Below, piece after piece: positions 1-64,000 of a DNA stretch of 64,000 nucleotides. Under the pieces are notes generated by a model. It saw only the letters and a list, made by a program, of their open reading frames with translations. It searched no databases and was not told the origin of the DNA. Within the stretch, counting starts at the first letter, position 1. Every line of letters starts with the position of its first letter. The translations under genes and the position numbers were made by a program. The DNA comes from a virus (taxonomy: Duplodnaviria; Caudoviricetes), in the IMG/VR virus record IMGVR_UViG_3300026546_000001, positions 1 through 64,000 of that record. One strand, written 5' to 3'.

Positions 1-1
1 T

Positions 2-160
2 TTTGGTGACTTACATTCAGATGGTAAACCATTTGAAAATCCTAATGATTTGGGTGACTTACATCCAGATGGTAAACCATTTGAAAATCCAAAAGATCTT
101 GGTGATTTACATCCAGACGGTAAACCATTTGAAAATCCTGATAATTTAGGTAAAGTATAA
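2..160 (+). CDS. 3' end of a CDS entering from the left edge; C-terminal 16-aa repeats (GDLHPDGKPFENPxDL x3)
   Basis: Frame from nt 2 is open to TAA at 158-160 and reads FGDLHSDGKPFENPNDLGDLHPDGKPFENPKDLGDLHPDGKPFENPDNLGKV*. Not in the ORF track because the start lies outside the window. Confidence 0.85.
   Translation, partial: FGDLHSDGKPFENPNDLGDLHPDGKPFENPKDLGDLHPDGKPFENPDNLGKV
5..148 (+). repeat. 48-bp coding tandem repeat, 3 visible copies
   Basis: Unit ggtgacttacatYcagatggtaaaccatttgaaaatccNNNNgatNtN; differences are mostly synonymous; no spacers. Confidence 0.9.
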
Positions 161-188
161 AATATAATAAATAATAAAAAACTTTTTA

Positions 189-1049
189 ATGGATAAACTA
201 AATATATTTGATTCTTTTGATGAAATTAACCAACAATGGCCTGGTGTTGTAGTTGATATAAATGATCCATTAAAATTAGGCAGAATTAAAGTAAATGTTC
301 CTAGATTTTATGGAACATTTGATATTGAAGATATACCATGGGCATCTCCTACATATAATACTGATGGTGGTACATTTTATTTACCTGATATTGGGAAAGT
401 AATATATTTAATTTTTCCAGCGGGAGATATTTATCATCCAGAATGGACATACGCTGAACATTTTAATATAAATTTACACAAAAAATTACAAACATTATCA
501 GAAGAAGCATATCAACAATTTTCAGTAATTGCATTTGACGCAAAATTACAAATATATGATGAAGGTACTGAAGAAGGATTTATTTTAGATTATGTAAAAT
601 CTAAATTACAAATAAATCCAGATGGAGATATTATATTACAATTACGAGATAATGCTAGCACTGTAAAAATTGGTTCACATGACGCAAATCAATCTATAAT
701 ATTAGGTGATCGATTTATTTCATGGTTTGATGAATTTATTAAAAATATGATAGGAAGTTATGGTGGACCATTTTTAGGAAATTTAATGGCGCCAGTTGTT
801 CCAAACCCGGCAATGTTACAAATTTGTAATAAATATTTTGCAATACGATCTATGCCAGCTGCGCATTTTTTATCAGATAGAATAAAAGTTGTAGATAATG
901 ATTCGGTTGATCCAAATGATAGACAATTTGATGAAATACCTGAATCTGACGAATATTTATATAATACAACGGAAAATACAACGGAAAGAACTAGAATATA
1001 TCAACCAACAAATTTAAAAACATCAACAGGAAGTTCAGTTAAACTATAA
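189..1049 (+). CDS. T4 gp5-like / VgrG-like baseplate hub-spike protein (N-terminal OB fold, no lysozyme domain evident)
   Basis: WPGVVVDINDPLKLGRIKVNVP...DIPWASP...LPDIGKVIYLIFPAGDIYHPEW matches the gp5 OB-fold pattern. Confidence 0.8.
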   Translation: MDKLNIFDSFDEINQQWPGVVVDINDPLKLGRIKVNVPRFYGTFDIEDIPWASPTYNTDGGTFYLPDIGKVIYLIFPAGDIYHPEWTYAEHFNINLHKKLQTLSEEAYQQFSVIAFDAKLQIYDEGTEEGFILDYVKSKLQINPDGDIILQLRDNASTVKIGSHDANQSIILGDRFISWFDEFIKNMIGSYGGPFLGNLMAPVVPNPAMLQICNKYFAIRSMPAAHFLSDRIKVVDNDSVDPNDRQFDEIPESDEYLYNTTENTTERTRIYQPTNLKTSTGSSVKL

Positions 1050-1469
1050 CGATAAAATAATATTTTCAACTGCAATTTTTGTACCAGTTATAACATAATC
1101 ATATAAGCTTTCAACATTATATTTAACTGGTGCATCATTAAAAAAATCAAGATCAACTAATTTATTGTCTATATCAAATCTATTTTCTAAATAAAAATCA
1201 TAAATATCATTTTCATTTACAAATCCTTTAATAGAAACATTATCAATTCCTTCTTTTTTAATTTCTTTTTTAATTTTATCAATATTTAAATCTGATAATA
1301 ATTCTTTAACGTTATTTTCTAAATCATCATATTCTGTGTGACTATCTAAATCATCGTTTGATTTTTCTTTTTCATCTTTTATTTCAGATGAATCTATATT
1401 AAAATCACTTAAATGATTATCTTCAAAAGAATCTTCAAATAATTTAAATTTTTTAATTATATTATTCAT
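1044..1469 (-). CDS. Hypothetical acidic protein with capsid-targeting-like N-terminus
   Basis: ORF track; N-terminus IKKFKLFEDSFE. Confidence 0.7.
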   Translation of the reverse strand: MNNIIKKFKLFEDSFEDNHLSDFNIDSSEIKDEKEKSNDDLDSHTEYDDLENNVKELLSDLNIDKIKKEIKKEGIDNVSIKGFVNENDIYDFYLENRFDIDNKLVDLDFFNDAPVKYNVESLYDYVITGTKIAVENIILSL

Positions 1470-1484
1470 ATATTATATATTATA

Positions 1485-4400
1485 TTATTTACCAAAATTT
1501 CCACGTTCCCATACACCATCTAACCACAATCCGCCAAACCATCGACCATTACTCCAATATCCATTTTCCCAAATGCCTGAATGCCATGTTCCATTTATCC
1601 AATGACTCACTGTATATGGACCATCATAATATGTTGTAAATGTATCATAAATGTTTTTAACGGGCGATTTAACAATTTCAATATTTTCGTCTAAACAAAC
1701 ATCATAACCACTTGTGCCACTTGTACCACTTGTACCATTATCTGTTAATAATGGAGCATTTATATACCTATTATAATAATATCCATTTTTAAATATTTTT
1801 ATTATTAACGTATAATCATCAACAATTTCAACAGGATGATCTATAGGAAAACTATTCCAACCTAATTGAGGTGCAATTTCAGGCATTATACCATTATCAA
1901 TATTAGGATCACCAAAAATAGTAATTTTATTTATTTGTAATGATGCTAAATTATCAGTATCTTGATTATTAAAATCTAAATGCTGAGATGTTCTATTATA
2001 ATAATGTTTATTTTTGAATATTAACCTAGCCTGAATATAATCTTCTTGGTTGTGATCTTCATATAAAATATATTGTTCAACATATTTTAATTGTAAATCA
2101 CTTTTCCATAATCCATTATACCACACGCCATTTCCCCATATTCCATGTTTCCATGTACCACCATACCAACTACCAGCTAACCAGTTGCCATTATACCAAA
2201 TACTTGAATTATAATTTTTAGATGTTATTGCATTACCATTTTCATCAGTGTTTAAATAATTATGAAATTCACCATTTTTCCAAATTCCAAAATACCATAT
2301 TGCTTTTTGAACTAATGTAGATTTTGTTCCAAATCTACTTAATTTATTTGCTGCTTGATCCCATATACCATTCATCCAAATTCCATTTTCAAAATCACCA
2401 CCTAGCCATATTCCATTATACCAAATTGATGACACATTATTAGTATTCCAAATTCCATCTAACCATGTACCATTAAAATGTTCACCTCCAGTCCAATTTC
2501 CATAATTCCACACGCCATTTAACCATTTACCATCATACCAATCACCATTTTCATGAATACCATTATACCATATACCATTATACCATATTCCATTATGCCA
2601 TATACCACTTCCCCATTCGCCATTATACCAAATTGACATTTTTTTATCATTAATAGATGTATCAATAGACCAAACATTAAAGTTATTAACGGGCGAGTTT
2701 GTAAACCATTCTCCAGCAATCCATTTTATATTATAAACAGTTCCACTATACCAATAACCATTTTCCCATATGCCACATAACCATGTACCTTTATACCATT
2801 TTAAATATTCGTTATTATCTACATTTTTTAATCCTATTACAGCATCTCTAATATCTGCATTTAATATCCAATAATAATCTGAATTTAATTTTTGTAAAAT
2901 TAAACCATCTGTTAATATAAAATTATATTTAGTAGTGTCAACATTAGTTAATCCAAATATATTATCATTTATATTCCAATTAGTATTAAATATAGAAATT
3001 GCGCGTTTTAAACCATAAATTTTTTGAGATGATCCAACAAACTCAGTAACAGAATCATTATTTGTATCATCATAATAATCGAACAATTCATCTTCTGACG
3101 CATCAATACCAACAATGTGTAAATCAATAGGTCTAAACGCAAAATTAGGATCATTATTCCAATTAAATATATTAAGTTTTAAATCATTATTATCATCGAT
3201 CCAAACAATTGCACTTATATATTTTTTAACATTGTGATCATTTGTTAAAACTTTAGCATATGATGTTGCAGTTTTAACGTAATTATGCCATCCATTATAA
3301 TATGATCCCATTTGAGATGTTATTTCAAATAACCCTGCTGTTCCATTAGTACCAATTGCATATTCACCATCAGTTGCAGGTGTTGGTGTATTAATATTAT
3401 CAGTCCAATTTAAATCAAGCGAAATTTGTTCTAGTTTATATCTTGTTTTTATTTTTAAAATACTATTATTTGTTAATAATGCATCATCTAAATTTGTATC
3501 AAACGTAAATTTGATAACATATCTATCATTAACATCATAATATTTTTCAATCTTATCAATATAAACACGTTTAATTATTTCATTTCCTTTTTCAATGTCA
3601 ACCCATGTTCCTTCTTTGAATTTTGATAAATCGTTATTAGAATTATTATCAAAATAATAAGTTCCAGCGTATAATAAATTTCTAGATATGTCTAATTCAT
3701 ATTCTGTTTGACTTGCAAATAAAGTGCCTATAAATTCAAAATTACCAAAATCATAATTATTATTAAATATTGGATTTATTCTATTTAAAAATGTTAATAA
3801 ATTATAATTAGGTCCATATATAATAGAATCAGAATATTTAACATTAAATTTTTCATTATTTGATAAAATAGTATTTATTGTTATTTGTGATTCTAAATTA
3901 AAATATTTAGTATTATTTGTAATATTTGTTGATACATAAATATAATCTTTTTCGTTTATATCTATAGTATAAACTTCTCCAACCAAATGTTTAGAAATTT
4001 TATTTTTTAAATCAGATAAATGACCATTAAAATAATTTAAATTTTCTAAACGAATATTCCACGAATTGTATTCATTAGAAACAGGTTCTATTTCAGTTAA
4101 TATTTCAGGATCTAATAATGCCCATAATACAATCTTATTTGTTGATGCATCAACACTTTCAACTGCTTTTATAATAAATGATTCTTTTAATAAAATTTTA
4201 GTATAATCTAAACCATTTAAACCTGTTTCTGTTCTAAATATTTTTAATTCTATTACATCATTGGCATCTACTGTAAAATTTGAATTAACATACAATACAG
4301 TGTGATAATATTGTTCCGGAAAATTACCAACATTTCCATCAGTCCATATTTCATTTCTTATTGAAGTATTTATATCATTTTGTAGTGTTTCAGGCATGTC

Positions 4401-7400
4401 ATGATGTCTAAAACCATCAGTTGGTATTACTAATTCTTTTTCTAAAACATAGTTAGTTAAATCATCTTTAGCAACAAATCGTTTGTTATATGGAAAATAT
4501 TTAGTTTTTCCATCTGTATTTGTGCCTTCTAATAGCATTAAACGTCTTGTTGTATACATCCAATCTTGATGTGCTAAATAATTAGGTTCACCCGTTTCAG
4601 ATATTGCAGAAAATTCAATATATTCATCTTCATTAAATATTGGATATGTGTTATCAACGCACGATAATATATTCTTGGGTATTTGAGCTTTTGGTATAAC
4701 ATAATTTTTATCTCTTAGTAAAATATTAATTTTTCTAGCTAAATAATAATCCGTAATTAACATTCTTGGTATAAAATACTCATATAAATAATCATCAACA
4801 TTTTTTAAATTTAATGGATTATATCTATCTAAATTAATTACATCTTGTAATTTAGTATATTTAACATTACCATCATATCCACTAAGATACAAATATTCAT
4901 CATTTTCAATAAATGATGTTGTATAATCAAAGTTATTTTCTATATTTAGTTTTTCTAATTTAACTGTATAATAATTTGATTCTTTTACTTTAATACTGCC
5001 ATGGATAGTAAATAATGATATTGATTTGTTTGATAATAATAAAAATTTATCAAATCCATCATTATAGTCAACAAAATAATTAACTGATAAAACATTATCA
5101 ATATATGATTCATCAATATAAAATTCAAAATCGCTTTTAATATATTGATCAGTATAATATAATTTTAATTTAGTTATATAACCTTTATCTCCAAATAACC
5201 AAAATACACCATTAATATATTTAATAGTAGTATAATTTGTTTTCAATATAGTTTCATCTGTAGATGAATATATTATTGGTTTAATAAAATAATCTAAATC
5301 ATCAGTTGTAACAGTTACAACGTCTTTATTTAAAATATTATTGTTAATAACCCAACTATTATTAATTAATTCAAAATGTAATATTAATCCAGATTTACCT
5401 ACTACTATTGCGTATTTAGGATCATATATTAAAACATTAGTTAATTCTCTATTATTAATTAATCCATCTGGTATTAATACTTTATCATAAAATTCTCCAT
5501 ATGATGTTGTTTCTAATATAGTTTCGTTTTGTCCAACTACTAATCCATAATTATTTAAAAAATTACTAGAATTTAAAGTGTTATATGTATTAGTATTAAC
5601 AATAGTCCAATTTTTACCAAAATCTTCAGTTTTTATATTATTTCCATTTTCACCATTTATCCAAGCTGTTCCTGTCCAAGTTGGAACGATATAATTATAT
5701 TCATTTAAATTTTTATTGATACTTAATTCAATATCATAATAATTAAACTTAGTATAAGTATTTAATAATTCAATTGAATGCTTTCCATCTATTGACACAT
5801 CAATATTTTTTAATGCTACTCCAAAATCTCCAATCCAAATTTTATATACAGTATCATTTGTTTGTAAAACATTTTTCCAAAAATTATATTCAACATTATT
5901 ATAACATAATCCTACATATTTTTTATCATTTATTATGTCAACGAATAAAAATGAATTAGTATCTATTTTTTGTAATTCAATAAGTTTATTTACATTTCTT
6001 AAATTTATAACTGTATCATATAATAAATGAGACTCAATATTTTTTTCTGTGTTTATTATATTAACACTCGTTGCATTTTCTTTTATTAAAACAGAATAAT
6101 ATTTTTCATCTCCAATTAATGTTAAATCCAAATCTAAATTAGTACTATAAAACATAAAATCTATTATATCTCTACGAACTAAATATATTCTATTTGTCAA
6201 TGTATTATAACGCCATAATTGAACTTTATTACTATTATCAATTGATGCTACGTATAAAATATCATTATATCCTGAAATGCCAAAAATAGTTTTAACATTC
6301 CAACTCCAAAAACGTTGTTCTTCATCTAAATTTTTAATGTATAAAGATGATTGTTCATATACTTTATTATCAGTTGTTATATAATACTTTTTATTATTTA
6401 ATTCTATACCTTTTTTAATATTTAAATTTTCATCATTATAATAGAATGGATATTTTCCACGTATTTTTAATAAACTTGAATATGAACTAAAGGATGATGA
6501 TAATACATATATTATATCATTTATGTCTTTAATATAAACATTGTAATAATTAATATTACCTGTTTGATAATATCCAAATATTAAATTAATATTTAAATTT
6601 GGATAAATACTCATATCAAAAACAGTTCTATTTGTTTCGTCATGTATTAATTTATTATTATCAATATAAAAAATCTTATTATATACAACACAAAAATCTA
6701 TAATTTCATATGGTGATGATAATACTGGTAAGTTTTGTCCTTCTTTAAATATTTTATTTTCAATTAACCAATATAAATTACTTTCATCAACATAAATTGA
6801 TAAAATATTAAAATCAGATACAATTAAATCAACATCTTCTGTTTGAAAAGTAATTTTAAATATATCAGTTTTTATGTCTCCACTCGTTGAAACACCATTA
6901 TTTGTTAGTATATAAATTGCATTTTTATCTGAATTATATAATATTTGAATTGGATTTTCTATTTGTTGTAATGTTTCATCTGTATATAATCCACCAATAA
7001 ATACGCCATTTGCTTGTGTAATTTTTTCATAGATTAATGATGTTTTATCTAATAAATCCCAATAATATATTAAATTCGGATAAGTTACATCTGTTATTTC
7101 AATTGGAATATATCTAACAGATATTTGTGCAGGATTTAAAACAATGTTACTTATTCTAAATTCTTTAATTGTTCCTGAATACAACGGTTCATGTGGATTA
7201 TCACTTTTAGCAATGTAATTTTTTGTCAATGAACTTAATTCAGATATAGTTTTATTAAATTGACTATTTGAAGTTCCAACTAATTGGTCATTAAACCATA
7301 TTTTTCCAGTATAATAATATTTATAATTTTCATCAACTGAATTAATATATTCAACTGTTATTGTGATTCTTACTTCTTCATCTTCATTTATTGGTTCAGT

Positions 7401-10400
7401 TGAATTAATTACTAAATATTCGTTATCAGTTTTTATTTGAAATTTTGGTCTGTTTGTTAAATTATCTTTTATAATAAATTCAACACTATCATATGTTGTG
7501 TCATATTCATCAATTTTTTCACTTCCAAAATAAAATATTCTACTGTTTGTTTTTATTGCATTTGGTTTTAATGTAAATTCAATTGAAATATTTGATATAT
7601 CATTAAACGGTAATACTGGTAATTGTATATAATCATCTTTACCATCAAAGTATCTACTTATTGTATCACTTATTTTTGGTATTACATCTAAACCATTTGT
7701 GCCAACACCTAAAATGTCAACATCTTTTAAATATAAAGTATTATTTTTTATTTCCCAATCACCTAATGAAGATTTAGAAAAATTTTCATAAATATAAAAT
7801 TTTTCTGTTTGTTGCCAATTTAAAAAATCAGTTAAATTCCTAACTGGTTTTTCTAATCTTACGGGAAACTTATCTTGTTGTCTAACATAACTTATTTGAA
7901 CATAATCATCTGTTATTCCAGCTGTACCACTTGTACCTTCGTCTATTTCATTTAATTCATAACCAAATACATATCCATTATAATATGAATCAGGTTGACC
8001 TACATATATGAAATTATCATATCCTGCAATACTATATCCAAATGATCCTGATAAAGATGGATTTGGTGATTTTATAATATCTTGTAAAATCCATTTATTG
8101 TATATAACTTCTTTAAAAATTGTTACAGCACCTTGACCATTTGGTGCACTAACATATAAAATATTATTATAATAATATAAAGATCCACCAAAATCATCAT
8201 AATCATTTGATGTATCATCTAATGTTATTAACTGTATTTCTTCCCAATCATTAAATCCTTTATTTCTAAATACGCACACTGCACCACGTTTTTTACCATA
8301 TTCGTAATAATTATATGCATTTACAAATAAAAATGTATCTGTGATATAAACATTTGCGCCAAATAAATCATTTTCAGTTGTTTTTGAAGACGTAATAACG
8401 TTTATTAATTCCCATTCATCATTATCATTTTTTTGATATAAATAAACCTTTCCAAAATCATCGGCAGTTGGCGCACCAATTGCAAGATAACCATCATTAA
8501 CACTAATAGATGTTCCAAATGCAAAATTTATTGGATTACCATCTAATCTAATTATTTGTTTAGGTGTTACATTAGATCCAGTTGTACAAGATGATCCATA
8601 TAAATCATTTACATTATAAACATATACGCATCCCGAATCATTATTTTCTCCAGGAGCAGTAACAAATAATTCATCATTATAACTTTTAATTTCATTTCCA
8701 TAATTATTATTATCGTTATATACTGTTGGGTGAATCCATGCAATACAATCAAATGTATTATTTGTTACATCGTACACATTAACTCTACCAGTATTGTTAT
8801 ACCATTCTGGTTCACTTACTGCTGCTAAATTATTATCTATTAAATGAACTGATTTACCAAATAAAGTATTTGAAGAATCTCCTTGTTTTGATGTTAATTC
8901 AATTATATTATTATTAGTTGATGTTATATCAAATAAATATACATATCCATTTGTAGTATTTGATACTGCTGATACTAATAATTTATTATTTGAAATTGAA
9001 ATAGAATAACCAAATTTATCGTTATTTGTAGAATTATTTGGTTGTATTTCAACTGGATAATTTAAATCTAAAATATTAAATACATTAATAGAACGTAAAT
9101 CTAAATATGCTATTAAATATTTTGCATGTTCTTCTGATATAATATCATAACCAAATTCAGGATGCCATTGTATAATAGTTTCATCTGTTAATAAAAAATA
9201 CCAAACAACATTATAAACAGTTAAAACTTTAAATTCATTTACATCAAAATTTATATCATATTCAAATAAAAGTTGTAAATTGTCTTTATTATAAAGTTTA
9301 AACCCTTGATTACCATCATTATCAATTAATAAAATATATAATATATCATCTTCAAAAGAAAAATCTTTTATGATAAAATTTTCAAGTTCAAAATATAAAA
9401 AACTTTCATTTGTTAATGGATCTAATTTATAAATTCGCGAATAATTATTTTCATAATTAACATAATATAAATAATCATTTAGTGAATTTAATCTAAAACA
9501 TAGATTTAATGGAAAAAATTCTCCAGATGTTCCTGACGTTCCAGATGTTCCAGATAAATTTAATTGTCCAATTAATAAATTATCTTCTTTTCTTATAATC
9601 CAATTTAAATCTTTAGACGTTTTATATGAATATTGTCCAACATTAACAGATAAATCAAATTTTTCATAATCATATAATATTGGATCCTTATCAATATGAA
9701 TTACACTATCATTATATGTATTACTATTAAGTAATTTATAATCAACTCTATTTCTAATTACATAATTTTTAGCTTCAATAAAATTTATTTCTCCATTTGT
9801 ACCATAAATATAATCTCCATTTGGTTCTCTATCTAAAAAGAATTGCTTATATTTATTTGTTTCACCTAATTTAATATAAACACTAAAATAGTCCCTTTCA
9901 ATATTATCATTAAATATATCTGAAACATTTAAATAATTATTTTTAAATATGTAAATTCCATTTTCAGATTTATTTATTTGATCTTTTAATAATATAGTCA
10001 TGTCATTTTTTATTAATACACCATCTATTACTAAATCAAACCATTCATTATAAATATCAACATTTTCAGTTGATGCAATATCAATTAATCTGAAATTATT
10101 TAATAAATTTATTATTGTTTTATCTGGTGTCCAATAAGTTTCTAATGAATATCCCATTCTTTCTTCATTATCATTCCACTTATCATAAACATCGCTTTCA
10201 TCGTAATTTTCAGTTAAAAATACATTAGTTGTATCATATATTGGATTTAAATAATCATCACCACTTGTTCCATTCGTTCCCAATATATTTACATTTTGTG
10301 ACGTTAAATTAAGATTTGATTCTAAATTTTTAAAATAAATATTATAAAATCCTATATGTTTATCTTTTTGTCCAATTATAATAAATTCTTTATTATTTTC

Positions 10401-11306
10401 ATATAATTTTGAAATTTCAATACCAATTTTTGTTAAAGAATTAATATTTAAAATATTCCATGCTTTAACATTTTTAATTGTAGATATTATTATAACAAAA
10501 TCAGTTATATTAACATTTTCAATCCAATCATTTAACAATGAAGTGTTAATTAATTCATCATTTGTTAAACTATTAATTATTAATTCATTATTTGAATTTA
10601 ATATTGGATTAATTGTTGCATCATATGGTAATCTAGTATTTGAATCAAATGCAACAAAATATATTTTATCTTCATTATTTGCGACGTTTAAGTAATCATA
10701 ATTATTATATTTAAATATTACGTTATTATCTAAATTTATTTCAATATTATTATTTAATAAAAAATTGTTATATGAATCAAATGTATTATTTACTACACCT
10801 GATGTACTATTTAAAATATAACAATTTTCATCTGGATTTTCATTAATAAATTTATTATAATAAACATAATCATTCCAATATGTTAAAGCGCAATCATTAA
10901 AAAATAACAAACTATTAGCAGCTTTAATATAATTTAAAGCAATAGCAGTTCGTATTGTCATTTTTAAAACTCCAGTTTCATCATCTTCATTTACAATATA
11001 ATCTAATTTATTGTTAATAATAATTTCTTTAGAATGTGTTAAAGATAAATTATAAATTTCTCCTTTTTTTAGTAATATATCAGAAATTATTAATTCATTT
11101 GGTGCAGAATCTAATAATTCAACATAAAAACCATGTTGATATAAAATTTCTGAATAAATATTATCTAAATTATTTGTTACTGAATATGTACTAGCATTTA
11201 AACATTTTGAATATGTTTTTAATCTTTGCAAAGTTCTTTTAAATTCAGTACTATTTAAAAATGATTCTTTTTGAATCCATCTTCCATTATTATCTTTAAT
11301 CCACAT
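1485..11306 (-). CDS. Giant (3273 aa) multidomain virion/baseplate/tail protein
   Basis: Tail-fibre-type module (IDIASTENV...IDGV...ILLKDQINKSENGIY), FG-GAP beta-propeller repeats (FGYSISI, FGKSVHL, FGTSISV...LAIGAP, FGANVYI), LamG-like domain (FDGKDDYIQLP...YSGTIKEFRI), YCF48/BNR-like propeller (KTEDFGKNW), C-terminal GxWxx pentapeptide repeats, GTSG linkers. Confidence 0.8.
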   Translation of the reverse strand: MWIKDNNGRWIQKESFLNSTEFKRTLQRLKTYSKCLNASTYSVTNNLDNIYSEILYQHGFYVELLDSAPNELIISDILLKKGEIYNLSLTHSKEIIINNKLDYIVNEDDETGVLKMTIRTAIALNYIKAANSLLFFNDCALTYWNDYVYYNKFINENPDENCYILNSTSGVVNNTFDSYNNFLLNNNIEINLDNNVIFKYNNYDYLNVANNEDKIYFVAFDSNTRLPYDATINPILNSNNELIINSLTNDELINTSLLNDWIENVNITDFVIIISTIKNVKAWNILNINSLTKIGIEISKLYENNKEFIIIGQKDKHIGFYNIYFKNLESNLNLTSQNVNILGTNGTSGDDYLNPIYDTTNVFLTENYDESDVYDKWNDNEERMGYSLETYWTPDKTIINLLNNFRLIDIASTENVDIYNEWFDLVIDGVLIKNDMTILLKDQINKSENGIYIFKNNYLNVSDIFNDNIERDYFSVYIKLGETNKYKQFFLDREPNGDYIYGTNGEINFIEAKNYVIRNRVDYKLLNSNTYNDSVIHIDKDPILYDYEKFDLSVNVGQYSYKTSKDLNWIIRKEDNLLIGQLNLSGTSGTSGTSGEFFPLNLCFRLNSLNDYLYYVNYENNYSRIYKLDPLTNESFLYFELENFIIKDFSFEDDILYILLIDNDGNQGFKLYNKDNLQLLFEYDINFDVNEFKVLTVYNVVWYFLLTDETIIQWHPEFGYDIISEEHAKYLIAYLDLRSINVFNILDLNYPVEIQPNNSTNNDKFGYSISISNNKLLVSAVSNTTNGYVYLFDITSTNNNIIELTSKQGDSSNTLFGKSVHLIDNNLAAVSEPEWYNNTGRVNVYDVTNNTFDCIAWIHPTVYNDNNNYGNEIKSYNDELFVTAPGENNDSGCVYVYNVNDLYGSSCTTGSNVTPKQIIRLDGNPINFAFGTSISVNDGYLAIGAPTADDFGKVYLYQKNDNDEWELINVITSSKTTENDLFGANVYITDTFLFVNAYNYYEYGKKRGAVCVFRNKGFNDWEEIQLITLDDTSNDYDDFGGSLYYYNNILYVSAPNGQGAVTIFKEVIYNKWILQDIIKSPNPSLSGSFGYSIAGYDNFIYVGQPDSYYNGYVFGYELNEIDEGTSGTAGITDDYVQISYVRQQDKFPVRLEKPVRNLTDFLNWQQTEKFYIYENFSKSSLGDWEIKNNTLYLKDVDILGVGTNGLDVIPKISDTISRYFDGKDDYIQLPVLPFNDISNISIEFTLKPNAIKTNSRIFYFGSEKIDEYDTTYDSVEFIIKDNLTNRPKFQIKTDNEYLVINSTEPINEDEEVRITITVEYINSVDENYKYYYTGKIWFNDQLVGTSNSQFNKTISELSSLTKNYIAKSDNPHEPLYSGTIKEFRISNIVLNPAQISVRYIPIEITDVTYPNLIYYWDLLDKTSLIYEKITQANGVFIGGLYTDETLQQIENPIQILYNSDKNAIYILTNNGVSTSGDIKTDIFKITFQTEDVDLIVSDFNILSIYVDESNLYWLIENKIFKEGQNLPVLSSPYEIIDFCVVYNKIFYIDNNKLIHDETNRTVFDMSIYPNLNINLIFGYYQTGNINYYNVYIKDINDIIYVLSSSFSSYSSLLKIRGKYPFYYNDENLNIKKGIELNNKKYYITTDNKVYEQSSLYIKNLDEEQRFWSWNVKTIFGISGYNDILYVASIDNSNKVQLWRYNTLTNRIYLVRRDIIDFMFYSTNLDLDLTLIGDEKYYSVLIKENATSVNIINTEKNIESHLLYDTVINLRNVNKLIELQKIDTNSFLFVDIINDKKYVGLCYNNVEYNFWKNVLQTNDTVYKIWIGDFGVALKNIDVSIDGKHSIELLNTYTKFNYYDIELSINKNLNEYNYIVPTWTGTAWINGENGNNIKTEDFGKNWTIVNTNTYNTLNSSNFLNNYGLVVGQNETILETTSYGEFYDKVLIPDGLINNRELTNVLIYDPKYAIVVGKSGLILHFELINNSWVINNNILNKDVVTVTTDDLDYFIKPIIYSSTDETILKTNYTTIKYINGVFWLFGDKGYITKLKLYYTDQYIKSDFEFYIDESYIDNVLSVNYFVDYNDGFDKFLLLSNKSISLFTIHGSIKVKESNYYTVKLEKLNIENNFDYTTSFIENDEYLYLSGYDGNVKYTKLQDVINLDRYNPLNLKNVDDYLYEYFIPRMLITDYYLARKINILLRDKNYVIPKAQIPKNILSCVDNTYPIFNEDEYIEFSAISETGEPNYLAHQDWMYTTRRLMLLEGTNTDGKTKYFPYNKRFVAKDDLTNYVLEKELVIPTDGFRHHDMPETLQNDINTSIRNEIWTDGNVGNFPEQYYHTVLYVNSNFTVDANDVIELKIFRTETGLNGLDYTKILLKESFIIKAVESVDASTNKIVLWALLDPEILTEIEPVSNEYNSWNIRLENLNYFNGHLSDLKNKISKHLVGEVYTIDINEKDYIYVSTNITNNTKYFNLESQITINTILSNNEKFNVKYSDSIIYGPNYNLLTFLNRINPIFNNNYDFGNFEFIGTLFASQTEYELDISRNLLYAGTYYFDNNSNNDLSKFKEGTWVDIEKGNEIIKRVYIDKIEKYYDVNDRYVIKFTFDTNLDDALLTNNSILKIKTRYKLEQISLDLNWTDNINTPTPATDGEYAIGTNGTAGLFEITSQMGSYYNGWHNYVKTATSYAKVLTNDHNVKKYISAIVWIDDNNDLKLNIFNWNNDPNFAFRPIDLHIVGIDASEDELFDYYDDTNNDSVTEFVGSSQKIYGLKRAISIFNTNWNINDNIFGLTNVDTTKYNFILTDGLILQKLNSDYYWILNADIRDAVIGLKNVDNNEYLKWYKGTWLCGIWENGYWYSGTVYNIKWIAGEWFTNSPVNNFNVWSIDTSINDKKMSIWYNGEWGSGIWHNGIWYNGIWYNGIHENGDWYDGKWLNGVWNYGNWTGGEHFNGTWLDGIWNTNNVSSIWYNGIWLGGDFENGIWMNGIWDQAANKLSRFGTKSTLVQKAIWYFGIWKNGEFHNYLNTDENGNAITSKNYNSSIWYNGNWLAGSWYGGTWKHGIWGNGVWYNGLWKSDLQLKYVEQYILYEDHNQEDYIQARLIFKNKHYYNRTSQHLDFNNQDTDNLASLQINKITIFGDPNIDNGIMPEIAPQLGWNSFPIDHPVEIVDDYTLIIKIFKNGYYYNRYINAPLLTDNGTSGTSGTSGYDVCLDENIEIVKSPVKNIYDTFTTYYDGPYTVSHWINGTWHSGIWENGYWSNGRWFGGLWLDGVWERGNFGK

Positions 11307-11430
11307 TAATTTTATTAGATATTTTATTTCATTTTAATATTAAATATTAAATGAATATTTTTTATTTGTTTATATATTTTTATTTAATATTCGCTAATCA
11401 AGATATGTAAAATTTGTATATATAATTTAT

Positions 11431-12111
11431 ATGAAGAAGAAGAACACATCTATTAAAAAAGACGAACTTCAGCAAATTGTACTTACCGACCATCAAGTTA
11501 AATTATTTAAAACTATTAGGAACAATACTATAACATTTGTTCAAGGTCCTGCTGGAAGTGCTAAAACGTTTACTGCATGTTATACTGCATTATGGTTATT
11601 AACTGATAGAAAAATTGATAAAATTATTTTAGTAAAACCAATTCAAGAATCAGGTGGAGAACGATTAGGCTTTTTACCTGGTGACATGGATGAAAAAGTT
11701 AGACCATATTTAGAGTCATTTTATACTAATTTTGAAAAAATAATTGGTAAAGCATCAGTAGATTTTTTATTATCAACAGAAGAAATTGAATTTAAACCAT
11801 TAGCTTATATGCGTGGTGCTGGTTATGATAATGCATTAATATTTATTGATGAAGCACAAAACATGGATTATAAAGCAATTGCATTAGCAATTACGCGTTT
11901 AGGAAAAGATTCTAAAATGATAATTGCGGGTGATATTTCTCAATATGACATTAAGAAAAATGATGTAGCATTACCAAATTTTATAAAATTAATAGAAGAC
12001 GTTGATGGTGTTGCTAATTTTGAATTTACACGTGATGATATAATGAGAAATAAAATGCTAATAGAAATTACAGATCGTTATGAAAAATGGAAATACGATA
12101 ATAACTTATAA
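11431..12111 (+). CDS. phoH: PhoH family ATPase
   Basis: GPAGSAKT Walker A-like motif, LGFLPGDMDEKVRPY, PLAYMRG, IDEAQN, TRLG, GDISQYD. Confidence 0.95.
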   Translation: MKKKNTSIKKDELQQIVLTDHQVKLFKTIRNNTITFVQGPAGSAKTFTACYTALWLLTDRKIDKIILVKPIQESGGERLGFLPGDMDEKVRPYLESFYTNFEKIIGKASVDFLLSTEEIEFKPLAYMRGAGYDNALIFIDEAQNMDYKAIALAITRLGKDSKMIIAGDISQYDIKKNDVALPNFIKLIEDVDGVANFEFTRDDIMRNKMLIEITDRYEKWKYDNNL

Positions 12112-12678
12112 CGCAATATAATATAATATTTCATATCTATCAATATCGTTAATATTGTTAGTAATACTTAAAGGCAAATGTTTTAATTTGGCGTACATTA
12201 ATGCGTCAATAGATACAATATTATTTAATAATTTATATTTATTAATAATATTAATAAATTCTTCGTTTTTAATATTTTCAATAGTTAAATCTGTGTCTTG
12301 TAATAATTTTTTAGTTTTTTCTTCATCATTATTAATAATATTATTTAAATAATCATATAAATTAAATTTATTGTAATTATAAATCCATACTGCATCAATT
12401 GTTAACATATATGTTACCATAAATGCAATATTAAGTAATTCGTTACCTTTTATTATTTTATATTCAGATGAATTTGAAGTGAATTTTGATGACATTTTAA
12501 AAGTATCATCTAATAAAATGTTAACTTTTTTATTTTTAAAATATATACTAAGTGTCATACTATTATCATTGTTAGAAATTAACATTTTAGTATCTTCAAT
12601 TTTTTTAACTTTTAATTTAAATTCTGATATTAAATCAGATAAATAATCATTTTCATATATAAAATCATATTTTTCCAT
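12106..12678 (-). CDS. Hypothetical protein, paralog of 12680-13258
   Basis: Shares DLIxEFxLKV, FMxxxMLxIDxVWxYNYxK and LKxxPxS with its neighbour. Confidence 0.75.
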   Translation of the reverse strand: MEKYDFIYENDYLSDLISEFKLKVKKIEDTKMLISNNDNSMTLSIYFKNKKVNILLDDTFKMSSKFTSNSSEYKIIKGNELLNIAFMVTYMLTIDAVWIYNYNKFNLYDYLNNIINNDEEKTKKLLQDTDLTIENIKNEEFINIINKYKLLNNIVSIDALMYAKLKHLPLSITNNINDIDRYEILYYIAL

Positions 12679-12679
12679 A

Positions 12680-13258
12680 TTACATTAAAACATATTTTAA
12701 ATTAAGTATATCATTATCTGATAAACCTCGTTTAAGTGAAGTTGGTATATATTTTAATATTGTTAAATAATACAAATCTTCATTTATTAGATTTTTAAGT
12801 ATTGTATATTTATCAGCTGCATTTCCAAATGCGCCATGTTCAACATCATCAATAGATACAGTTGTATCTTTTAAAATTCTTTTTAATTTTTCAGGATCTT
12901 TTTCTTTCATTTCAATAAAAATACTATAATGAGGAAATTCATCAACAATTAACGTTTTATCATAATTATATCTCCACACTAAATCAATTGCTAACATTTC
13001 TGCAAACATAAAATGTGCATCATAATTTATTTCATTTTTTGTATTAGAATTTAATGAAGCAAATGAACTTGTTGCGTTATATTTAGTATTAATAAATACG
13101 TCTGTTCTATTAAGTTTAAAATTTAATATAATTTTAACATTTTCATCATTAATTAACTTAAGAATATTATTGTTATAATTTTCTACTTTTAAATTAAATT
13201 CATAAATTAAATCTTTATAATATTTATTATTCTTAAAATTATTCATAAATTTTAACAA
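12680..13258 (-). CDS. Hypothetical protein, paralog of 12106-12678
   Basis: Same shared motifs; start codon uncertain (TTG vs a downstream ATG). Confidence 0.75.
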   Translation of the reverse strand: MLKFMNNFKNNKYYKDLIYEFNLKVENYNNNILKLINDENVKIILNFKLNRTDVFINTKYNATSSFASLNSNTKNEINYDAHFMFAEMLAIDLVWRYNYDKTLIVDEFPHYSIFIEMKEKDPEKLKRILKDTTVSIDDVEHGAFGNAADKYTILKNLINEDLYYLTILKYIPTSLKRGLSDNDILNLKYVLM

Positions 13259-13263
13259 TTTAA

Positions 13264-13788
13264 TTATATATTAAAATTATATAACATATTATCAGCTTTA
13301 CTAAATAGTTCTAATTTATGATATAATGAACTAGATTCTATTTCACGTTTAATTGGATGATTTTTGCGCATTTTTGGTAAATCATGATGAAATTTCATAT
13401 GATATTTAACTAAAAATTTAACATTATCTGGATTTGCACCAAACCACCATATCCAATCTCTATATTTATCAACCATTTCAGCACCAAATTCTGGATGTTT
13501 AGGCGCAGTTGGCCAACCTTCTTTAGAATTTCCAATATTCATTGCAAGTTTTCCAATATCATGAAAAATTGCAGCCATCACTAAATCTGGATCATCAGTT
13601 TTTAATAATCGTTCAGTTACAATTCGTACATGTTCAAATGCATTTTCTTCAGGATGATAATCTGGACGTTCTCTTAATTTTTTTAATCCATATAATAAAT
13701 GACGCACTTCATCTGGAAGATGTTTAAGAATATCTTCAAATGTATTATATCTTAAATTACTTTCACCAAAATATTTTAAATGTTTCAT
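13264..13788 (-). CDS. HD-domain phosphohydrolase resembling the HD domain of CCA-adding/poly(A) polymerase proteins
   Basis: YHPEENAFEHV...AAIFHDIGK...HPEFGA...LVKYHM...KAD; N-terminus MKHLKYFGE. Confidence 0.8.
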   Translation of the reverse strand: MKHLKYFGESNLRYNTFEDILKHLPDEVRHLLYGLKKLRERPDYHPEENAFEHVRIVTERLLKTDDPDLVMAAIFHDIGKLAMNIGNSKEGWPTAPKHPEFGAEMVDKYRDWIWWFGANPDNVKFLVKYHMKFHHDLPKMRKNHPIKREIESSSLYHKLELFSKADNMLYNFNI

Positions 13789-13861
13789 GTTTTATATATT
13801 TTTTATAAATATAATAAACATTTTTAAATTAAAAATCTATAAAATATAAATAATTATAAAA

Positions 13862-14158
13862 ATGTCTCAGAGATGGAATTCTAGACGTTTAACACCTCCT
13901 CCAAAAAATATAACTAATTTTGAAAATAGTATTGCAAATAAATTACAAAATTCAAAATTAATAGAACGTAGTTCTTCGATGACATTATATGAAATACAAA
14001 CTGAATTTATTAGTATTTTAAATGATAAAACAACATATGTTGCTGAAAAAACAAAAATAAAATACATTAATCAATGTGAAAGTATAAAAAATATAACACA
14101 AATGTATTATTTTTTAACAAATTTACTTTTAAAATCTGATGGTTTAGGAATTAACTGA
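13862..14158 (+). CDS. Hypothetical protein
   Basis: ORF track; upstream TAAAC-N18-TATAA motif. Confidence 0.65.
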   Translation: MSQRWNSRRLTPPPKNITNFENSIANKLQNSKLIERSSSMTLYEIQTEFISILNDKTTYVAEKTKIKYINQCESIKNITQMYYFLTNLLLKSDGLGIN

Positions 14159-14389
14159 ATTTATAAAATCTTTAAATGACAATATAATTGATTCGTTTTT
14201 AACTTTTTGTGGAAGTTTTTTTATTTTAGTTTTAGCAAAATCCTTTAAATCTTTTAATTTCATGGAATCAGCTAATTTTTTAATTGTTTTAAAATATTTA
14301 GGATTTATATCTTTCTTTTTTAATTTACCTTTTCTATATGCATATGCTTGTCCCATTAAACGTTGTTGGCTTTTAGATTTACTTGGCAT
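14144..14389 (-). CDS. Small basic protein, DUF3008-like
   Basis: MPSKSKSQQRLMGQAYAYRKG...SMKLKDLKDFAKTK..KLP resembles the DUF3008 pattern (MPAKSKAQQ...MxxKELxxFAxT). Confidence 0.65.
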   Translation of the reverse strand: MPSKSKSQQRLMGQAYAYRKGKLKKKDINPKYFKTIKKLADSMKLKDLKDFAKTKIKKLPQKVKNESIILSFKDFINSVNS

Positions 14390-14439
14390 ATTATAATATA
14401 ATATTTTAATTTATATATAATTAAAAATTATAATTAATC

Positions 14440-14730
14440 ATGAAAAATATTAAAAGTTTTAAAATGTTTGAAGCTTTAGATGAAAATAAAAAACAAGTTA
14501 TAATTGAAGTTATTAATAAATTAAAATCATTTAAACAATTTCCAGTTGACGCAGAAGAACTAGAAGAATTATCAAAAAAACTTAAAAATATAGGAATAAA
14601 ACCAGTTGATATTGATGCAGCTATTTATGATCCTAAAAAACAAAAACAATATTTAATAACTGGTCCATCTGCACCAGGCGGTGGAGGAAATGGCGCATTA
14701 AAAGACTTAACAAAAATGTTGAAAGGTTAA
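14440..14730 (+). CDS. Hypothetical protein with capsid-targeting-like N-terminus
   Basis: MKNIKSFKMFE. Confidence 0.7.
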   Translation: MKNIKSFKMFEALDENKKQVIIEVINKLKSFKQFPVDAEELEELSKKLKNIGIKPVDIDAAIYDPKKQKQYLITGPSAPGGGGNGALKDLTKMLKG

Positions 14731-16100
14731 AACCATTCAACATCTTTAAAACAAGATAAATCTTTTCCACCACCATATGAAATAGAACTTTGTAATGTTT
14801 CTTCTAAATATTTTAAATAATCTATTAAATACATATCTTTAAGTTCTAATAATTTATGTTTTCCTTCTATTCTATTTGATTTTTTGCCATTTCTTTCAGA
14901 CGCGCTTCCATAAAATTCTTTATATAATATATGATTATGTTCTATAGTTGCTCCTGGTGAATCAATAAAAGCAGACAACATACCACCTATCATAACCATA
15001 TTAGCACCCATGACAAGTGATTTTGTTATATCTGCAGGATTTTTAATACCACCATCTGCAATTATATCTTTTCTTGTTATTTTTGAACAACTTCTAATAA
15101 CTGATGCTTGTTTGTTTCTACTTCCAAATCCTGTAGTAGGATAAGTTGTGCATGCAGAATTATGCACAATTACACCTTCAATATTATATGACGCATCATC
15201 TTCAATTGTTAAATCTATTAATTCTCTATGTTCAAATATTTCTTTTTTATGTTCAATATTTATTAAATGAATATTATTCTTATAATATTGTATTAATAAA
15301 TGATCATTTTTTTTAAGATCAGCTGCTTCAATCCATTTTGCGTAACTATTTAGATTAAATAATGAAACATATTTTTGTTGATAATTATCAATTACATAAA
15401 ATTTATGATCAGACGTACATGGTGGTAAATCATTAATTTGTATTAATGGTTCTTTTGAAATAAATGCATGTTTTTGTTTTACTTTTTTATATCTATTTTT
15501 ATGTGTTTTAACTAAATCACCTATTTTAATATCTTTTAAAGATTTTTTAGAATCAATTGTATTTACTATTGCGTCTGAAACAAAACATCCTGGACCAATT
15601 CCAACTTTAATTGAATCTGCACCCCATTCATCTAAATCTATAGTTCCTTCTCGTGTTGAAACATTTCCAGCAATTACAAATGTATCTTCAAAATTGTCTT
15701 TTATGAATTTCAACATTCGTTCCATTTTTATTGCATGCCCATGTGCAATGTCAATTGTAATATATTCGGGTTTAATGTTTTCTTTTAATAATTCATTTAA
15801 TTCATTATAACTTGAATCATTAACACCTACAGATATTGATGCAATTAAACCTTTTTCATGCATATCAGTTATAAATTTTTTATTATCTGTTCCAAATCTA
15901 TGCATTATATAAAAATATCCATTATCAGCTAATTTAACAGACAATTCTTCATTTATAACTGTTTCCATATTTGCAGGAACAACTGGCAATTTAAATGTAT
16001 AATTTCCAAATTTAACAGATGTATCACATTCAGATCTACTATTTACTATACATTTTCGTGGTATTAAATTAATATCATCATAATCAAAATATTCTTTCAT
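14727..16100 (-). CDS. guaC: GMP reductase (type 2, Bacillus GuaC-like) interrupted by a mini-intein
   Basis: FDYDDINLIPRKCIVNSRSECDTSV..FKLPVVPANM..GYFYIMHRF, ITIDIAHGH, VIAGNV, KVGIGPG, IIADGGI, EFYGSAS, LQSSISYGGG; 314 aa after removing the insert. Confidence 0.92.
   Translation of the reverse strand: MKEYFDYDDINLIPRKCIVNSRSECDTSVKFGNYTFKLPVVPANMETVINEELSVKLADNGYFYIMHRFGTDNKKFITDMHEKGLIASISVGVNDSSYNELNELLKENIKPEYITIDIAHGHAIKMERMLKFIKDNFEDTFVIAGNVSTREGTIDLDEWGADSIKVGIGPGCFVSDAIVNTIDSKKSLKDIKIGDLVKTHKNRYKKVKQKHAFISKEPLIQINDLPPCTSDHKFYVIDNYQQKYVSLFNLNSYAKWIEAADLKKNDHLLIQYYKNNIHLINIEHKKEIFEHRELIDLTIEDDASYNIEGVIVHNSACTTYPTTGFGSRNKQASVIRSCSKITRKDIIADGGIKNPADITKSLVMGANMVMIGGMLSAFIDSPGATIEHNHILYKEFYGSASERNGKKSNRIEGKHKLLELKDMYLIDYLKYLEETLQSSISYGGGKDLSCFKDVEWF
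15159..15587 (-). mobile_element. Mini-intein (143 aa, HINT only, no homing endonuclease) in GMP reductase
   Basis: Starts CFVSDAIV (block A), IKIGDLVKTH, CTSDHKFY (block B TxxH), IDLTIEDDASYNIEGVIVHN (blocks F/G), +1 Ser; removal restores GIGPG-SACTT. Confidence 0.93.
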
Positions 16101-16118
16101 TTTATTTGTTTTTATTTT

Positions 16119-16787
16119 TTAAGAAATATATTTAGCAAAATTTAATGCAGCTTGAAATGCATCATTTAAATTTTCTATTGTTTTACTTCCATGTTTTTTA
16201 AATGGTATTCGTTCACGAGTAGATTCTTTATTATCTAGAGGCATCCAATTTTCTTCAAAAATTTTATCGCCAAATTTAAATATAACAGCAGCTCTATGTG
16301 AATATCCACAATATCCAACAAGTTTATCATTTTCATAATATCCAAACACTTGAGGATGCGTAGTTGCTTTCATATTATTATTATATGCCATATATGCAAA
16401 TTCTATTCCAATATAATCTTCAAAATTTGTTGTATAATGAACTAATCCAGTGTCATTATTAAATTCTTCAATTGTAATTTCAATATCATCTCCTTCAACA
16501 TTTAGTTTAAATTGATTATCTACTCCTCGTTTAATATTAATAATATTACCATTTCTATCATAATATGATGTAACTAATTTTAAATTTGTTTTACGTTCAA
16601 TATCATATAAAATTTCTAAATTATAACGTTGATAATCATCAACTTTTATTCTAGATACTAATTTAGTAAAACCTAAATTTAAATGTATTTTATTAAATTC
16701 ATCTTTATAACTAGAATAATGTGGATAACGTTCAAATTTTAAATATACTTTTCCATTATAATATGTATGATTTTTAATTAAATTCAT
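16119..16787 (-). CDS. Hypothetical phage protein
   Basis: ORF track; C-terminal GYSHRA..FKFGD...AxNFAKYIS. Confidence 0.7.
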   Translation of the reverse strand: MNLIKNHTYYNGKVYLKFERYPHYSSYKDEFNKIHLNLGFTKLVSRIKVDDYQRYNLEILYDIERKTNLKLVTSYYDRNGNIINIKRGVDNQFKLNVEGDDIEITIEEFNNDTGLVHYTTNFEDYIGIEFAYMAYNNNMKATTHPQVFGYYENDKLVGYCGYSHRAAVIFKFGDKIFEENWMPLDNKESTRERIPFKKHGSKTIENLNDAFQAALNFAKYIS

Positions 16788-18362
16788 TTACAATCTAATT
16801 ATTTTTTCTTCATTTGGATATTGACGTCTATCATAAAATTTTTTGCGTTCTAAATAATGTTTATATAAATAATTTGGCATTCTTTTATAATTATTATCAA
16901 AAACATCAACAAGATCAAAAATCGTTGCTCTTTTTTTATCCTTATGTAATCTTAAAGATCTACCAATGGATTGAATTATTACTTGTTCACTTTTAAAACT
17001 ATCACACATTACAATATTAGTAATAGATTTAATTGATATACCAGTTGATAATGTTCCATATGATGCAACTAAAATTTTAGGTTTATCAGTAAGTTTCATA
17101 TATTCCTTTATAGCTGAACGTTTTTCACCATCAACGCCACCATCAATATAATAAATATCTTTTTCTATTAATCTATTACGACATTCTTCGTAAATACTTT
17201 TACCATATTCTATATTAAAAAATAAAACTAATGTATTGTGTTTAACATTTTGTAAAATTTTATCAACAATAAAATTCATTCGTTTTTTAGATTTTTGAAT
17301 ATATTGTTTTTCTAAATTTAATACTTCTCTACCTCTTCCAGATGATTTAATCATTGCTAATGATGATCTAAATTCATCATCTTGATGATTTAATATTAAC
17401 GCATTTATTTTCATTGGTGTTAATATTCCTTTTTTAGTTAATTCGACTGCACCAACTTCAGTAATTTTTGGTCCTGTAACAGATTGAATTGTTAAATATT
17501 CAACACTATTCTCATCTGGAAATGTCCCAGTCATACCATATCTTATTCTAACATGAAAACTATCCATAGTTTTTTCTAAAACACTTATTACAGTTTTTGC
17601 TTTTGCTGTATGTGCTTCATCAACGGCGACATAACTAAATTGATCAAAAAATTCTTTTTTATGTTTTTCTAAACTTTGGTATGTACCAATTACAATATTT
17701 GGATTTTCATGTTGTCTTGGTTTACTTGACATTATTTCTGTTAAACGTATATCACAAGGATTAGGATTATCTTTATTAAAACCTTCATTATAATCTATTA
17801 AATCATCATAAAATTGTTTTACTAATGATATACTTGGAACAATAAGTAAAAATTTAGCAGATGGATTAACATTACGTAAAATATAAAACAATAATGTTCC
17901 AAATACTAATGATTTACCACCACCTGTCGCAATCTCTACTCCACAGTATCTATATTTAAGTATTTTATACACAGTATCAATTTGATGATCATAGGGCATA
18001 AACGGAATGCCTTCTGGATGTTCTTTTAAAGGTAATTGATGATGTTTATAAAAATCTACACAAAAATCTTCAACTTGTTCATATGTAATTTTTTTATTGA
18101 TTGGAAAATCTTCTTTATTTTCTATTGTAAAACCAAAATTATTTATTTTACAACATTTTAAAACTTCTTTCCATAATCCAATATTTACGCGATTGTATTT
18201 AAAATGTGATATAGTACCATCCCACAAACCAAGTTTATATCGTTTTTGAAAAATATATCCTTTTACGTGTCTTGTTAAATACGTTTTTAATATATTAAAT
18301 TCAACTTCTGTTGAAGATGTTAAAACTAATGCTTCTCTTTTTTTATCTAACTTAAACTTCAC
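16788..18362 (-). CDS. uvsW: UvsW-like superfamily 2 DNA/RNA helicase
   Basis: RYKLGLWDGTI, ATGGGKS, IVPSISLVKQ, VDEAH, GMTGT, ASYGTLSTGISIK, QSIGRSLRLHKDK. Confidence 0.92.
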   Translation of the reverse strand: MKFKLDKKREALVLTSSTEVEFNILKTYLTRHVKGYIFQKRYKLGLWDGTISHFKYNRVNIGLWKEVLKCCKINNFGFTIENKEDFPINKKITYEQVEDFCVDFYKHHQLPLKEHPEGIPFMPYDHQIDTVYKILKYRYCGVEIATGGGKSLVFGTLLFYILRNVNPSAKFLLIVPSISLVKQFYDDLIDYNEGFNKDNPNPCDIRLTEIMSSKPRQHENPNIVIGTYQSLEKHKKEFFDQFSYVAVDEAHTAKAKTVISVLEKTMDSFHVRIRYGMTGTFPDENSVEYLTIQSVTGPKITEVGAVELTKKGILTPMKINALILNHQDDEFRSSLAMIKSSGRGREVLNLEKQYIQKSKKRMNFIVDKILQNVKHNTLVLFFNIEYGKSIYEECRNRLIEKDIYYIDGGVDGEKRSAIKEYMKLTDKPKILVASYGTLSTGISIKSITNIVMCDSFKSEQVIIQSIGRSLRLHKDKKRATIFDLVDVFDNNYKRMPNYLYKHYLERKKFYDRRQYPNEEKIIRL

Positions 18363-18467
18363 AATTATTTATATTAAGCATTTACTTATTATAAATAAAA
18401 TAATTATAAAGTTTAAAATACAAAGTATTATAAAAAATATATATACTTATAAAAATAAATTAATATT

Positions 18468-18812
18468 ATGGAAGAAGAAAAGAAAAAACATACCCGTAAA
18501 AAACAAACAACAAATAAGAAAAAAGTTGAAAAAGTTGAAGAACCTAAAGTTGAAAAAGTTGAAGAACCTAAAGTTGAAAAAGTTGAAGAACCTAAAGTTG
18601 AAAAAGTTGAAAAACCTAAAGTTGAAAAAGTTGAAGAACCTAAAATTGAAAAGGTTGAAAAACCTAAAGTTGAAGAAACTAATGTTATAGTAGATGAAAA
18701 AATAGAATTTGATATTGAAGAACATTATAAAAAAGCATCTGAAGAAATACCAACATTACATTCAAATAATATTGGTTTAACTTTAAGTAGAATGAAAAAA
18801 ATTAAAAAATAA
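18468..18812 (+). CDS. Low-complexity Lys/Glu/Pro repeat protein
   Basis: KVEKVEEP x6; upstream AATATATA motif; followed by a terminator hairpin. Confidence 0.7.
   Translation: MEEEKKKHTRKKQTTNKKKVEKVEEPKVEKVEEPKVEKVEEPKVEKVEKPKVEKVEEPKIEKVEKPKVEETNVIVDEKIEFDIEEHYKKASEEIPTLHSNNIGLTLSRMKKIKK
18522..18677 (+). repeat. 24-bp tandem repeat, 6 copies plus a partial copy
   Basis: Unit aaagttgaaaaagttgaagaacct. Confidence 0.92.
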
Positions 18813-18815
18813 AAT

Positions 18816-18844
18816 AAAAAGCTCGTTTTTAAACGAGCTTTTTT
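18816..18844. terminator. Bidirectional intrinsic terminator
   Basis: AAAAAGCTCGTTT-TT-AAACGAGCTTTTTT inverted repeat between convergent genes. Confidence 0.85.
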
Positions 18845-19346
18845 ATTGATCTATAATTTTATAAATTTCCAACCTATTTTTTATTGCCCAATTAACATTA
18901 TCGCAAGCAACTTTACATTCTCGTAAAAATTCAATATGTGATTCAAATAATTCTTTATTTCGTTGTAATTGAGCTAATTCACTTTCAATTAAAATATTTT
19001 TTTCAGATAAATTAGTTTTTAAACCAAATCCAGTTGCATAAAACATAAAACGGTCTGATTTTGCGTTTTTATAATCTATAATTTCTTTAGATAATTTATT
19101 CATAAAAAACGCAATTTCTTCAGTTAATTGTTGTCTGTACGATAAACATAAAGATTGTAATTCAATTAACTCCTTTGGTTGTGATTTTAATTTACCAAAT
19201 AATGGATTTAATTTATCATTCCAATTATCACGTTTTTCTTGTAAATATTCTTCATATTTTTCATTTAAATTATTTAATTTTTCAATCCAAGATTTATATT
19301 CAGCATGTGTACTATGTAATTTATCTAAATCTTTTAATATTTTCAT
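18843..19346 (-). CDS. uvsY: UvsY-like recombination mediator
   Basis: Helical protein ending HIEFLRE...NVNWAIKNRLEIYKI, like the UvsY C-terminus; lies close to uvsW as in T4-like phages. Confidence 0.6.
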   Translation of the reverse strand: MKILKDLDKLHSTHAEYKSWIEKLNNLNEKYEEYLQEKRDNWNDKLNPLFGKLKSQPKELIELQSLCLSYRQQLTEEIAFFMNKLSKEIIDYKNAKSDRFMFYATGFGLKTNLSEKNILIESELAQLQRNKELFESHIEFLRECKVACDNVNWAIKNRLEIYKIIDQ

Positions 19347-19402
19347 ATTACATTTTTATTGATTTATTATTTAAATAAAAAATATTTATAAAGTTTAATT
19401 TT

Positions 19403-20158
19403 TTAAGCTTTTTCATATACAACATCAAAATAATAATTAAATTTATAAAGTTGTGCATTTTCAGTTTGTTTATATAATATTGTTATTATATCATTAAATG
19501 TTGATTTTTTTAAATCATAATTAGTTACTAAAATATTTTTTTTATATTCAGTAATTCTATTCATTAATTCTTCTGTTGTTTCACCTGATTTTTCTTCAGG
19601 TATTATAGTACTTATATCATATTTTGCATCATATTGTAATGCAACATTACCAGTATTATCTAATTCACTAATTCTAAAATATCTAATATACAATAATATT
19701 GTTTTAAATCTTATTCTAGGAATTATATTATAATCAATATATTCATATATTGCTTTATCAATATCAAATAATTTAGTATCTTCATTTGAAATAAATTCAA
19801 ATGTTTTGTATCGTTTTAATTGCGCAAATATCCAGTCCTTAATAATTGATAATGCATCTATTTTTAATTCCCAAATCGTAAATTTATCAATATCGGATTT
19901 ACTTTGATTTGGATATATTTGTATAGAATGATTATTTTTCTTTAAATCAGTTGTATTTAAATTTTTAGTAATAACATCTATATTTACACCTTGTGTATTA
20001 TCTTCAGCTTGAATCCAAGATATTGAATTTTCATCAACATTCATAACATCTTCAAGTTCTAATATTTTAGATGCAAAAAAGTTGCGTTTTTCTTTCATAG
20101 ACATTGTACCACGTACAGATTCTTGCGTATATTCTTTTGTTATAAAACTTTTTTTCAT
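19403..20158 (-). CDS. Hypothetical protein, probably structural
   Basis: Starts 1 nt after the stop of the 2607-aa structural gene. Confidence 0.7.
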   Translation of the reverse strand: MKKSFITKEYTQESVRGTMSMKEKRNFFASKILELEDVMNVDENSISWIQAEDNTQGVNIDVITKNLNTTDLKKNNHSIQIYPNQSKSDIDKFTIWELKIDALSIIKDWIFAQLKRYKTFEFISNEDTKLFDIDKAIYEYIDYNIIPRIRFKTILLYIRYFRISELDNTGNVALQYDAKYDISTIIPEEKSGETTEELMNRITEYKKNILVTNYDLKKSTFNDIITILYKQTENAQLYKFNYYFDVVYEKA

Positions 20159-20159
20159 A

Positions 20160-23100
20160 TTATAATGGTCTTCTATTTATTCGTTTTATTGGTTTAAAAA
20201 ATAATGAATTTAATTTTTTAATTACATTTCTGCTATTTTTTCCAACATTTACGTCATTAGTATTTGGTTTATTTATAACTGGTGTTTTCTTACGTAAAAT
20301 ATCAACTGGTTTAGTGTGTATTGTAGATATACGTTCGTCTCTCATTAATTTTTCAGTATCATTTTTATATACATCTAAACGTTTACGTATTTTACTATAT
20401 AAATCAATTTTATTTATAGTATTACTTTGTTTTGTGACATTTTCGTGTTTTATATGTTTCACAATTCCTATTTTTGATTTAATTATATCTCTAAACCCAT
20501 GTTTTCTATCAATTGGACGTTTACGCTTTATTATTGGACGTTTACGTCTAAAAAATGTTTTAGGTAATTTTTTTATTTTTGGAATTGGCGGATCTAATAC
20601 CGGCGGTGGAGCTGGTATAATTGGTTTTTCATCTGGCTCAGGTTCAGGTATAACTGGTGGAACAACAACTTCTTCTTCCAATGGTGGATCAACTGGATCA
20701 GGTTGTACAACTGGAGATTCTGGTTGAGGTGGAATTTCATCAACATAAACTCTATTACTAGGTGTTGTATCCATAATTTTAATTTTACTAGTTTTCCTAG
20801 TTATACTACTTGGTGGTAATTCAACTTCATATCTATCATCACTAATACCACGAATATTAACAGATGAAACATACCATTCAATATTTGATCCATCTTGAAC
20901 TATATTTGTATTACTAGTAAATAACGATATAATATCAGATCTATGTGATTCTGTTATTGTTGTTATATAATCAGTTCCAGTATTTACAACTGATGTAATT
21001 TCAGCTACTATATCTTTAACTTCAAATACAGGTTTACTTTTATCATATATTAATGAACCTAATTGTTCATCAAACGTCCAATAACCAATTAATGATTTAA
21101 ATGGATTTAAATATGATGTTGGTGTTAATAATAAATCATAATTTTGATAAATTTCATGTTCATTTCTAGCATAATTCCAAATACGTAATTCATCAATATA
21201 ACCTTCAAAATTAACAATTCCATTATTATTATCACTTCCAATATTTATATTCCAATCTTTTTGATCTACTATAGTTTCAGGATCAATTATAATATTAGTT
21301 AAATTAATATTTTCAATAATATTATCTTTTTCTCCATCAACATATATTATCTTTTGATGATTTTTAGAATCAAATACACATGCAATATGATGCCACAATC
21401 CATCATTAAATTCAAAATCACTAACTATACTATTTACATAAATTGGTGTTGTGTTTATATTTATATTAGTAATATCATTTGGATTTGTTAAAATATATGA
21501 TCTAGTAACAAATTCTATTTTATTAGTCTTTTTATATCTTCTAATAATCCATGAATAAGCTGTATAATCATCAAGAGATCCCTTATGTAATATTGTTTGA
21601 TTTTCAATCGAAAATTCTGTAACATTTATCCACATTTCAATTGTAATATCTTTAATTGCTTTATTTGAAAAATTAGTTTTATTACTATTTTCTCCAAAAT
21701 ATTTTAAATATCCTATTTTTGAATATTCAACTATTGATGTATTTGGTAATGCAATAATTTTACTTGATGTATCTTCAATTGTATTATGATAACTTTCAAT
21801 TGAAAAATTATATTCATATCCATAATATTGTGATATAATGTCATATTTAATATTTTGTTCATTTAAACTAATATTTGATATCGTATAATATGGCTCTAAT
21901 TGTTTTTTCATACTTAGTTCAAAATCTTCAATATTAAACGATTTAACATCTTCAATTATATACGTAATTTGAATAACACCTTTAGTTTTTGAAATAACAT
22001 CAAACATTATATCATTATCTGATATATTTGAATTTAATGTTGTTTTAGGATAATTATTTAATAATTGAATTTTTCTTAAAGAATATAAATCGCCGTTTGT
22101 ATTAGTTTCAGATATAAATTTAGATTGAACATATTTAACACTCGAATATGTTAAAACAGCAATTTGATCTTTATTTCTATTAAATGCTAACACAACTCCA
22201 TCTAAATCAGAAAAAATATAATTATATTGACTATCATTATTAAGATCATAATATTTAATAATACTAGTATTTTCTAAATTCAATAATGAGAATTTAATTG
22301 AATTGTTAAAATCTAAGTTAAATAATTTAAGTTCACCTTTAATTTTACTTGGATTTGTAATTTTAAATGTAAAATCTTTAATATACATAGTATTTACATT
22401 ATTGACATTGTATGATTTACCATTTGATAATTCATATCCATTAAAGTAATTTAATAATAACATTGGTCTAACATACATTGGTTTACCATATGTAACATAA
22501 TTTGGAACTGTATATGTTTCAGTATATCTTGAATAATTAGTACTACTTGGATTTACATCACTTGCAACAAAATAAACATGTCCATTATTATATCCAACGT
22601 CACCTGATAAATTATGATCTGCAGATGTATTACCAGTATAATTTTCTCCATACAATCTAATACCACAGAAAAAACTTTGTCCAACTTGTGCCGCAATACC
22701 ATCATCTTCTAAAAATGATTTAACTGCTACTGACATAGTTATTCTTTGTCCTGGAAAAACTCTTATATTTGTATTATATTCAAAATAACTATATCCAGCA
22801 TGAGAATATTCAAGAGCATTTTCTTCTTTATTATAAGTTAATGATCCACTTCCATATCTACCTCTTGTCCAATTTGATGGAATTAAAGATGCATCATTTA
22901 AAACATTCATAATATCTAATTCGCTTAAATCATCAGGTGTATTTATTTGAAAATGAGATATTCTACCAATTAAACTTTGTGATGGATTATATCCACCCCA
23001 ATCAGAATCTTGTTCTTGTGCAATTGTACCTGAAGTTATTTCTAATTCAGTATCATTATAAATATCTTGATGCACAGAAATTCCATTTAATGTATATGAA

Positions 23101-26100
23101 ACAATATTATTAACGCGTTCTAAAATAAATGTATATGTTTTATGTAATTCAATATTGTCATGATTCATTATTTTTTCATATTTTGCAATTCCAACATGAA
23201 TTTTTTTATCATCTGTTTTAATATACATTAATATTTCATTATCTCTGTTTTTATTAGTATTAGAAAAACTATAAATAGTATTTATACCACTATTAAATGA
23301 ATCTAATTGAAACGTAACTTCAATTCTAAAATCAGTTAAAATTCCAGGAGATGGATTTAATTTAATTCTTGATGATATATCACCATTAAAAATCATCCAA
23401 CCATTATTAAATACAATATTTGCATGACCTTTATAAATATTACCTTCATGTTTTATATGATTTGAAGTAGATGCATATATTAATCCATCATAATTAAAAT
23501 CAACTATTATTGGTTTAGTTACTTCTTCTGTATATTCATATTTTTCAGGTACAACATTAAATTTAATATCATCTTCAATTACTAATTTAGAATCAGTACC
23601 ATTAAAAAATACACAATATCCCGATTTATCTGGATATTTATTGACTGGCATTTGTAATAATCTAGATTGTATATAAAAGTTTTTATCCCATGTTGATTGA
23701 AAAATATAACGTTGATTTACATCATATCCATATTCGTCAACCATTGGATAAATACTTCTTTTATCTGCATCATTTAATTTACTTAATTTTAATATATTTC
23801 CATTTAAATTACATTTTGAATATACTATTTCATTTATATAACCAAAATTAGTTAAAACTGGCCCAGTTTCTTTGTTATCTGAATAATCATCATAAAATTT
23901 CCAATTTTTAAATAATAATGTTGGAATATAATCATTAGTTTTATCGAGAGACCAGTGATTTAGCGGTCTAAATAATTGTAAATCATTAAATATTGGTACA
24001 TATATACCACTATGACGATATATTTTAGGATCAACTATTTCATTTAAATCATATATATTTCTTTTATCAATTGATTCAGACATATTAAATATTCTAGCAA
24101 TTGGATAACCATCCCATGCATTTATGTCAGTTATACTATTAACTAATGCTCCTTTTGATGTATGTAATGGATCGCCAGTTGGATTATTAGGATCATCATC
24201 AATAATAATTCTATTTTTAATACTATTATTAATAAATAATGAATTTTCATGAAACATTTCAACTTTATATGATTTATCTTTAATTAAAAATTCTTTAGGT
24301 AATTCAAAATCAAGTATAAAATCAGTATTCGTTGTATTATAATATTTTGTTGTTCCATCTTCATAAATATGAATATATTGAATTGGTTTTCTACCAGAAC
24401 CATTTATAGGATCATAATTATAATCATTTAAAATTGTTAAAAAATCTAGCAATCTTAAATCTCTAATTCGTATATCACCAATTTGTTGCGTGTCATTTAT
24501 TTTTATCTTTCCTAATTCCCAATAATTTATATTAGTGTTTTCATCTATTATTGTATCTGCATCATATAATTCATCAATTATTGCTGTTTCTAAATTTTTT
24601 AAAACATATGGTACGTAACCAAGAGATTTTAATTCTTCAGGTGTTTTATTTGTTGGTGGTGGATTATCATAATTGTAAGCAAATAATGTACTATTTTCAT
24701 TATATGCTTTAAATGTGACAGGTAAATCTGTTTCAAAATATAAATGAACTAAAACATTTTTATATTTATCATTTAAATAAATATCAATTCCAAAATCTCC
24801 ATCATTATCTCCTGCATTATTTTCAAATATTGATAATTTTCTACCTAATACAATTGAAAATTTATAATCATTATATTTTGATGATGTTGATTTAACATAA
24901 TCATCAACTATTTTTAAATTTTCAGTTAAAAATTCTTCATTAAAAATTGTTTCTTTTACATCATATAAATAATATTTAATACCTTTAAACACAGTATTTG
25001 GAACATTAATATTATCACCGTTTGAAAATAAACTATATTTTTTAGTTAATAATAAACCATTTGTTGTTAATACATCAGTATTAAATATCCAATTAAAATA
25101 ATCAAATTCTCCTTTAACATATTTATCAATATTAAAAAATTCTTCATTTAAATGCAATGAATAATATTTATAATTTTCAGGTAAATCAGTAACACCAAAT
25201 CGATAAAAATAATCTAAATCTTTATATTGTCGTACTGCATATGGAATATTTGTTATTGCATTAGAATCCATGTTATATAATCCGCCAGTATCTAAATCAT
25301 AATTTAATCGGTATGGATAATCTGCATGACTAATACTATTTAATATTCCCCATTTACAAACATATTGATTTTTATTTAAAATTGGAGAAATGCTTGTATT
25401 GTTATTTCGTATTTCAAATAATTCTTCAGATGTAACATATTCACTTGAAACAGGTACATAATTTAAATCTAATGTTTCATTTGGATCTTTTACACTTTTT
25501 GAATATGGTGCCCATTCCATCGTATATGCCATTGGATATGCATTTGTTCTATAATCAACATTTGTTGGATCGTCCCATGGTAATTTGATTTTTATTTCAG
25601 TTGGTTCTGAATTACTTAAAAAATCAATATATTTATCTTGTTCATTTTCATTATCACTTTGTAATAAAATATAACCTTCTTCTCGATACCATTCTCTATT
25701 AAGATCAATTTTTTTAATATCTGGTTTACTAAATGAAGTATAAACATAATTACCATTATAATCTTTTTCCCATAATGGATTTCCTGTTTCTGAATCTATT
25801 AATTGTTCACCTGATTCATCTAACACAGGTATTCTAGTCGGATTTATATAAAGAGGTAATTTTTTTTGATATTCTTTAATTGTTAAAGAAATTGAATTTT
25901 GTTCATTTGGATCATTATAATAATAATTTCCAATTCTAAATGCATATGAATTTATAATATTACTCCATTTAAAATCAATATATTTTTCATATGTATCAAA
26001 ATATATTTTATTATATAATTCAGTAATTTCATCTTTTTTATAAATAGTTCCATCATCTTCATATTGTCTCATCCATTCAGTATATGAATGTGGATCGCTC

Positions 26101-27983
26101 AATAAAAAATCTTTAAGACCACTATTTGTAAAATTATTTACATTTAGTTCTTTAGGTTTTTCAAGTTTTATTGTATTTTTTCTACGATCTTTACCATATA
26201 ATTTTGGTTCTAATGATTCAGTTAATACATCTTCTTTTTCATATTCATAATTAGTATATTTAGTTTCAATTCTATCAAAATCAAAATCTTTAACATCTAA
26301 AAAACTAGCTCTACTAATACTATATGTTATTGGATAATCATTTATTATAACTCTTTCAATATTTTTAAAATGATAAAATTCAGGATCTTTAGTATTTATT
26401 CCATTATTAATCCATATTTCTTCACTTTTCTTATTTATTTTAATAGCTTCGTCTGATAAAATATAATATTTACTACCTATATTTGGTATTGTATCTGGAT
26501 AACGTTTAATAACATATTTTTTATTATTAATTTCAATCCAAACTAAATCAACATCATCAAAATGTTCAATATCAAATAAATTATTATTTAATTCTCCTTC
26601 TAATGTAATTGTAAAACCCCAAATTAATTGCCCATGTACAATATATTGTTGAAAATTTCGTTTAAATGTTATAAACATTGTATTTGTGTATTCAATAATA
26701 TTATGTCCTACTATATTATCAAATATTACATTATCAATTATTTCTATTTGATGCTTTAAAGTATTTAATTCATTTATTAACACTTTTTTATATTGATCTT
26801 GTAATTGAGTATTCGTAATATCAGGTGGAACACTATGTTCTATATTTATTGGCGCAATTACTTTATACGCATACTTACCAATTATTAAATCATCGTCATT
26901 TAATGTTCTTTCTAATCTATAAAATTCTCCATTCCATTCAATAAAATATTGTTTTCCTTCTTGCCATCCACCTAAAATTGGATCAAATGTAAATCTTCTT
27001 AAACCTATATCTTGAACAAACGTATTATTATATAAATATGGAATTTCATTAACTTCTTCAGGCGTTAATTGTTGTAATTTTTCAATTGGAATTTTATTAA
27101 GTGTAAATGGTTGATATGGAGAAACTTTTTTAATTTCTTCAACTTCATCAATATAAAAACCAACATACCTATTTAAAGACCATTTTTTAAGTGTTTCAGG
27201 TGTTGCTGGTGTATCATCAAATAAAAATTTAAAATTATAAATAAATGGAAATATTAATCCTAAATCTTTCCATTGATTTGTAAAATATTCTTCAGAATGA
27301 AATATAGGAGTGTTTAATTTATACTTATTTTCTAAATGTATTGATTTTGATACATAACCAGATTTTTCATAATCAATACCATAAAACTTACTTAATCTTA
27401 AATCTTCAAAATGTACTTCCATTGCATTATTAGGAAATAATTCATGATTCATTTGTGTTCTTATATATTTACCAATATCTGATTTATCAGTTAAATCAAA
27501 ATATGACACAATTTTCCATTTATTTAAAATATCAGATCTAAAACTTGTTGGATTATTATTATCAGTTAATCCAGATCCATCAACTCTAAATATTATAAAT
27601 GATTCTGGTAATTTATCTTTTTTAAGCCAAATTGGAGCAATATATTCATATTCTTCTTCATAATATGTATCTTCAGTCCATGATGCGCCTGAATAATAAG
27701 TATCATCAAATTGATTAACAAAATCATCATACATGATATTATCATCATTTAATGTTTTACTATAAAATGCTGTTTCTGCTGGCACACCAGTATAAAACGC
27801 TGGTATTTCTTCAAATAACCAATTATCCTTATTAATTTTAAAATGTTTAAAACGTTCTTCAGATAAAGTTCTATTAACTGAATAACTTTCTAAATAGATA
27901 TCATTATTTTGTGTAATTACAAGCTTAACATTTGTTGTTAATGCAGGATTTGTTCTAATTAAATAAAAACTTTTTTCAATCAT
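20160..27983 (-). CDS. Giant (2607 aa) virion/baseplate protein with LamG-like domains and a Pro-rich then highly basic C-terminus
   Basis: ITIEMWIN...DGLWHHIACVFD...IYVDG...FEGYIDELRIWNYAR...GYWTFDE LamG signature; second LamG-like region (IAQEQDSDWGG); PEPEP/PAPPP segment; RRKRPIIKRKRP tail. Confidence 0.8.
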   Translation of the reverse strand: MIEKSFYLIRTNPALTTNVKLVITQNNDIYLESYSVNRTLSEERFKHFKINKDNWLFEEIPAFYTGVPAETAFYSKTLNDDNIMYDDFVNQFDDTYYSGASWTEDTYYEEEYEYIAPIWLKKDKLPESFIIFRVDGSGLTDNNNPTSFRSDILNKWKIVSYFDLTDKSDIGKYIRTQMNHELFPNNAMEVHFEDLRLSKFYGIDYEKSGYVSKSIHLENKYKLNTPIFHSEEYFTNQWKDLGLIFPFIYNFKFLFDDTPATPETLKKWSLNRYVGFYIDEVEEIKKVSPYQPFTLNKIPIEKLQQLTPEEVNEIPYLYNNTFVQDIGLRRFTFDPILGGWQEGKQYFIEWNGEFYRLERTLNDDDLIIGKYAYKVIAPINIEHSVPPDITNTQLQDQYKKVLINELNTLKHQIEIIDNVIFDNIVGHNIIEYTNTMFITFKRNFQQYIVHGQLIWGFTITLEGELNNNLFDIEHFDDVDLVWIEINNKKYVIKRYPDTIPNIGSKYYILSDEAIKINKKSEEIWINNGINTKDPEFYHFKNIERVIINDYPITYSISRASFLDVKDFDFDRIETKYTNYEYEKEDVLTESLEPKLYGKDRRKNTIKLEKPKELNVNNFTNSGLKDFLLSDPHSYTEWMRQYEDDGTIYKKDEITELYNKIYFDTYEKYIDFKWSNIINSYAFRIGNYYYNDPNEQNSISLTIKEYQKKLPLYINPTRIPVLDESGEQLIDSETGNPLWEKDYNGNYVYTSFSKPDIKKIDLNREWYREEGYILLQSDNENEQDKYIDFLSNSEPTEIKIKLPWDDPTNVDYRTNAYPMAYTMEWAPYSKSVKDPNETLDLNYVPVSSEYVTSEELFEIRNNNTSISPILNKNQYVCKWGILNSISHADYPYRLNYDLDTGGLYNMDSNAITNIPYAVRQYKDLDYFYRFGVTDLPENYKYYSLHLNEEFFNIDKYVKGEFDYFNWIFNTDVLTTNGLLLTKKYSLFSNGDNINVPNTVFKGIKYYLYDVKETIFNEEFLTENLKIVDDYVKSTSSKYNDYKFSIVLGRKLSIFENNAGDNDGDFGIDIYLNDKYKNVLVHLYFETDLPVTFKAYNENSTLFAYNYDNPPPTNKTPEELKSLGYVPYVLKNLETAIIDELYDADTIIDENTNINYWELGKIKINDTQQIGDIRIRDLRLLDFLTILNDYNYDPINGSGRKPIQYIHIYEDGTTKYYNTTNTDFILDFELPKEFLIKDKSYKVEMFHENSLFINNSIKNRIIIDDDPNNPTGDPLHTSKGALVNSITDINAWDGYPIARIFNMSESIDKRNIYDLNEIVDPKIYRHSGIYVPIFNDLQLFRPLNHWSLDKTNDYIPTLLFKNWKFYDDYSDNKETGPVLTNFGYINEIVYSKCNLNGNILKLSKLNDADKRSIYPMVDEYGYDVNQRYIFQSTWDKNFYIQSRLLQMPVNKYPDKSGYCVFFNGTDSKLVIEDDIKFNVVPEKYEYTEEVTKPIIVDFNYDGLIYASTSNHIKHEGNIYKGHANIVFNNGWMIFNGDISSRIKLNPSPGILTDFRIEVTFQLDSFNSGINTIYSFSNTNKNRDNEILMYIKTDDKKIHVGIAKYEKIMNHDNIELHKTYTFILERVNNIVSYTLNGISVHQDIYNDTELEITSGTIAQEQDSDWGGYNPSQSLIGRISHFQINTPDDLSELDIMNVLNDASLIPSNWTRGRYGSGSLTYNKEENALEYSHAGYSYFEYNTNIRVFPGQRITMSVAVKSFLEDDGIAAQVGQSFFCGIRLYGENYTGNTSADHNLSGDVGYNNGHVYFVASDVNPSSTNYSRYTETYTVPNYVTYGKPMYVRPMLLLNYFNGYELSNGKSYNVNNVNTMYIKDFTFKITNPSKIKGELKLFNLDFNNSIKFSLLNLENTSIIKYYDLNNDSQYNYIFSDLDGVVLAFNRNKDQIAVLTYSSVKYVQSKFISETNTNGDLYSLRKIQLLNNYPKTTLNSNISDNDIMFDVISKTKGVIQITYIIEDVKSFNIEDFELSMKKQLEPYYTISNISLNEQNIKYDIISQYYGYEYNFSIESYHNTIEDTSSKIIALPNTSIVEYSKIGYLKYFGENSNKTNFSNKAIKDITIEMWINVTEFSIENQTILHKGSLDDYTAYSWIIRRYKKTNKIEFVTRSYILTNPNDITNININTTPIYVNSIVSDFEFNDGLWHHIACVFDSKNHQKIIYVDGEKDNIIENINLTNIIIDPETIVDQKDWNINIGSDNNNGIVNFEGYIDELRIWNYARNEHEIYQNYDLLLTPTSYLNPFKSLIGYWTFDEQLGSLIYDKSKPVFEVKDIVAEITSVVNTGTDYITTITESHRSDIISLFTSNTNIVQDGSNIEWYVSSVNIRGISDDRYEVELPPSSITRKTSKIKIMDTTPSNRVYVDEIPPQPESPVVQPDPVDPPLEEEVVVPPVIPEPEPDEKPIIPAPPPVLDPPIPKIKKLPKTFFRRKRPIIKRKRPIDRKHGFRDIIKSKIGIVKHIKHENVTKQSNTINKIDLYSKIRKRLDVYKNDTEKLMRDERISTIHTKPVDILRKKTPVINKPNTNDVNVGKNSRNVIKKLNSLFFKPIKRINRRPL

Positions 27984-28048
27984 TATATTTTAGTATAAAT
28001 ACATATTTGTATTATATATTATAATTAATAATATAATGATTAATTCTA

Positions 28049-28633
28049 TTAATTCATAGCATAATTTGAAGGATAATTTATAAAAATTTTATACCTATTT
28101 CCAAGTTTTAATGTTAAAAATTCCCACAATTCTTCAGGATGTATTTTAAAAATACTTTCAATATTTGTTGGTTTATATACAGCCCATGAATCATGGTATA
28201 TTTCTTGTAATAATTGATCTGGACCCCATACAGCATTACCAATTATAGATTTAAATTTTTTATCACATAAATCATTTATAATATTTAAATTTGATGAGTA
28301 ATATAAATTTTGTGTTATTTTATTACTTTCTTGAATAAGTTCATCATTAAAATATAAAATATAAGATTTATTTAAATTAACTGGTCCACCATAGAAAATT
28401 TTAAAATTACGACAATTTAAATCATCATAAATTGTGACAGGATTTATATTAGTAATTTTATTTAAAATAAATCCAGTTGTTCCAAATTCATCATGTTCAG
28501 TAATTAATACAACTGATTTATAAAACATACCATATACATTTATTGGATTTGATATTAATACATCTCCAACATTAATTTCAGTCGTATTATTAAATTTATA
28601 TAACAAATTAAAATTTAAATATATGTCATCCAT
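28049..28633 (-). CDS. yqgE: YqgE/AlgH family protein (DUF179)
   Basis: FYKSVVLITEHDEFGTTGFILNK, FYGGPV, GNAVWGPDQLLQEI..DSW, ELW. Confidence 0.85.
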   Translation of the reverse strand: MDDIYLNFNLLYKFNNTTEINVGDVLISNPINVYGMFYKSVVLITEHDEFGTTGFILNKITNINPVTIYDDLNCRNFKIFYGGPVNLNKSYILYFNDELIQESNKITQNLYYSSNLNIINDLCDKKFKSIIGNAVWGPDQLLQEIYHDSWAVYKPTNIESIFKIHPEELWEFLTLKLGNRYKIFINYPSNYAMN

Positions 28634-31385
28634 TTTGTTGCAATCTAGATAATTGTAATATTGTATCTGTTTGTAATGTTTCTTCTTGTTGTAATGGCTT
28701 ATTACTAACTCTATAATTAATTCCTTCTAAACTAACGAATCCTGTTGCACCAGTGACTAATCTAACTAATCCATTTGGATAAATATCAATTCTACCATAC
28801 ATTAAATCCATGTTATTTGTTAAACTTCTTCCCCATGGAAATGCATTATTACCAGTTTTTGTAACTTTATTTTCTCCAATACTTGTTGCAACTAAAAATG
28901 TTTTTATAGTATCTGGTCTATATTCAATTGGTAAATATCCAATATTTGCAAATTCTGTATTTAATGTTGGATTACCAGAACGAATAATTAAATCTGGATA
29001 ACGTTTAGAATAATCAAAATCATCTTCTTCATTATCAAACCTTTGTTCTAATCTTATTAATCCAGTTAAATATACTCTTGATTCATGTTTGTAATATGAT
29101 GCGTTTGAATAAGAACTTCCAAAATTAATCCATCCATTTTCAAGTTGTAAATCTTTATTTTCTTCAACATTTTCATTATTTTCAATTTGTGTTAATCTAT
29201 CTGACAATTTTACTATTCCACCATCAGTTACAACTCCAATGTTATCAGCGTTATGTGCATAAAAAACATTATTATCTGTAAATTGTCCAGCTAAGTGTGT
29301 GTCTAATCCTTTTTCATTTAAATCTTGATTAATTTGTAATCTAACACTATCAAATTTAGCTTGTTCAACTATTGTTGCTTCTCTATCTTTAGGTGGTATT
29401 AATTCAGTTGGAAATTGTATTACAATTGAATCAGACCAATCAGATTCAATGTTTATACTTGGCCAACCAACTTCTGAAATTCCTTTAACACGTATTTCAG
29501 CTTGAACATTTGGAACAATTGGAATATCTAATTGATTAATATTTAATACATTTGGATTTGTTAAATCTTCTGGATCCCACTCGTATTTACCAGTACTTAC
29601 ATTAAAACTTCTACTTCTAACTGGACTAATATATTGATACCAATTACTAAATGATGCATTTATTGTATTACCATTTTCATCTTTAATTGTAAATGATTCT
29701 GTTGCACTTTCTTGTCCAGACGTAGATAAATATCTAAATTGAACAACAAATTGAATAACTTCTTGAGGTCTTGTTAATCCATTTGAAACTGGTTCAGGTA
29801 TTGGCCAAAAACCTCTAATTCTAAATTCAGGTTTAATATTTGGCACTAATGCTTCTTCAGAAATTATTTGTGCAACAGTTGTTTCTAATAATTTTGAAAC
29901 ATTATTTGCTTGTTCAGTTAATTTTTTAATTTCATTTTCAACTTTTTGTTTATCTCCTGGATTTGTAAAATGTTTTTTAATTAATTCATTTTGTTTTTCA
30001 ACAATTGTTTTATTTAATTCTTCAAGTTCACTACTATATGAAGTAGATTGAGCATGTAAAGTTTTTAACCTATCAGTTGTATTTGTATTAGTAATATTTT
30101 TATTAACTTGAACAACTGTAAAATTATCAGCATTTAAAATAACATTATTAGGTTTAAGTGCAAATTCAGTTGGAATATCTTTTTCAGCTAAATCTTGTAA
30201 TAATTTTCCATAATCTTGAACTGTATTAATATAATAATCATTTAAACTTAATCCATTTTCTCCAGTTTTAGAATCACTTAATAATTTTAAGTCATTAGTA
30301 TAATAAGCAGTACCAAGAGACCATTGTCTAGCTAATAAATTATTAGTTGTATTGATTGGTTTTAAAAATACAACATTATATTCATTAAATCCAACTGATA
30401 TTTTTATCACATTATCTTGTTCAACACCTGAATAATATTTTAATCCAGCTTGAATACCAATTGGTATTGCTTCATAACCTTCAACTCTTTCTAAATTAAC
30501 TCTAATTTGAGTTGCGTCATGAGATATTTCAATTATTTTCCAACGTGTAGTTGCAAATTCACTATTTATAACAACTTGGTCATTTATTTTAAGTTGATAT
30601 TCTTCTTTAGTTTTTATTTTATAATATGTTATTGTATCAAATAAATACCACATTTTTCTATTAACACTATCTTCTTCAACTCCTAATATTGTAAATAATC
30701 CATCATATTCTAAGTTATTTGGATTTAAATCAAAATATTGTTCGTCATATATTACTTTTTCACCATTTGGTTTAACATATAAACCAGGTGTATTTAAAAT
30801 CCAATTTTCTAATTCTTCCTGTGTTATATCTGTTCGTCCTTTAAAATTTTCATTAAATAAATTTTCTGCAATAGAACCTTGTTCAGTTAAATTTCCAAAT
30901 TCATCACGTTCAAATTTAACAATATATCGTTTTGATAATACGCGTCTAGTATCTTCATCTATCATATTTGTTAAATCAAAATTAACTGCAATAATTGGAT
31001 TTAATAATGCATCAAAAAAGCTATTATTTATAGATGAAAATGTATCAACTGTATTTAATTTACCTAATGAATTAGGTTCTTTATTAATATTAGCTCTAAT
31101 TATTTTTTGATATACATTATTAGCTGGTGTTACTATAGATCCACGACTATCAACACCACTTAATGTTTTAATATTTTGATCTAATCGATTTAATTGAGCT
31201 TGTATATATCCAACAGTTGGTAAATTTACAGATTCAACTACATCATTATTATTAATAACATCTAATTGTATTGTTGAATCATTACTTGTAACAATTTTAT
31301 TTAATCCATTTAATAATTTTATATTGTTTTCATTTAACTTTACAACTTGTTCTTGTGTACTTATAAAAGACGATTTTACACTCAT
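28626..31385 (-). CDS. Virion structural protein (919 aa) with central coiled coil and C-terminal tail-fibre-type domain
   Basis: C-terminal LENGWINF...RVYLTGLI...IGYLPIEYRP...GRIDIYPNG...VSLEGINY is typical of phage receptor-binding C-terminal domains. Confidence 0.7.
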   Translation of the reverse strand: MSVKSSFISTQEQVVKLNENNIKLLNGLNKIVTSNDSTIQLDVINNNDVVESVNLPTVGYIQAQLNRLDQNIKTLSGVDSRGSIVTPANNVYQKIIRANINKEPNSLGKLNTVDTFSSINNSFFDALLNPIIAVNFDLTNMIDEDTRRVLSKRYIVKFERDEFGNLTEQGSIAENLFNENFKGRTDITQEELENWILNTPGLYVKPNGEKVIYDEQYFDLNPNNLEYDGLFTILGVEEDSVNRKMWYLFDTITYYKIKTKEEYQLKINDQVVINSEFATTRWKIIEISHDATQIRVNLERVEGYEAIPIGIQAGLKYYSGVEQDNVIKISVGFNEYNVVFLKPINTTNNLLARQWSLGTAYYTNDLKLLSDSKTGENGLSLNDYYINTVQDYGKLLQDLAEKDIPTEFALKPNNVILNADNFTVVQVNKNITNTNTTDRLKTLHAQSTSYSSELEELNKTIVEKQNELIKKHFTNPGDKQKVENEIKKLTEQANNVSKLLETTVAQIISEEALVPNIKPEFRIRGFWPIPEPVSNGLTRPQEVIQFVVQFRYLSTSGQESATESFTIKDENGNTINASFSNWYQYISPVRSRSFNVSTGKYEWDPEDLTNPNVLNINQLDIPIVPNVQAEIRVKGISEVGWPSINIESDWSDSIVIQFPTELIPPKDREATIVEQAKFDSVRLQINQDLNEKGLDTHLAGQFTDNNVFYAHNADNIGVVTDGGIVKLSDRLTQIENNENVEENKDLQLENGWINFGSSYSNASYYKHESRVYLTGLIRLEQRFDNEEDDFDYSKRYPDLIIRSGNPTLNTEFANIGYLPIEYRPDTIKTFLVATSIGENKVTKTGNNAFPWGRSLTNNMDLMYGRIDIYPNGLVRLVTGATGFVSLEGINYRVSNKPLQQEETLQTDTILQLSRLQQNG

Positions 31386-31462
31386 GTATTTTAATTAGTT
31401 TTTTTATATATTATTTTTAAGTATTTTAATTAAATATATAATAAAATATTATATCTATATTA

Positions 31463-31954
31463 ATGGATAATTTACAAGATTTTACTAATTTTGGTACATC
31501 ATTATACAGACAAATTTCAAATGATGAAATGAATGATACTAAAAATTTCACAATGGATGATTTTATAAATTTACCACATTTTGATGAACAAAATAATTGT
31601 TTACAATTAATTGCAGCATTAAAAAGTGATGATATAACTGAAATTAAAAAAATAAATGAAGAACCAATTATAATTAAAGAAATTGATCCAACACATGTAA
31701 CAATTAAATATGGTGATGTTGAAGTTAGTTTTGATAAATACGATCTTATTAAAAAATTAGAAGAAAAAGCGTCACTAATGGAATCAGTTAAAAACGAATC
31801 TGATAAAAAAGATATGAATTCATTTTTATCTAATTCCATCAAAAAATTTAAAGAATATTTTAAAATAAATAAAGTAGTTCAATTACAAAATTTAAAATCG
31901 TCAGACGAATATAAAAATGAACATGCAAAAGGCGACATATATAAAATACAATAA
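31463..31954 (+). CDS. Hypothetical protein
   Basis: ORF track; upstream AATATATA motif; internal IKKFKEYF motif. Confidence 0.7.
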   Translation: MDNLQDFTNFGTSLYRQISNDEMNDTKNFTMDDFINLPHFDEQNNCLQLIAALKSDDITEIKKINEEPIIIKEIDPTHVTIKYGDVEVSFDKYDLIKKLEEKASLMESVKNESDKKDMNSFLSNSIKKFKEYFKINKVVQLQNLKSSDEYKNEHAKGDIYKIQ

Positions 31955-31955
31955 T

Positions 31956-32363
31956 ATGAAACATATAAAATTATTTGAAGAATTAGATGATTTTACATTA
32001 GATGATAATGAATCTACACATAATGTAAAAAAATCTGTTAATTTTGAAGAAGAAGAACCTGTTGTACAAACCAATAATGATATTGAACAAAAATTAAATG
32101 ATTGTATAAATGATTGTCAACAAATTTTAAATACATATAATGATGATAAATATAAAGCTGTTATAACACCAGCTGCATCTGCAGTTGAAATATCACAATT
32201 ATGTTTAAATACAATTAAACGAAATTATGGTCCAGTTTCTGATATAAAAAATGTAACTAAGAAAATGTTACAACAATGCTCACAAGATTTTAAAAAAAAT
32301 AGCCATATAGAAATGGCTATGCAATGTGCTGATAAATGCGATAAATGTATTAGTTCTTTATAA
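31956..32363 (+). CDS. Capsid-targeting-motif protein with Cys-rich helical domain (degenerate DUF326/Csp-like)
   Basis: Preferred ATG at 31956 gives MKHIKLFEE; CINDC...QCSQDF...QCADKCDKC. Confidence 0.65.
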   Translation: MKHIKLFEELDDFTLDDNESTHNVKKSVNFEEEEPVVQTNNDIEQKLNDCINDCQQILNTYNDDKYKAVITPAASAVEISQLCLNTIKRNYGPVSDIKNVTKKMLQQCSQDFKKNSHIEMAMQCADKCDKCISSL

Positions 32364-32414
32364 TGTTTGTTTTCATAATTCTTTTTATTTTAACAAGTAA
32401 ATATTTAAAAATAT

Positions 32415-33593
32415 TTACTTGTTTTTTTTTACATCAACATCAAATTGTTTAGCTAAAATGTTTTTAGCACCATCATATCCTTGTAAAATATATTTTCTAC
32501 TTCCACGAGTTTCCAATATTTCTAAAGTAGTTAACACCTTAAAAAATTCTTTAGCTTCTGATTCAGATATAAATATTCCTTCTAATTTACAATTTGTAAC
32601 AAAATCTTTAGCAGATTGAATTTGATTACCTGATTCTAATACATTAAATTTAGCTCGATATAAAATATCTAACATGTTATCCCACTTATACCATCTAGCT
32701 AATTTAGGGTCATTTTGTAATTTTTCGTGCCATTCATCAATACTACGACGTTGAAAATATCTTCTAAACCAAACACCAAATATAATTATTATTTCAAATA
32801 TTGATGAAAATATTACAAACTTTTGAGAACTAACTTGTGTTAATTCTGTTTGTTTTTCACTTTTTGTTGTAATATGTTCTTCAGCGTTTTTTATATCAGC
32901 ATCCCTATCATCACGTAATTTTTGAATTTGTGCATCAACATCAGCTAATTCTTTATTATATCTTTCAATCGTTGCATCATAAGATGGTTTAAGAGACTCA
33001 ACTAAATCTTTATCTGTTTTCCAGGCCCGTTGTGAATATCGTTCAACTGCTTGGTTATACATTTTTATTGTTGGATCATTTAATTGACGTTCAACAATAG
33101 TATTTTTAATAGAATCATATTTTAAAATCTGTTGTTCATATTTATTATAAATAGAATCTCGTACTACATTTATATCCTGAAACGTTTCTTCTGATATTTT
33201 AGTAGTTTTATCTGCAAACTGCATTGCACCATTTAAACTAACATAAAAACTACCTGAATATAATAATAATGATACTAATGACAAAATTAAAAATTCTCCC
33301 GATGATTTTATACCATTTTTAACAACATCTTGAGCCCATTTATCAGTTATACTTCTTTTAAATATTTCATAAGCAGTTAAAAATGATAAAGAAATTGCAC
33401 CAATTAACCAAGGACTCCAATCTGGTTCAACGTTATATATTACATTATACACATAAAAAAATCCAAATGCTATAATAGCACCTTGAGCTAAATAACTAAA
33501 TAAAAAAGCACCGTTTTTTATACCAACCCAGTTTGTATAATAATCATTTGAATCTAATCTTTGTTTTAATTGTTTAAATTTACTAAAATCCAT
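32415..33593 (-). CDS. Multi-pass membrane protein with long coiled coil and C-terminal soluble domain
   Basis: Three N-terminal hydrophobic segments, coiled coil, fourth TM segment FVIFSSIFEIIIIFGVWF. Confidence 0.75.
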   Translation of the reverse strand: MDFSKFKQLKQRLDSNDYYTNWVGIKNGAFLFSYLAQGAIIAFGFFYVYNVIYNVEPDWSPWLIGAISLSFLTAYEIFKRSITDKWAQDVVKNGIKSSGEFLILSLVSLLLYSGSFYVSLNGAMQFADKTTKISEETFQDINVVRDSIYNKYEQQILKYDSIKNTIVERQLNDPTIKMYNQAVERYSQRAWKTDKDLVESLKPSYDATIERYNKELADVDAQIQKLRDDRDADIKNAEEHITTKSEKQTELTQVSSQKFVIFSSIFEIIIIFGVWFRRYFQRRSIDEWHEKLQNDPKLARWYKWDNMLDILYRAKFNVLESGNQIQSAKDFVTNCKLEGIFISESEAKEFFKVLTTLEILETRGSRKYILQGYDGAKNILAKQFDVDVKKNK

Positions 33594-33670
33594 AAATTTT
33601 ACATATCTTTATTATAGTTTATATAAAAATAAACTTATTTGTTTAATACAGTATATATTTATACAAATTA

Positions 33671-33973
33671 TTATTTTATGTTAAATAATTTTTTATACCA
33701 CGGTTTACATTTTCGTAAACGCTTATGTAATTGTTTAATTATATGTCCATTTAAAGTCAATTTATGTTTAGTAGTTTCTAATTCTGTTGTAGTATAATTT
33801 AACTTATTTTCTAATTCATGTATCTTATGCTTAAGACTAGATTGTTCACTGTACATTTCACGCAATAAAGACTTAAAGCCCAATAAAAAATATTTATATT
33901 CGGCATCACTAAATTTTTCATTAAAATCATTAGTTAATAAAAAATCATATAAATCTTCTTTACTTTCAAACAT
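33671..33973 (-). CDS. Hypothetical coiled-coil protein
   Basis: ORF track; starts 2 nt after the polymerase fragment stop. Confidence 0.7.
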   Translation of the reverse strand: MFESKEDLYDFLLTNDFNEKFSDAEYKYFLLGFKSLLREMYSEQSSLKHKIHELENKLNYTTTELETTKHKLTLNGHIIKQLHKRLRKCKPWYKKLFNIK

Positions 33974-33975
33974 AT

Positions 33976-35142
33976 TTAAAATAACGATAAATTAAATGTA
34001 AGTCTTGAATTTAATCTAGGTAATCCTAATGCTTCAATAAACATATTAACAATATTTAACACAGTTCTTTCAAATTGTTCGTCAACATCTATTTCAGGTG
34101 CAAATTCTTTTGGAAATAAACCTCTTGAATATGCAAATACATTATTACGTCTATCTTTACAATAATAATATTTAATTTTTTGTCCAGATGTTAATAAATT
34201 ATATTTCTTTTTATATTTTGAATTTTGATTAAGTAAATAATTGTGAAATATTGCAGCTTTAATATGAAATGGTGTTCCTAATGCATATTTAAATTCAACT
34301 TGATCATCTATACACCATTTATCATAATTATTTACACTACTTGTAGATGATATATCTTCAATATCAGCCATTATAAATTGTTGTTTAATTTCTCTAACTT
34401 TTTTATTCAATTCGCTAATTGACAATTCATGACGTGTATCTAAAATATATTTCATTAATTCTGTTAATTTTTCACGAACAAATAGTGGTGTTGATGATTT
34501 AACTAATTCTACACCTTTAGCATAAATATATTCTAAACGGTTGTAATAATAACCATCTTCATATACAATATTTTGAACATATCGTTTCTTTTCTAAAAAT
34601 AGTACAGATTCATCTATTCTTTCAAGTTCAAAATCTTGTATATTTTCTACGCCGTATTTATGTGCATATTCATCTAATTTTTCTTTAAAATAATCAGATA
34701 ATCTATGCTTATTTACTAATTCAACAAATTCAAGTGGTTCTCTATTCCAATTACAACTATCCATACCTGGTTGAAATCCAACAAATAATGAATCAGTATC
34801 TATATAAATACTAACTGGTTCTTTTTCTTTATCTAATTTTCTAGGCTTTTCAATTTGTAATGCTTTATGTAATTCATAATCAACATGCCACATATTATAC
34901 CAATAATATTCATTTACTTTATCCATATAATTAATTATTTCACGTCCCATTGATGTAATAGCATTTGCAATTTGCGGATTTGAAAAAACAAAATGAGAAT
35001 TTGCCATTGCTCCATATTCTCCATTAATAACTAATTTAAGTGCTAATTGCATAGCTTTATATCTATCTGCGTCGCGTTGAGCATCATTAATACGTTTTTC
35101 TAATTCTGCTATTTTATTTTTAGTTTCTTGAATATTAATCAT
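33976..35142 (-). CDS. gp43: Family B DNA polymerase, C-terminal subunit only (split gp43-like)
   Basis: Motif B QLALKLVINGEYG, AITSMGR, motif C YIDTDS, KKRY, KGVELVKSSTP, thumb region; no exonuclease domain or motif A. Confidence 0.9.
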   Translation of the reverse strand: MINIQETKNKIAELEKRINDAQRDADRYKAMQLALKLVINGEYGAMANSHFVFSNPQIANAITSMGREIINYMDKVNEYYWYNMWHVDYELHKALQIEKPRKLDKEKEPVSIYIDTDSLFVGFQPGMDSCNWNREPLEFVELVNKHRLSDYFKEKLDEYAHKYGVENIQDFELERIDESVLFLEKKRYVQNIVYEDGYYYNRLEYIYAKGVELVKSSTPLFVREKLTELMKYILDTRHELSISELNKKVREIKQQFIMADIEDISSTSSVNNYDKWCIDDQVEFKYALGTPFHIKAAIFHNYLLNQNSKYKKKYNLLTSGQKIKYYYCKDRRNNVFAYSRGLFPKEFAPEIDVDEQFERTVLNIVNMFIEALGLPRLNSRLTFNLSLF

Positions 35143-35209
35143 ATATTAAGATTATAAAATTTATTGTTATATTAAATATGTTTAAATTGTTTTTAATAAA
35201 TAATGTTTA

Positions 35210-35542
35210 TTAAAGTGAATTGATATATTTTAGATGTTTATTTCGTAAATATTCAGATTTAGAAAAACTTTTAATTAATTTTGATAATTTAAATATAAAA
35301 TCATTATGTTTTTTATTATACAATATCCATTCATTAAGAGCTGCTTTATAATTTTCTATTGGTTTAGTTATTTTTAAATCATTTTTATTTCTTAATATCA
35401 TCCATAAAATTAATTTATCATCATCATCAATTTTATTTAAAACATATTTACTTAAATATAATGTTGAATTATAATATTTTATTAATGAATATGATGGTTC
35501 AATTATTTTTATATTATATAATTCTGGTAAATCATCAAACAT
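35210..35542 (-). CDS. Hypothetical protein
   Basis: ORF track; upstream AAAAC-N17-TATAA motif. Confidence 0.6.
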   Translation of the reverse strand: MFDDLPELYNIKIIEPSYSLIKYYNSTLYLSKYVLNKIDDDDKLILWMILRNKNDLKITKPIENYKAALNEWILYNKKHNDFIFKLSKLIKSFSKSEYLRNKHLKYINSL

Positions 35543-35629
35543 AATTAAAGATATTATTCTTTCTTTATTTTATATAAATAAATTTATTTAAGTTTTTAAT
35601 TAAAATATATAATTAAACATATATTAGTT

Positions 35630-35986
35630 ATGTTAAAATATAAAAAGCTTATCTACAACAATAAAAATATAACTCTTCCTTCTGAAATTAAAAAAATATT
35701 ATATGCTAATAATTTTGATTGGTTATTAAAAGCAGAAATTGAAAATTCAATAATTGAAATAACTGAAAATGGAAATTTTATATGGCATATGGGATCTTGG
35801 TATAGAGGACATTGGTATGGACAACATTGGATTGATGGTGTTTGGTATGATGGTTATTGGCATCAAGGTGAATGGCATGATGGCATTTGGTATAATGGAG
35901 TTTGGATAAGTGGCATTTGGTATAACGGAGTTTGGAAAAAAGGAGTATGGAAAAATGGTGAGAAAAAAAACACCTATACCATATAA
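35630..35986 (+). CDS. Small GxWxx pentapeptide-repeat protein
   Basis: About 12 consecutive W-x-x-G-x units preceded by FDWLLKAEIENSII; resembles the C-terminal domain of the 3273-aa protein. Confidence 0.8.
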   Translation: MLKYKKLIYNNKNITLPSEIKKILYANNFDWLLKAEIENSIIEITENGNFIWHMGSWYRGHWYGQHWIDGVWYDGYWHQGEWHDGIWYNGVWISGIWYNGVWKKGVWKNGEKKNTYTI

Positions 35987-36032
35987 TATTTCTATATAAC
36001 TGCATTAGCAGTATAAAATCTAATTAACTTTT

Positions 36033-36500
36033 ATGAAAACACTAAGAAATCGGCCAGAAGTTATTAATTACACTGATAACGTTATTTACGATAGCGATAT
36101 TGTAACAATTATTAACGAAGAAAATAAAAAATTATTTTTCCATATTAAGGATCGTCAATATTACACAGAAACATATAATGTTGCAGAAGCAGTTGCAATA
36201 TTAATGAGAATTAAATCTTTAAATTCAGATAATATATTATGGAATATAAAATTATCATCTGATGATAAAGAAATTGAATCGACATGTAATGTTATTTTAT
36301 GGTTAACTGGTGGACAAAAAACTTGGAATAAATTAAATTTAGATTGGTTAGATTATTATAATCATTTGGATTATGAATATAATTATCAAATTAAAAATAT
36401 TTTAAAAATGTCATCAAAATTAAAAGATGTAAAAATATTATTTGAAGATATTTTAAGTTTTGATAAATTATATAATTCAATTTTAAAATATTCAATTTAA
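36033..36500 (+). CDS. Hypothetical protein
   Basis: ORF track. Confidence 0.7.
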   Translation: MKTLRNRPEVINYTDNVIYDSDIVTIINEENKKLFFHIKDRQYYTETYNVAEAVAILMRIKSLNSDNILWNIKLSSDDKEIESTCNVILWLTGGQKTWNKLNLDWLDYYNHLDYEYNYQIKNILKMSSKLKDVKILFEDILSFDKLYNSILKYSI

Positions 36501-36520
36501 AAGAAAAATAATTATTTACT

Positions 36521-36548
36521 AACGGCATTCAAATGAATGCCGTTTTTT
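36521..36548 (+). terminator. Intrinsic terminator
   Basis: AACGGCATTC-AAAT-GAATGCCGTT followed by TTTT. Confidence 0.85.
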
Positions 36549-36575
36549 ATTACTACATATTTTAATATATACTTT

Positions 36576-37385
36576 ATGAAAAGAATTCATATTATTAATT
36601 TATTAAGTGTTATTAATGTTAAATATAAAATTGAAATATTTAATAAAAATAAGCCATATAAAATATTACTTAAATTACCATTTAGTGATTATGAACTTTT
36701 AAAATCAGGTTGGCAAAAATATAATAAACAAATTTTTTATAATGGTAATAAATTTTGGCTACATCCAAATATAATGACTAAATTAAAAATAACTAGTAAT
36801 GATTTATCTCAAATTGGATTAAGAATAAGTAATAATGAACAAAAAAAATATAAAATTAATACTTCAATATTAAAATTAATTCCTAGAAATGAACAAATTG
36901 TATTTATCGTTGAAGAATCAAATCTTTTTTCTATTAAAAACTATATTATTGATGAAATAGAAAATGAATTAAAAAATAAAGGATATAATATATTTCAATT
37001 TAAAACACTTCAAGAATATTATGAAAAAGGACTTATAACAGCACAAGTTTTATTAGAATATTTAACAGGACATAAAATAAAAAATGATAAATTTATAGAA
37101 ACGCCAGTTACACAATTTAACAAAGTAAATTATTACGATTCAGATCCTGATATTTTAAATTACATGAGTAATTTAGATGAATTATTAAAAAAATATTATG
37201 ATTCTTCTGATAAAGATATAAAAACAGATATTTATAGTGATTTAAAATATTCAGAAAGTAATTATTATTTAACATTATACCAAATTTTACCAAATAAGAA
37301 AAACTTAGTTAAAAAAGAATCTATAAAATTAGGAATACTTGATAAATTTAATTACTTAGAATCATTTTCAAGTTTCAATTCATAA
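36576..37385 (+). CDS. Hypothetical protein
   Basis: The track start (36537) lies inside the terminator hairpin; ATG 36576 follows an AATATATA motif. Confidence 0.65.
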   Translation: MKRIHIINLLSVINVKYKIEIFNKNKPYKILLKLPFSDYELLKSGWQKYNKQIFYNGNKFWLHPNIMTKLKITSNDLSQIGLRISNNEQKKYKINTSILKLIPRNEQIVFIVEESNLFSIKNYIIDEIENELKNKGYNIFQFKTLQEYYEKGLITAQVLLEYLTGHKIKNDKFIETPVTQFNKVNYYDSDPDILNYMSNLDELLKKYYDSSDKDIKTDIYSDLKYSESNYYLTLYQILPNKKNLVKKESIKLGILDKFNYLESFSSFNS

Positions 37386-37409
37386 ACATTTTTACATTTA
37401 TTTTTATAA
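37383..37409 (+). promoter_or_regulatory. TAAAC-N17-TATAA bipartite promoter-like motif upstream of gp42
   Basis: Same spacing upstream of uvsX, uvsW, rnhB, dCMP deaminase and the 32415-33593 gene. Confidence 0.6.
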
Positions 37410-37430
37410 TAATAAAATACTAATTAGTAT

Positions 37431-38138
37431 ATGATACAAAATGAATATGTTTTATTGTCTGAAATTTTTGATAAATTGTTTTCAAAATTAATAAATGAAG
37501 ATTTTATAATTGATGAACATGGTAATAAAACAATTGAATTAATAGCGCCAAGATTAGAGTTAAATCCAACTCAATATATACTAAATTTTAATGGACGAAA
37601 AACGCCTGTAAATTATTGTAAAGCTGAAGTTGAATGGTATAATTCACAAAGTTTATATGTTAAAGACATTCCTGGAAAAGTTCCAAAAATATGGGAAATA
37701 ATTGCAGATAAAAATGGAAAAATTAATAGTAATTATGGTTGGTGTATATATTCTGATGAAAATTATAATCAATATGAATCTTCATTACAAACATTATTAA
37801 ATGATAAAAATTCAAGACGTGCAACAATGATATATACACGTCCATCAATACAAGTAGATTATAATAAAGATGGTATGTCAGATTTTATATGTACATTTGC
37901 AACTCAACAACTTATTAGAAATAATGAATTACATTATATTGTAATGATGCGTTCTCAGGACGCAATATATGGATTTTTTAACGATTTTTATTGGCAAGGT
38001 GTAGTATATGAAAAATTTTATAATGATTTAAAGAAAAAATATTCTGATTTAAAAATTGGAAAAATGATTTGGATAGCTAATTCATTTCATGTATATGAAC
38101 GTCATTTTGATATGTTAAGAAAAATTATAAAAACTTAA
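37431..38138 (+). CDS. gp42: dCMP hydroxymethylase (T4 gp42 family)
   Basis: Collinear with T4 gp42: EWYNSQSLYVKDIPG..PKIW, INSNYGW, SRRATMIYTRPS, DYNKDGMSDFICT (catalytic Cys), MRSQDAIYGFFND (Asp specifying dCMP), SFHVYERHF. Confidence 0.9.
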   Translation: MIQNEYVLLSEIFDKLFSKLINEDFIIDEHGNKTIELIAPRLELNPTQYILNFNGRKTPVNYCKAEVEWYNSQSLYVKDIPGKVPKIWEIIADKNGKINSNYGWCIYSDENYNQYESSLQTLLNDKNSRRATMIYTRPSIQVDYNKDGMSDFICTFATQQLIRNNELHYIVMMRSQDAIYGFFNDFYWQGVVYEKFYNDLKKKYSDLKIGKMIWIANSFHVYERHFDMLRKIIKT

Positions 38139-38530
38139 CGAATTAATTCTAATATGAAACTACACGAAAAATCTAAATCATATGTTACAGGATCAAATAA
38201 AAAATCTACAGAATATCTAGTTATTTGTGGAGTATAATCACTTTCATTTATAACTTTATCTAGTAATTTTCTAATTATAATTATATTTGTAATATTAAAA
38301 TTATTACTTGAAATATAATCTTCTATTTTAAAATTTAATGAATCGGCATCATATAATTGTATTGTTGTTTCTTTAGTTAAAGATAATTTTATATGATATT
38401 CGTATTTTTTATCAGAATACGAAATTATTTTTTGAATATCAAATACTTCATGTTTTTTTAAATACTCTTTAAAATCATTTAAAAAGTTTGGATTGTAGTT
38501 ATTTAAATATATTAAATCTAATATTTCCAT
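38135..38530 (-). CDS. Hypothetical protein
   Basis: ORF track; 1-nt overlap with the dCMP deaminase stop. Confidence 0.65.
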   Translation of the reverse strand: MEILDLIYLNNYNPNFLNDFKEYLKKHEVFDIQKIISYSDKKYEYHIKLSLTKETTIQLYDADSLNFKIEDYISSNNFNITNIIIIRKLLDKVINESDYTPQITRYSVDFLFDPVTYDLDFSCSFILELIR

Positions 38531-38955
38531 TATTCTAAGTCTGATTCATCTACTTTAACAACTTCAATATTATTAATTCTTAAAAAATCTAATCCTTCAG
38601 TATTTCTATATTCTTTAACATATAATATTCTTTTTATACCAGACTGAATTATTAATTTAGAACATTCTTTACACGGAGACATTGTGATATAAAGCGTAGC
38701 ATCTTTACAAGATATACCATTTTTTGCACATTTTAAAATTGCATTTGCTTCTGCATGTAATACATACCAATGTGTATTATTATGTTTATCTTCACATTTA
38801 TTTTCGTATTTAGATGGTGTTCCATTATATCCATCTGAAATAATCATTTTATCCTTTACAATCAATGCGCCAACTTTATTTCTTTTACAATAAGATAATT
38901 CAGACCAAGTTCCACACATTTTCAAATATGCTTTATCAAATTTAGATATATTCAT
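38530..38955 (-). CDS. cd: dCMP deaminase
   Basis: SYCKRNKVGALIV, GYNGTPS, HAEANAI, SPCKEC zinc motifs. Confidence 0.95.
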   Translation of the reverse strand: MNISKFDKAYLKMCGTWSELSYCKRNKVGALIVKDKMIISDGYNGTPSKYENKCEDKHNNTHWYVLHAEANAILKCAKNGISCKDATLYITMSPCKECSKLIIQSGIKRILYVKEYRNTEGLDFLRINNIEVVKVDESDLE

Positions 38956-38999
38956 ATAAATTATTATTTTAAAAATTATATAATATAATCTTATATTGT

Positions 39000-39260
39000 T
39001 TAAATAGACTTAGTAATTGCAACTCCAAACATTAATCCATCAGATTTTACAAATTTTGCACCATATTGAGCATTTTTACTATTATCAGCTCTTTTAGCAT
39101 AAGCAATACTTGTTAAACCTTTACTACTATTTTCAATAGTTTGTTCATCAATTACTTTTTGATCTTCTATTTTTTTAACTTCAACTTCAATATCATCATT
39201 TTCAGTTGAATCATCAATGGTTAAATAATCATCAATTCGTTGTGGTATTATTTTACTCAT
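39000..39260 (-). CDS. Hypothetical protein
   Basis: ORF track; ATGA overlap with the upstream gene. Confidence 0.65.
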   Translation of the reverse strand: MSKIIPQRIDDYLTIDDSTENDDIEVEVKKIEDQKVIDEQTIENSSKGLTSIAYAKRADNSKNAQYGAKFVKSDGLMFGVAITKSI

Positions 39261-40015
39261 ATCTTTAAATTAGGTTTTTTGATTGGTTCAAACCACCAAT
39301 TAAAATACCAAAAATCAGATCCCTTTATTGAATATTCTTTATTATCTTTAAGTATTTTAATAACTTGATTTCTACTTACGGTATTATTATTGTTTAAATG
39401 TGTTGCAACAACTTTTACTTTATCACCTTGTTTTAAAAATTCTTTATTACCAATATTATTCCAAACACTTAAATTATCTTTTAATAAAACATAATCTCCA
39501 CGTTTTGGTTTAAACCATTTTTCTAATGTATGCTTTATCAAACCTGAAATTTTATTTACAAAAACTCTATTATTTGATTCAGATAAATTAGTTATAAATT
39601 TTGCCTTATAGTGACTTCCCCAATCTTTAAACGCACCATTATACACTTTATCAGGATCATCTTTAAATGAATATTCAAAATAAATATCAATACTTTCATT
39701 GTTATTGCGGTACATTCTATTTATTTTAAATTTATCTAATTTATAATCTTTATATTGAGATCCAATTTTAGATCCATCATCTACTGCAAAAACAGATTTT
39801 AAAATATCCATTAATCTATTTTGAGCATTTACAACATTATTTTTCCATCTATCAAATCCATTAGTAGATAATTGTGGATCATTTGGTTGTGTTGAGTCAG
39901 ATGCAATACCAGATCCTGATACACCAGTTGCAGATATATGATTAAAACCAAATTCAGTTAAATTTTCAACAATTTTTAATTCTTCCGAATATTCTTTAAA
40001 TCTTAATAATTTCAT
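39257..40015 (-). CDS. Hypothetical protein with capsid-targeting-like N-terminus
   Basis: MKLLRFKEYSEE; upstream AATATATA. Confidence 0.7.
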   Translation of the reverse strand: MKLLRFKEYSEELKIVENLTEFGFNHISATGVSGSGIASDSTQPNDPQLSTNGFDRWKNNVVNAQNRLMDILKSVFAVDDGSKIGSQYKDYKLDKFKINRMYRNNNESIDIYFEYSFKDDPDKVYNGAFKDWGSHYKAKFITNLSESNNRVFVNKISGLIKHTLEKWFKPKRGDYVLLKDNLSVWNNIGNKEFLKQGDKVKVVATHLNNNNTVSRNQVIKILKDNKEYSIKGSDFWYFNWWFEPIKKPNLKI

Positions 40016-40047
40016 ATATTATATATTAATACATAAAATTATAGTTT

Positions 40048-40626
40048 TTATAATGAAATATTATATGATAATCTATGAAATTCAGTATATCCATGCTCTT
40101 TAACTGCTAATTTATGATTTTTAGTTGGATATCCCTTATTTTTTTTCCATTCATACATAGGATATTGATCATCTAAATCTTTCATTAATCTATCACGATA
40201 TACTTTTGCTAAAATAGATGCTGCAGCGATTGATAAATATTTTCCATCACCTTTAACAATACATTCATATGGAATATTATTAAATTTTTTAAATTGATTT
40301 CCATCTACTAAAATAAATTCTGGTTTAGTTTTCAATTTACTAATTGCAGTATGCATTGCTAATATAGATGCTTCTAATATATTTATTCTATCAATTACAG
40401 ATTCACTTATTTGTGCTATAGCATAATCTATTGAATCATTTATAATAATGTTATAGAGATGCTCTCGTTGCTTTTCAGTTAATTTTTTTGAATCCTTTAT
40501 AAGATCATTCTTATAATCTTTAGGTAATATAACTGCTGCAGCAACAACGGGTCCTGCAATACAGCCACGACCTACTTCATCGCAGCCACATTCTAAATCT
40601 TTTCCTGAATAATTTGATTGTAACAT
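40048..40626 (-). CDS. rnhB: Ribonuclease HII
   Basis: GCDEVGRGCIAGPVVAAAVIL, DSKKL, LVDGN, KGDGKYLSIAAASILAKVYRD, KGYPT, HRLSY. Confidence 0.96.
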   Translation of the reverse strand: MLQSNYSGKDLECGCDEVGRGCIAGPVVAAAVILPKDYKNDLIKDSKKLTEKQREHLYNIIINDSIDYAIAQISESVIDRINILEASILAMHTAISKLKTKPEFILVDGNQFKKFNNIPYECIVKGDGKYLSIAAASILAKVYRDRLMKDLDDQYPMYEWKKNKGYPTKNHKLAVKEHGYTEFHRLSYNISL

Positions 40627-40655
40627 ATTACTTATATTTTTTTATAAATAAAAGT

Positions 40656-41549
40656 TTATTTTATTCTTCTTTTAAATGTAGATGTAGATGTAGATTTAGA
40701 TGGTCTACTATAAGATTTAGTACTTCTTTTAAATGTACTAGAATTTCTACTTGGACGTTTATATGAATTAGTGTATCTTTTTATTGTACTACTAGATTTA
40801 TATCTATTATACATTGGTCTTTTATATGTTGACGACCTAGTTGTTTTATATCTACTTAATGCAGATTTATTTGATGATTTATAAATTTTATTATAATTTG
40901 TATATCGTTTTGTTGTTGTATTTACTTTATTTGTAACAGATTTTACAAAACTAGAATTATTTTTATTATGCGTTTGTTTAACATTATTATTAGATGATAT
41001 TGAATTTAACAATACTGATTTATTAGTTCTTCTAGATTTTCGATTTGATATATTATTATTTATACTATGATTAAAATCTTTTCTAGGACCATAAATAACA
41101 TTATTATTAGTTCTAAAAGTATTATAATATGGAGAATACCAATAATTATAATATGGAGAATACATATAAAAATTATTATACAAATAATAATTATATGCAT
41201 AATATCGTGCAAATGATATTGGAAATCCGTAAAATCTTAACGTAGTATAAATATTATAAGGTGTATATCCATAAAAATAATTATCATACCAAAAATATGA
41301 TTCTATCCAATAAGGATCAAAAAACACATCATATAATGAATAATCATAATATGAATAAAATCCAGTATTATACGTCCAATTATACTTTAAATTATAATTA
41401 TTGTAATGTTCGTCAATTAATGAATCTTGTTCTGTTTTATAATTTGGATTATAATATAAGTCATCAATATATTGGGTGTTTTTAAATGATGAACAATTTG
41501 TAAATAATAATCCAAATAAAATGAATAATAATATATGTAATGATTTCAT
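40656..41549 (-). CDS. Lipoprotein with Tyr-rich core and Ser/Arg/Lys-rich tail (Bacteroidota-style)
   Basis: Signal peptide ending LLFTNC, DDLYYNP motif, aromatic-rich middle, basic low-complexity C-terminus. Confidence 0.7.
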   Translation of the reverse strand: MKSLHILLFILFGLLFTNCSSFKNTQYIDDLYYNPNYKTEQDSLIDEHYNNYNLKYNWTYNTGFYSYYDYSLYDVFFDPYWIESYFWYDNYFYGYTPYNIYTTLRFYGFPISFARYYAYNYYLYNNFYMYSPYYNYWYSPYYNTFRTNNNVIYGPRKDFNHSINNNISNRKSRRTNKSVLLNSISSNNNVKQTHNKNNSSFVKSVTNKVNTTTKRYTNYNKIYKSSNKSALSRYKTTRSSTYKRPMYNRYKSSSTIKRYTNSYKRPSRNSSTFKRSTKSYSRPSKSTSTSTFKRRIK

Positions 41550-41582
41550 AATCTTTTATTTATATTTTGTACATTATATATT

Positions 41583-41609
41583 TAAACAATATTAATATAT
41601 GTTATATAA
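41583..41609 (+). promoter_or_regulatory. TAAAC-N17-TATAA motif upstream of uvsX
   Basis: TAAAC 41583-41587, TATAA 41605-41609. Confidence 0.6.
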
Positions 41610-41628
41610 AAAATAAAAAATATATTAT

Positions 41629-42846
41629 ATGGCAAAAAAAGCAAAAAAAACAGTATCGTTTAGTGATATTGGAAAAATTGTAGAAGATTCAATTGGTAAA
41701 ACTTCAATTATTTTAGAAGATGAAGAACATTCTACACCAGTTAAATATACTGATACTGGAATTTATTTATTAAACGCATTATTTACAACAGATATATTTA
41801 AAGGTATACCATCTAATAGAATTATTGCATTAGCGGGAGCTGAAGGAGTTGGTAAAAGTTTTCTTTGTTATAATATTGCGCGTGAAGCGCAACGTGATAA
41901 TGGATACGTAATATTTATTGATACTGAATATTCAATTGAAATTGAAAAGTTAAAACCATTTGGAATTGATACAAGTAAAGATAAATTTAAATTAATACGT
42001 TCAAATGTAATAGAAGATATTAAAATATGGTTTGCTAAATTTCTTAAAAATATAAAAGAATTAAAACAAACTGGTGCTGAATTACCAAACATTACAATAT
42101 TTTTAGATTCAGCTGGTGCGTTAGCAAGTAGAAAAGAAATGACTGATGCACAAGAAGGTAAAGAAAAAGCTGATATGACAAGAGCTAAAGTTATGGGAAG
42201 TCTCTTCCGCATTATTATGTCAGATTTAGGTTATTTAGGAATTCCATTAATTGTAACTAATCATACATATTTAACAACAGATTTATTTCCACAAGAAATA
42301 ATGAAAGGTGGTAAAGGTTTGTATTATAGTGCTAGTATTATTGTATTTATGTCTAAAGCTAAATTAAAAACAGGCGCTGAAAGTACTATGGATATGGGGC
42401 AATCTGGAATTGTTGTAACAGCTAAATCAAAGAAAAATAGATTAGCAAAACCTAAACAAATAAAATTTGAAATAGATTTTACTAAAGGTTGTAATCCATA
42501 TAAGGGTTTAGAAGCATTTTGTTTACCACAATTTTTTGATAAAGTTGGTATTGCGAAAGGTAAATTTGATAAAGATGGTAATTTTGTACCAGGTGGAAAT
42601 AAGTGGGCAATAAAGCATTTAAACAAAACAGTTTGGGAAAAACAATTACATACACCTGAAATTTTCACAGAAGATGTATTAAAAGCACTTCAACCAATTA
42701 TTAAAGATTATTTTTCTTATAAAGATCATCAAGAATTAGAAGAAATGTGGAATGAAGTAAAAGATTTAGAACAAGAATATGAACAAGAATTAGAATCATT
42801 AGGAGTTGCAGCAGATGATATATCAGATACTGATTTATTTGAATAA
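41629..42846 (+). CDS. uvsX: UvsX/RecA-like recombinase
   Basis: DTGIYLLNAL, AGAEGVGKS, FIDTE, FLDSAGALASRKE, DMTRAK, VTNHTY, KGGKGLYYSAS. Confidence 0.93.
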   Translation: MAKKAKKTVSFSDIGKIVEDSIGKTSIILEDEEHSTPVKYTDTGIYLLNALFTTDIFKGIPSNRIIALAGAEGVGKSFLCYNIAREAQRDNGYVIFIDTEYSIEIEKLKPFGIDTSKDKFKLIRSNVIEDIKIWFAKFLKNIKELKQTGAELPNITIFLDSAGALASRKEMTDAQEGKEKADMTRAKVMGSLFRIIMSDLGYLGIPLIVTNHTYLTTDLFPQEIMKGGKGLYYSASIIVFMSKAKLKTGAESTMDMGQSGIVVTAKSKKNRLAKPKQIKFEIDFTKGCNPYKGLEAFCLPQFFDKVGIAKGKFDKDGNFVPGGNKWAIKHLNKTVWEKQLHTPEIFTEDVLKALQPIIKDYFSYKDHQELEEMWNEVKDLEQEYEQELESLGVAADDISDTDLFE

Positions 42847-42867
42847 TACATTATCATAATTTTTTTA

Positions 42868-42900
42868 AAAAAATCGCTAATTTAAATTAGTGATTTTTTT
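42868..42900 (+). terminator. Intrinsic terminator after uvsX
   Basis: AAAAAATCGCTAAT-TTAA-ATTAGTGATTTTTTT. Confidence 0.75.
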
Positions 42901-42925
42901 TATATAATAAAAATAGCTTTAAGTA

Positions 42926-43288
42926 ATGCAACATTCTATATTTGAAACAGATTTTTTTAAAAAAATCGAAAAAGATCCAAAAGCAATTACAATACCATAT
43001 ATGAAATCATATGGGCCAATTATAACTGATGAAAATATAAATAAATTACTTGAAGAACTAATGATAGATTATTTTGTTAAAAAAGATTTAATTCAACAAC
43101 ATTATAAAGAATATAAACCATTAAGAAGTGATTATTATCAAATGAATTTTTTTGAAAAAGAATTACGATCTAGAATTGGTAAACAACAATTAAAAATGGA
43201 CTTTTTAAATATTGATCCTACACATAATATAAAAGAACAATTTGAAAAAATAATTAATGATAATAATTTTGAATATTTTCTCATATAA
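42926..43288 (+). CDS. Hypothetical protein
   Basis: ORF track. Confidence 0.7.
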   Translation: MQHSIFETDFFKKIEKDPKAITIPYMKSYGPIITDENINKLLEELMIDYFVKKDLIQQHYKEYKPLRSDYYQMNFFEKELRSRIGKQQLKMDFLNIDPTHNIKEQFEKIINDNNFEYFLI

Positions 43289-43384
43289 TTAATATATTAA
43301 AATATAATTGTTGAATAAAAAATAATTTATTATTAATATTATATATAATGATTAATTTAATATATAAAAAAACTATAAATACGA

Positions 43385-44116
43385 ATGCCAATTAAAGGAA
43401 AACATCTTGTTGATAATACAATATCACAGGAAAAATTAAATATTACAACAGACTCGGTTATTTATGATACAGATATAACTAATAAAGAATACGTTGATTC
43501 TGTAATTGATGATCAAGTATCTAATATTAGATATAATAAATTAAATAGAAACATGCAGGCTTTAAACGCAGGAGTTGGAGACAAAGCGTGTGAAGATGCA
43601 ATCATTGAATTTAATATTACTAACGTTAGAGTAACAGTTAATGGTGTTGATGTAAATGTTGGTCCTGGACTTGACTGCTATTTTTCAAATGATGGTGGTA
43701 TAACAGCAAAAGAATTAGGACAAGAACAAAAGGGTGATTTTTTATACTGGAATTCAAGCAAATATATGCTAGATTCTTCTGATGAAATTGATTTTATTTA
43801 CCTAGTTGCGTATGAATATTTAGTTGAAGGAGCAAATGGAACTATTATAGTTGATCCAACATATGACAATGTTGTAGTTGAATACACTGGAGATCCTGGT
43901 ACCACATCAATTGTTACGATAGAAGATGAAGATTTTATTGTAGGAAATGTGAATGGTAATTTTGTTTGGGATATTGGTGGAACAAATGAACATACATTTA
44001 CATCTGTAAATGAATCTATAGTTCAAAATATAAATGGAAATGATTATACTATTTGGTATGATGGACAAGGTAGTTTAATATTCAGTGTTGCTAAAGGTAA
44101 TCACACAATGATTTAA
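43385..44116 (+). CDS. Virion structural protein (short form); in frame with the downstream BACON repeats
   Basis: Acidic beta-rich protein with DITNKEYVD tail-fibre-like motif; TAA at 44114-44116 is followed directly by an open frame. Confidence 0.75.
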   Translation: MPIKGKHLVDNTISQEKLNITTDSVIYDTDITNKEYVDSVIDDQVSNIRYNKLNRNMQALNAGVGDKACEDAIIEFNITNVRVTVNGVDVNVGPGLDCYFSNDGGITAKELGQEQKGDFLYWNSSKYMLDSSDEIDFIYLVAYEYLVEGANGTIIVDPTYDNVVVEYTGDPGTTSIVTIEDEDFIVGNVNGNFVWDIGGTNEHTFTSVNESIVQNINGNDYTIWYDGQGSLIFSVAKGNHTMI

Positions 44117-45481
44117 TATTATTTAAATGCAACTCCTACAACATTTAATTTATCAAGTTCATCATCAAATAATAATCAAATTAATATAAATAGTAATGTT
44201 AATTGGTCTGCAAGCGTAACACAAGGTTCTGATTTTATAACATTAAATGTAACAAATGGCACAGATGATGGAACAGTTACGTTTAATGTTAATGAAAACA
44301 CTAATGTTGAAACAAGTAGATCTGGAAAAATAACAATTGTAAATGATAGTGGAATTGTTGATGATATTATTATAACAATTAATCAAGAAGGAGAATATGC
44401 GTATCTTAGTGTTGATCCTTCTAGTTTTTATTATGATAGTAATTCTCATTATAATGAAGATATATCAGTGTCATCAAATAACGATTGGACTGTAGTGTCT
44501 GGAGATGATATATGGATAAATTTAAGTAATGATAGTGGAAGTGGAAATGGAACAATTAGTTTTGATATAGAAGAAAATACATCAACTGACAATAGGAGCA
44601 CGTATATATATGTTGAAGATTCATTTGGAAATAGTGAGAATATTACAATTGATCAAGATGGAGCACCTGCATACATAAACGTTAGTCCAACATATTTTTC
44701 TGTACCTTACAATTCTAGCAATGGAGAAATAATTAATGTATCATCTAATAATTCTTGGTCAGCATCATGTAATGATTCATGGATAACTATAACAACTGCA
44801 AGTGGAAATAATGATGGATCTATTGATTTTGATATATCAGAAAATACATCGACTGATAGTAGAAATACGTATATATATGTTGAAGATTCATTTGGAAATT
44901 ACCAAACAGTTAATATTGATCAAGACGGTGCACCATCCTATATAAGTGCTAATCCAACATCATTTTCGTTTGATTACAATAGTCAAAATGGTCAATCAAT
45001 TAGTATTAGTTCCAATGATACATGGAATGCATCATGTAATGATTCATGGATAAATATTCAAACAAGTAATGGTACTGGAAATGGTCCAGTTGATTTTGAT
45101 GTTGAAGAAAATACAGATACAAGTTCATCTAGATCAACAACAATAGAAATAAGTACAAATGGAGGTGAATCAGTAAGTGTTACAATTGATCAAGATCCAG
45201 CGCCAGTTCAATTAGATGCTTCACCTCAATCGTTTTCCTTTGATTCATCTAGTCATTATGATGAATATATAGATATCACATCAAATACTAGTTGGAGTGC
45301 ATATTCAAATGAATCTTGGATTTTAGTTAATACTTCTTCAGGAACTGGAAATGGTTCAGTTGATTTCAATGTCGAAGAAAATACAGATCAATCTCAACGA
45401 AGTGGATCAATTGTGATATCTGATGATGATGGAAATATTAGTATTACTGTTACAATTGATCAAGATGGAGCAGTTATTTAA
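44117..45481 (+). CDS. Five tandem BACON (Ig-like) domains, in-frame continuation of 43385-44116
   Basis: Repeats of lxvxPxxf...ISSNxxWxAs.ndsWi....GxGnGxvxFxvxENT...Rsxxi.i....xtixQdG. The frame is open from 44117 but has no ATG/GTG/TTG until 44468, which falls inside domain 2. Confidence 0.85.
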   Translation, partial: YYLNATPTTFNLSSSSSNNNQININSNVNWSASVTQGSDFITLNVTNGTDDGTVTFNVNENTNVETSRSGKITIVNDSGIVDDIIITINQEGEYAYLSVDPSSFYYDSNSHYNEDISVSSNNDWTVVSGDDIWINLSNDSGSGNGTISFDIEENTSTDNRSTYIYVEDSFGNSENITIDQDGAPAYINVSPTYFSVPYNSSNGEIINVSSNNSWSASCNDSWITITTASGNNDGSIDFDISENTSTDSRNTYIYVEDSFGNYQTVNIDQDGAPSYISANPTSFSFDYNSQNGQSISISSNDTWNASCNDSWINIQTSNGTGNGPVDFDVEENTDTSSSRSTTIEISTNGGESVSVTIDQDPAPVQLDASPQSFSFDSSSHYDEYIDITSNTSWSAYSNESWILVNTSSGTGNGSVDFNVEENTDQSQRSGSIVISDDDGNISITVTIDQDGAVI

Positions 45482-45483
45482 TA

Positions 45484-45891
45484 TTAAATTTCTATATAAA
45501 CACTATACAAATGGTACGACATCATAGTCGTACCATTTAATGTTGCTATACCTATAGGTTCAAGTGTAGCATATTCTAATGCGTCATAAAATGCTTGTTG
45601 TGTAATAAACTTATTTGTAATATATTTAATTTTACCATACACGCCAATATTATCTTTAAAAGGATAAAATAATCCAATAACATCAAATAAACTTAATTCT
45701 AAATTTTCAGGTTTTGAATGTGTTATAAATATATTAGAAGCAAATATAACATTTTTTGAATACTTTACATCAGTATATAATTCACTATAATAATCATCAA
45801 ATTTAAAAAGATACATTTTTTCATAATCTTCAAAATGATTATCATAAAAGAATTCATTATTATTGTTTGTATATCTAATATATTTTTTCAT
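45484..45891 (-). CDS. Hypothetical protein
   Basis: ORF track; directly downstream of nusG. Confidence 0.65.
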   Translation of the reverse strand: MKKYIRYTNNNNEFFYDNHFEDYEKMYLFKFDDYYSELYTDVKYSKNVIFASNIFITHSKPENLELSLFDVIGLFYPFKDNIGVYGKIKYITNKFITQQAFYDALEYATLEPIGIATLNGTTMMSYHLYSVYIEI

Positions 45892-45894
45892 TAA

Positions 45895-46416
45895 TTAATA
45901 TACTTTTTTAATAGAATCAAAAGATAATTCAACATCAGTTGGACGTCCAAAAATTTTAACTTCTACATTAACTCTTCCTTTACTTTCATCAACTTTTGTA
46001 ATAACACCTTCAAATGTTGAAAATGGTCCATCTACTATTGATATTTTTTCACCTTCCATCCAAATAGAATCTGTGTTTATTTTTTCCATTTTACCTAATA
46101 AACGTGTAATTTCATTTTCTGGAATTCGTGTTGGAACTGCGCGTTTTTCACCCATAAATCCTAATACACCTGGAACAGATAGTAATGATTTAATAACATA
46201 ATCCTTTGAAAGATCTGCGTTTAATATTACATATCCAGGTAATAATGGACGTTCCTTTGTTACGCGTTTATGTTTTTTAATTTCTAAATATTTTTCCATC
46301 GGAACAATAACTTGAGAAACGTATTCAGATAAATTATCAAGTTTTATTTTATTTTCTAAATTAGACTTAACTTTATTATCTTGTCCTTTTGCAACTTTCA
46401 ATATATACCAATTCAT
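45895..46416 (-). CDS. nusG: Transcription elongation/antitermination factor NusG
   Basis: WYILKVAKGQDNKV, LLPGYV, VPGVLGFMG, KOW IVDGPFSTFEGVI, VKIFGRPTDVELSF. Confidence 0.95.
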   Translation of the reverse strand: MNWYILKVAKGQDNKVKSNLENKIKLDNLSEYVSQVIVPMEKYLEIKKHKRVTKERPLLPGYVILNADLSKDYVIKSLLSVPGVLGFMGEKRAVPTRIPENEITRLLGKMEKINTDSIWMEGEKISIVDGPFSTFEGVITKVDESKGRVNVEVKIFGRPTDVELSFDSIKKVY

Positions 46417-46525
46417 AATATAAGATTTATTTTTTTAATAAGAAATTTATAATTGGGAAATTATAAGAATATATTTTATATATGAAAAATATTTGTTTAT
46501 GTTTAATTATTTAAAAATATTTTTT

Positions 46526-46533
46526 TATATTTG
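46526..46533 (+). promoter_or_regulatory. Bacteroidota-type -7 promoter element TAnnTTTG (TATATTTG)
   Basis: 22 nt upstream of ATG 46556; identical octamer upstream of genes starting at 48000 and 50758. Confidence 0.6.
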
Positions 46534-46555
46534 TATGTAATAAAATTAAATTAAA

Positions 46556-47064
46556 ATGGGAAGATCAAATAACAAAGTTCACGTTCAAATTAATTCATTA
46601 GAAGCACTTGAAAGATTACTTGGTAATGATGCTGAATTTGAATTTGATATTAGAAATAATATAGTTCAAAAATTTACAGAAAAACATTTAAAACAAGTTG
46701 CTAATTCTGAATTAATGAAAGCAGCTGAAGAAAAAATTAAAGAATATATTTATAAAAAAAAGGTTATAAAACTGTGTTAAATCCTAAATTTGCAAAAAAA
46801 ATTGAAGATGAAGTTAATTTTGTATATAAACAAATGTTAAATAAGAAATTTTATGATTTAAAACAAATACATTTAAATTCTTTAAATGAAAGATTAAAAG
46901 ATTTTGAAGATAATGTATTAGAATCATATATTGATGAAAAAATTAACACAAAACTTAAAAAAGTTGTTGATGCCAAAGTTGATGCTAAAATAAAAAGAAT
47001 AATTAGATTAATAAATGAAGATGAAACTGGAGATAAAAAAGTTAGTTCCATGTCTAATCTTTAA
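46556..47064 (+). CDS. Hypothetical helical protein encoded in two overlapping frames (46556-46780 and 46774-47064), joined by a -1 shift at A-AAA-AAG
   Basis: A8 run at 46754-46761; a -1 shift gives ...YIYKKKGYKTVLNP..., a 169-aa product. Confidence 0.6.
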
Positions 47065-47495
47065 TCTGTTATAGAATCTAATGGAACATTATAATCCATA
47101 CATAAATTATAATAAAATTCTAAAAAATTTTCTAATTCGACATTAATATTTTTAATGTCGATTTTTTTTGAAAATGTTACAACATTATCTGCCCAATTGT
47201 TAGTTTCATATGTTATTTTTTCAAAAAAATATTCATTTTTTTCAAAGTAAATTTGTAATTTTTCAATTGCATCTAATGATAATCTAAAATATTTTAATGG
47301 AATATCATAAATCTTTTGCATTTCAGTTACGATATTTACATATCGCAATTTTTTATTTAAATGACTTATTTCAAATGAAGCTACTACTAAATCATCATCT
47401 CTTTTTCTTTCAAAAAATCTAAATATTAATATATGATCTATTTGATCTAATCCATGTTTTTTAACTAAATTGTTAACTTCATTTTTTAATAACAT
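47061..47495 (-). CDS. Hypothetical protein
   Basis: ORF track. Confidence 0.65.
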   Translation of the reverse strand: MLLKNEVNNLVKKHGLDQIDHILIFRFFERKRDDDLVVASFEISHLNKKLRYVNIVTEMQKIYDIPLKYFRLSLDAIEKLQIYFEKNEYFFEKITYETNNWADNVVTFSKKIDIKNINVELENFLEFYYNLCMDYNVPLDSITD

Positions 47496-47499
47496 TAAT

Positions 47500-48000
47500 T
47501 TAATTACTATTTTTTCTTTCTTCCTTAAGACGTTCCATGTTTTTATGATGAAAATATCTTAATTCATCTACTTCTTTTTTTAAAGCATCTTTATATGCAA
47601 TTGCTAACATTGTAAAAAATTTTTTAAAAGTGTAATAAATATAAACTAATTTTGGTTGTTCATTTTTATATTTTAACACCTTAATTATATTTAATTTATT
47701 ATCACTAAAAAAAGTTCTAATGCCATAAACTCTTACATTATATATTCCAGGTTTTTGTAATTTTTGCCAATCTTCATCAGCATCTAAATTTAATAGTATT
47801 AAATTTTTAAAAAAAGCTAAATTTAAATCTCTATCATATGGAACATAAAAAATATGTTTATCTGTTGTTATAACTTTTCTTATAATTTTACCATTTTCGG
47901 TTGTTTGAACAGCTTTAACAACATTAATTGTTATATTTTTATAACTTGCAAAAAATATAACAATAATTAAAATTGAAGTGTAAAAAATTATTTTTCTCAT
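47500..48000 (-). CDS. Membrane-anchored phage protein
   Basis: N-terminal TM segment; GIYNVRVYGIRTFF..NIIKV. Confidence 0.65.
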   Translation of the reverse strand: MRKIIFYTSILIIVIFFASYKNITINVVKAVQTTENGKIIRKVITTDKHIFYVPYDRDLNLAFFKNLILLNLDADEDWQKLQKPGIYNVRVYGIRTFFSDNKLNIIKVLKYKNEQPKLVYIYYTFKKFFTMLAIAYKDALKKEVDELRYFHHKNMERLKEERKNSN

Positions 48001-48027
48001 GATTACTTATTTATTCGTTTGTTTATA

Positions 48028-48035
48028 CAAATATA
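48028..48035 (-). promoter_or_regulatory. Bacteroidota-type -7 element TATATTTG
   Basis: caaatata on + strand, 27 nt upstream of the ATG at 48000. Confidence 0.6.
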
Positions 48036-48064
48036 ATAAATATTCATAAAATAAAAAAATATTT

Positions 48065-48532
48065 TTAATTATTTTTTAATAAATTTTCGCGTATTCTCAT
48101 TAATAATATTCCAAGTTTATTTTCACCAATTCCATATCTTGTATCAACACCCCAATAATTATCATGCCAATTATTACCTTCAATTAATATATATCCAACA
48201 GTATTTAAAAGATCTTGAGCAAGTTTTGTACCAGGCGCAAATTTTTGAATTAATGCTTCAGTCATAAATTTTAATTTAACAGTATCCCAATCAAGCCTAT
48301 AATCTAATTCATCTTCAAAAATTCGTTTACCAAATAATTTAGCATCCTTAGGTTCTAATATAGACGCAACATGTTTATGAACATTAATATCATAACTTTT
48401 CATTGCTTGATAATAATGTTCTACAGATGGATACATTATTTGATTTTCATCCTTAATTATACATGGATAAAAATTAGATAAAAATCTATATTGTTTCCTA
48501 AAACTTGTTATTGCACCTTTAGAAATATCCAT
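48065..48532 (-). CDS. NADAR (YbiA-like) family hydrolase
   Basis: FLSNFYPC, YPSVEHYYQAMK, DWDTVK, ALIQKF, LIEGNNWHDNYWG, GENKLGILLMRIRE. Confidence 0.93.
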   Translation of the reverse strand: MDISKGAITSFRKQYRFLSNFYPCIIKDENQIMYPSVEHYYQAMKSYDINVHKHVASILEPKDAKLFGKRIFEDELDYRLDWDTVKLKFMTEALIQKFAPGTKLAQDLLNTVGYILIEGNNWHDNYWGVDTRYGIGENKLGILLMRIRENLLKNN

Positions 48533-48735
48533 TACCCCACGCGTGAACGTATTACAATACCATTGTTTATGTCTAAGTTTATTCTTTTTGGATTATAATC
48601 AGCTGAAACTATTAGTGGATTTCCATCTTTTTCTGTAATTCTATAAACTGCTCCAGCTTTTTCAATTCTTTTTTTTGCATCTTCAAATTTCATATTCACA
48701 CAACTTTCTGCAACTTTATCTAAAATTCCTAACAT
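48532..48735 (-). CDS. Small peptidase inhibitor I78-like protein
   Basis: IVSADYNPKRINLDINNGIVIRSRVG matches the TxDyxxxRlnvxvxxgxVxxxxxG pattern. Confidence 0.6.
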   Translation of the reverse strand: MLGILDKVAESCVNMKFEDAKKRIEKAGAVYRITEKDGNPLIVSADYNPKRINLDINNGIVIRSRVG

Positions 48736-48766
48736 AATAATATTTTATTTTTATATTATAAAAAAA

Positions 48767-49468
48767 TTATCCAAAATGTTTTGTATTTTTAGAATGCATA
48801 TATACATCTTCTATTTTTTCTCTATCAGAAGCGTTGTAAATTCTACTTAAATCTATTCCATCTTCTCTTAATAAATTTACACATTTTTTAACGCGTTCAA
48901 TATAAATTTCAGATGTTCCTTTACCTAAATGCGTATTATATTCAGATTTCCAATATTCTGCTCTTTCTTCTAATGTTTTAGGAATTGGTTTTGTATCAAT
49001 TAATATTAACATTCTTGCTGCAATAGCTCCAAATAATGCTGTATTACATAATTCAACACTTGTATTTAACCAATCAATACCAAAATGTTTTAAATTTTTA
49101 TAATATTTTAATAATGATCTATGTGATTTATAATTTTTAGTTTCATTAAATCCTACTTCATTCATTTGAAATGGACCTCTATCTTTATGTCCTAGTCTAA
49201 AAGTTTGAGGATGTGTACCTAACATACTTTCAACCATTGCTATTTCTAATAAAAATAAATGTCCACCTATATTTTTATTTGGATTTAACATTTTAATAGC
49301 AGTGTTTATTGATTTACTTATTAATTTATAATTATTTCCAATATTATTAATTCCTTTTTTAGGAACAACTGCAAGTTTAAATATTTTGTGATTTGGTAAA
49401 TTACTTAAATCTTCTTTAAATTGTTGTATTGGAGACATTGCATATTCATTAAATGCGTAAATTTTCAT
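48767..49468 (-). CDS. Lysozyme-like (lytic transglycosylase-type) protein with capsid-targeting-like N-terminus
   Basis: IAMVES (candidate catalytic Glu), RGPFQM (GxxQ), AEYWKSEYNTHLGKGT; N-terminus MKIYAFNEY. Confidence 0.6.
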   Translation of the reverse strand: MKIYAFNEYAMSPIQQFKEDLSNLPNHKIFKLAVVPKKGINNIGNNYKLISKSINTAIKMLNPNKNIGGHLFLLEIAMVESMLGTHPQTFRLGHKDRGPFQMNEVGFNETKNYKSHRSLLKYYKNLKHFGIDWLNTSVELCNTALFGAIAARMLILIDTKPIPKTLEERAEYWKSEYNTHLGKGTSEIYIERVKKCVNLLREDGIDLSRIYNASDREKIEDVYMHSKNTKHFG

Positions 49469-49501
49469 TATAAAAATATAATTTTAATTATATATTAAAA
49501 T

Positions 49502-49534
49502 AAAAAAAGAGATATATTAAAAATATATCTCTTT
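49502..49534 (-). terminator. Intrinsic terminator directly after the tmRNA
   Basis: AAAGAGATATAT-TAAAA-ATATATCTCTTT hairpin with a T-run on the minus strand. Confidence 0.8.
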
Positions 49535-49535
49535 G

Positions 49536-49881
49536 TGGACGTTACGGGAGTCGAACCCGTGTCCGATACGTTGTCATAAGTATAATCTACATGCTTAGTA
49601 TTTTTAAGGTAAAATACAAACCATAAAATTTGTCATTTTTATTAATTCATTTTAGTAATAAAATAACAAAAAATACTAAAATATAACTTCTTTATGACTA
49701 CCAATATGATTTAACGAAGTTATTAAATCTAGTAGTTTGCATTGTAATTCTTAATCACGCTGCAAATGCAAAAGTTTCTTTGCCATTTATAATTGTTCTG
49801 CAAAAAGTTTAACGAGATTATTACAATTACTCGACATGCATATACTTATAATCAATGTACGTCAAAAGCCAAATAACGCCC
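49536..49881 (-). ncRNA. ssrA: tmRNA (transfer-messenger RNA), tag peptide (A)GKETFAFAA
   Basis: 5' GGGCGTTATTTGGCTTTTGAC; 3' GGACACGGGTTCGACTCCCGTAACGTCCA with T-arm; acceptor stem GGGCGTT/AACGTCC with G3-U wobble and discriminator A; internal ATAAAT-GGC AAA GAA ACT TTT GCA TTT GCA GCG TGA (49784-49755); 346 nt. Confidence 0.95.
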
Positions 49882-49897
49882 ATATTTTAACTATATA

Positions 49898-50758
49898 TTA
49901 TAATTTACTATGATATTCATCAAGTATTTTTTGTTCATCTTTCGTTAAAGATTTAATTCCTCTTTTATTTATTTTATCTAATATTTTATCTATTCTATAT
50001 TGTAATGGTACATCTCGTTCTATAGGTTTAACGTTATTAGTTAATAACCTATATTTTTTTGACTTAAATTTAGATAAATCTATATTTTTATTAACACCAG
50101 TTTTATGCAATATTTTTGTAAATGGCATAAGTATATCACGAAATCTTAATCGATAATATGCGTATATTAATCCAAATAAACCACCACCCAAATGTGAAAT
50201 TTTACCAGCAGTATTACTTTTAAAATCTATTATAACACCTAAAACAACTAATATTATAGCGATCCATTTTAATTTAACTGGACCAAATATAAATAAATTT
50301 ACAGTATAATTTGGTCTATAATATGCAGTTGCAACCATTATAGCATATATTGATCCACTAGCACCTAATAATACGCCACCACTGTTAAAAAATAATATTG
50401 TTAATAATGCAGCTGATATTCCACCTACAATATAAATACTTAATGTTGTTGTTTTATCAAAAAATAATTGTGTAAGTCGCCCAAACAACCATAAAATTAT
50501 CATATTATTAAACAAATGCCAAAAACTTAAATGTAAAAATTGATATGTTAAAAACGTCCAAATTTTACTAAATGCAGATGTTGAAAGTGGTAATGCTATA
50601 TAATTTGCAAAAAAACTTCCTAAATTAAAAAAATTAACTGATATATTAGCAAATAAAAATATTATTGTATTAACAATAATAAGTTTAATATACATATCAT
50701 TTATAGTTGTTGGTCGATATGATTTTTGAACATTTCTATTATAATATAGTCCTCTCAT
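49898..50758 (-). CDS. Rhomboid family intramembrane serine protease with Bacteroidota-type C-terminal domain
   Basis: WTFLTYQFLH..FWHLFNNM, LLGASG (catalytic Ser), SHLGG (catalytic His), C-terminal IDKILDKINKRGIKSLTKDEQKIL. Confidence 0.93.
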   Translation of the reverse strand: MRGLYYNRNVQKSYRPTTINDMYIKLIIVNTIIFLFANISVNFFNLGSFFANYIALPLSTSAFSKIWTFLTYQFLHLSFWHLFNNMIILWLFGRLTQLFFDKTTTLSIYIVGGISAALLTILFFNSGGVLLGASGSIYAIMVATAYYRPNYTVNLFIFGPVKLKWIAIILVVLGVIIDFKSNTAGKISHLGGGLFGLIYAYYRLRFRDILMPFTKILHKTGVNKNIDLSKFKSKKYRLLTNNVKPIERDVPLQYRIDKILDKINKRGIKSLTKDEQKILDEYHSKL

Positions 50759-50784
50759 AATATTAAGTTTTATAAATTACAGGA

Positions 50785-50792
50785 CAAATATA
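50785..50792 (-). promoter_or_regulatory. Bacteroidota-type -7 element TATATTTG
   Basis: caaatata on + strand, 26 nt upstream of the rhomboid ATG. Confidence 0.6.
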
Positions 50793-50816
50793 ATAAAAAT
50801 AACTAAAATAAAAAAA

Positions 50817-51281
50817 TTATAATGATATAATAAAAACAATCATATCCTTTAATTCTTCTGCTATTATATTTTGTATTATATTCCAATCACCACCAGCTAA
50901 ACCAGATCCAATTTTAGGTAATCCAATTTTTTTATGTGGATATTTAAAATTTATTTTTCTTAAACATAATCTTAATGCGTCATAATCAACATAACGAATA
51001 TTATTACGTCCATAATTATACTGAATATAACAATTAATAACTATAACTTTTTTACCATTAACACTATCAACGTTTGCATATGTATAATTACCTAATTTAT
51101 TATAATCACCTGGAATAGTTTTTAAATCTGCTTCATACACGCTAGGATATTCTTTAGATATTTGCGCAGCTAAACCAGATTTCATTTTACAAAAACAATT
51201 GCAACCATGTACAACAATATCAAACGTTCCGTATTTAATATGTGTAATTATATCTCCTTTTATATTTACCAAATTTCCCAT
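50817..51281 (-). CDS. Macrodomain ADP-ribose hydrolase (T4 tk.4-like / TARG1-DarG-like)
   Basis: IKGDI, VHGCNCFCKMKSGLAAQI, INCYIQYNYG, PKIGSGLAGGDW. Confidence 0.92.
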   Translation of the reverse strand: MGNLVNIKGDIITHIKYGTFDIVVHGCNCFCKMKSGLAAQISKEYPSVYEADLKTIPGDYNKLGNYTYANVDSVNGKKVIVINCYIQYNYGRNNIRYVDYDALRLCLRKINFKYPHKKIGLPKIGSGLAGGDWNIIQNIIAEELKDMIVFIISL

Positions 51282-51469
51282 AAATAATTAACATTTTTAT
51301 AATTAAAACCAGATTTAAATTCATCAACCCACTTACCAATTAATATTCCAAATTCATATGGATAAACTAATATTAATAAAAAAACAATAATTAAAAATAT
51401 TATTAATAATATTTTAGGCCATTTTCGTTTATATGGTAACATTTCTGTAGATACTTTTATATTATTCAT
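51266..51469 (-). CDS. Small single-pass membrane protein
   Basis: ILLIIFLIIVFLLILVY; overlaps both neighbours. Confidence 0.65.
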   Translation of the reverse strand: MNNIKVSTEMLPYKRKWPKILLIIFLIIVFLLILVYPYEFGILIGKWVDEFKSGFNYKNVNYLWEIW

Positions 51470-53207
51470 TTTCTATAAAAAACAATTTTCTTTTACTTTT
51501 ATTTACATGTAAAACTTTAAGTTTTACAAAATCACCAATTTTATATTTTTTCTTACTATTTTTAAATTTAAGAACACCATTTATTAAATATTCACTACGT
51601 ATTTTATATTCATTATTTTTTATTGATATTATTTGTCCATTAACTTTAACATCATTATATTCCAAATATTTAAATGTTTGATAATAAAATAATTTATTTT
51701 CAATTTTACTAATTAATAGTTCTTTTGAATTTATATGTTTAATAATATTATTTTGTATTTTAATAGGTTTTTTATTATATAAAATAGCATTTAACATTCT
51801 ATGAACTAATATATCAGTGTATCGTCTTATTGGACTTGTAAAATGAGTATAATATGATCTGTTTAATGCAAAATGACCATTATCAGATAATGAATAATAT
51901 GCTTTTTGTTGAATACTTAATAAATAATAACTAATTAAATATTTATATTTTAAATCTTTTTCTAATAATAAATCATAAATTTCATTAAATGTATCTTCAT
52001 TTTTAAATTCATAACCTATTTTTTTAAGTTCTTCTTTTAAAATATTAAGTTTTTTATTATTAGGAGAATTATGAATTCGTAATAAATTATGTTCATAATA
52101 TTTTGATAAATGTGTCGCAATATATGTATTAGTTAAAATCATTAATTCTTCAATAATTTTTTCAGCATCGCCTTTTTCTTTTAATATTGGAACATATTTA
52201 TTATCATCGTCGAGTTCTAATTTTAATTTTGGTTCTAATATTTTTAATCTTTTATTTTTAACTATATTATCTACTATTGTTTTAATATTATTAAAATATT
52301 CAAAATCTTCATGGTTATCATCCTTTAATATTTTATTTACCTGATTATATGATAAATTTTGTATTACATTTATTGCTGATTTTTTAATTTCATAATCTAT
52401 AATATTATAATCTAAATTTATTTTAAATAATACGGATATAGTTAATTTTAATTCATTTTCCTTTAATGAACAAATACCATTACTTAATTTGTGTGGTAAC
52501 ATTGGAACTAAAGCATTAGGAAAATATAATGTAAAACTACGTCTGAACGCTTCTAGATCAACTAAACTATGTTCAGTTATAAATTCAGTGACATCAGAAA
52601 TATGTACGCCTAAAACGTATTCTGTACCATTAAATTCTAAAGATATTGCGTCATCAAAATCTCTACTATTTTTAGGATCAATAGTATAACACTTTAAATG
52701 AGTTAAATCTATTCTATGTTTTAAATGTTTTGTTGATATTTTAATATCTTCAATTTCATTTATGATATTTTCTGAAAATTTAAACGGTAAAAATTTTTTA
52801 AATATTTGACGTTCAGATTCATTAGATTTTGATAATATATTTACAATTTTACCATATGGTAATCGTTGACCTTCTTCCCACTTATAAAATTCTACTTCAA
52901 CAATATCACCATGTCTTGCACCATTCATTTGTTTATGATTTATAATAAAATCAGTATATGATTGTTGTCCTTTAGTTAATACAAATCCAGTTTTATTAAC
53001 ATATTCATATAATCCAACATATTTACATGTAGAACGATTTAATATTTTAGATACACGTGTTTTTCGTCTAACGACTGTAAGTTGCACTTTATCATTAAAT
53101 AAAGCACCATTTAAATTTTCATTTTTTATTTTATAACGTTTTCCTTCGTCAGATATTAATAATGACCATTTATCACTTATATATGTAATTGTTCCAATTA
53201 TTTGCAT
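51462..53207 (-). CDS. rnr: Ribonuclease R (RNase II/RNB family)
   Basis: Cold-shock-like N-terminus (NGALFND, GARHGDIV), TIDPKNSRDFDDAIS, VPMLPHKLSNGICSL, IEELMILTN, HFALN..YTHFTSPIRRYTDILVHR, S1-like end. Confidence 0.93.
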   Translation of the reverse strand: MQIIGTITYISDKWSLLISDEGKRYKIKNENLNGALFNDKVQLTVVRRKTRVSKILNRSTCKYVGLYEYVNKTGFVLTKGQQSYTDFIINHKQMNGARHGDIVEVEFYKWEEGQRLPYGKIVNILSKSNESERQIFKKFLPFKFSENIINEIEDIKISTKHLKHRIDLTHLKCYTIDPKNSRDFDDAISLEFNGTEYVLGVHISDVTEFITEHSLVDLEAFRRSFTLYFPNALVPMLPHKLSNGICSLKENELKLTISVLFKINLDYNIIDYEIKKSAINVIQNLSYNQVNKILKDDNHEDFEYFNNIKTIVDNIVKNKRLKILEPKLKLELDDDNKYVPILKEKGDAEKIIEELMILTNTYIATHLSKYYEHNLLRIHNSPNNKKLNILKEELKKIGYEFKNEDTFNEIYDLLLEKDLKYKYLISYYLLSIQQKAYYSLSDNGHFALNRSYYTHFTSPIRRYTDILVHRMLNAILYNKKPIKIQNNIIKHINSKELLISKIENKLFYYQTFKYLEYNDVKVNGQIISIKNNEYKIRSEYLINGVLKFKNSKKKYKIGDFVKLKVLHVNKSKRKLFFIENE

Positions 53208-53701
53208 TATAAATCTTCAATTGTATTTATATGTTCATTGTTATATGAAAATTGTTCCATTTTTTTAACAAATGTATTAAAATAATAATCACTATTATAA
53301 TTATATCTAAAAATATACAAACTAAATAATTTTTGTTTAAACATCTTAAAATCTACACTAGAAATTTTAATCATACGCCAAAATTTATTTTCAACATTTG
53401 AATTATTTTTATCATTATAATAATAAGGTAATATTACAATTGTACATACATAAAAACTTTTATCATAAAATAAATTAAATTTAGCAGTAACGTCATATTG
53501 TTTAATTAAATCATTTGAATACATTAATGGTTCTAATGATGCAATATGTGCATTTGGTTTTTCATCAACATTTTCAATTGTAAACCTAATTTCAAATCTA
53601 TTTTCATGTTCAAATGTAACATCAAAATAATTAAAATTAGTTCTATCATTTAATATATTATGTAATATCTCTATAATTTGTTCATCTAATTTATTATTCA
53701 T
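53207..53701 (-). CDS. Hypothetical protein
   Basis: ORF track; coupled to both neighbours. Confidence 0.65.
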   Translation of the reverse strand: MNNKLDEQIIEILHNILNDRTNFNYFDVTFEHENRFEIRFTIENVDEKPNAHIASLEPLMYSNDLIKQYDVTAKFNLFYDKSFYVCTIVILPYYYNDKNNSNVENKFWRMIKISSVDFKMFKQKLFSLYIFRYNYNSDYYFNTFVKKMEQFSYNNEHINTIEDL

Positions 53702-55041
53702 AATTTTTCATTTAATTCATTTAAATCATCAATATACATTTGTTTTGGAACTAACTTTTTAATTTTATTTAATTCCTTAGTTTTTGTTTTAATTAAATTT
53801 TGTAATTCCGTGTATTTTTCATATGTTAAACTATTTATATTCATATTTAGTAAATAGTTATATGAATCTTGATACATTTCAATTTTTAATTTAACTAAAT
53901 CTTTTTCAATAACTAATCTTTTACGTTTTGTTACAATTAATTTACCATCTACAATAGCTTTAATAAATTTAGCTTTATTACTTAAAACAAATAAATCATG
54001 TTCTAATTTATCAATCATATATTGTTTTCGTAACTCATAAAAATTCAACCTAAAATCTACAAAATATTTTATAATATCTTCAGCTGATTCAAATATTTTT
54101 AATTTACCATTTTCATCTAATGTATTATAATCTTCAGTATATGATTCTGATAACTTAAATAATTTAATAATATCTTCTTCTGTCAATGATCTTAATGTTT
54201 GTCTATTAAATTTTATAACATACTCTATATAATCTTTTGAATTATCATCATAAGATACTATTGTTTTATTTGTTACTAAATTTTCTAATATATTTTCAAA
54301 TTTTTCAAATGTCATTGATGGTGACAATTCAGTTATTTTTAATGTTGTAGTATTAACTTTTTCAAATGTTCCAGCAGCGACCCACTTTTTTGGATTATTT
54401 TTATCCTTAATAAATTTACCATTAAAAAACTTCATCTTAGGTTTAATTGTTCTAAGTGGTTTATCGTTTAAATAATTTAAGCATTGTTTTATTACATCTT
54501 TTGGATCTCTTAATAAAATATTTGCCGCATATCCAACTGCTATACCTTTTGATCCATTTACAAGTATCATAGGAATTATAGGAAGAAAATATTTAGGTTC
54601 AATTTTAGTTCCTTCTTCTTCTTTTAATTCTAATAATTCAAAATCTTTATAAACTAATCTAAAATTTTTATGAAGTTTTGTTGAAATATATCTTGGAGCT
54701 CCTGCATCTGGTGCTCGTAATGATCCAAATTGACCAATTTCTTCTAATAGCGGTAAGTTATTTTTAAAATGTTGAGCCATGTTTATAATAGCTGAATACA
54801 ACCCAGCATCACCATGGTGATAGTATACATCATGCGCTATTTTACCTCCCAATTGAAAAATTTTCATTGGTTTTTCATTTCCAGTTTTCCAAATTTTGCT
54901 AGCTACATGTATTATTTTACGTTGTGTTGGTTTTAATCCATCTATAACACTTGATAGTGCTCGTGACTCAATAACATACATTGCATAATTTGTATATTCA
55001 TTATTTAAATATTCGCTTATAGTTCTAGTTTTTCCTATCAT
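53698..55041 (-). CDS. gp52: Type IIA DNA topoisomerase, breakage-reunion subunit (T4 gp52-like)
   Basis: RALSSVIDGLKPTQRK, YHHGD, GQFGS, GAPRYI (catalytic Tyr), EPKYFLPIIPMILVNGSKGIAVG. Confidence 0.95.
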   Translation of the reverse strand: MIGKTRTISEYLNNEYTNYAMYVIESRALSSVIDGLKPTQRKIIHVASKIWKTGNEKPMKIFQLGGKIAHDVYYHHGDAGLYSAIINMAQHFKNNLPLLEEIGQFGSLRAPDAGAPRYISTKLHKNFRLVYKDFELLELKEEEGTKIEPKYFLPIIPMILVNGSKGIAVGYAANILLRDPKDVIKQCLNYLNDKPLRTIKPKMKFFNGKFIKDKNNPKKWVAAGTFEKVNTTTLKITELSPSMTFEKFENILENLVTNKTIVSYDDNSKDYIEYVIKFNRQTLRSLTEEDIIKLFKLSESYTEDYNTLDENGKLKIFESAEDIIKYFVDFRLNFYELRKQYMIDKLEHDLFVLSNKAKFIKAIVDGKLIVTKRKRLVIEKDLVKLKIEMYQDSYNYLLNMNINSLTYEKYTELQNLIKTKTKELNKIKKLVPKQMYIDDLNELNEKL

Positions 55042-55742
55042 GTTGTTAATACATTTATCATTTTTTTACTATATGCTTCTTCTAAGTCAGTAATATTTTT
55101 AATAGTATATTCTGAATTATATAACATTGGTATTATATGTATTTTATATTCATTAAAATCATTAAAGTTTATATTTTGTCTTAATGAACCATTAATGTAT
55201 TTTGGATACCACGTATTTTCAGTATATAATTTTGAATAATCATAAATAAAAAGTCTTGTTGCTCTATTACTAGGAACAAACACGTCTTTTATTTTAGTAT
55301 GTTCTGTTCTAACTAAAATTTTTTCTTTATCAAATATAATATATTCATTAACTTTTATATTTTCAGGATTAAATATTAAATACATTCCAACTTTTTTAAA
55401 ATTAATATTTTTATTTATTTTAAGTTTTTTAACTACTGCATGATATGAATTTAAAATTTGTCCAAGATGATGAAATATTAAAATATTTTTATCTTTAACA
55501 ATATAAAATCTACCAATTGATATTTCTTTTTTATTAATACGCGTTCTTAATGTTCTTGGATGTGTTCTATAATCAGAAAAAATCAGTCTTTTATTTTTAA
55601 TATTATCATTTATACCATCTTCAATATTTGATTCTAATATATCATAAGAATATAAATAATATTTAGATGACCGTCTTTTTTTATAATCCTCACGAGCTGC
55701 TTCAAGTATAATGTTACTAACTAAATCAATTAATTCGTTCAT
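55038..55742 (-). CDS. Hypothetical protein, paralog of 55744-56460
   Basis: Shares IGxFY, VPSNRxTRxF, YP.yIN, IPMLYN and EExYS with its neighbour. Confidence 0.75.
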   Translation of the reverse strand: MNELIDLVSNIILEAAREDYKKRRSSKYYLYSYDILESNIEDGINDNIKNKRLIFSDYRTHPRTLRTRINKKEISIGRFYIVKDKNILIFHHLGQILNSYHAVVKKLKINKNINFKKVGMYLIFNPENIKVNEYIIFDKEKILVRTEHTKIKDVFVPSNRATRLFIYDYSKLYTENTWYPKYINGSLRQNINFNDFNEYKIHIIPMLYNSEYTIKNITDLEEAYSKKMINVLTT

Positions 55743-55743
55743 A

Positions 55744-56460
55744 TTATGATGTTAAATTTTTTACTAATAATTGAGAATAATGTTCTTCTACATCCTTTAT
55801 TGTTTTATGTTGTGGTTGTATGTTATATAACATTGGTATTAAATCTAAATTATGTTGTATTATATTATTTTTTATCATTTCTGAATAAACACTTTCATTT
55901 ATTATTATAGGATAACGATGAGATTCTGCATACAAATAGTTGTAAGATAATACAAATATTCTAGTAGATCTATTACTTGGAACATACATTGTTTTTATTT
56001 GTGTATATGGTGACTTTATAACATATCGTTTATTTGAAAGTTCTACAGGTTTATTAATTTTTATTGAATTTTTTTCTTTTTCAAATATTATAAATGGCCC
56101 AGCATGTTTATGATCATATGATGAATCATTAATAAATCTTTTTATTGCAACATACATTGAAAAATCAGGATAAATATGATTATATACTAAAATTTCTTTA
56201 TATAAATAAAAAATACCAATAGTCATATTTTTTTTATATTTATACATTGCATTTATTGCAGAATTTAATTTATAAAAATCTGCTTTTATTTCATATCGTT
56301 TATAATATTTAAATTCAATTGGATTAATGTCTCTAATTATTTTGCAATATCTATGAACATTTTGTTCCTGCATTTTATGTGTAATTGCAAGTTCAATTAT
56401 TATATTTAATTCGTCCATTAAATCTTCTAAATTAAAGTCATTAACAAAACCTAAATTCAT
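55744..56460 (-). CDS. Hypothetical protein, paralog of 55038-55742
   Basis: Same shared motifs. Confidence 0.75.
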   Translation of the reverse strand: MNLGFVNDFNLEDLMDELNIIIELAITHKMQEQNVHRYCKIIRDINPIEFKYYKRYEIKADFYKLNSAINAMYKYKKNMTIGIFYLYKEILVYNHIYPDFSMYVAIKRFINDSSYDHKHAGPFIIFEKEKNSIKINKPVELSNKRYVIKSPYTQIKTMYVPSNRSTRIFVLSYNYLYAESHRYPIIINESVYSEMIKNNIIQHNLDLIPMLYNIQPQHKTIKDVEEHYSQLLVKNLTS

Positions 56461-58316
56461 GTTAATAATTTTTCCTTTCTTAATTTACTATTATTGCCAA
56501 ACCAACATGATAAATTTTCTTTAGTGTCATTGTCAATTTTTATTTCAACTGCATATGGATTTCTAATCATGTCTTTATATTCAACATCTTCCAAACTTGC
56601 TAAACCTTTTTTATATTCTAAATTCCATTTACTTAAATCTGTTTTCTGTGCCCACTTTTCAAAATCATGCTCATTATAAAAATATTTAACTCTTTTACCA
56701 TTTTTTGCAACCATTAATGGCGTATAAACTTTATAAATTCTTTTTTGTTCAAATAATTCAGGCCAAAATTTATAAAAGAAATTTATTAATAACGCTGAAA
56801 TAGCATCACCATCAACATCTGCGTCAGCTGTAATATAAATCTTTTTATATCTTAATTCTTCTTCATTTACTTCTTGTCCAATATGCAATCCTATAGATGC
56901 TATTAAATTTTTTGCTTCTTCATTTTCAATAACTTTAGAAGCTTTTATTTCTGATACATTTATAAATTTTCCTTTAAGTGGAAATGCACCTTGCGTTTGA
57001 GGATCTCTAAATTTTCTAAAACTTGATAATGCAGATAATCCTTCAAATATAAATAATTCTTTATCAGTGTTTTTAGTAGATTTAGCATCAATTAATTTTG
57101 CAACTTTAATCTTTTTTAATTTCTTACTTTGTCTATTTAATTCTTGTAATTCTCTTGCTTCAATCCAATCTATAATTGTTTGACAAATATCAGATTTTAC
57201 AATTTTTTTAATAAATTGATCTTTAAATTCTAAATCTAATATTTCTTTTGTTATTGTTGTTGTTAAATATTCCTTTGTCTGTGTGTCAAATGTTGGATTT
57301 GGAACTTTAGCAATTACAAATAGAAATAAATTACTTTTTACATTATTCCAAGTAAATTTTAATTTTTTATGTTTTTTAGCTAATTGTTCATATACAATTT
57401 TTGATAATTCCATTGATATTTTGTTAATATGCGTTCCACCTCTATGAGTTGAAATACCATTAACAACACTAATTTGATCAAAAATTGAATCACTTGATTT
57501 AGCAACACCAATTTCCCAATTTTTATCTAATTTATCATAATAAAAATCAGTTTCATCTTCTAAATGCATTGTCATCCAATCTTTAATACTTTTAATTGGA
57601 ATAACTTTACCATTATAACTAACTTGAACTGCTGGACAATAAGCAGCAACATCTATTATACGTTTCAATAATATTGATAATGTATCATCATCTAATTCTG
57701 TCATTTCAAATTTTTCCCAATCAGGCCAATACTTAACTTTTGTATAATTTCTATTTGTTTCAGATATACTTGGACGACCTTTTTTACGAGGATGCATATT
57801 TTGTTGAAATGATTGTCTATATTTATGAATACCATCTGCTGTTTCAACAATAAATTTAGTAGAAAATATATTTGTTAATTTTGCTCCTAATCCATTTCGT
57901 CCTCCACCAAAACGAACTTCATCATCATTAAAATTTGATCCAGCTAATAAATGACCAAATATCAATTCTGGTATATAAACACGTTCTTTTTTATGTTTTT
58001 TAATTGGAATACCTTGACCGTCATTATATACTTCAAATTTTTCACCATCAAACGTAATCTTAATTTTTTTAACAGACTTAGTTCTCCAATAATGATCAGA
58101 TGCATTTGTTAATATTTCATCAAATATCTTAATAAATGCTGGTGTATATTTAACAGATTTTTTAACAATTTTAATATTATTAAGATCACGTGGATTTTCT
58201 AAAACCCACATATCTGTTATAATTGGTTTAACACTTCCAACATATGTATCAGGTCTTTTTAAAACGTGTTCTCGTTGAGTTAATTTTTGATATGTTTGTT
58301 CTAATGTACTTGGCAC
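56457..58316 (-). CDS. gp39: Type IIA DNA topoisomerase, ATPase + TOPRIM subunit (T4 gp39+gp60-like)
   Basis: EHVLKRPDTYVGS, KIFDEILTNASD, NDGQGIP, GGRNGLGAKLTN, GGTH, FEGLSA, PLKGKFIN, DADVDG, YKKGLAS. Confidence 0.95.
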   Translation of the reverse strand: MPSTLEQTYQKLTQREHVLKRPDTYVGSVKPIITDMWVLENPRDLNNIKIVKKSVKYTPAFIKIFDEILTNASDHYWRTKSVKKIKITFDGEKFEVYNDGQGIPIKKHKKERVYIPELIFGHLLAGSNFNDDEVRFGGGRNGLGAKLTNIFSTKFIVETADGIHKYRQSFQQNMHPRKKGRPSISETNRNYTKVKYWPDWEKFEMTELDDDTLSILLKRIIDVAAYCPAVQVSYNGKVIPIKSIKDWMTMHLEDETDFYYDKLDKNWEIGVAKSSDSIFDQISVVNGISTHRGGTHINKISMELSKIVYEQLAKKHKKLKFTWNNVKSNLFLFVIAKVPNPTFDTQTKEYLTTTITKEILDLEFKDQFIKKIVKSDICQTIIDWIEARELQELNRQSKKLKKIKVAKLIDAKSTKNTDKELFIFEGLSALSSFRKFRDPQTQGAFPLKGKFINVSEIKASKVIENEEAKNLIASIGLHIGQEVNEEELRYKKIYITADADVDGDAISALLINFFYKFWPELFEQKRIYKVYTPLMVAKNGKRVKYFYNEHDFEKWAQKTDLSKWNLEYKKGLASLEDVEYKDMIRNPYAVEIKIDNDTKENLSCWFGNNSKLRKEKLLT

Positions 58317-58402
58317 TATATTAATATTATTTTTTCAGTTTTTATATATAAACTAAAAATTAAAATAGTTTTAAAACATCTATTTTAACTTTACTTAATA
58401 AA

Positions 58403-58729
58403 ATGAAAAATATTAAATCTTTTAATGAATATATTAATCGTTCATATGTTTGGGAACCAATAAGAATACCTTCTGAAGAACGATATATGCCTGATGATGA
58501 AAATAAAAAATTATATCAAAAATCTGTTATTGAAGAAATATCAGAAATATTAAAAACTGTATATGAATTATCAGATAAAGAAATAATTAAAATTCAAAAA
58601 GATATATGGTCAAAATATTTTAAAGATTGGAAACATATTTTAGTTGATAGTATGGTAAATTGGGATACACCATCTCAATGTGCTCAAAAAATTATTAACG
58701 TTATAAAAACAAATTTTAATTTAACATGA
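58403..58729 (+). CDS. Hypothetical protein with capsid-targeting-like N-terminus
   Basis: MKNIKSFNEYIN. Confidence 0.7.
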   Translation: MKNIKSFNEYINRSYVWEPIRIPSEERYMPDDENKKLYQKSVIEEISEILKTVYELSDKEIIKIQKDIWSKYFKDWKHILVDSMVNWDTPSQCAQKIINVIKTNFNLT

Positions 58730-59694
58730 AACATTTAGATAAACTTAATGATTATGTAAATAAAAACAATATAAGTTATACAAGTAGTTATGCTATATAT
58801 GATGAAAAAAATATTAAAAATACACTTGAAAGTATATTTGAAGAATTAGCTAAAAAAAATGGTTATAAATATACAAGTTGTCCAAGTTATTCAGCACTTG
58901 TAAAAGATAATGAAGATTTAGATTATGATTTTGAATTTATTAAAAATAAATTAGAAGAGAAAAATTATAATTTAAATGATTTAAAAAATTATTTAGATAA
59001 AAACATAAAATTAAAAATTAAATTATCTGAATCTTGTGGTTATGCTGATTTACTGCTTTATAAATTATATGATGATCCAGATTATTTATATGGAATGAAT
59101 ATTGTTTATGATTTAATGGAATTTGATGATGAAGATGACAATAATGATAATACATTAAAATTAAAATATGAATATGGATGGCATACAAATAAATATGGAC
59201 AATTAGTGTTAAAACGAGATTTTGGATCTGTTGAAAATTTCATTAAAGAATATAAAGAAAAAGTATTACATGAAAATGAAGAAGTAAATAATGATCTTAT
59301 TACAAAATCTACATCAAATATTAAAATTCAATTTCATAATGAATACTATGATTCATTTAATAATATTCCACTTGAAACTTTAAATATTAATGAAATTTTA
59401 AATATTGTACAAAATTATAACAACAATAATATTAAAGAAATTGATATTTATATAGAAGGTTCAAAAAGTGTTGTAATTGAAATTGAAGATGTATCAAATC
59501 ATCTTGTTACGCTTGAATATTATAATAATCAATATAGTAATAAATATTTTAATATCTGTAATCAAAGCGCATCAGAAAAAACAAAAACAATATTAAAAAC
59601 TAAATATAATAATTATTCTTCACAAACAACAAAATTATTAAAATTTTTACTCGACAATTACGAACATTTTACATATATAAATTGTGATGAGTAA
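58726..59694 (+). CDS. Hypothetical protein with capsid-targeting-like N-terminus
   Basis: MKHLDKLNDYVN; ATGA overlap. Confidence 0.7.
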   Translation: MKHLDKLNDYVNKNNISYTSSYAIYDEKNIKNTLESIFEELAKKNGYKYTSCPSYSALVKDNEDLDYDFEFIKNKLEEKNYNLNDLKNYLDKNIKLKIKLSESCGYADLLLYKLYDDPDYLYGMNIVYDLMEFDDEDDNNDNTLKLKYEYGWHTNKYGQLVLKRDFGSVENFIKEYKEKVLHENEEVNNDLITKSTSNIKIQFHNEYYDSFNNIPLETLNINEILNIVQNYNNNNIKEIDIYIEGSKSVVIEIEDVSNHLVTLEYYNNQYSNKYFNICNQSASEKTKTILKTKYNNYSSQTTKLLKFLLDNYEHFTYINCDE

Positions 59695-60682
59695 TTATTC
59701 AAAATCAGATATAAATTTTATACTTTATAATAATCGAAGTATTAATGGAACTGTTAAAAATTTTCTAAATGAATTTAATTTTAATGGATTATATATTACT
59801 GCATTAGATGATATGCTAAGTAAGTATAAAAAAAAATGGAAAAAATGGAAAACTACTATAATAGAAACAACAAATTTAAATTTAAAATCTAATGATATAA
59901 TAGTAACTCCAAATGATATTAAAAAATTAACACCAAACATATTAAAATCTAATACTGAATTATTAAACAATTTAAAATATAATTTTGAATTAAATTGGAT
60001 ATTAAATAGAGGATTTACAATAGATATTATCAAAAAATGGCAATTAGGAAGTTTACAATATTTACTTGGTACATGCTCTAAACGAGAATTAGAAATATTA
60101 GGTATAACAACACATCCATTACTAACAAATTTACTAAATACTGATATAAGTGGAGGAGGAATTGTTATACCATATTTTAAAAATAACAAATTATTAAATT
60201 GTACAGTAAGACGTATATCAGATACAGGAAAATTAAAATATACACAAGCAATTCCTGATATTTCAATATATGGTTTATGTAAATGTAAAAATTATAATAC
60301 AATTTATATTACTGAAGGTATATTTGATGCTATTGCGTTACATAAACAAGGTAAGTGTGCTGTAAGTGTTAGTAGTGCAGTATGGAGTAGCTTAGAATTA
60401 TATCAATTATTAGAAACAGATGTTAAAAACATTATAATTTTTTCAGATAATGATAAAGTCGGTTTGTCAAGCGCTGCAATATTATATGATTTATTATCAT
60501 TTTTTGATATAAATATATCAGTTATAACAAGTAATAAATGTAAAGATGCATGTGATCATTTTCTAACAAATAATTACACATTTAATGATATTTCTGAAAT
60601 TAAAATAACTGATAATTTAATAAATTCTAAGGAAGAAGTTAAATTTGACTTAGTTGAATATCTTCAAAATAGACAATTTTAA
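59684..60682 (+). CDS. DnaG-like TOPRIM protein (primase catalytic core without evident zinc-binding domain)
   Basis: LNRGFTIDIIKKWQLG, GIVIPYF, KY, IYITEGIFDAIAL, IIIFSDNDKVG, KDACD. Confidence 0.8.
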   Translation: MMSNYSKSDINFILYNNRSINGTVKNFLNEFNFNGLYITALDDMLSKYKKKWKKWKTTIIETTNLNLKSNDIIVTPNDIKKLTPNILKSNTELLNNLKYNFELNWILNRGFTIDIIKKWQLGSLQYLLGTCSKRELEILGITTHPLLTNLLNTDISGGGIVIPYFKNNKLLNCTVRRISDTGKLKYTQAIPDISIYGLCKCKNYNTIYITEGIFDAIALHKQGKCAVSVSSAVWSSLELYQLLETDVKNIIIFSDNDKVGLSSAAILYDLLSFFDINISVITSNKCKDACDHFLTNNYTFNDISEIKITDNLINSKEEVKFDLVEYLQNRQF

Positions 60683-60978
60683 ATAAAATATTATTATATT
60701 AAATTAAAATAAAAAGTTTAATTCACAAAATTCAAGCTATTTTAAAAATTAAATAGAAAAACATATTTATAATGTATTAAAATGAAAAGTTTAATTTTAA
60801 ATGTTAAAATATGTTAAAATATGCTCTATAACATTTTTTGCTCCAGAAAAATATACAAGATTATGATATATATTATTATTAATTTTGTGGGTATCTTAAT
60901 TTTTTTTGTTTTTTTTTTAATTTTTTTGAACTTTTAAAGAATTTTTGTTAAATTTTAAAAGAATTTATTAATTTTAAA

Positions 60979-62151
60979 GTGAATATGAAAAAAAAATATA
61001 TTTTGCAATTTTATCCAGAAAAATATGATTACTTAACACATGTAAAAAAAATAGAATATAATGGTAAATATTTAAAAACAGCATATTTAATTGATTTAAT
61101 ACATTATTTTATATCAAAATCATTTTTATTTGGAAAAAAAGAATTTAATTTGTGGAGTCCATTATTACAAAAAAAATATGGAATGAATTACAAATTATAT
61201 TTAAAATGGTTAATGGATGAAAATATTATTGAAGTATCGTCAAAATGGTTTGCCGGAAAAAAAGCTATAACTTATAAAATGTTATTAGATTTTAATAATG
61301 AAACAATAAAACGTTATAAAAATTATGATCCATTTTTACTTAAAAAATTAAAAAATAGAATAATACTTGAAAAATATAATGGTGTTGACGAAAAACTTTT
61401 AAAATTACGAGAAAAAATAATAGAAGATTTATTTCATGTTAATTTAGATTATGATAATGCAATTAAAAAATTAAGTAATGAATATGAAATTAGTTTAATT
61501 GATAAAATGAGTTATGATAAAAATTATATGACATTAGAATCAATAAAACATCGACAAATATATTGGAATTTTGATAAATTTGGCAGATTACATACAAATT
61601 TTACAATACTTAAAAAAAATATTAGAAATAATTATTTAACCATTGATAATCAAAAAATAAAAGAAGTTGATATTCCTAATTCACAACCGTATTTTTTATC
61701 ATTATTGTTAAATGATATTTTAAGTGATGAAGATAAACAAACAAATGAATATAATGAATTTATATTAAGAATAAAAAATTCAACATTTTACGAATCATTT
61801 GATTATTTAGATGTACCTCGTAAAGAAAAAAAAGAATTAGTATATAAAGTATTTTTTGATGTAAATAATATGAATGAAAAACGTAATAGAATATTTCGTA
61901 ATCGATGGCCATTATTATGGAAATGGATTAAAAAATGGAAAGAATCACAAAATAATTATGCTGCATTAGCCTGGGAATTACAGCGTCGTGAAAGTAATTT
62001 AATTTTTAATAATATTTGTAATGATATAAAAGAAGAACATCCTTATATTAAAATATTTACTGTTCATGATTCAGTATTTTATCCAGCTAAATATGATACA
62101 ATTGTTAAAAAAATATTTAATAATTATTTACCACACCTAAATTTAGTGTAA
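60979..62151 (+). CDS. Compact protein with family A polymerase / single-subunit RNAP-like palm motifs
   Basis: DKFGRLHT, EVDIPNSQP (motif A-like Asp), LQRRES, FTVHDSV (motif C-like HD). Probable start is ATG 60985. Confidence 0.6.
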   Translation: MNMKKKYILQFYPEKYDYLTHVKKIEYNGKYLKTAYLIDLIHYFISKSFLFGKKEFNLWSPLLQKKYGMNYKLYLKWLMDENIIEVSSKWFAGKKAITYKMLLDFNNETIKRYKNYDPFLLKKLKNRIILEKYNGVDEKLLKLREKIIEDLFHVNLDYDNAIKKLSNEYEISLIDKMSYDKNYMTLESIKHRQIYWNFDKFGRLHTNFTILKKNIRNNYLTIDNQKIKEVDIPNSQPYFLSLLLNDILSDEDKQTNEYNEFILRIKNSTFYESFDYLDVPRKEKKELVYKVFFDVNNMNEKRNRIFRNRWPLLWKWIKKWKESQNNYAALAWELQRRESNLIFNNICNDIKEEHPYIKIFTVHDSVFYPAKYDTIVKKIFNNYLPHLNLV

Positions 62152-62456
62152 TGGCATCATTAGAATTTAAAATAAGAGAATTAACTGTAATACATAAATT
62201 AACGCAGAATGTAAAAGGATTATACATTCATCATGTATTTACAACAGAAGAAAATACTTTATATTTTATATTTCAACATCATATTGTATTATATATTAAT
62301 ATTTATATTAATTATTTTTTTAATGATAATAATGAAGAATATTATATTAATATTTTTGACAAACGCGAATTTATTACTACATATACAACATATGATGCTA
62401 ATTCAGTAATAGAATTTTTAAATGATTTTTTTAATGAACATTATTTAAATATATAA
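62151..62456 (+). CDS. Hypothetical protein
   Basis: ORF track; TAATG overlap. Confidence 0.65.
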   Translation: MASLEFKIRELTVIHKLTQNVKGLYIHHVFTTEENTLYFIFQHHIVLYINIYINYFFNDNNEEYYINIFDKREFITTYTTYDANSVIEFLNDFFNEHYLNI

Positions 62457-62473
62457 TAAAATGATTTTTTTAT

Positions 62474-63589
62474 ATGTTAAAACATATTTCTAATTTTAAT
62501 AAATTTAAAAATAAAATATTTGAACAAATTAATATAAATCATATTTGTTATATACCATTGGAATTATTTAAAAATGAATTTATAAAAGAATATAATATAC
62601 AATTAGATAATTTAGAAGAAGAATATCCTGAACCAGATGAAACTGATAAAACTAAATTATCATTTAAAGATACATTTTATCCAGATTTAGATACTTTAGA
62701 AAATAAGTTGTATTTTGAAAAAGATGATAATAATAATATTATTATTGAATATTCACATATTGTAAATTTTAATAATTATAGATTAATTATATTTGTAAAA
62801 TTTATATTTAATTGTAAATTAAAAACATTCACATTGAATTTTAATTATAAAATATATGATATCATAAATAATAAATATTATGATGAAGAAACTAGAACTA
62901 TCACATTAATTAAAAATACAAGTGATTTTAAAAAATTAGTTGATGCATTTATATATGGTTCATTATATGTTGGTGATATAACAAGTGATAAGTGGATAAA
63001 AAAATATAAACGAAGTACTATGAAATATTTAAAAGAATATTATGAATTTAATAAATTAGATATGCCAATAAATTCAAACTTTATATCATATGAAAATTAT
63101 AAAAATTATTTAGATAATGAAGAAGTATTTGAATTAGTAAATCAACTAAATAATTTATATTGGGAAATGGAACAAGAAGCAATTGATGATGAAACTGCAA
63201 ATGAATACGCAGAAGAAATAGAACAATTGGAAAATGAATTATATGAAACTATTAAAAAATTAAGAATTACTAATAAAATTAGTGAAATAGAACAAGCAGA
63301 TAATGCAATTATCAATGATTTTAAACAAAATTTAGAAAATATAATTGATAATTATTCAATTGAATCAACATCAATTGAAAATGGTAATGTTGTAATATTA
63401 TTAAATATTAATGACGAAGAATATGAAATTAATATAGATTCAGATGGTAATGCATTTTTACATGATGCAGAATATATAGTACCAATAGGTAATATTTACG
63501 AATATAATGTAGGTAAAATATTAAAAAATATCATTAGTTTATATGGTGTAGAATATATAAACTACTTAAAAAATAATAGTATACAATGA
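62474..63589 (+). CDS. Acidic hypothetical protein, possibly two fused capsid-targeting-motif genes
   Basis: N-terminal MLKHISNFNKF..IFE and internal MKYLKEYYEF (ATG 63020). Confidence 0.65.
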   Translation: MLKHISNFNKFKNKIFEQININHICYIPLELFKNEFIKEYNIQLDNLEEEYPEPDETDKTKLSFKDTFYPDLDTLENKLYFEKDDNNNIIIEYSHIVNFNNYRLIIFVKFIFNCKLKTFTLNFNYKIYDIINNKYYDEETRTITLIKNTSDFKKLVDAFIYGSLYVGDITSDKWIKKYKRSTMKYLKEYYEFNKLDMPINSNFISYENYKNYLDNEEVFELVNQLNNLYWEMEQEAIDDETANEYAEEIEQLENELYETIKKLRITNKISEIEQADNAIINDFKQNLENIIDNYSIESTSIENGNVVILLNINDEEYEINIDSDGNAFLHDAEYIVPIGNIYEYNVGKILKNIISLYGVEYINYLKNNSIQ

Positions 63590-63879
63590 AACATGTAGTT
63601 GATTATGCTGATTTTTCTTCAATAGATTCACCAAATGGTAAAGAAGCAAAAAAATTAAATAATCCATATAATTGGTCTGCAGTACCAGATGAAAATAGAT
63701 ATGACATTCCACATTATCCTGATAAAGAAACTTTTCAAATAGAAATTGGTGATCCTGATCCAATTACAAAATTTAGAAAATGGAATAAAAATTACTGGGA
63801 AACTGAATACTACAAAAAGAAAAGAGAAAAACGACAACAAAAAGGAGAAACTGATAACAACGCAAGAGTTGAACCATAA
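63586..63879 (+). CDS. Hypothetical protein with capsid-targeting-like N-terminus
   Basis: MKHVVDYADF; ATGA overlap. Confidence 0.65.
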   Translation: MKHVVDYADFSSIDSPNGKEAKKLNNPYNWSAVPDENRYDIPHYPDKETFQIEIGDPDPITKFRKWNKNYWETEYYKKKREKRQQKGETDNNARVEP

Positions 63880-63910
63880 AAAAAGAGATGAATTTTTTTC
63901 ATCTCTTTTT
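63880..63910. terminator. Bidirectional intrinsic terminator
   Basis: AAAAAGAGATG...CATCTCTTTTT between convergent genes. Confidence 0.8.
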
Positions 63911-63928
63911 ATTTTTTTTAATATATTT

Positions 63929-64000
63929 TTACATACTAGAAACAGCAACATCATCACCTTCAGTTGCAGCCATTTCCATATTGATTGGCACTGGTGCTTC
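63929..64000 (-). CDS. 3' end of a CDS entering from the right edge
   Basis: Reads EAPVPINMEMAATEGDDVAVSSM* on the minus strand and ends just before the terminator. Confidence 0.7.
   Translation of the reverse strand, partial: EAPVPINMEMAATEGDDVAVSSM

Follow-up and report, generated by a model that had tools for sequence, protein, structure and literature searches.

A single in-frame TAA between a conserved anchor domain and five BACON domains in a late gene of a giant phage is probably a recent nonsense allele

A gene of a giant phage, located at 43385-45481 (plus strand) of the window, i.e., of the whole 64,000-nucleotide stretch of DNA analysed here (positions 1 to 64,000 of IMG/VR record IMGVR_UViG_3300026546_000001), translates as a single frame whose sole interruption is a TAA at 44114-44116, as an earlier sequence-only reading had described. 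This stop is probably a recent nonsense (loss) allele, with the loss of a C-terminal module in progress. According to this explanation, the locus would be one late gene for a modular surface protein, composed of a conserved N-terminal anchor of ~240 residues and an exchangeable C-terminal binding module, in this case five BACON domains. A single-base nonsense change would have given rise to the TAA four codons past the module joint, and the gene would now yield the 243-aa anchor alone, a form which related phages encode as a stand-alone gene; the BACON array, though untranslated, would still be whole, the change being recent. A recent nonsense mutation, possibly as an ON/OFF allele, had been named in the sequence-only reading as an alternative to programmed readthrough; with a real TAA and no readthrough signal, it is the explanation that fits best, and we infer that this TAA represents a loss or OFF allele. 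Taken by itself, the interruption is most likely an ordinary one, and the present evidence gives no positive support to a stop that is leaky by design.

The record is a linear virus contig of 158,295 bp with 23.5% GC and an estimated completeness of 34% (by CheckV, about 300 kb would be absent), which encodes tail sheath, large terminase, tail fibres, a UvsX-like recombinase, NusG, and tmRNA. Its gene leaders are A/T-rich and carry no Shine-Dalgarno motif, which fits a host that probably belongs to Bacteroidota. An 8-mer, ATATATAA, is present upstream of 35 of the 126 ORFs (20-fold enriched), and its AATATATAA form lies 17-22 nt 5' of the ATG of the genes for tail sheath, large terminase (TerL), and three fibres. 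The same AATATATAA motif is located 17 nt before ATG 43385 of the anchor gene, where two ATATATAA copies (proximal copy 43360-43367) constitute a late-promoter motif at 43341-43367 (plus strand); the upstream recombinase gene carries another recurrent motif, TAAACAA. Judged by this promoter motif, the anchor-BACON gene is predicted to be late and expressed with the structural genes. No ATATATAA copy or promoter motif was found inside 43385-45481. A hairpin with a 13-bp stem (45508-45539), which the scan puts on the minus strand, lies 27 nt past the BACON stop between convergent genes and is likely a terminator, and the hairpin scan detected nothing comparable between the anchor and BACON halves. 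Because there is no internal promoter motif and the hairpin comes only after the BACON frame, the two halves look like one late transcription unit.

The frame comprises 243 codons, the stop, and 454 further codons. The anchor domain ORF (43385-44113, plus strand, as are all parts of the gene) consists of an N-terminal helix motif, beta domain A (residues ~49-141), and beta domain B (residues ~150-239). At the module junction (44099-44116), a conserved AAT, encoding the N of ...AKGN, ends at 44101 and is followed by the linker H-T-M-I and the TAA (...CAC ACA ATG ATT TAA TAT TAT TTA AAT GCA...). The BACON_2 match begins at residue 3 past the stop, so the stop does fall at the boundary before BACON domain 1, as had been noticed from the sequence. 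The two product sizes proposed earlier, 243 aa and a hypothetical 698 aa after readthrough, are correct, and both forms appear plausible as proteins, given that stand-alone anchors and uninterrupted fusions occur in relatives; what is not supported is that programmed readthrough makes them.

The BACON module is built from domain 1 (44117-44392), domain 2 (44393-44662), domain 3 (44663-44929), domain 4 (44930-45196), and domain 5 with the terminal TAA at 45479-45481 (45197-45481, from the profile scan). The frame behind the stop matched BACON (PF13004, 1.8e-37) and viral BACON_2 (PF19190, 2e-33) in Pfam, with 127.5 and 114.6 bits against a curated cut-off of 25, which places it among BACON proteins. 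Scanned one by one, domains 2-5 scored 32-41 bits each; domain 1 alone reached 17.4 bits (BACON_2), which is below the Pfam cut-off, and it is 34-43% identical to domains 2-5, while the five repeats are mutually 34-57% identical. The five BACON domains, which are of the sugar-binding type, are therefore better described as four solid domains and one divergent domain. There are no stops in this frame vs 24-86 in each of the other five frames, indicating that it is coding and not open by chance, and its GC3 of 9% matches the 8.3% of the genome, so that the module is real coding sequence native to the phage. The 454 open codons form a long in-frame extension without a start of its own: the frame lacks any ATG, and the earliest ATG, GTG, or TTG is GTG 44468 (codon 118) in domain 2, so the statement that domain 1 has no such start codon was confirmed.

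No close relatives of the BACON module were found in viral_contigs or metagenome_contigs. A cluster look-up with the BACON ORF led to a second copy derived from ENA, which comes from a near-identical strain and is the only relative sharing the module. As in BACON proteins of Bacteroidota and crAss-like phages, the tandem BACON domains here clear the Pfam thresholds (PF13004, PF19190); unlike in the nearest BACON arrays, which a protein search with the module matched at no more than 28-31% identity and which all lack the anchor, the module here is attached to this anchor.

The anchor (243 aa) has no family match in Pfam or PHROG, and tblastn against phage GenBank gave no match. An exhaustive profile-free search recovered 554 representatives at E <= 1e-3, of which 29 reached E <= 1e-30, and in most full-length matches the domain occupies residues 1-240 of proteins of 440-1080 aa. 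The AF2 model (pLDDT 85) shows an N-terminal helix and two beta domains. Foldseek with this model against the PDB returned nothing at E <= 0.001; a wide VIA search gave weak likeness of domain A to phage tail, neck, and fibre-docking sandwiches (Z 5-5.9), and the weak fold matches include PDB 7rfv and 8i4m. Matches of the model in BFVD are uncharacterised phage proteins, one of which is named 'capsid decoration protein' (2.6e-4). From these modelled folds, we infer that the anchor protein may be located in the virion.

In ~20 relatives, among them L001, L002, L013, L032, P0002-P0008, P0017, and P0018, the anchor is joined in frame to varied binding modules. The modules behind the anchor are RCC1 (P0003, L002), a DUF5122 propeller (P0002, P0018), Kelch (P0017), BNR or sortilin-type propellers (P0006, P0007, L032), and DUF285 repeats (L001, L006); BACON-like domains stand behind the N-terminal motif and domain A in a long paralog (L012:2499-3887), and in L012 this long form and a short 243-aa form are two adjacent genes. 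The two nearest relatives, L001 and L002, are 89.7% and 82.8% identical to the window at the DNA level; in both, the identity ends exactly at 44101, the last base of ...AKGN, and sense codons of a different module follow immediately. The break lies four codons ahead of the window TAA. A conserved N-terminal domain, unrelated C-terminal modules, and a sharp homology break at 44101 are thus all present, and because the DNA identity of L001 and L002 stops at this base, the family has one conserved anchor with exchangeable modules at a fixed joint. The anchor is a previously unnamed domain family of giant-phage late proteins with a precise swap point and a wide module set, a novelty of description.

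Other members of the family are broken or end at the anchor. In L005, a TGA occurs 10 codons beyond the joint, in the first RCC1 blade, its counterpart in the fused protein P0003 being the Lys of the first VKSFGRN blade; L006 has a TAA ~100 codons into the DUF285 module; L007 is frameshifted at a GGGG run. Clean stand-alone anchors of 233-273 aa, which end 1-5 residues past the domain, were found in L008/L009, L010, L011, and L012 (4001-4732), and the genes after them are unrelated or separately initiated. Past the stand-alone anchor in L012, a candidate BACON remnant matched in frame over 22 residues (9/22 identical; E 0.014 in a tiny search space), which was too weak to be accepted. The series from fused through broken to stand-alone genes, as compared by sequence, looks like stages of repeated module loss.

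The second copy of the locus, L038, is an independent ENA assembly on a syntenic 54-kb contig with 99.93% identity over 13,014 bases; it differs from the window by 8 substitutions and 1 indel in ~13 kb, and the junction, including the TAA, is identical. A further assembly with ENA-type alleles, L040 (Logan SRR7971592), ends at window position 42890, short of the gene. When the strains were compared over 30990-51480 (20.5 kb), neighbouring genes showed 5 synonymous and 2 non-synonymous changes (dN/dS 0.09), the anchor showed none, and the BACON part showed 1 synonymous change (45073, domain 4) and 2 non-synonymous changes (Y>S at 44877 in domain 3 and N>Y at 45053 in domain 4; dN/dS 0.53, from tiny counts). 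The BACON part carries three changes, whereas neighbour-like constraint predicts 0.62 and neutrality 2.2; the likelihood ratio of ~9 favours neutrality, and a binomial test for excess density gave p = 0.05, all from only 3 substitutions. The BACON part thus looks to be under relaxed constraint between the two strains, on very small counts. Both amino-acid changes are at positions that vary among the five repeats, and diversifying selection on an expressed adhesin would give the same strain statistics.

Several observations about the position and state of the stop sit less easily with a simple knockout. The TAA lies exactly in the linker between the anchor and BACON domain 1, for which the random chance is ~2% among ~458 eligible codons. 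The chance becomes ~20% if only clean inter-domain truncations are tolerated, and the coincidence would be less striking if survival of a truncation depended on a cleanly folded product. A second relative, L005, is likewise stopped close to the joint; the same filter would explain this case, because a propeller cannot be truncated elsewhere. Of all point changes that the BACON frame could undergo, ~4.7% would introduce a stop, and the 454 downstream codons are free of any further stop or indel; because there is no second lesion, either the stop arose not long ago (within roughly 1-4% divergence) or the frame remains in use. In addition, TAA is the consensus in two sampled populations, and a suppressor tRNA could be encoded beyond the ~34% of the genome in hand.

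Apart from a recent loss allele, the site could be an ON/OFF polymorphism of the population, with phages carrying TAA alongside others carrying a sense codon and the adhesin arm turned off and on by single-base changes under fluctuating selection. A single substitution would turn TAA into a Tyr, Gln, Lys, Glu, Leu, or Ser codon, the family has repeatedly broken or lost its C-terminal modules, and the BACON frame remains intact. However, both consensus sequences have TAA, no 698-aa variant with a sense codon was present in the protein collection, and neither a repeat nor a homopolymer is present at the site to speed up switching; standing polymorphism is unlikely.

If the TAA were read through or suppressed, either in a programmed way or at a low but selected level, the products would be mostly the 243-aa anchor and a few 698-aa arms per virion. 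The arrangement of the gene is compatible with it: the stop is in the linker, 2 codons ahead of the BACON_2 match, the downstream frame is wholly open, in frame, and without ATG, and a single late promoter stands ahead of the gene with a hairpin only past the BACON frame; the adjacent long BACON-like and short 243-aa genes of L012 also suggest that both forms may be wanted together. The signals of recoding are what is missing. TAA terminates 111 of the 132 ORFs of at least 100 aa on the contig, and TAA-T is the commonest terminator context (47/109), so neither a leaky stop nor a permissive context was found, UAA-U being the phage's own standard terminator. UAA is also the least leaky stop, as the sequence-only reading had conceded, with basal readthrough in E. 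coli of ~0.2% vs ~2% for UGA (PMC8954436). The RNA after the stop is no more structured than shuffled sequence (folding of 44085-44235 at -17.3 kcal/mol vs a shuffle mean of -17.6; z = 0.09).

A suppressor tRNA or a release factor gene had been suggested as a check; the 158-kb contig, which is ~34% of the genome, carries no tRNA and no RF1 or RF2 gene, and the other two thirds of the genome are a possible site for such a tRNA. The contig was also scanned for two long frames parted by a single stop, and 43385-45481 is the only genuine pair of this kind on the 158 kb; six further in-frame pairs, taken up as candidates for TGA or TAA readthrough elsewhere, are F/L/S-rich antisense shadow frames. 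Genome-wide recoding of TAA was ruled out, TAA being the main stop. Reassignment of the type of codes 4 and 15 was likewise not found, with a single genuine in-frame stop and neither tRNA nor RF1/RF2 on this ~34% of the genome; the phage reassignments named in PMC11210395 are of TAG and TGA, and TAA is not mentioned in that paper.

Conservation does not favour readthrough either. It had been asked whether homologs keep a stop at this position: among the relatives with other modules, none does, the 89.7% and 82.8% identical ones read on, and the other breaks in the family differ in kind and place. A conserved stop together with purifying selection on the extension was not observed, the sole locus with the same module being 99.93% identical, and the BACON part is relaxed-looking between strains. 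Two local bypasses of the stop were also rejected. After a translational hop from AUU 44111, a ribosome landing on one of the AUU codons close by would run straight into the TAA, and the earliest AUU in frame lies 66 nt off, inside BACON domain 1. A restart at ATG 44108 would call for a Shine-Dalgarno motif, which this phage does not use, and only an Ile codon separates that ATG from the stop. Programmed readthrough, the central claim of the sequence-only reading, is therefore unsupported in view of the standard TAA-T, the lack of structure, suppressor, and conservation, and the relaxed BACON part, and we consider readthrough improbable, whether programmed or low-level. It is also quite doubtful that the TAA is a deliberately kept gate, at which rare readthrough or an ochre-suppressor tRNA would produce a few anchor-BACON arms among bare anchors; if true, tailed phages would have here their first two-isoform display system based on UAA, and the junction-proximal TGA of L005 would be a parallel case.

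Separate translation of the BACON part, from GTG 44468 or from a non-canonical start past the stop, is very unlikely. Gene callers give a 337-aa ORF from GTG 44468, and relative L011 has a split anchor and a separate binder, but this GTG is within domain 2 and its use would lose domain 1 and part of domain 2; moreover, the BACON frame has no ATG, no in-frame near-cognate start is present within 20 codons of the stop, no internal promoter motif exists, and a free BACON array would be without its anchor. A sequencing or assembly error at 44114-44116, which had been raised earlier and for which we found no specific support beyond the general possibility for metagenomic contigs, is scarcely credible because the independent ENA contig, although it differs from the window at 9 other positions, has the identical TAA.

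Several known systems can be compared with the locus. The stf frameshift of lambda PaPa inactivates an accessory fibre gene in an otherwise fit phage. The locus resembles this type in that one small mutation disables an accessory host- or glycan-binding arm, the rest being intact and the downstream frame readable; it differs in that the break is exactly at a module joint and the short product is a natural gene in relatives. With T7 gp17-type fibres and the docking domains of CBA120 tailspikes, it shares a conserved N-terminus, a sharp break (44101), varied unrelated modules, and predicted late expression; unlike those proteins, the anchor is without a Pfam or PHROG match, its fold matches are weak (Z under 6), and its virion location is a prediction. 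The A1 protein of Q-beta (Allolevivirus) is a readthrough protein made at a leaky UGA that is conserved among relatives. An in-frame extension past the stop would likewise give a minor long form of a structural protein here, but the stop is UAA-U, a standard terminator, unconserved and without signal. Fraser et al. in 2006 reportedly described programmed frameshifting by which a fraction of phage structural proteins acquire Ig-like domains, and SPP1 gp17.1* and the Listeria phages A118 and PSA are examples of domains added by frameshift. The idea of optional, sub-stoichiometric adhesion domains at the C-terminus of a structural protein is common to these cases and ours; in contrast to their slippery site and change of frame, both parts here are in the same frame and no slippery site is present.

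A stop that is leaky by design would represent a new way to set the copy number of an adhesin on the virion. Should the ordinary reading of the stop as a recent nonsense allele prove correct, this locus captures in one clear instance the gain, exchange, and loss of adhesion modules on a single conserved anchor in giant gut-type phages. For annotation, the two halves of the locus should then be called as one disrupted gene, and the locus helps to define a new anchor family of ~550 representative members with an exactly known swap point.

In a contig of a related phage (L005), the anchor is 65% identical to that of the window, and an in-frame TGA (L005:1090-1092) is located 10 codons past the module joint, where the anchor gives way to the exchangeable C-terminal binding module, within the first RCC1 blade. 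The frame beyond this TGA stays open up to the contig end and contains no start codon. Either the L005 TGA is another knockout close to the joint, or it is a leaky-stop candidate, and a better one than the window TAA (44114-44116). Two other relatives also carry broken members of the anchor family, both in DUF285 modules: one by a TAA about 100 codons into the module (L006:5535-5537, on a contig with 3.6x coverage), the other by a frameshift at a GGGG run (L007:1185-1245).

Two tandem paralogs of the anchor family are present in another related phage (L012). In the long paralog (L012:2499-3887), the shared N-motif and domain A are joined to BACON-like domains; the short one (L012:4001-4732) is a 243-aa stand-alone anchor. 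Past the stop of the short gene, a 22-residue in-frame stretch weakly resembles BACON 1, the first domain after the window TAA (9/22 identical, E 0.014); it is possibly what remains of a decayed BACON domain. In L011, a leucine-rich-repeat protein with its own start (L011:990-2450) lies behind a stand-alone anchor gene; since its N-terminus (MSFQDYNLGLVPNDGTGTP...) is similar to common phage fibre N-terminal motifs, this arrangement suggests an anchor and a binder encoded as two separate genes.

An intergenic hairpin (window 36518-36547; stem AACGGCATTC / GAATGCCGTT) is likely a terminator. Both of its loop bases differ between the two strains (AA to TT at 36532-36533), a change resembling a loop inversion. 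A phage-encoded tmRNA (49533-49881, minus strand; Rfam RF00023, 95.9 bits; tag GKETFAFAA) lies in a gene cluster that also encodes rhomboid, macrodomain, NADAR, and RNase R-like proteins, according to gene calls of the syntenic ENA contig.

Two upstream motifs recur across the whole contig (G000), with examples at window 43360-43367, around window 28004-28012, and around G000 112757. AATATATAA, which is 20-fold enriched upstream of G000 ORFs (35/126) and is located 17-22 nt upstream of the ATG in many genes, those for the sheath, TerL, and fibre among them, is probably the late promoter. Of two giant minus-strand ORFs, encoding 3273 aa (window 1485-11306) and 2607 aa (window 20160-27983), the latter carries the late motif and matches nothing in PHROG. 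TAAACAA(T), found 15-60 nt upstream of the recombinase, the RNase HII neighbour, and other genes, probably marks an early or middle gene class.

Follow-up and report, generated by a model that had tools for sequence, protein, structure and literature searches.

The question raised by this locus is whether its genes, several of which can be read as undoing damage from host defence, form one coordinated counter-defence kit or are functions that lie side by side. The locus (positions 48065-53207) was analysed within a window of 64 kb, the whole stretch of DNA under study, which is the first part of a 158-kb source fragment (23.5% GC, ∼34% complete). The owner of this fragment is a giant T4-like phage of Bacteroidota with an estimated genome of ∼460 kb. 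A sequence-only reading had recognised eight features here: RNase R, a small membrane protein, a macrodomain, a rhomboid protease, a tmRNA, a lysozyme-like protein, an I78-like inhibitor and a NADAR. This list was borne out by profile searches, Rfam/ARAGORN, AF2 fold matches and the translation of the 67-aa membrane protein. All eight are on the minus strand at the positions given below, as are the other features described.

The block belongs to the phage. An origin by capture of bacterial DNA or by chimeric assembly is hardly credible: all the families of the block are typical of cellular genomes and the nearest cellular relatives of its RNase are bacterial RNase R proteins, but identity to bacterial proteins is only 30–35%, GC content is uniform (∼23%) and phage-type promoter motifs are present. 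Moreover, phage topoisomerase II, NusG-like and giant-phage genes surround the block, and it was found again on independent contigs of several samples.

RNase, membrane protein and macrodomain genes are the tail of a topoisomerase II operon

Between 58316 and 50817 each gene adjoins or overlaps the next, behind a phage-type promoter motif (TATATATAA, 58342-58350) located 25 nt upstream of the GyrB-like gene start. This gene (56457..58316; Pfam DNA_gyraseB, Toprim and HATPase_c), coding for the large subunit of a phage topoisomerase II, heads the run, and the macrodomain gene ends it. The gene of the topoisomerase A-type subunit (53698..55041; PF00521, 2.6e-86; phrog_551, 2.6e-147) overlaps both flanking genes. 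It is followed by the gene of a 164-aa protein of unknown family (53207..53701, from the gene junctions), which had zero matches in Pfam, PHROG, NCBIfam and PADLOC and whose stop overlaps the start of the RNase gene. RNase R, the membrane protein and the macrodomain thus form the tail of this operon.

The RNase (51462..53207; 581 aa; PF00773 RNB, 2.8e-86, plus CSD2) is a 3'-5' exoribonuclease of the RNase II/R family. The name RNase R holds at the level of this family only, and not at that of the equivalog TIGR02063, against which it scores 373.8 (cut-off 597.85), with residues 6-516 only being aligned. Cold-shock/OB domains are followed by the RNB core and then by ∼65 residues. Its counterparts in B. 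subtilis and E. coli have ∼700–810 aa; the phage enzyme has neither the N-terminal HTH region nor a C-terminal extension, and nothing past the last OB-like domain. The motifs DPxxxxDxDDA and SPIRRY are invariant among six homologues, and the active site is, judged from the sequence, intact. The neighbouring 67-aa protein (51266..51469) shows one hydrophobic span in its translation. Its gene overlaps both neighbours and follows RNase R in every relative found, LR756504.1 included (tblastn: L001-L005, L012).

The pairing of RNase R with tmRNA had been read as a trans-translation couple. In Bacillus subtilis, the rnr-smpB-ssrA operon genetically links an RNB-family exoribonuclease to tmRNA (PMC12320835), and the adjacency in the phage echoes this arrangement; however, in the phage no smpB lies between the two and they belong to separate transcription units. 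[quoted passage not shown] This extension is absent from the phage RNase.

The macrodomain (50817..51281; 154 aa; PF01661, 33.6 bits, cut-off 22; phrog_335, 2.2e-48) has BT1257 (2FG1, 2.3e-12) and the DarG macrodomain (5M3I, 5e-5) as its nearest solved structures. The motifs GCNCFC..SG.A and IG.P.IG.GL.GG.W are conserved. Like the BT1257/DarG/TARG1-like phage macrodomains ('putative phosphatase', phrog_335), it is a single domain with conserved ADP-ribose-pocket loops. It differs from DarG in scoring 28.8 against the 250 bits of that equivalog and in having no DarT-binding domain, and a counterpart of the DarG/TARG1 catalytic lysine was not placed. The family is extremely common, being matched in 2934 phage records, and the macrodomain is therefore not specific to this cluster.

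A NADAR with intact catalytic residues

The NADAR (48065..48532; 155 aa; PF08719, 1.6e-24), an ADP-ribosyl/N-glycosidase, lies at the other end of the block. In an alignment with PDB 8BAU, its residues E38, K45, E118, D124 and W127 fall on the catalytic residues E43, K50, E125, D130 and W133 (PMC11543638; for NADAR biochemistry see also PMC11125620). It carries the YbiA-subfamily glutamate signature, in contrast to the histidine of T4 gp30.3 and the aspartate of DarG1.

Phage NADARs of the AdfN type, T5-like ones included, are 'orphan antitoxins' that neutralise DarTG1; AdfN of Bas32, a phage closely related to T5, neutralises DarT1 (PMC11825919). The protein described here is likewise stand-alone, with all five catalytic or ligand residues, and is ∼43% identical to NADARs from T5-like phages, a figure that does not refer to Bas32 AdfN itself. 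The specificity of this NADAR is not predictable, because E. coli YbiA and the T4 NADAR gave no protection from DarT1 in one in vivo set-up (PMC11125620). For macrodomains, PMC11481870 and PMC13309987 describe phage DarG mimics as a counter-defence precedent. Macrodomains and NADARs occur together in large phages, frequently encoded in early regions or carried inside the virion (PMC9503650). With pocket loops and catalytic residues intact and counter-defence precedents for both families, the reading of these two proteins as removers of ADP-ribose is supported.

A tmRNA with a lineage-specific tag

The tmRNA (49533..49881) is of the one-piece type and covers the full RF00023 model, 1-374 (95.9 bits; gathering score 47). 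Its acceptor stem has the G3:U pair, CCA is not encoded, and the tag found by ARAGORN is GKETFAFAA. It starts 16 nt past the rhomboid gene, and the RNase II/R gene is 1.6 kb away. Four relatives keep FAFAA, with the first four tag codons and the stop codon varying and one Phe codon being synonymously different. Among 35 sampled Bacteroidota tmRNAs, a small sample, none has the FAFAA ending (all LAA or MAA).

Phage tmRNAs are present in ∼2.3% of phage genomes (PMC9004378), and huge phages carry tmRNA and SmpB genes (Al-Shayeb et al. 2020, PMC7162821). As in those systems, a full-length tmRNA is found here in a very large phage with a predicted Bacteroidota host; unlike them, it adjoins a rhomboid gene, has a tag ending in FAFAA and is without smpB in the 158 kb, i.e. 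∼34% of the genome. SmpB was found in each of three relatives of ∼635 kb.

Rhomboid, lysozyme-like and inhibitor-fold proteins

The rhomboid intramembrane serine protease (49898..50758; PF01694, 1.2e-23) has a C-terminal DUF6576 (PF20216, 2.2e-11). Invariant residues are the GASG serine (S134) and H189, and the WHxFNN motif is retained. It shares with bacterial GlpG-type rhomboids carrying DUF6576 the six-helix core, the GxSG serine, the histidine and the HxxxN motif, but scores under the GlpG and rhombosortase equivalog cut-offs. Rhomboids are rare among phages (7 of 50,697 records, three of these being the ∼635-kb relatives).

The 233-aa protein (48767..49468) has a lysozyme/lytic-transglycosylase fold (AF2 pLDDT 90) and no match in Pfam. 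The model aligns almost only with lysozyme-superfamily peptidoglycan glycosidases (VIA-align Z 7–8.9), MltE, MltF, phiKZ gp144 and the phi6 lysin being among its structural matches. The domain often stands at the end of 800–1800-aa proteins among its 483 homologues. E80, Q101, N178 and G184 are invariant, with Ser81 directly after Glu80.

The 67-aa inhibitor-fold protein (48532..48735; AF2 pLDDT 89), the stop of whose gene overlaps the NADAR start, has a potato-inhibitor-I (CI-2/eglin/I78) fold. CI-2, eglin c and AFUEI (the prototype of I78) were Foldseek matches of the model (TM 0.57–0.66, E 3e-3). Going by this model, it has in common with potato inhibitor I (CI-2, eglin c; MEROPS I13) and AFUEI (I78) a small alpha/beta fold with an exposed loop. 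It differs from the potato inhibitor I family in its score against PF00280 (15.6 bits, below the Pfam cut-off of 24.5) and in that a reactive-site residue was not placed. Its C-terminal ...RVG ending resembles that of CI-2. In the Atlas it falls at 0.90 in a viral 'potato inhibitor I' cluster; these clusters are small and mostly viral. The names I78-like and lysozyme-like are thus appropriate for the fold, but not for any curated sequence family.

The block is divided into at least four transcription units

Two classes of promoter motif were observed. A Bacteroidota-type −7 box (TATATTTG, 50785..50792) lies 26 nt upstream of the rhomboid start; its class follows from TAnnTTTG, which we take to be the Bacteroidota −7 consensus. 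The element also follows the macro gene in L001-L005. A second TATATTTG box (48028..48035), 27 nt upstream of the next gene (47500-48000), forms the downstream edge of the block. A phage-type motif (AATATATAA, 49488..49496), conserved in L001, L016 and L017, lies 19 nt upstream of the 233-aa gene, and a near phage-type motif (AATATATAG) ends 9 nt upstream of the tmRNA 5' end. In the window, 18 of the 28 copies of the phage-type motif precede a gene start on the same strand by at most 60 nt, compared to ∼3% expected. The lysozyme-like, CI-2-like and NADAR genes are behind this type of promoter, which they share with likely virion genes.

Directly 3' of the tmRNA is an intrinsic terminator (49499..49534), with a 13-bp hairpin followed by a U-run (dG −11.8 kcal/mol, z −6.0). 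It is kept in four relatives (L001, L016 and L017 among them), the stem sequence being different in L001. The claims that the block has an internal terminator and an internal promoter and is not a single transcript were correct, the promoters being supported at the level of motifs: these signals, the gene overlaps and the conserved terminator divide it into four or more units, which have promoters of two classes. Promoter classes and timing were inferred from motifs.

Gene order is held in close relatives and lost in distant ones

Gene order is held in close relatives (52–90% identity), and the 1.6-kb arrangement of RNase and tmRNA persists in the closest. Down to 52% identity, RNase R remains linked to the genes of the membrane protein and the macrodomain. 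At that distance the slot following the macro gene is occupied by a 120-aa gene or, in one relative, by a possible RNase P RNA; no tmRNA was found on the short contigs of these relatives.

The three ∼635-kb relatives (LR756502.1, LR745206.1 and LR756504.1) all have RNase R, SmpB, NADAR and rhomboid, and one has tmRNA, but the shared families are dispersed across hundreds of kb. In LR756504.1, RNase R lies 167 kb from the tmRNA and 17 kb from the rhomboid, and in LR745206.1 it lies 9 kb from the NADAR. Pfam Macro had no match in any of the three. RNase R was apparently acquired on two or more occasions, as the copies of LR756502.1 and LR745206.1 nest with Bacteroidota RNase R. Synteny thus holds in close relatives and fails in these three.

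Two observations run counter to a reading of the genes as independent. Four activities that can be read as 'repair' within 5 kb of a ∼460-kb genome are a tight grouping, and to the linkage at 52% identity is added the partial linkage in LR745206.1 and LR756504.1.

One system or neighbouring helper genes

The sequence-only reading had proposed a toolkit whose activities undo different kinds of abortive-infection damage (tmRNA and RNase R against mRNA cleavage, macrodomain and NADAR against ADP-ribosylation, rhomboid against membrane effectors). In an integrated toolkit of this kind, the clustering would reflect selection for joint deployment. Every catalytic site is intact, the similarity of the macrodomain to DarG is weak but specific, and the NADAR precedent, the order in close relatives and the four families common to all the ∼635-kb relatives are in its favour. 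We nevertheless consider it unlikely. The block comprises at least four units, RNase R and the macrodomain sit in a topoisomerase operon, the families are scattered in distant relatives, and the lysozyme-like and CI-2-like genes fall outside the scheme. The RNase is without the coupling extension, and no paper in our literature search connects a tmRNA, an RNase R or a rhomboid of phages with counter-defence. Supported parts of the proposal are the ADP-ribose enzymes with their precedents and the adjacency of tmRNA and RNase. Nothing connects the reversal of defence damage with the rhomboid or with the lysozyme-like and inhibitor-fold proteins.

A narrower module, also rather doubtful, would be a phage-private branch of trans-translation made of the RNase, the tmRNA and a phage SmpB elsewhere, with FAFAA altering the fate of tagged proteins and the other genes unrelated. 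The constancy of FAFAA in four relatives despite varying codons, its absence from the 35 host tags, the 1.6-kb spacing, SmpB in all three ∼635-kb relatives and the bacterial operon as precedent (PMC12320835) argue for it. Against it are the different transcription units, the 167 kb in LR756504.1, the missing K/R-rich extension, the altered slot at 52% identity and the small size of the host-tag sample.

The lineage-specific FAFAA tag, an RNase R without C-terminal extension and the possible RNase P RNA in the slot of one relative are new; phage NADARs and macrodomains acting against DarT-type ADP-ribosylation, and the tmRNA and SmpB of huge phages, were already known.

The block is probably an auxiliary (host-takeover) region of a giant T4-like Bacteroidota phage, whose independent functions are adjacent by descent and do not make up one machine. 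The identities, the intact catalytic motifs, the transcription signals and the synteny were observed in the sequences, whereas substrates, the time of expression and any cooperation among the genes are inferred. An active RNase II/R-family exonuclease would be co-transcribed with the topoisomerase II genes. The tmRNA would be expressed from the rhomboid promoter and probably from its own as well, charged with alanine and partnered by SmpB, either that of the host or a phage copy in the remaining two thirds of the genome; it would rescue ribosomes that had stalled on non-stop or cleaved mRNAs, whatever the agent of cleavage. The most likely role of the macrodomain and the NADAR is to remove ADP-ribose from nucleic acids, or to degrade molecules derived from ADP-ribose that host defence systems produce, DarT-type systems being the tested precedent. 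An active rhomboid, the small membrane protein, a peptidoglycan-cleaving lysozyme-like protein and a putative serine-protease inhibitor of CI-2 fold would make up an envelope and proteolysis set. The division into at least four transcription units and the scatter in distant relatives therefore favour neighbouring helper genes over one coordinated counter-defence kit.

The stretch and its surroundings

We confirmed all eight features of the stretch at 48065-53207 (minus strand), namely the genes for an RNase II/R enzyme, a small membrane protein, a macrodomain, a rhomboid, a tmRNA, a lysozyme-like protein, a CI-2-like protein and a NADAR. The record to which it belongs is 158,295 bases long with 23.5% G+C, and its completeness is estimated by CheckV as ∼34%, so the whole genome would be roughly 460 kb. 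No tRNA gene and only one tmRNA are present in this 158-kb fragment. The surroundings of the stretch comprise two giant ORFs (3273 aa, 1485-11306 and 2607 aa, 20160-27983, both on the minus strand), two topoisomerase II subunit genes and a NusG-like gene (45895-46416, minus strand; PF02357 at 8.3e-19 plus KOW) located 1.6 kb downstream. The NusG-like protein is kept in L016, a metagenomic contig of a relative (79% identity), and in the ∼635-kb phage LR756504.1 (41%). We also observed two paralogues of 234 and 238 aa (55038-56460, minus strand), placed between the genes of the topoisomerase II subunits, to which no family was assigned; each matches the other's homologues in the contigs L002 and L003.

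We take Bacteroidota to be the likely host phylum for several reasons. The box TAnnTTTG, which is the −7 consensus of Bacteroidota, precedes three genes, and the rhomboid carries a DUF6576 tail, a Bacteroidota feature. The window phage is also related to the ∼635-kb phages LR756502.1, LR745206.1 and LR756504.1, and the hosts of >634-kb phage genomes were assigned to Bacteroidetes (PMC7162821).

Predicted transcription units

Eight genes, from the GyrB-like gene (start 58316) to the macrodomain gene (end 50817), abut or overlap, and the motif DATATATAA lies 25 nt upstream of the GyrB-like gene, the first of this run. The motif is scarce in the window (28 copies compared to 47.8 expected). Eighteen of the 28 copies are within 60 nt upstream of a gene start on the same strand (∼3% expected), their distances from these starts, that of the GyrB-like gene included, being 3-51 nt. 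Examples are the copies at 1473-1481, 13792-13800, 28012-28020, 40019-40027 and 49488-49496, all on the minus strand. The giant gene 20160-27983 and the gene 28626-31385 each have a copy within 60 nt upstream, and a copy ∼55 nt upstream of the giant gene 1485-11306 was left unassigned by the script. Judged by position only, DATATATAA behaves as a putative phage-specific promoter. A scan with the sigma-70 consensus (114 sites compared to 123 expected) was uninformative in this AT-rich DNA.

Between the macrodomain and rhomboid genes, we found TATATTTG, 26 nt upstream of the latter. This element follows the macrodomain gene in all five relatives and is found again 27 nt upstream of the gene at 48000. 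The 5′ end of the tmRNA is 16 nt past the rhomboid stop codon, and 9 nt upstream of this end is AATATATAG, which in the relative L017 is an exact AATATATAA. A hairpin with a U-run follows the 3′ end of the tmRNA (dG −11.8 kcal/mol, z −6.0). Four relatives retain this AT-rich terminator, which the sigma-70 scan overlooked; its stem sequence differs in L001. AATATATAA lies 19 nt upstream of the lysozyme-like gene. The CI-2-like gene begins 31 nt past the lysozyme-like gene, and its stop codon overlaps the NADAR start.

From the motif positions, the gene overlaps and the terminator, we predict at least four transcription units: the topoisomerase genes with the RNase, membrane protein and macrodomain genes; the rhomboid gene with the tmRNA; the lysozyme-like, CI-2-like and NADAR genes; and the genes downstream of 48035. 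They would be served by two promoter classes, the phage-type motif and the Bacteroidota-type box, and by one terminator. This layout bears out the sequence-only reading in that the stretch, with its internal promoter motifs and the terminator after the tmRNA, is probably not a single transcript and, as far as motifs indicate, it argues against a single co-regulated island.

Conservation of gene order

A megablast search of the 5-kb stretch against the phage collection gave no match. Relatives at 60-90% identity have the full order topoisomerase, RNase, membrane protein, macrodomain, rhomboid, tmRNA, lysozyme-like, CI-2-like, NADAR and NusG, with one or two small genes inserted. The relatives at 52% identity retain the RNase, the membrane protein, a small gene and the macrodomain, and their slot after the macrodomain gene is differently filled. 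In L003 and L005, a 120-aa gene follows the post-macro promoter. In L004 (Logan SRR28147562), the macrodomain gene and TATATTTG are followed by a match to class-A RNase P RNA (3612-3798; 36.8 bits, E 3.7e-8), occupying the slot of the rhomboid and tmRNA of the window. The element is possibly an RNase P RNA of the phage itself, or else the product of a chimeric assembly. The match is truncated by the contig end, its segment has no exact match in IMG/VR, and RF00010 found nothing in the 158 kb of our own record or in the three ∼635-kb phages.

The RNase R, SmpB, NADAR and rhomboid genes are present in all three ∼635-kb genomes; Pfam Macro was found in none of the three, and a full tmRNA only in LR756504.1. 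Distances between these genes range from tens to hundreds of kb (a tmRNA at 280 kb and an RNase at 448 kb, for example). LR756504.1 has a looser block, in which lysozyme-like, GyrB-like, topoisomerase A and RNase genes and then membrane protein, NusG and rhomboid genes are spread over 25 kb and interspersed with unrelated genes, such as those of an Rce1-like protease and a fructose bisphosphatase. Synteny in related phages, which had been proposed as a check of the cluster, is kept at 60-90% identity but is dispersed in the ∼635-kb phages, and linkage does not extend beyond close relatives.

RNase II/R enzyme and small membrane protein

The 581-aa protein (51462-53207) has an RNB domain (PF00773, 2.8e-86) plus cold-shock/OB domains. 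Its four-aspartate motif (D177, D183, D185 and D186) and the arginines R461 and R462 of SPIRRY are invariant among six homologues. These sequence features place it in the RNase II/R family. The score with the RNase R equivalog TIGR02063 was 373.8 bits, under the cut-off of 597.85, and the RNase II models were likewise under their cut-offs. In the RNase_R model, ∼70 N-terminal positions are unmatched and the alignment stops at residue 516 of 581. The last 65 residues gave one weak S1/CSD-like match (E 0.005) and nothing else; PF00575 is absent in close phage homologues but present in bacterial ones. As the protein ends with this weakly S1-like domain, there seems to be no space for a C-terminal extension. 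In E. coli, coupling of RNase R to the ribosome and SmpB needs a K/R-rich extension (PMC12320835), which, in contrast, the phage enzyme appears to lack.

The RNase homologues closest to that of the window (75%, 74% and 52–53% identity) are on short metagenomic contigs. Searches of IMG/VR with the RNase alone and then with the six-sequence alignment retrieved no relatives, and one metagenome scan gave matches of 27–29% identity only, which are uninformative on synteny. In a quick tree, the RNase of the window lineage groups with that of LR756504.1, a grouping that is uncertain because both are long, AT-biased branches. The RNase R proteins of LR756502.1 and LR745206.1 are not with the window lineage but nest with those of uncultured Bacteroidota. 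This nesting suggests that phage RNase R was acquired at least twice, and that LR756502.1 and LR745206.1 may have taken theirs from the host phylum separately and more recently.

The 67-aa protein encoded downstream of the RNase (51266-51469) has one hydrophobic span. In LR756504.1 (23427-24184 of L012, sequence from this genome), its homologue abuts, with one base in common, the gene of an Rce1-like CAAX intramembrane protease, and a fructose-1,6-bisphosphatase gene is nearby.

tmRNA and its tag

The tmRNA (49533-49881) matches RF00023 with 95.9 bits against a gathering threshold of 47, over the whole length of the model (1-374), and the tmRNAs of relatives score 87–99 bits; the LR756504.1 copy was missed by ARAGORN. 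The acceptor stem GGGCGUU:AACGUCC forms a tRNA-Ala-like G3:U70 pair, and compensatory changes preserve the G3:U pair in L001, in L016 and in the copy of LR756504.1. The tag frame reads GKETFAFAA followed by a stop codon, and has the hydrophobic-Ala-Ala ending of a degron. Among four phage tmRNAs, the tag is GKETFAFAA in three and DNESFAFAA in one (L016); FAFAA is constant, while variation is seen in residues 1–4, in one Phe codon and in the stop codon. The constancy of FAFAA amid this variation argues that the tag is probably translated and under selection.

We sampled host tags from five named Bacteroidota genomes plus 150 drawn evenly from the phylum, which yielded 35 tmRNAs. All 35 tags end in ALAA, AMAA, RLAA or SLAA, GENNYALAA-like 9-mers being common, and none of this small sample ends in FAFAA. 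We searched the 158 kb (∼34% of the genome) with PF01668 for the smpB gene that the sequence-only reading would have looked for, and obtained no match. SmpB is encoded in all three ∼635-kb relatives, and tmRNA together with SmpB is known in huge phages (PMC7162821).

We regard it as unlikely, though worth stating, that the phage lineage has a trans-translation branch for itself, made up of a tmRNA with a private FAFAA tag, an RNase II/R apparently without extension and probably a phage SmpB. Such a branch would recycle ribosomes after host mRNA cleavage by phage or defence RNases, and would route its tagged products differently from the host-tagged ones. The tag may instead be shared with some Bacteroidota host that carries FAFAA, an ending found in all four phage tmRNAs and in none of the 35 sampled host tags, and host SmpB could serve as the tmRNA partner in place of a phage copy. 

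Ribosome rescue and RNA turnover, as a predicted sub-function of the tmRNA and the RNase, are well grounded; the stalled ribosomes may result from defence RNases or from host shut-off by the phage itself. Like the rnr-smpB-ssrA operon of B. subtilis (PMC12320835), the window pairs an RNase II/R gene with a tmRNA, but in separate predicted units.

Macrodomain and NADAR

The macrodomain (50817-51281) matches PF01661 with 33.6 bits (cut-off 22) as well as phrog_335, a family found in 2934 phage records, and its ADP-ribose-binding loop motifs are invariant among six homologues. Its nearest solved structures are Bacteroides BT1257 and, weakly, the DarG macrodomains. Macrodomain mimics of DarG in phages have been published (PMC11481870, PMC13309987). 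Compared to the DarG antitoxin, however, the window protein is a single domain, since its length of 154 aa leaves no second (DarT-binding) domain, and it scores far under the equivalog NF048014 (28.8 compared to 250 bits; 26 bits with the PADLOC DarG model), so that it does not belong to DarG.

The NADAR (48065-48532) matches PF08719 with 87.4 bits (cut-off 35.1) and TIGR02464 with 76.5 (cut-off 73.7). E38, K45, E118, D124 and W127 align to catalytic and ligand residues of PDB 8BAU (numbering of PMC11543638), and the protein has the glutamate diagnostic of the YbiA subfamily (PMC11125620). It is ∼43% identical to the NADARs of T5-like phages. Phage NADARs neutralise DarTG1, and the set tested included AdfN of Bas32, a close T5 relative and an anti-DarT1 factor that takes ADP-ribose off guanine in DNA (PMC11825919); by homology, the window NADAR is a candidate for a factor of this type. 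E. coli YbiA and T4 NADAR gave no protection against DarT1 in one in vivo test (PMC11125620), and for this reason the specificity of the window NADAR is not predictable. Macrodomains and NADARs co-occur in large phages, where they are in early regions or packaged in the virion (PMC9503650, PMC7824862). Removal of ADP-ribose is well grounded as the predicted sub-function of this pair.

Rhomboid, lysozyme-like and CI-2-like proteins

The rhomboid (49898-50758) matches PF01694 with 84.3 bits (cut-off 22.6). S134 (in GASG/GASA) and H189 are invariant, and WHxFNN (HxxxN) is kept. Rhomboids are scarce in phages (7 of 50,697 records), and a search of cellular genome contigs with the rhomboid alignment gave no match.

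The family of the 233-aa protein (48767-49468) counts at least 483 members, and the domain is often found at the end of very long ones. E80, which closes the helix 70-81, is invariant and S81 nearly so. Pfam gave no family for the protein and no common one among 60 homologues. A Foldseek search of the PDB gave no clear match (best E ∼0.7). With VIA-align, its AF2 model (pLDDT 90) matched almost only peptidoglycan glycosidases of the lysozyme superfamily, such as MltE, MltF, phiKZ gp144 and the phi6 lysin (Z 7–8.9), and all matches of Z ≥5 are peptidoglycan or chitin glycosidases of this superfamily, the top Z being 8.9. The model therefore predicts a lysozyme-like/lytic transglycosylase fold with a catalytic-type Glu. 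The promoter motif upstream of this gene is also that of the giant genes, which fits a virion or lysis role.

For the 67-aa protein (48532-48735), the AF2 model (pLDDT 89) retrieved CI-2, eglin c, AFUEI (the I78 prototype) and plant inhibitors as the top 50 Foldseek matches (TM 0.57–0.66, best E 3e-3). At the level of sequence families, PF00280 was under its cut-off (15.6 compared to 24.5 bits) and PF11720 gave no match. The sub-threshold PF00280 match and the Atlas lead agree with the CI-2 fold, and we assign the modelled protein to the CI-2/eglin fold. A homologue of this protein (37% identity over 51 aa) was also seen in LR756502.1, a 642-kb phage, at ∼372.5 kb (positions 186-338 of L014, a piece of that genome), where it adjoins six tRNA genes.

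The stretch as a probable mosaic of auxiliary genes

The proposal that the eight features form a joint counter-defence toolkit, undoing the damage of abortive infection, is partly supported. ADP-ribose removal and ribosome rescue have a firm basis, but nothing evident connects the rhomboid or the membrane, lysozyme-like and CI-2-like proteins with the undoing of damage. Our preferred reading of the stretch is a mosaic of mutually independent auxiliary genes, jointly inherited in close relatives, and the closeness of the genes is best explained by shared descent in an auxiliary-gene region, not by one toolkit. Giant phages of Bacteroidota share the set of RNase R, SmpB/tmRNA, NADAR and rhomboid, but not its tight clustering.

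The finding limits the toolkit idea, although the genes themselves exist and are intact. The repeated retention of RNase R, SmpB and/or tmRNA, NADAR and rhomboid in such giant phages makes these genes good candidates for functional tests, and the NADAR and macrodomain are directly testable against DarT-type systems. Also worth testing are the FAFAA tag, by which this lineage differs from every Bacteroidota tag sampled, the apparently extension-less RNase, the rhomboid, which is scarce and unexplained in phages, and the RNase P RNA that a relative may carry. If a private branch of trans-translation did exist, giant phages of this group might provide stable-RNA machinery for themselves, with a possible RNase P RNA occupying the tmRNA slot in a sister lineage.
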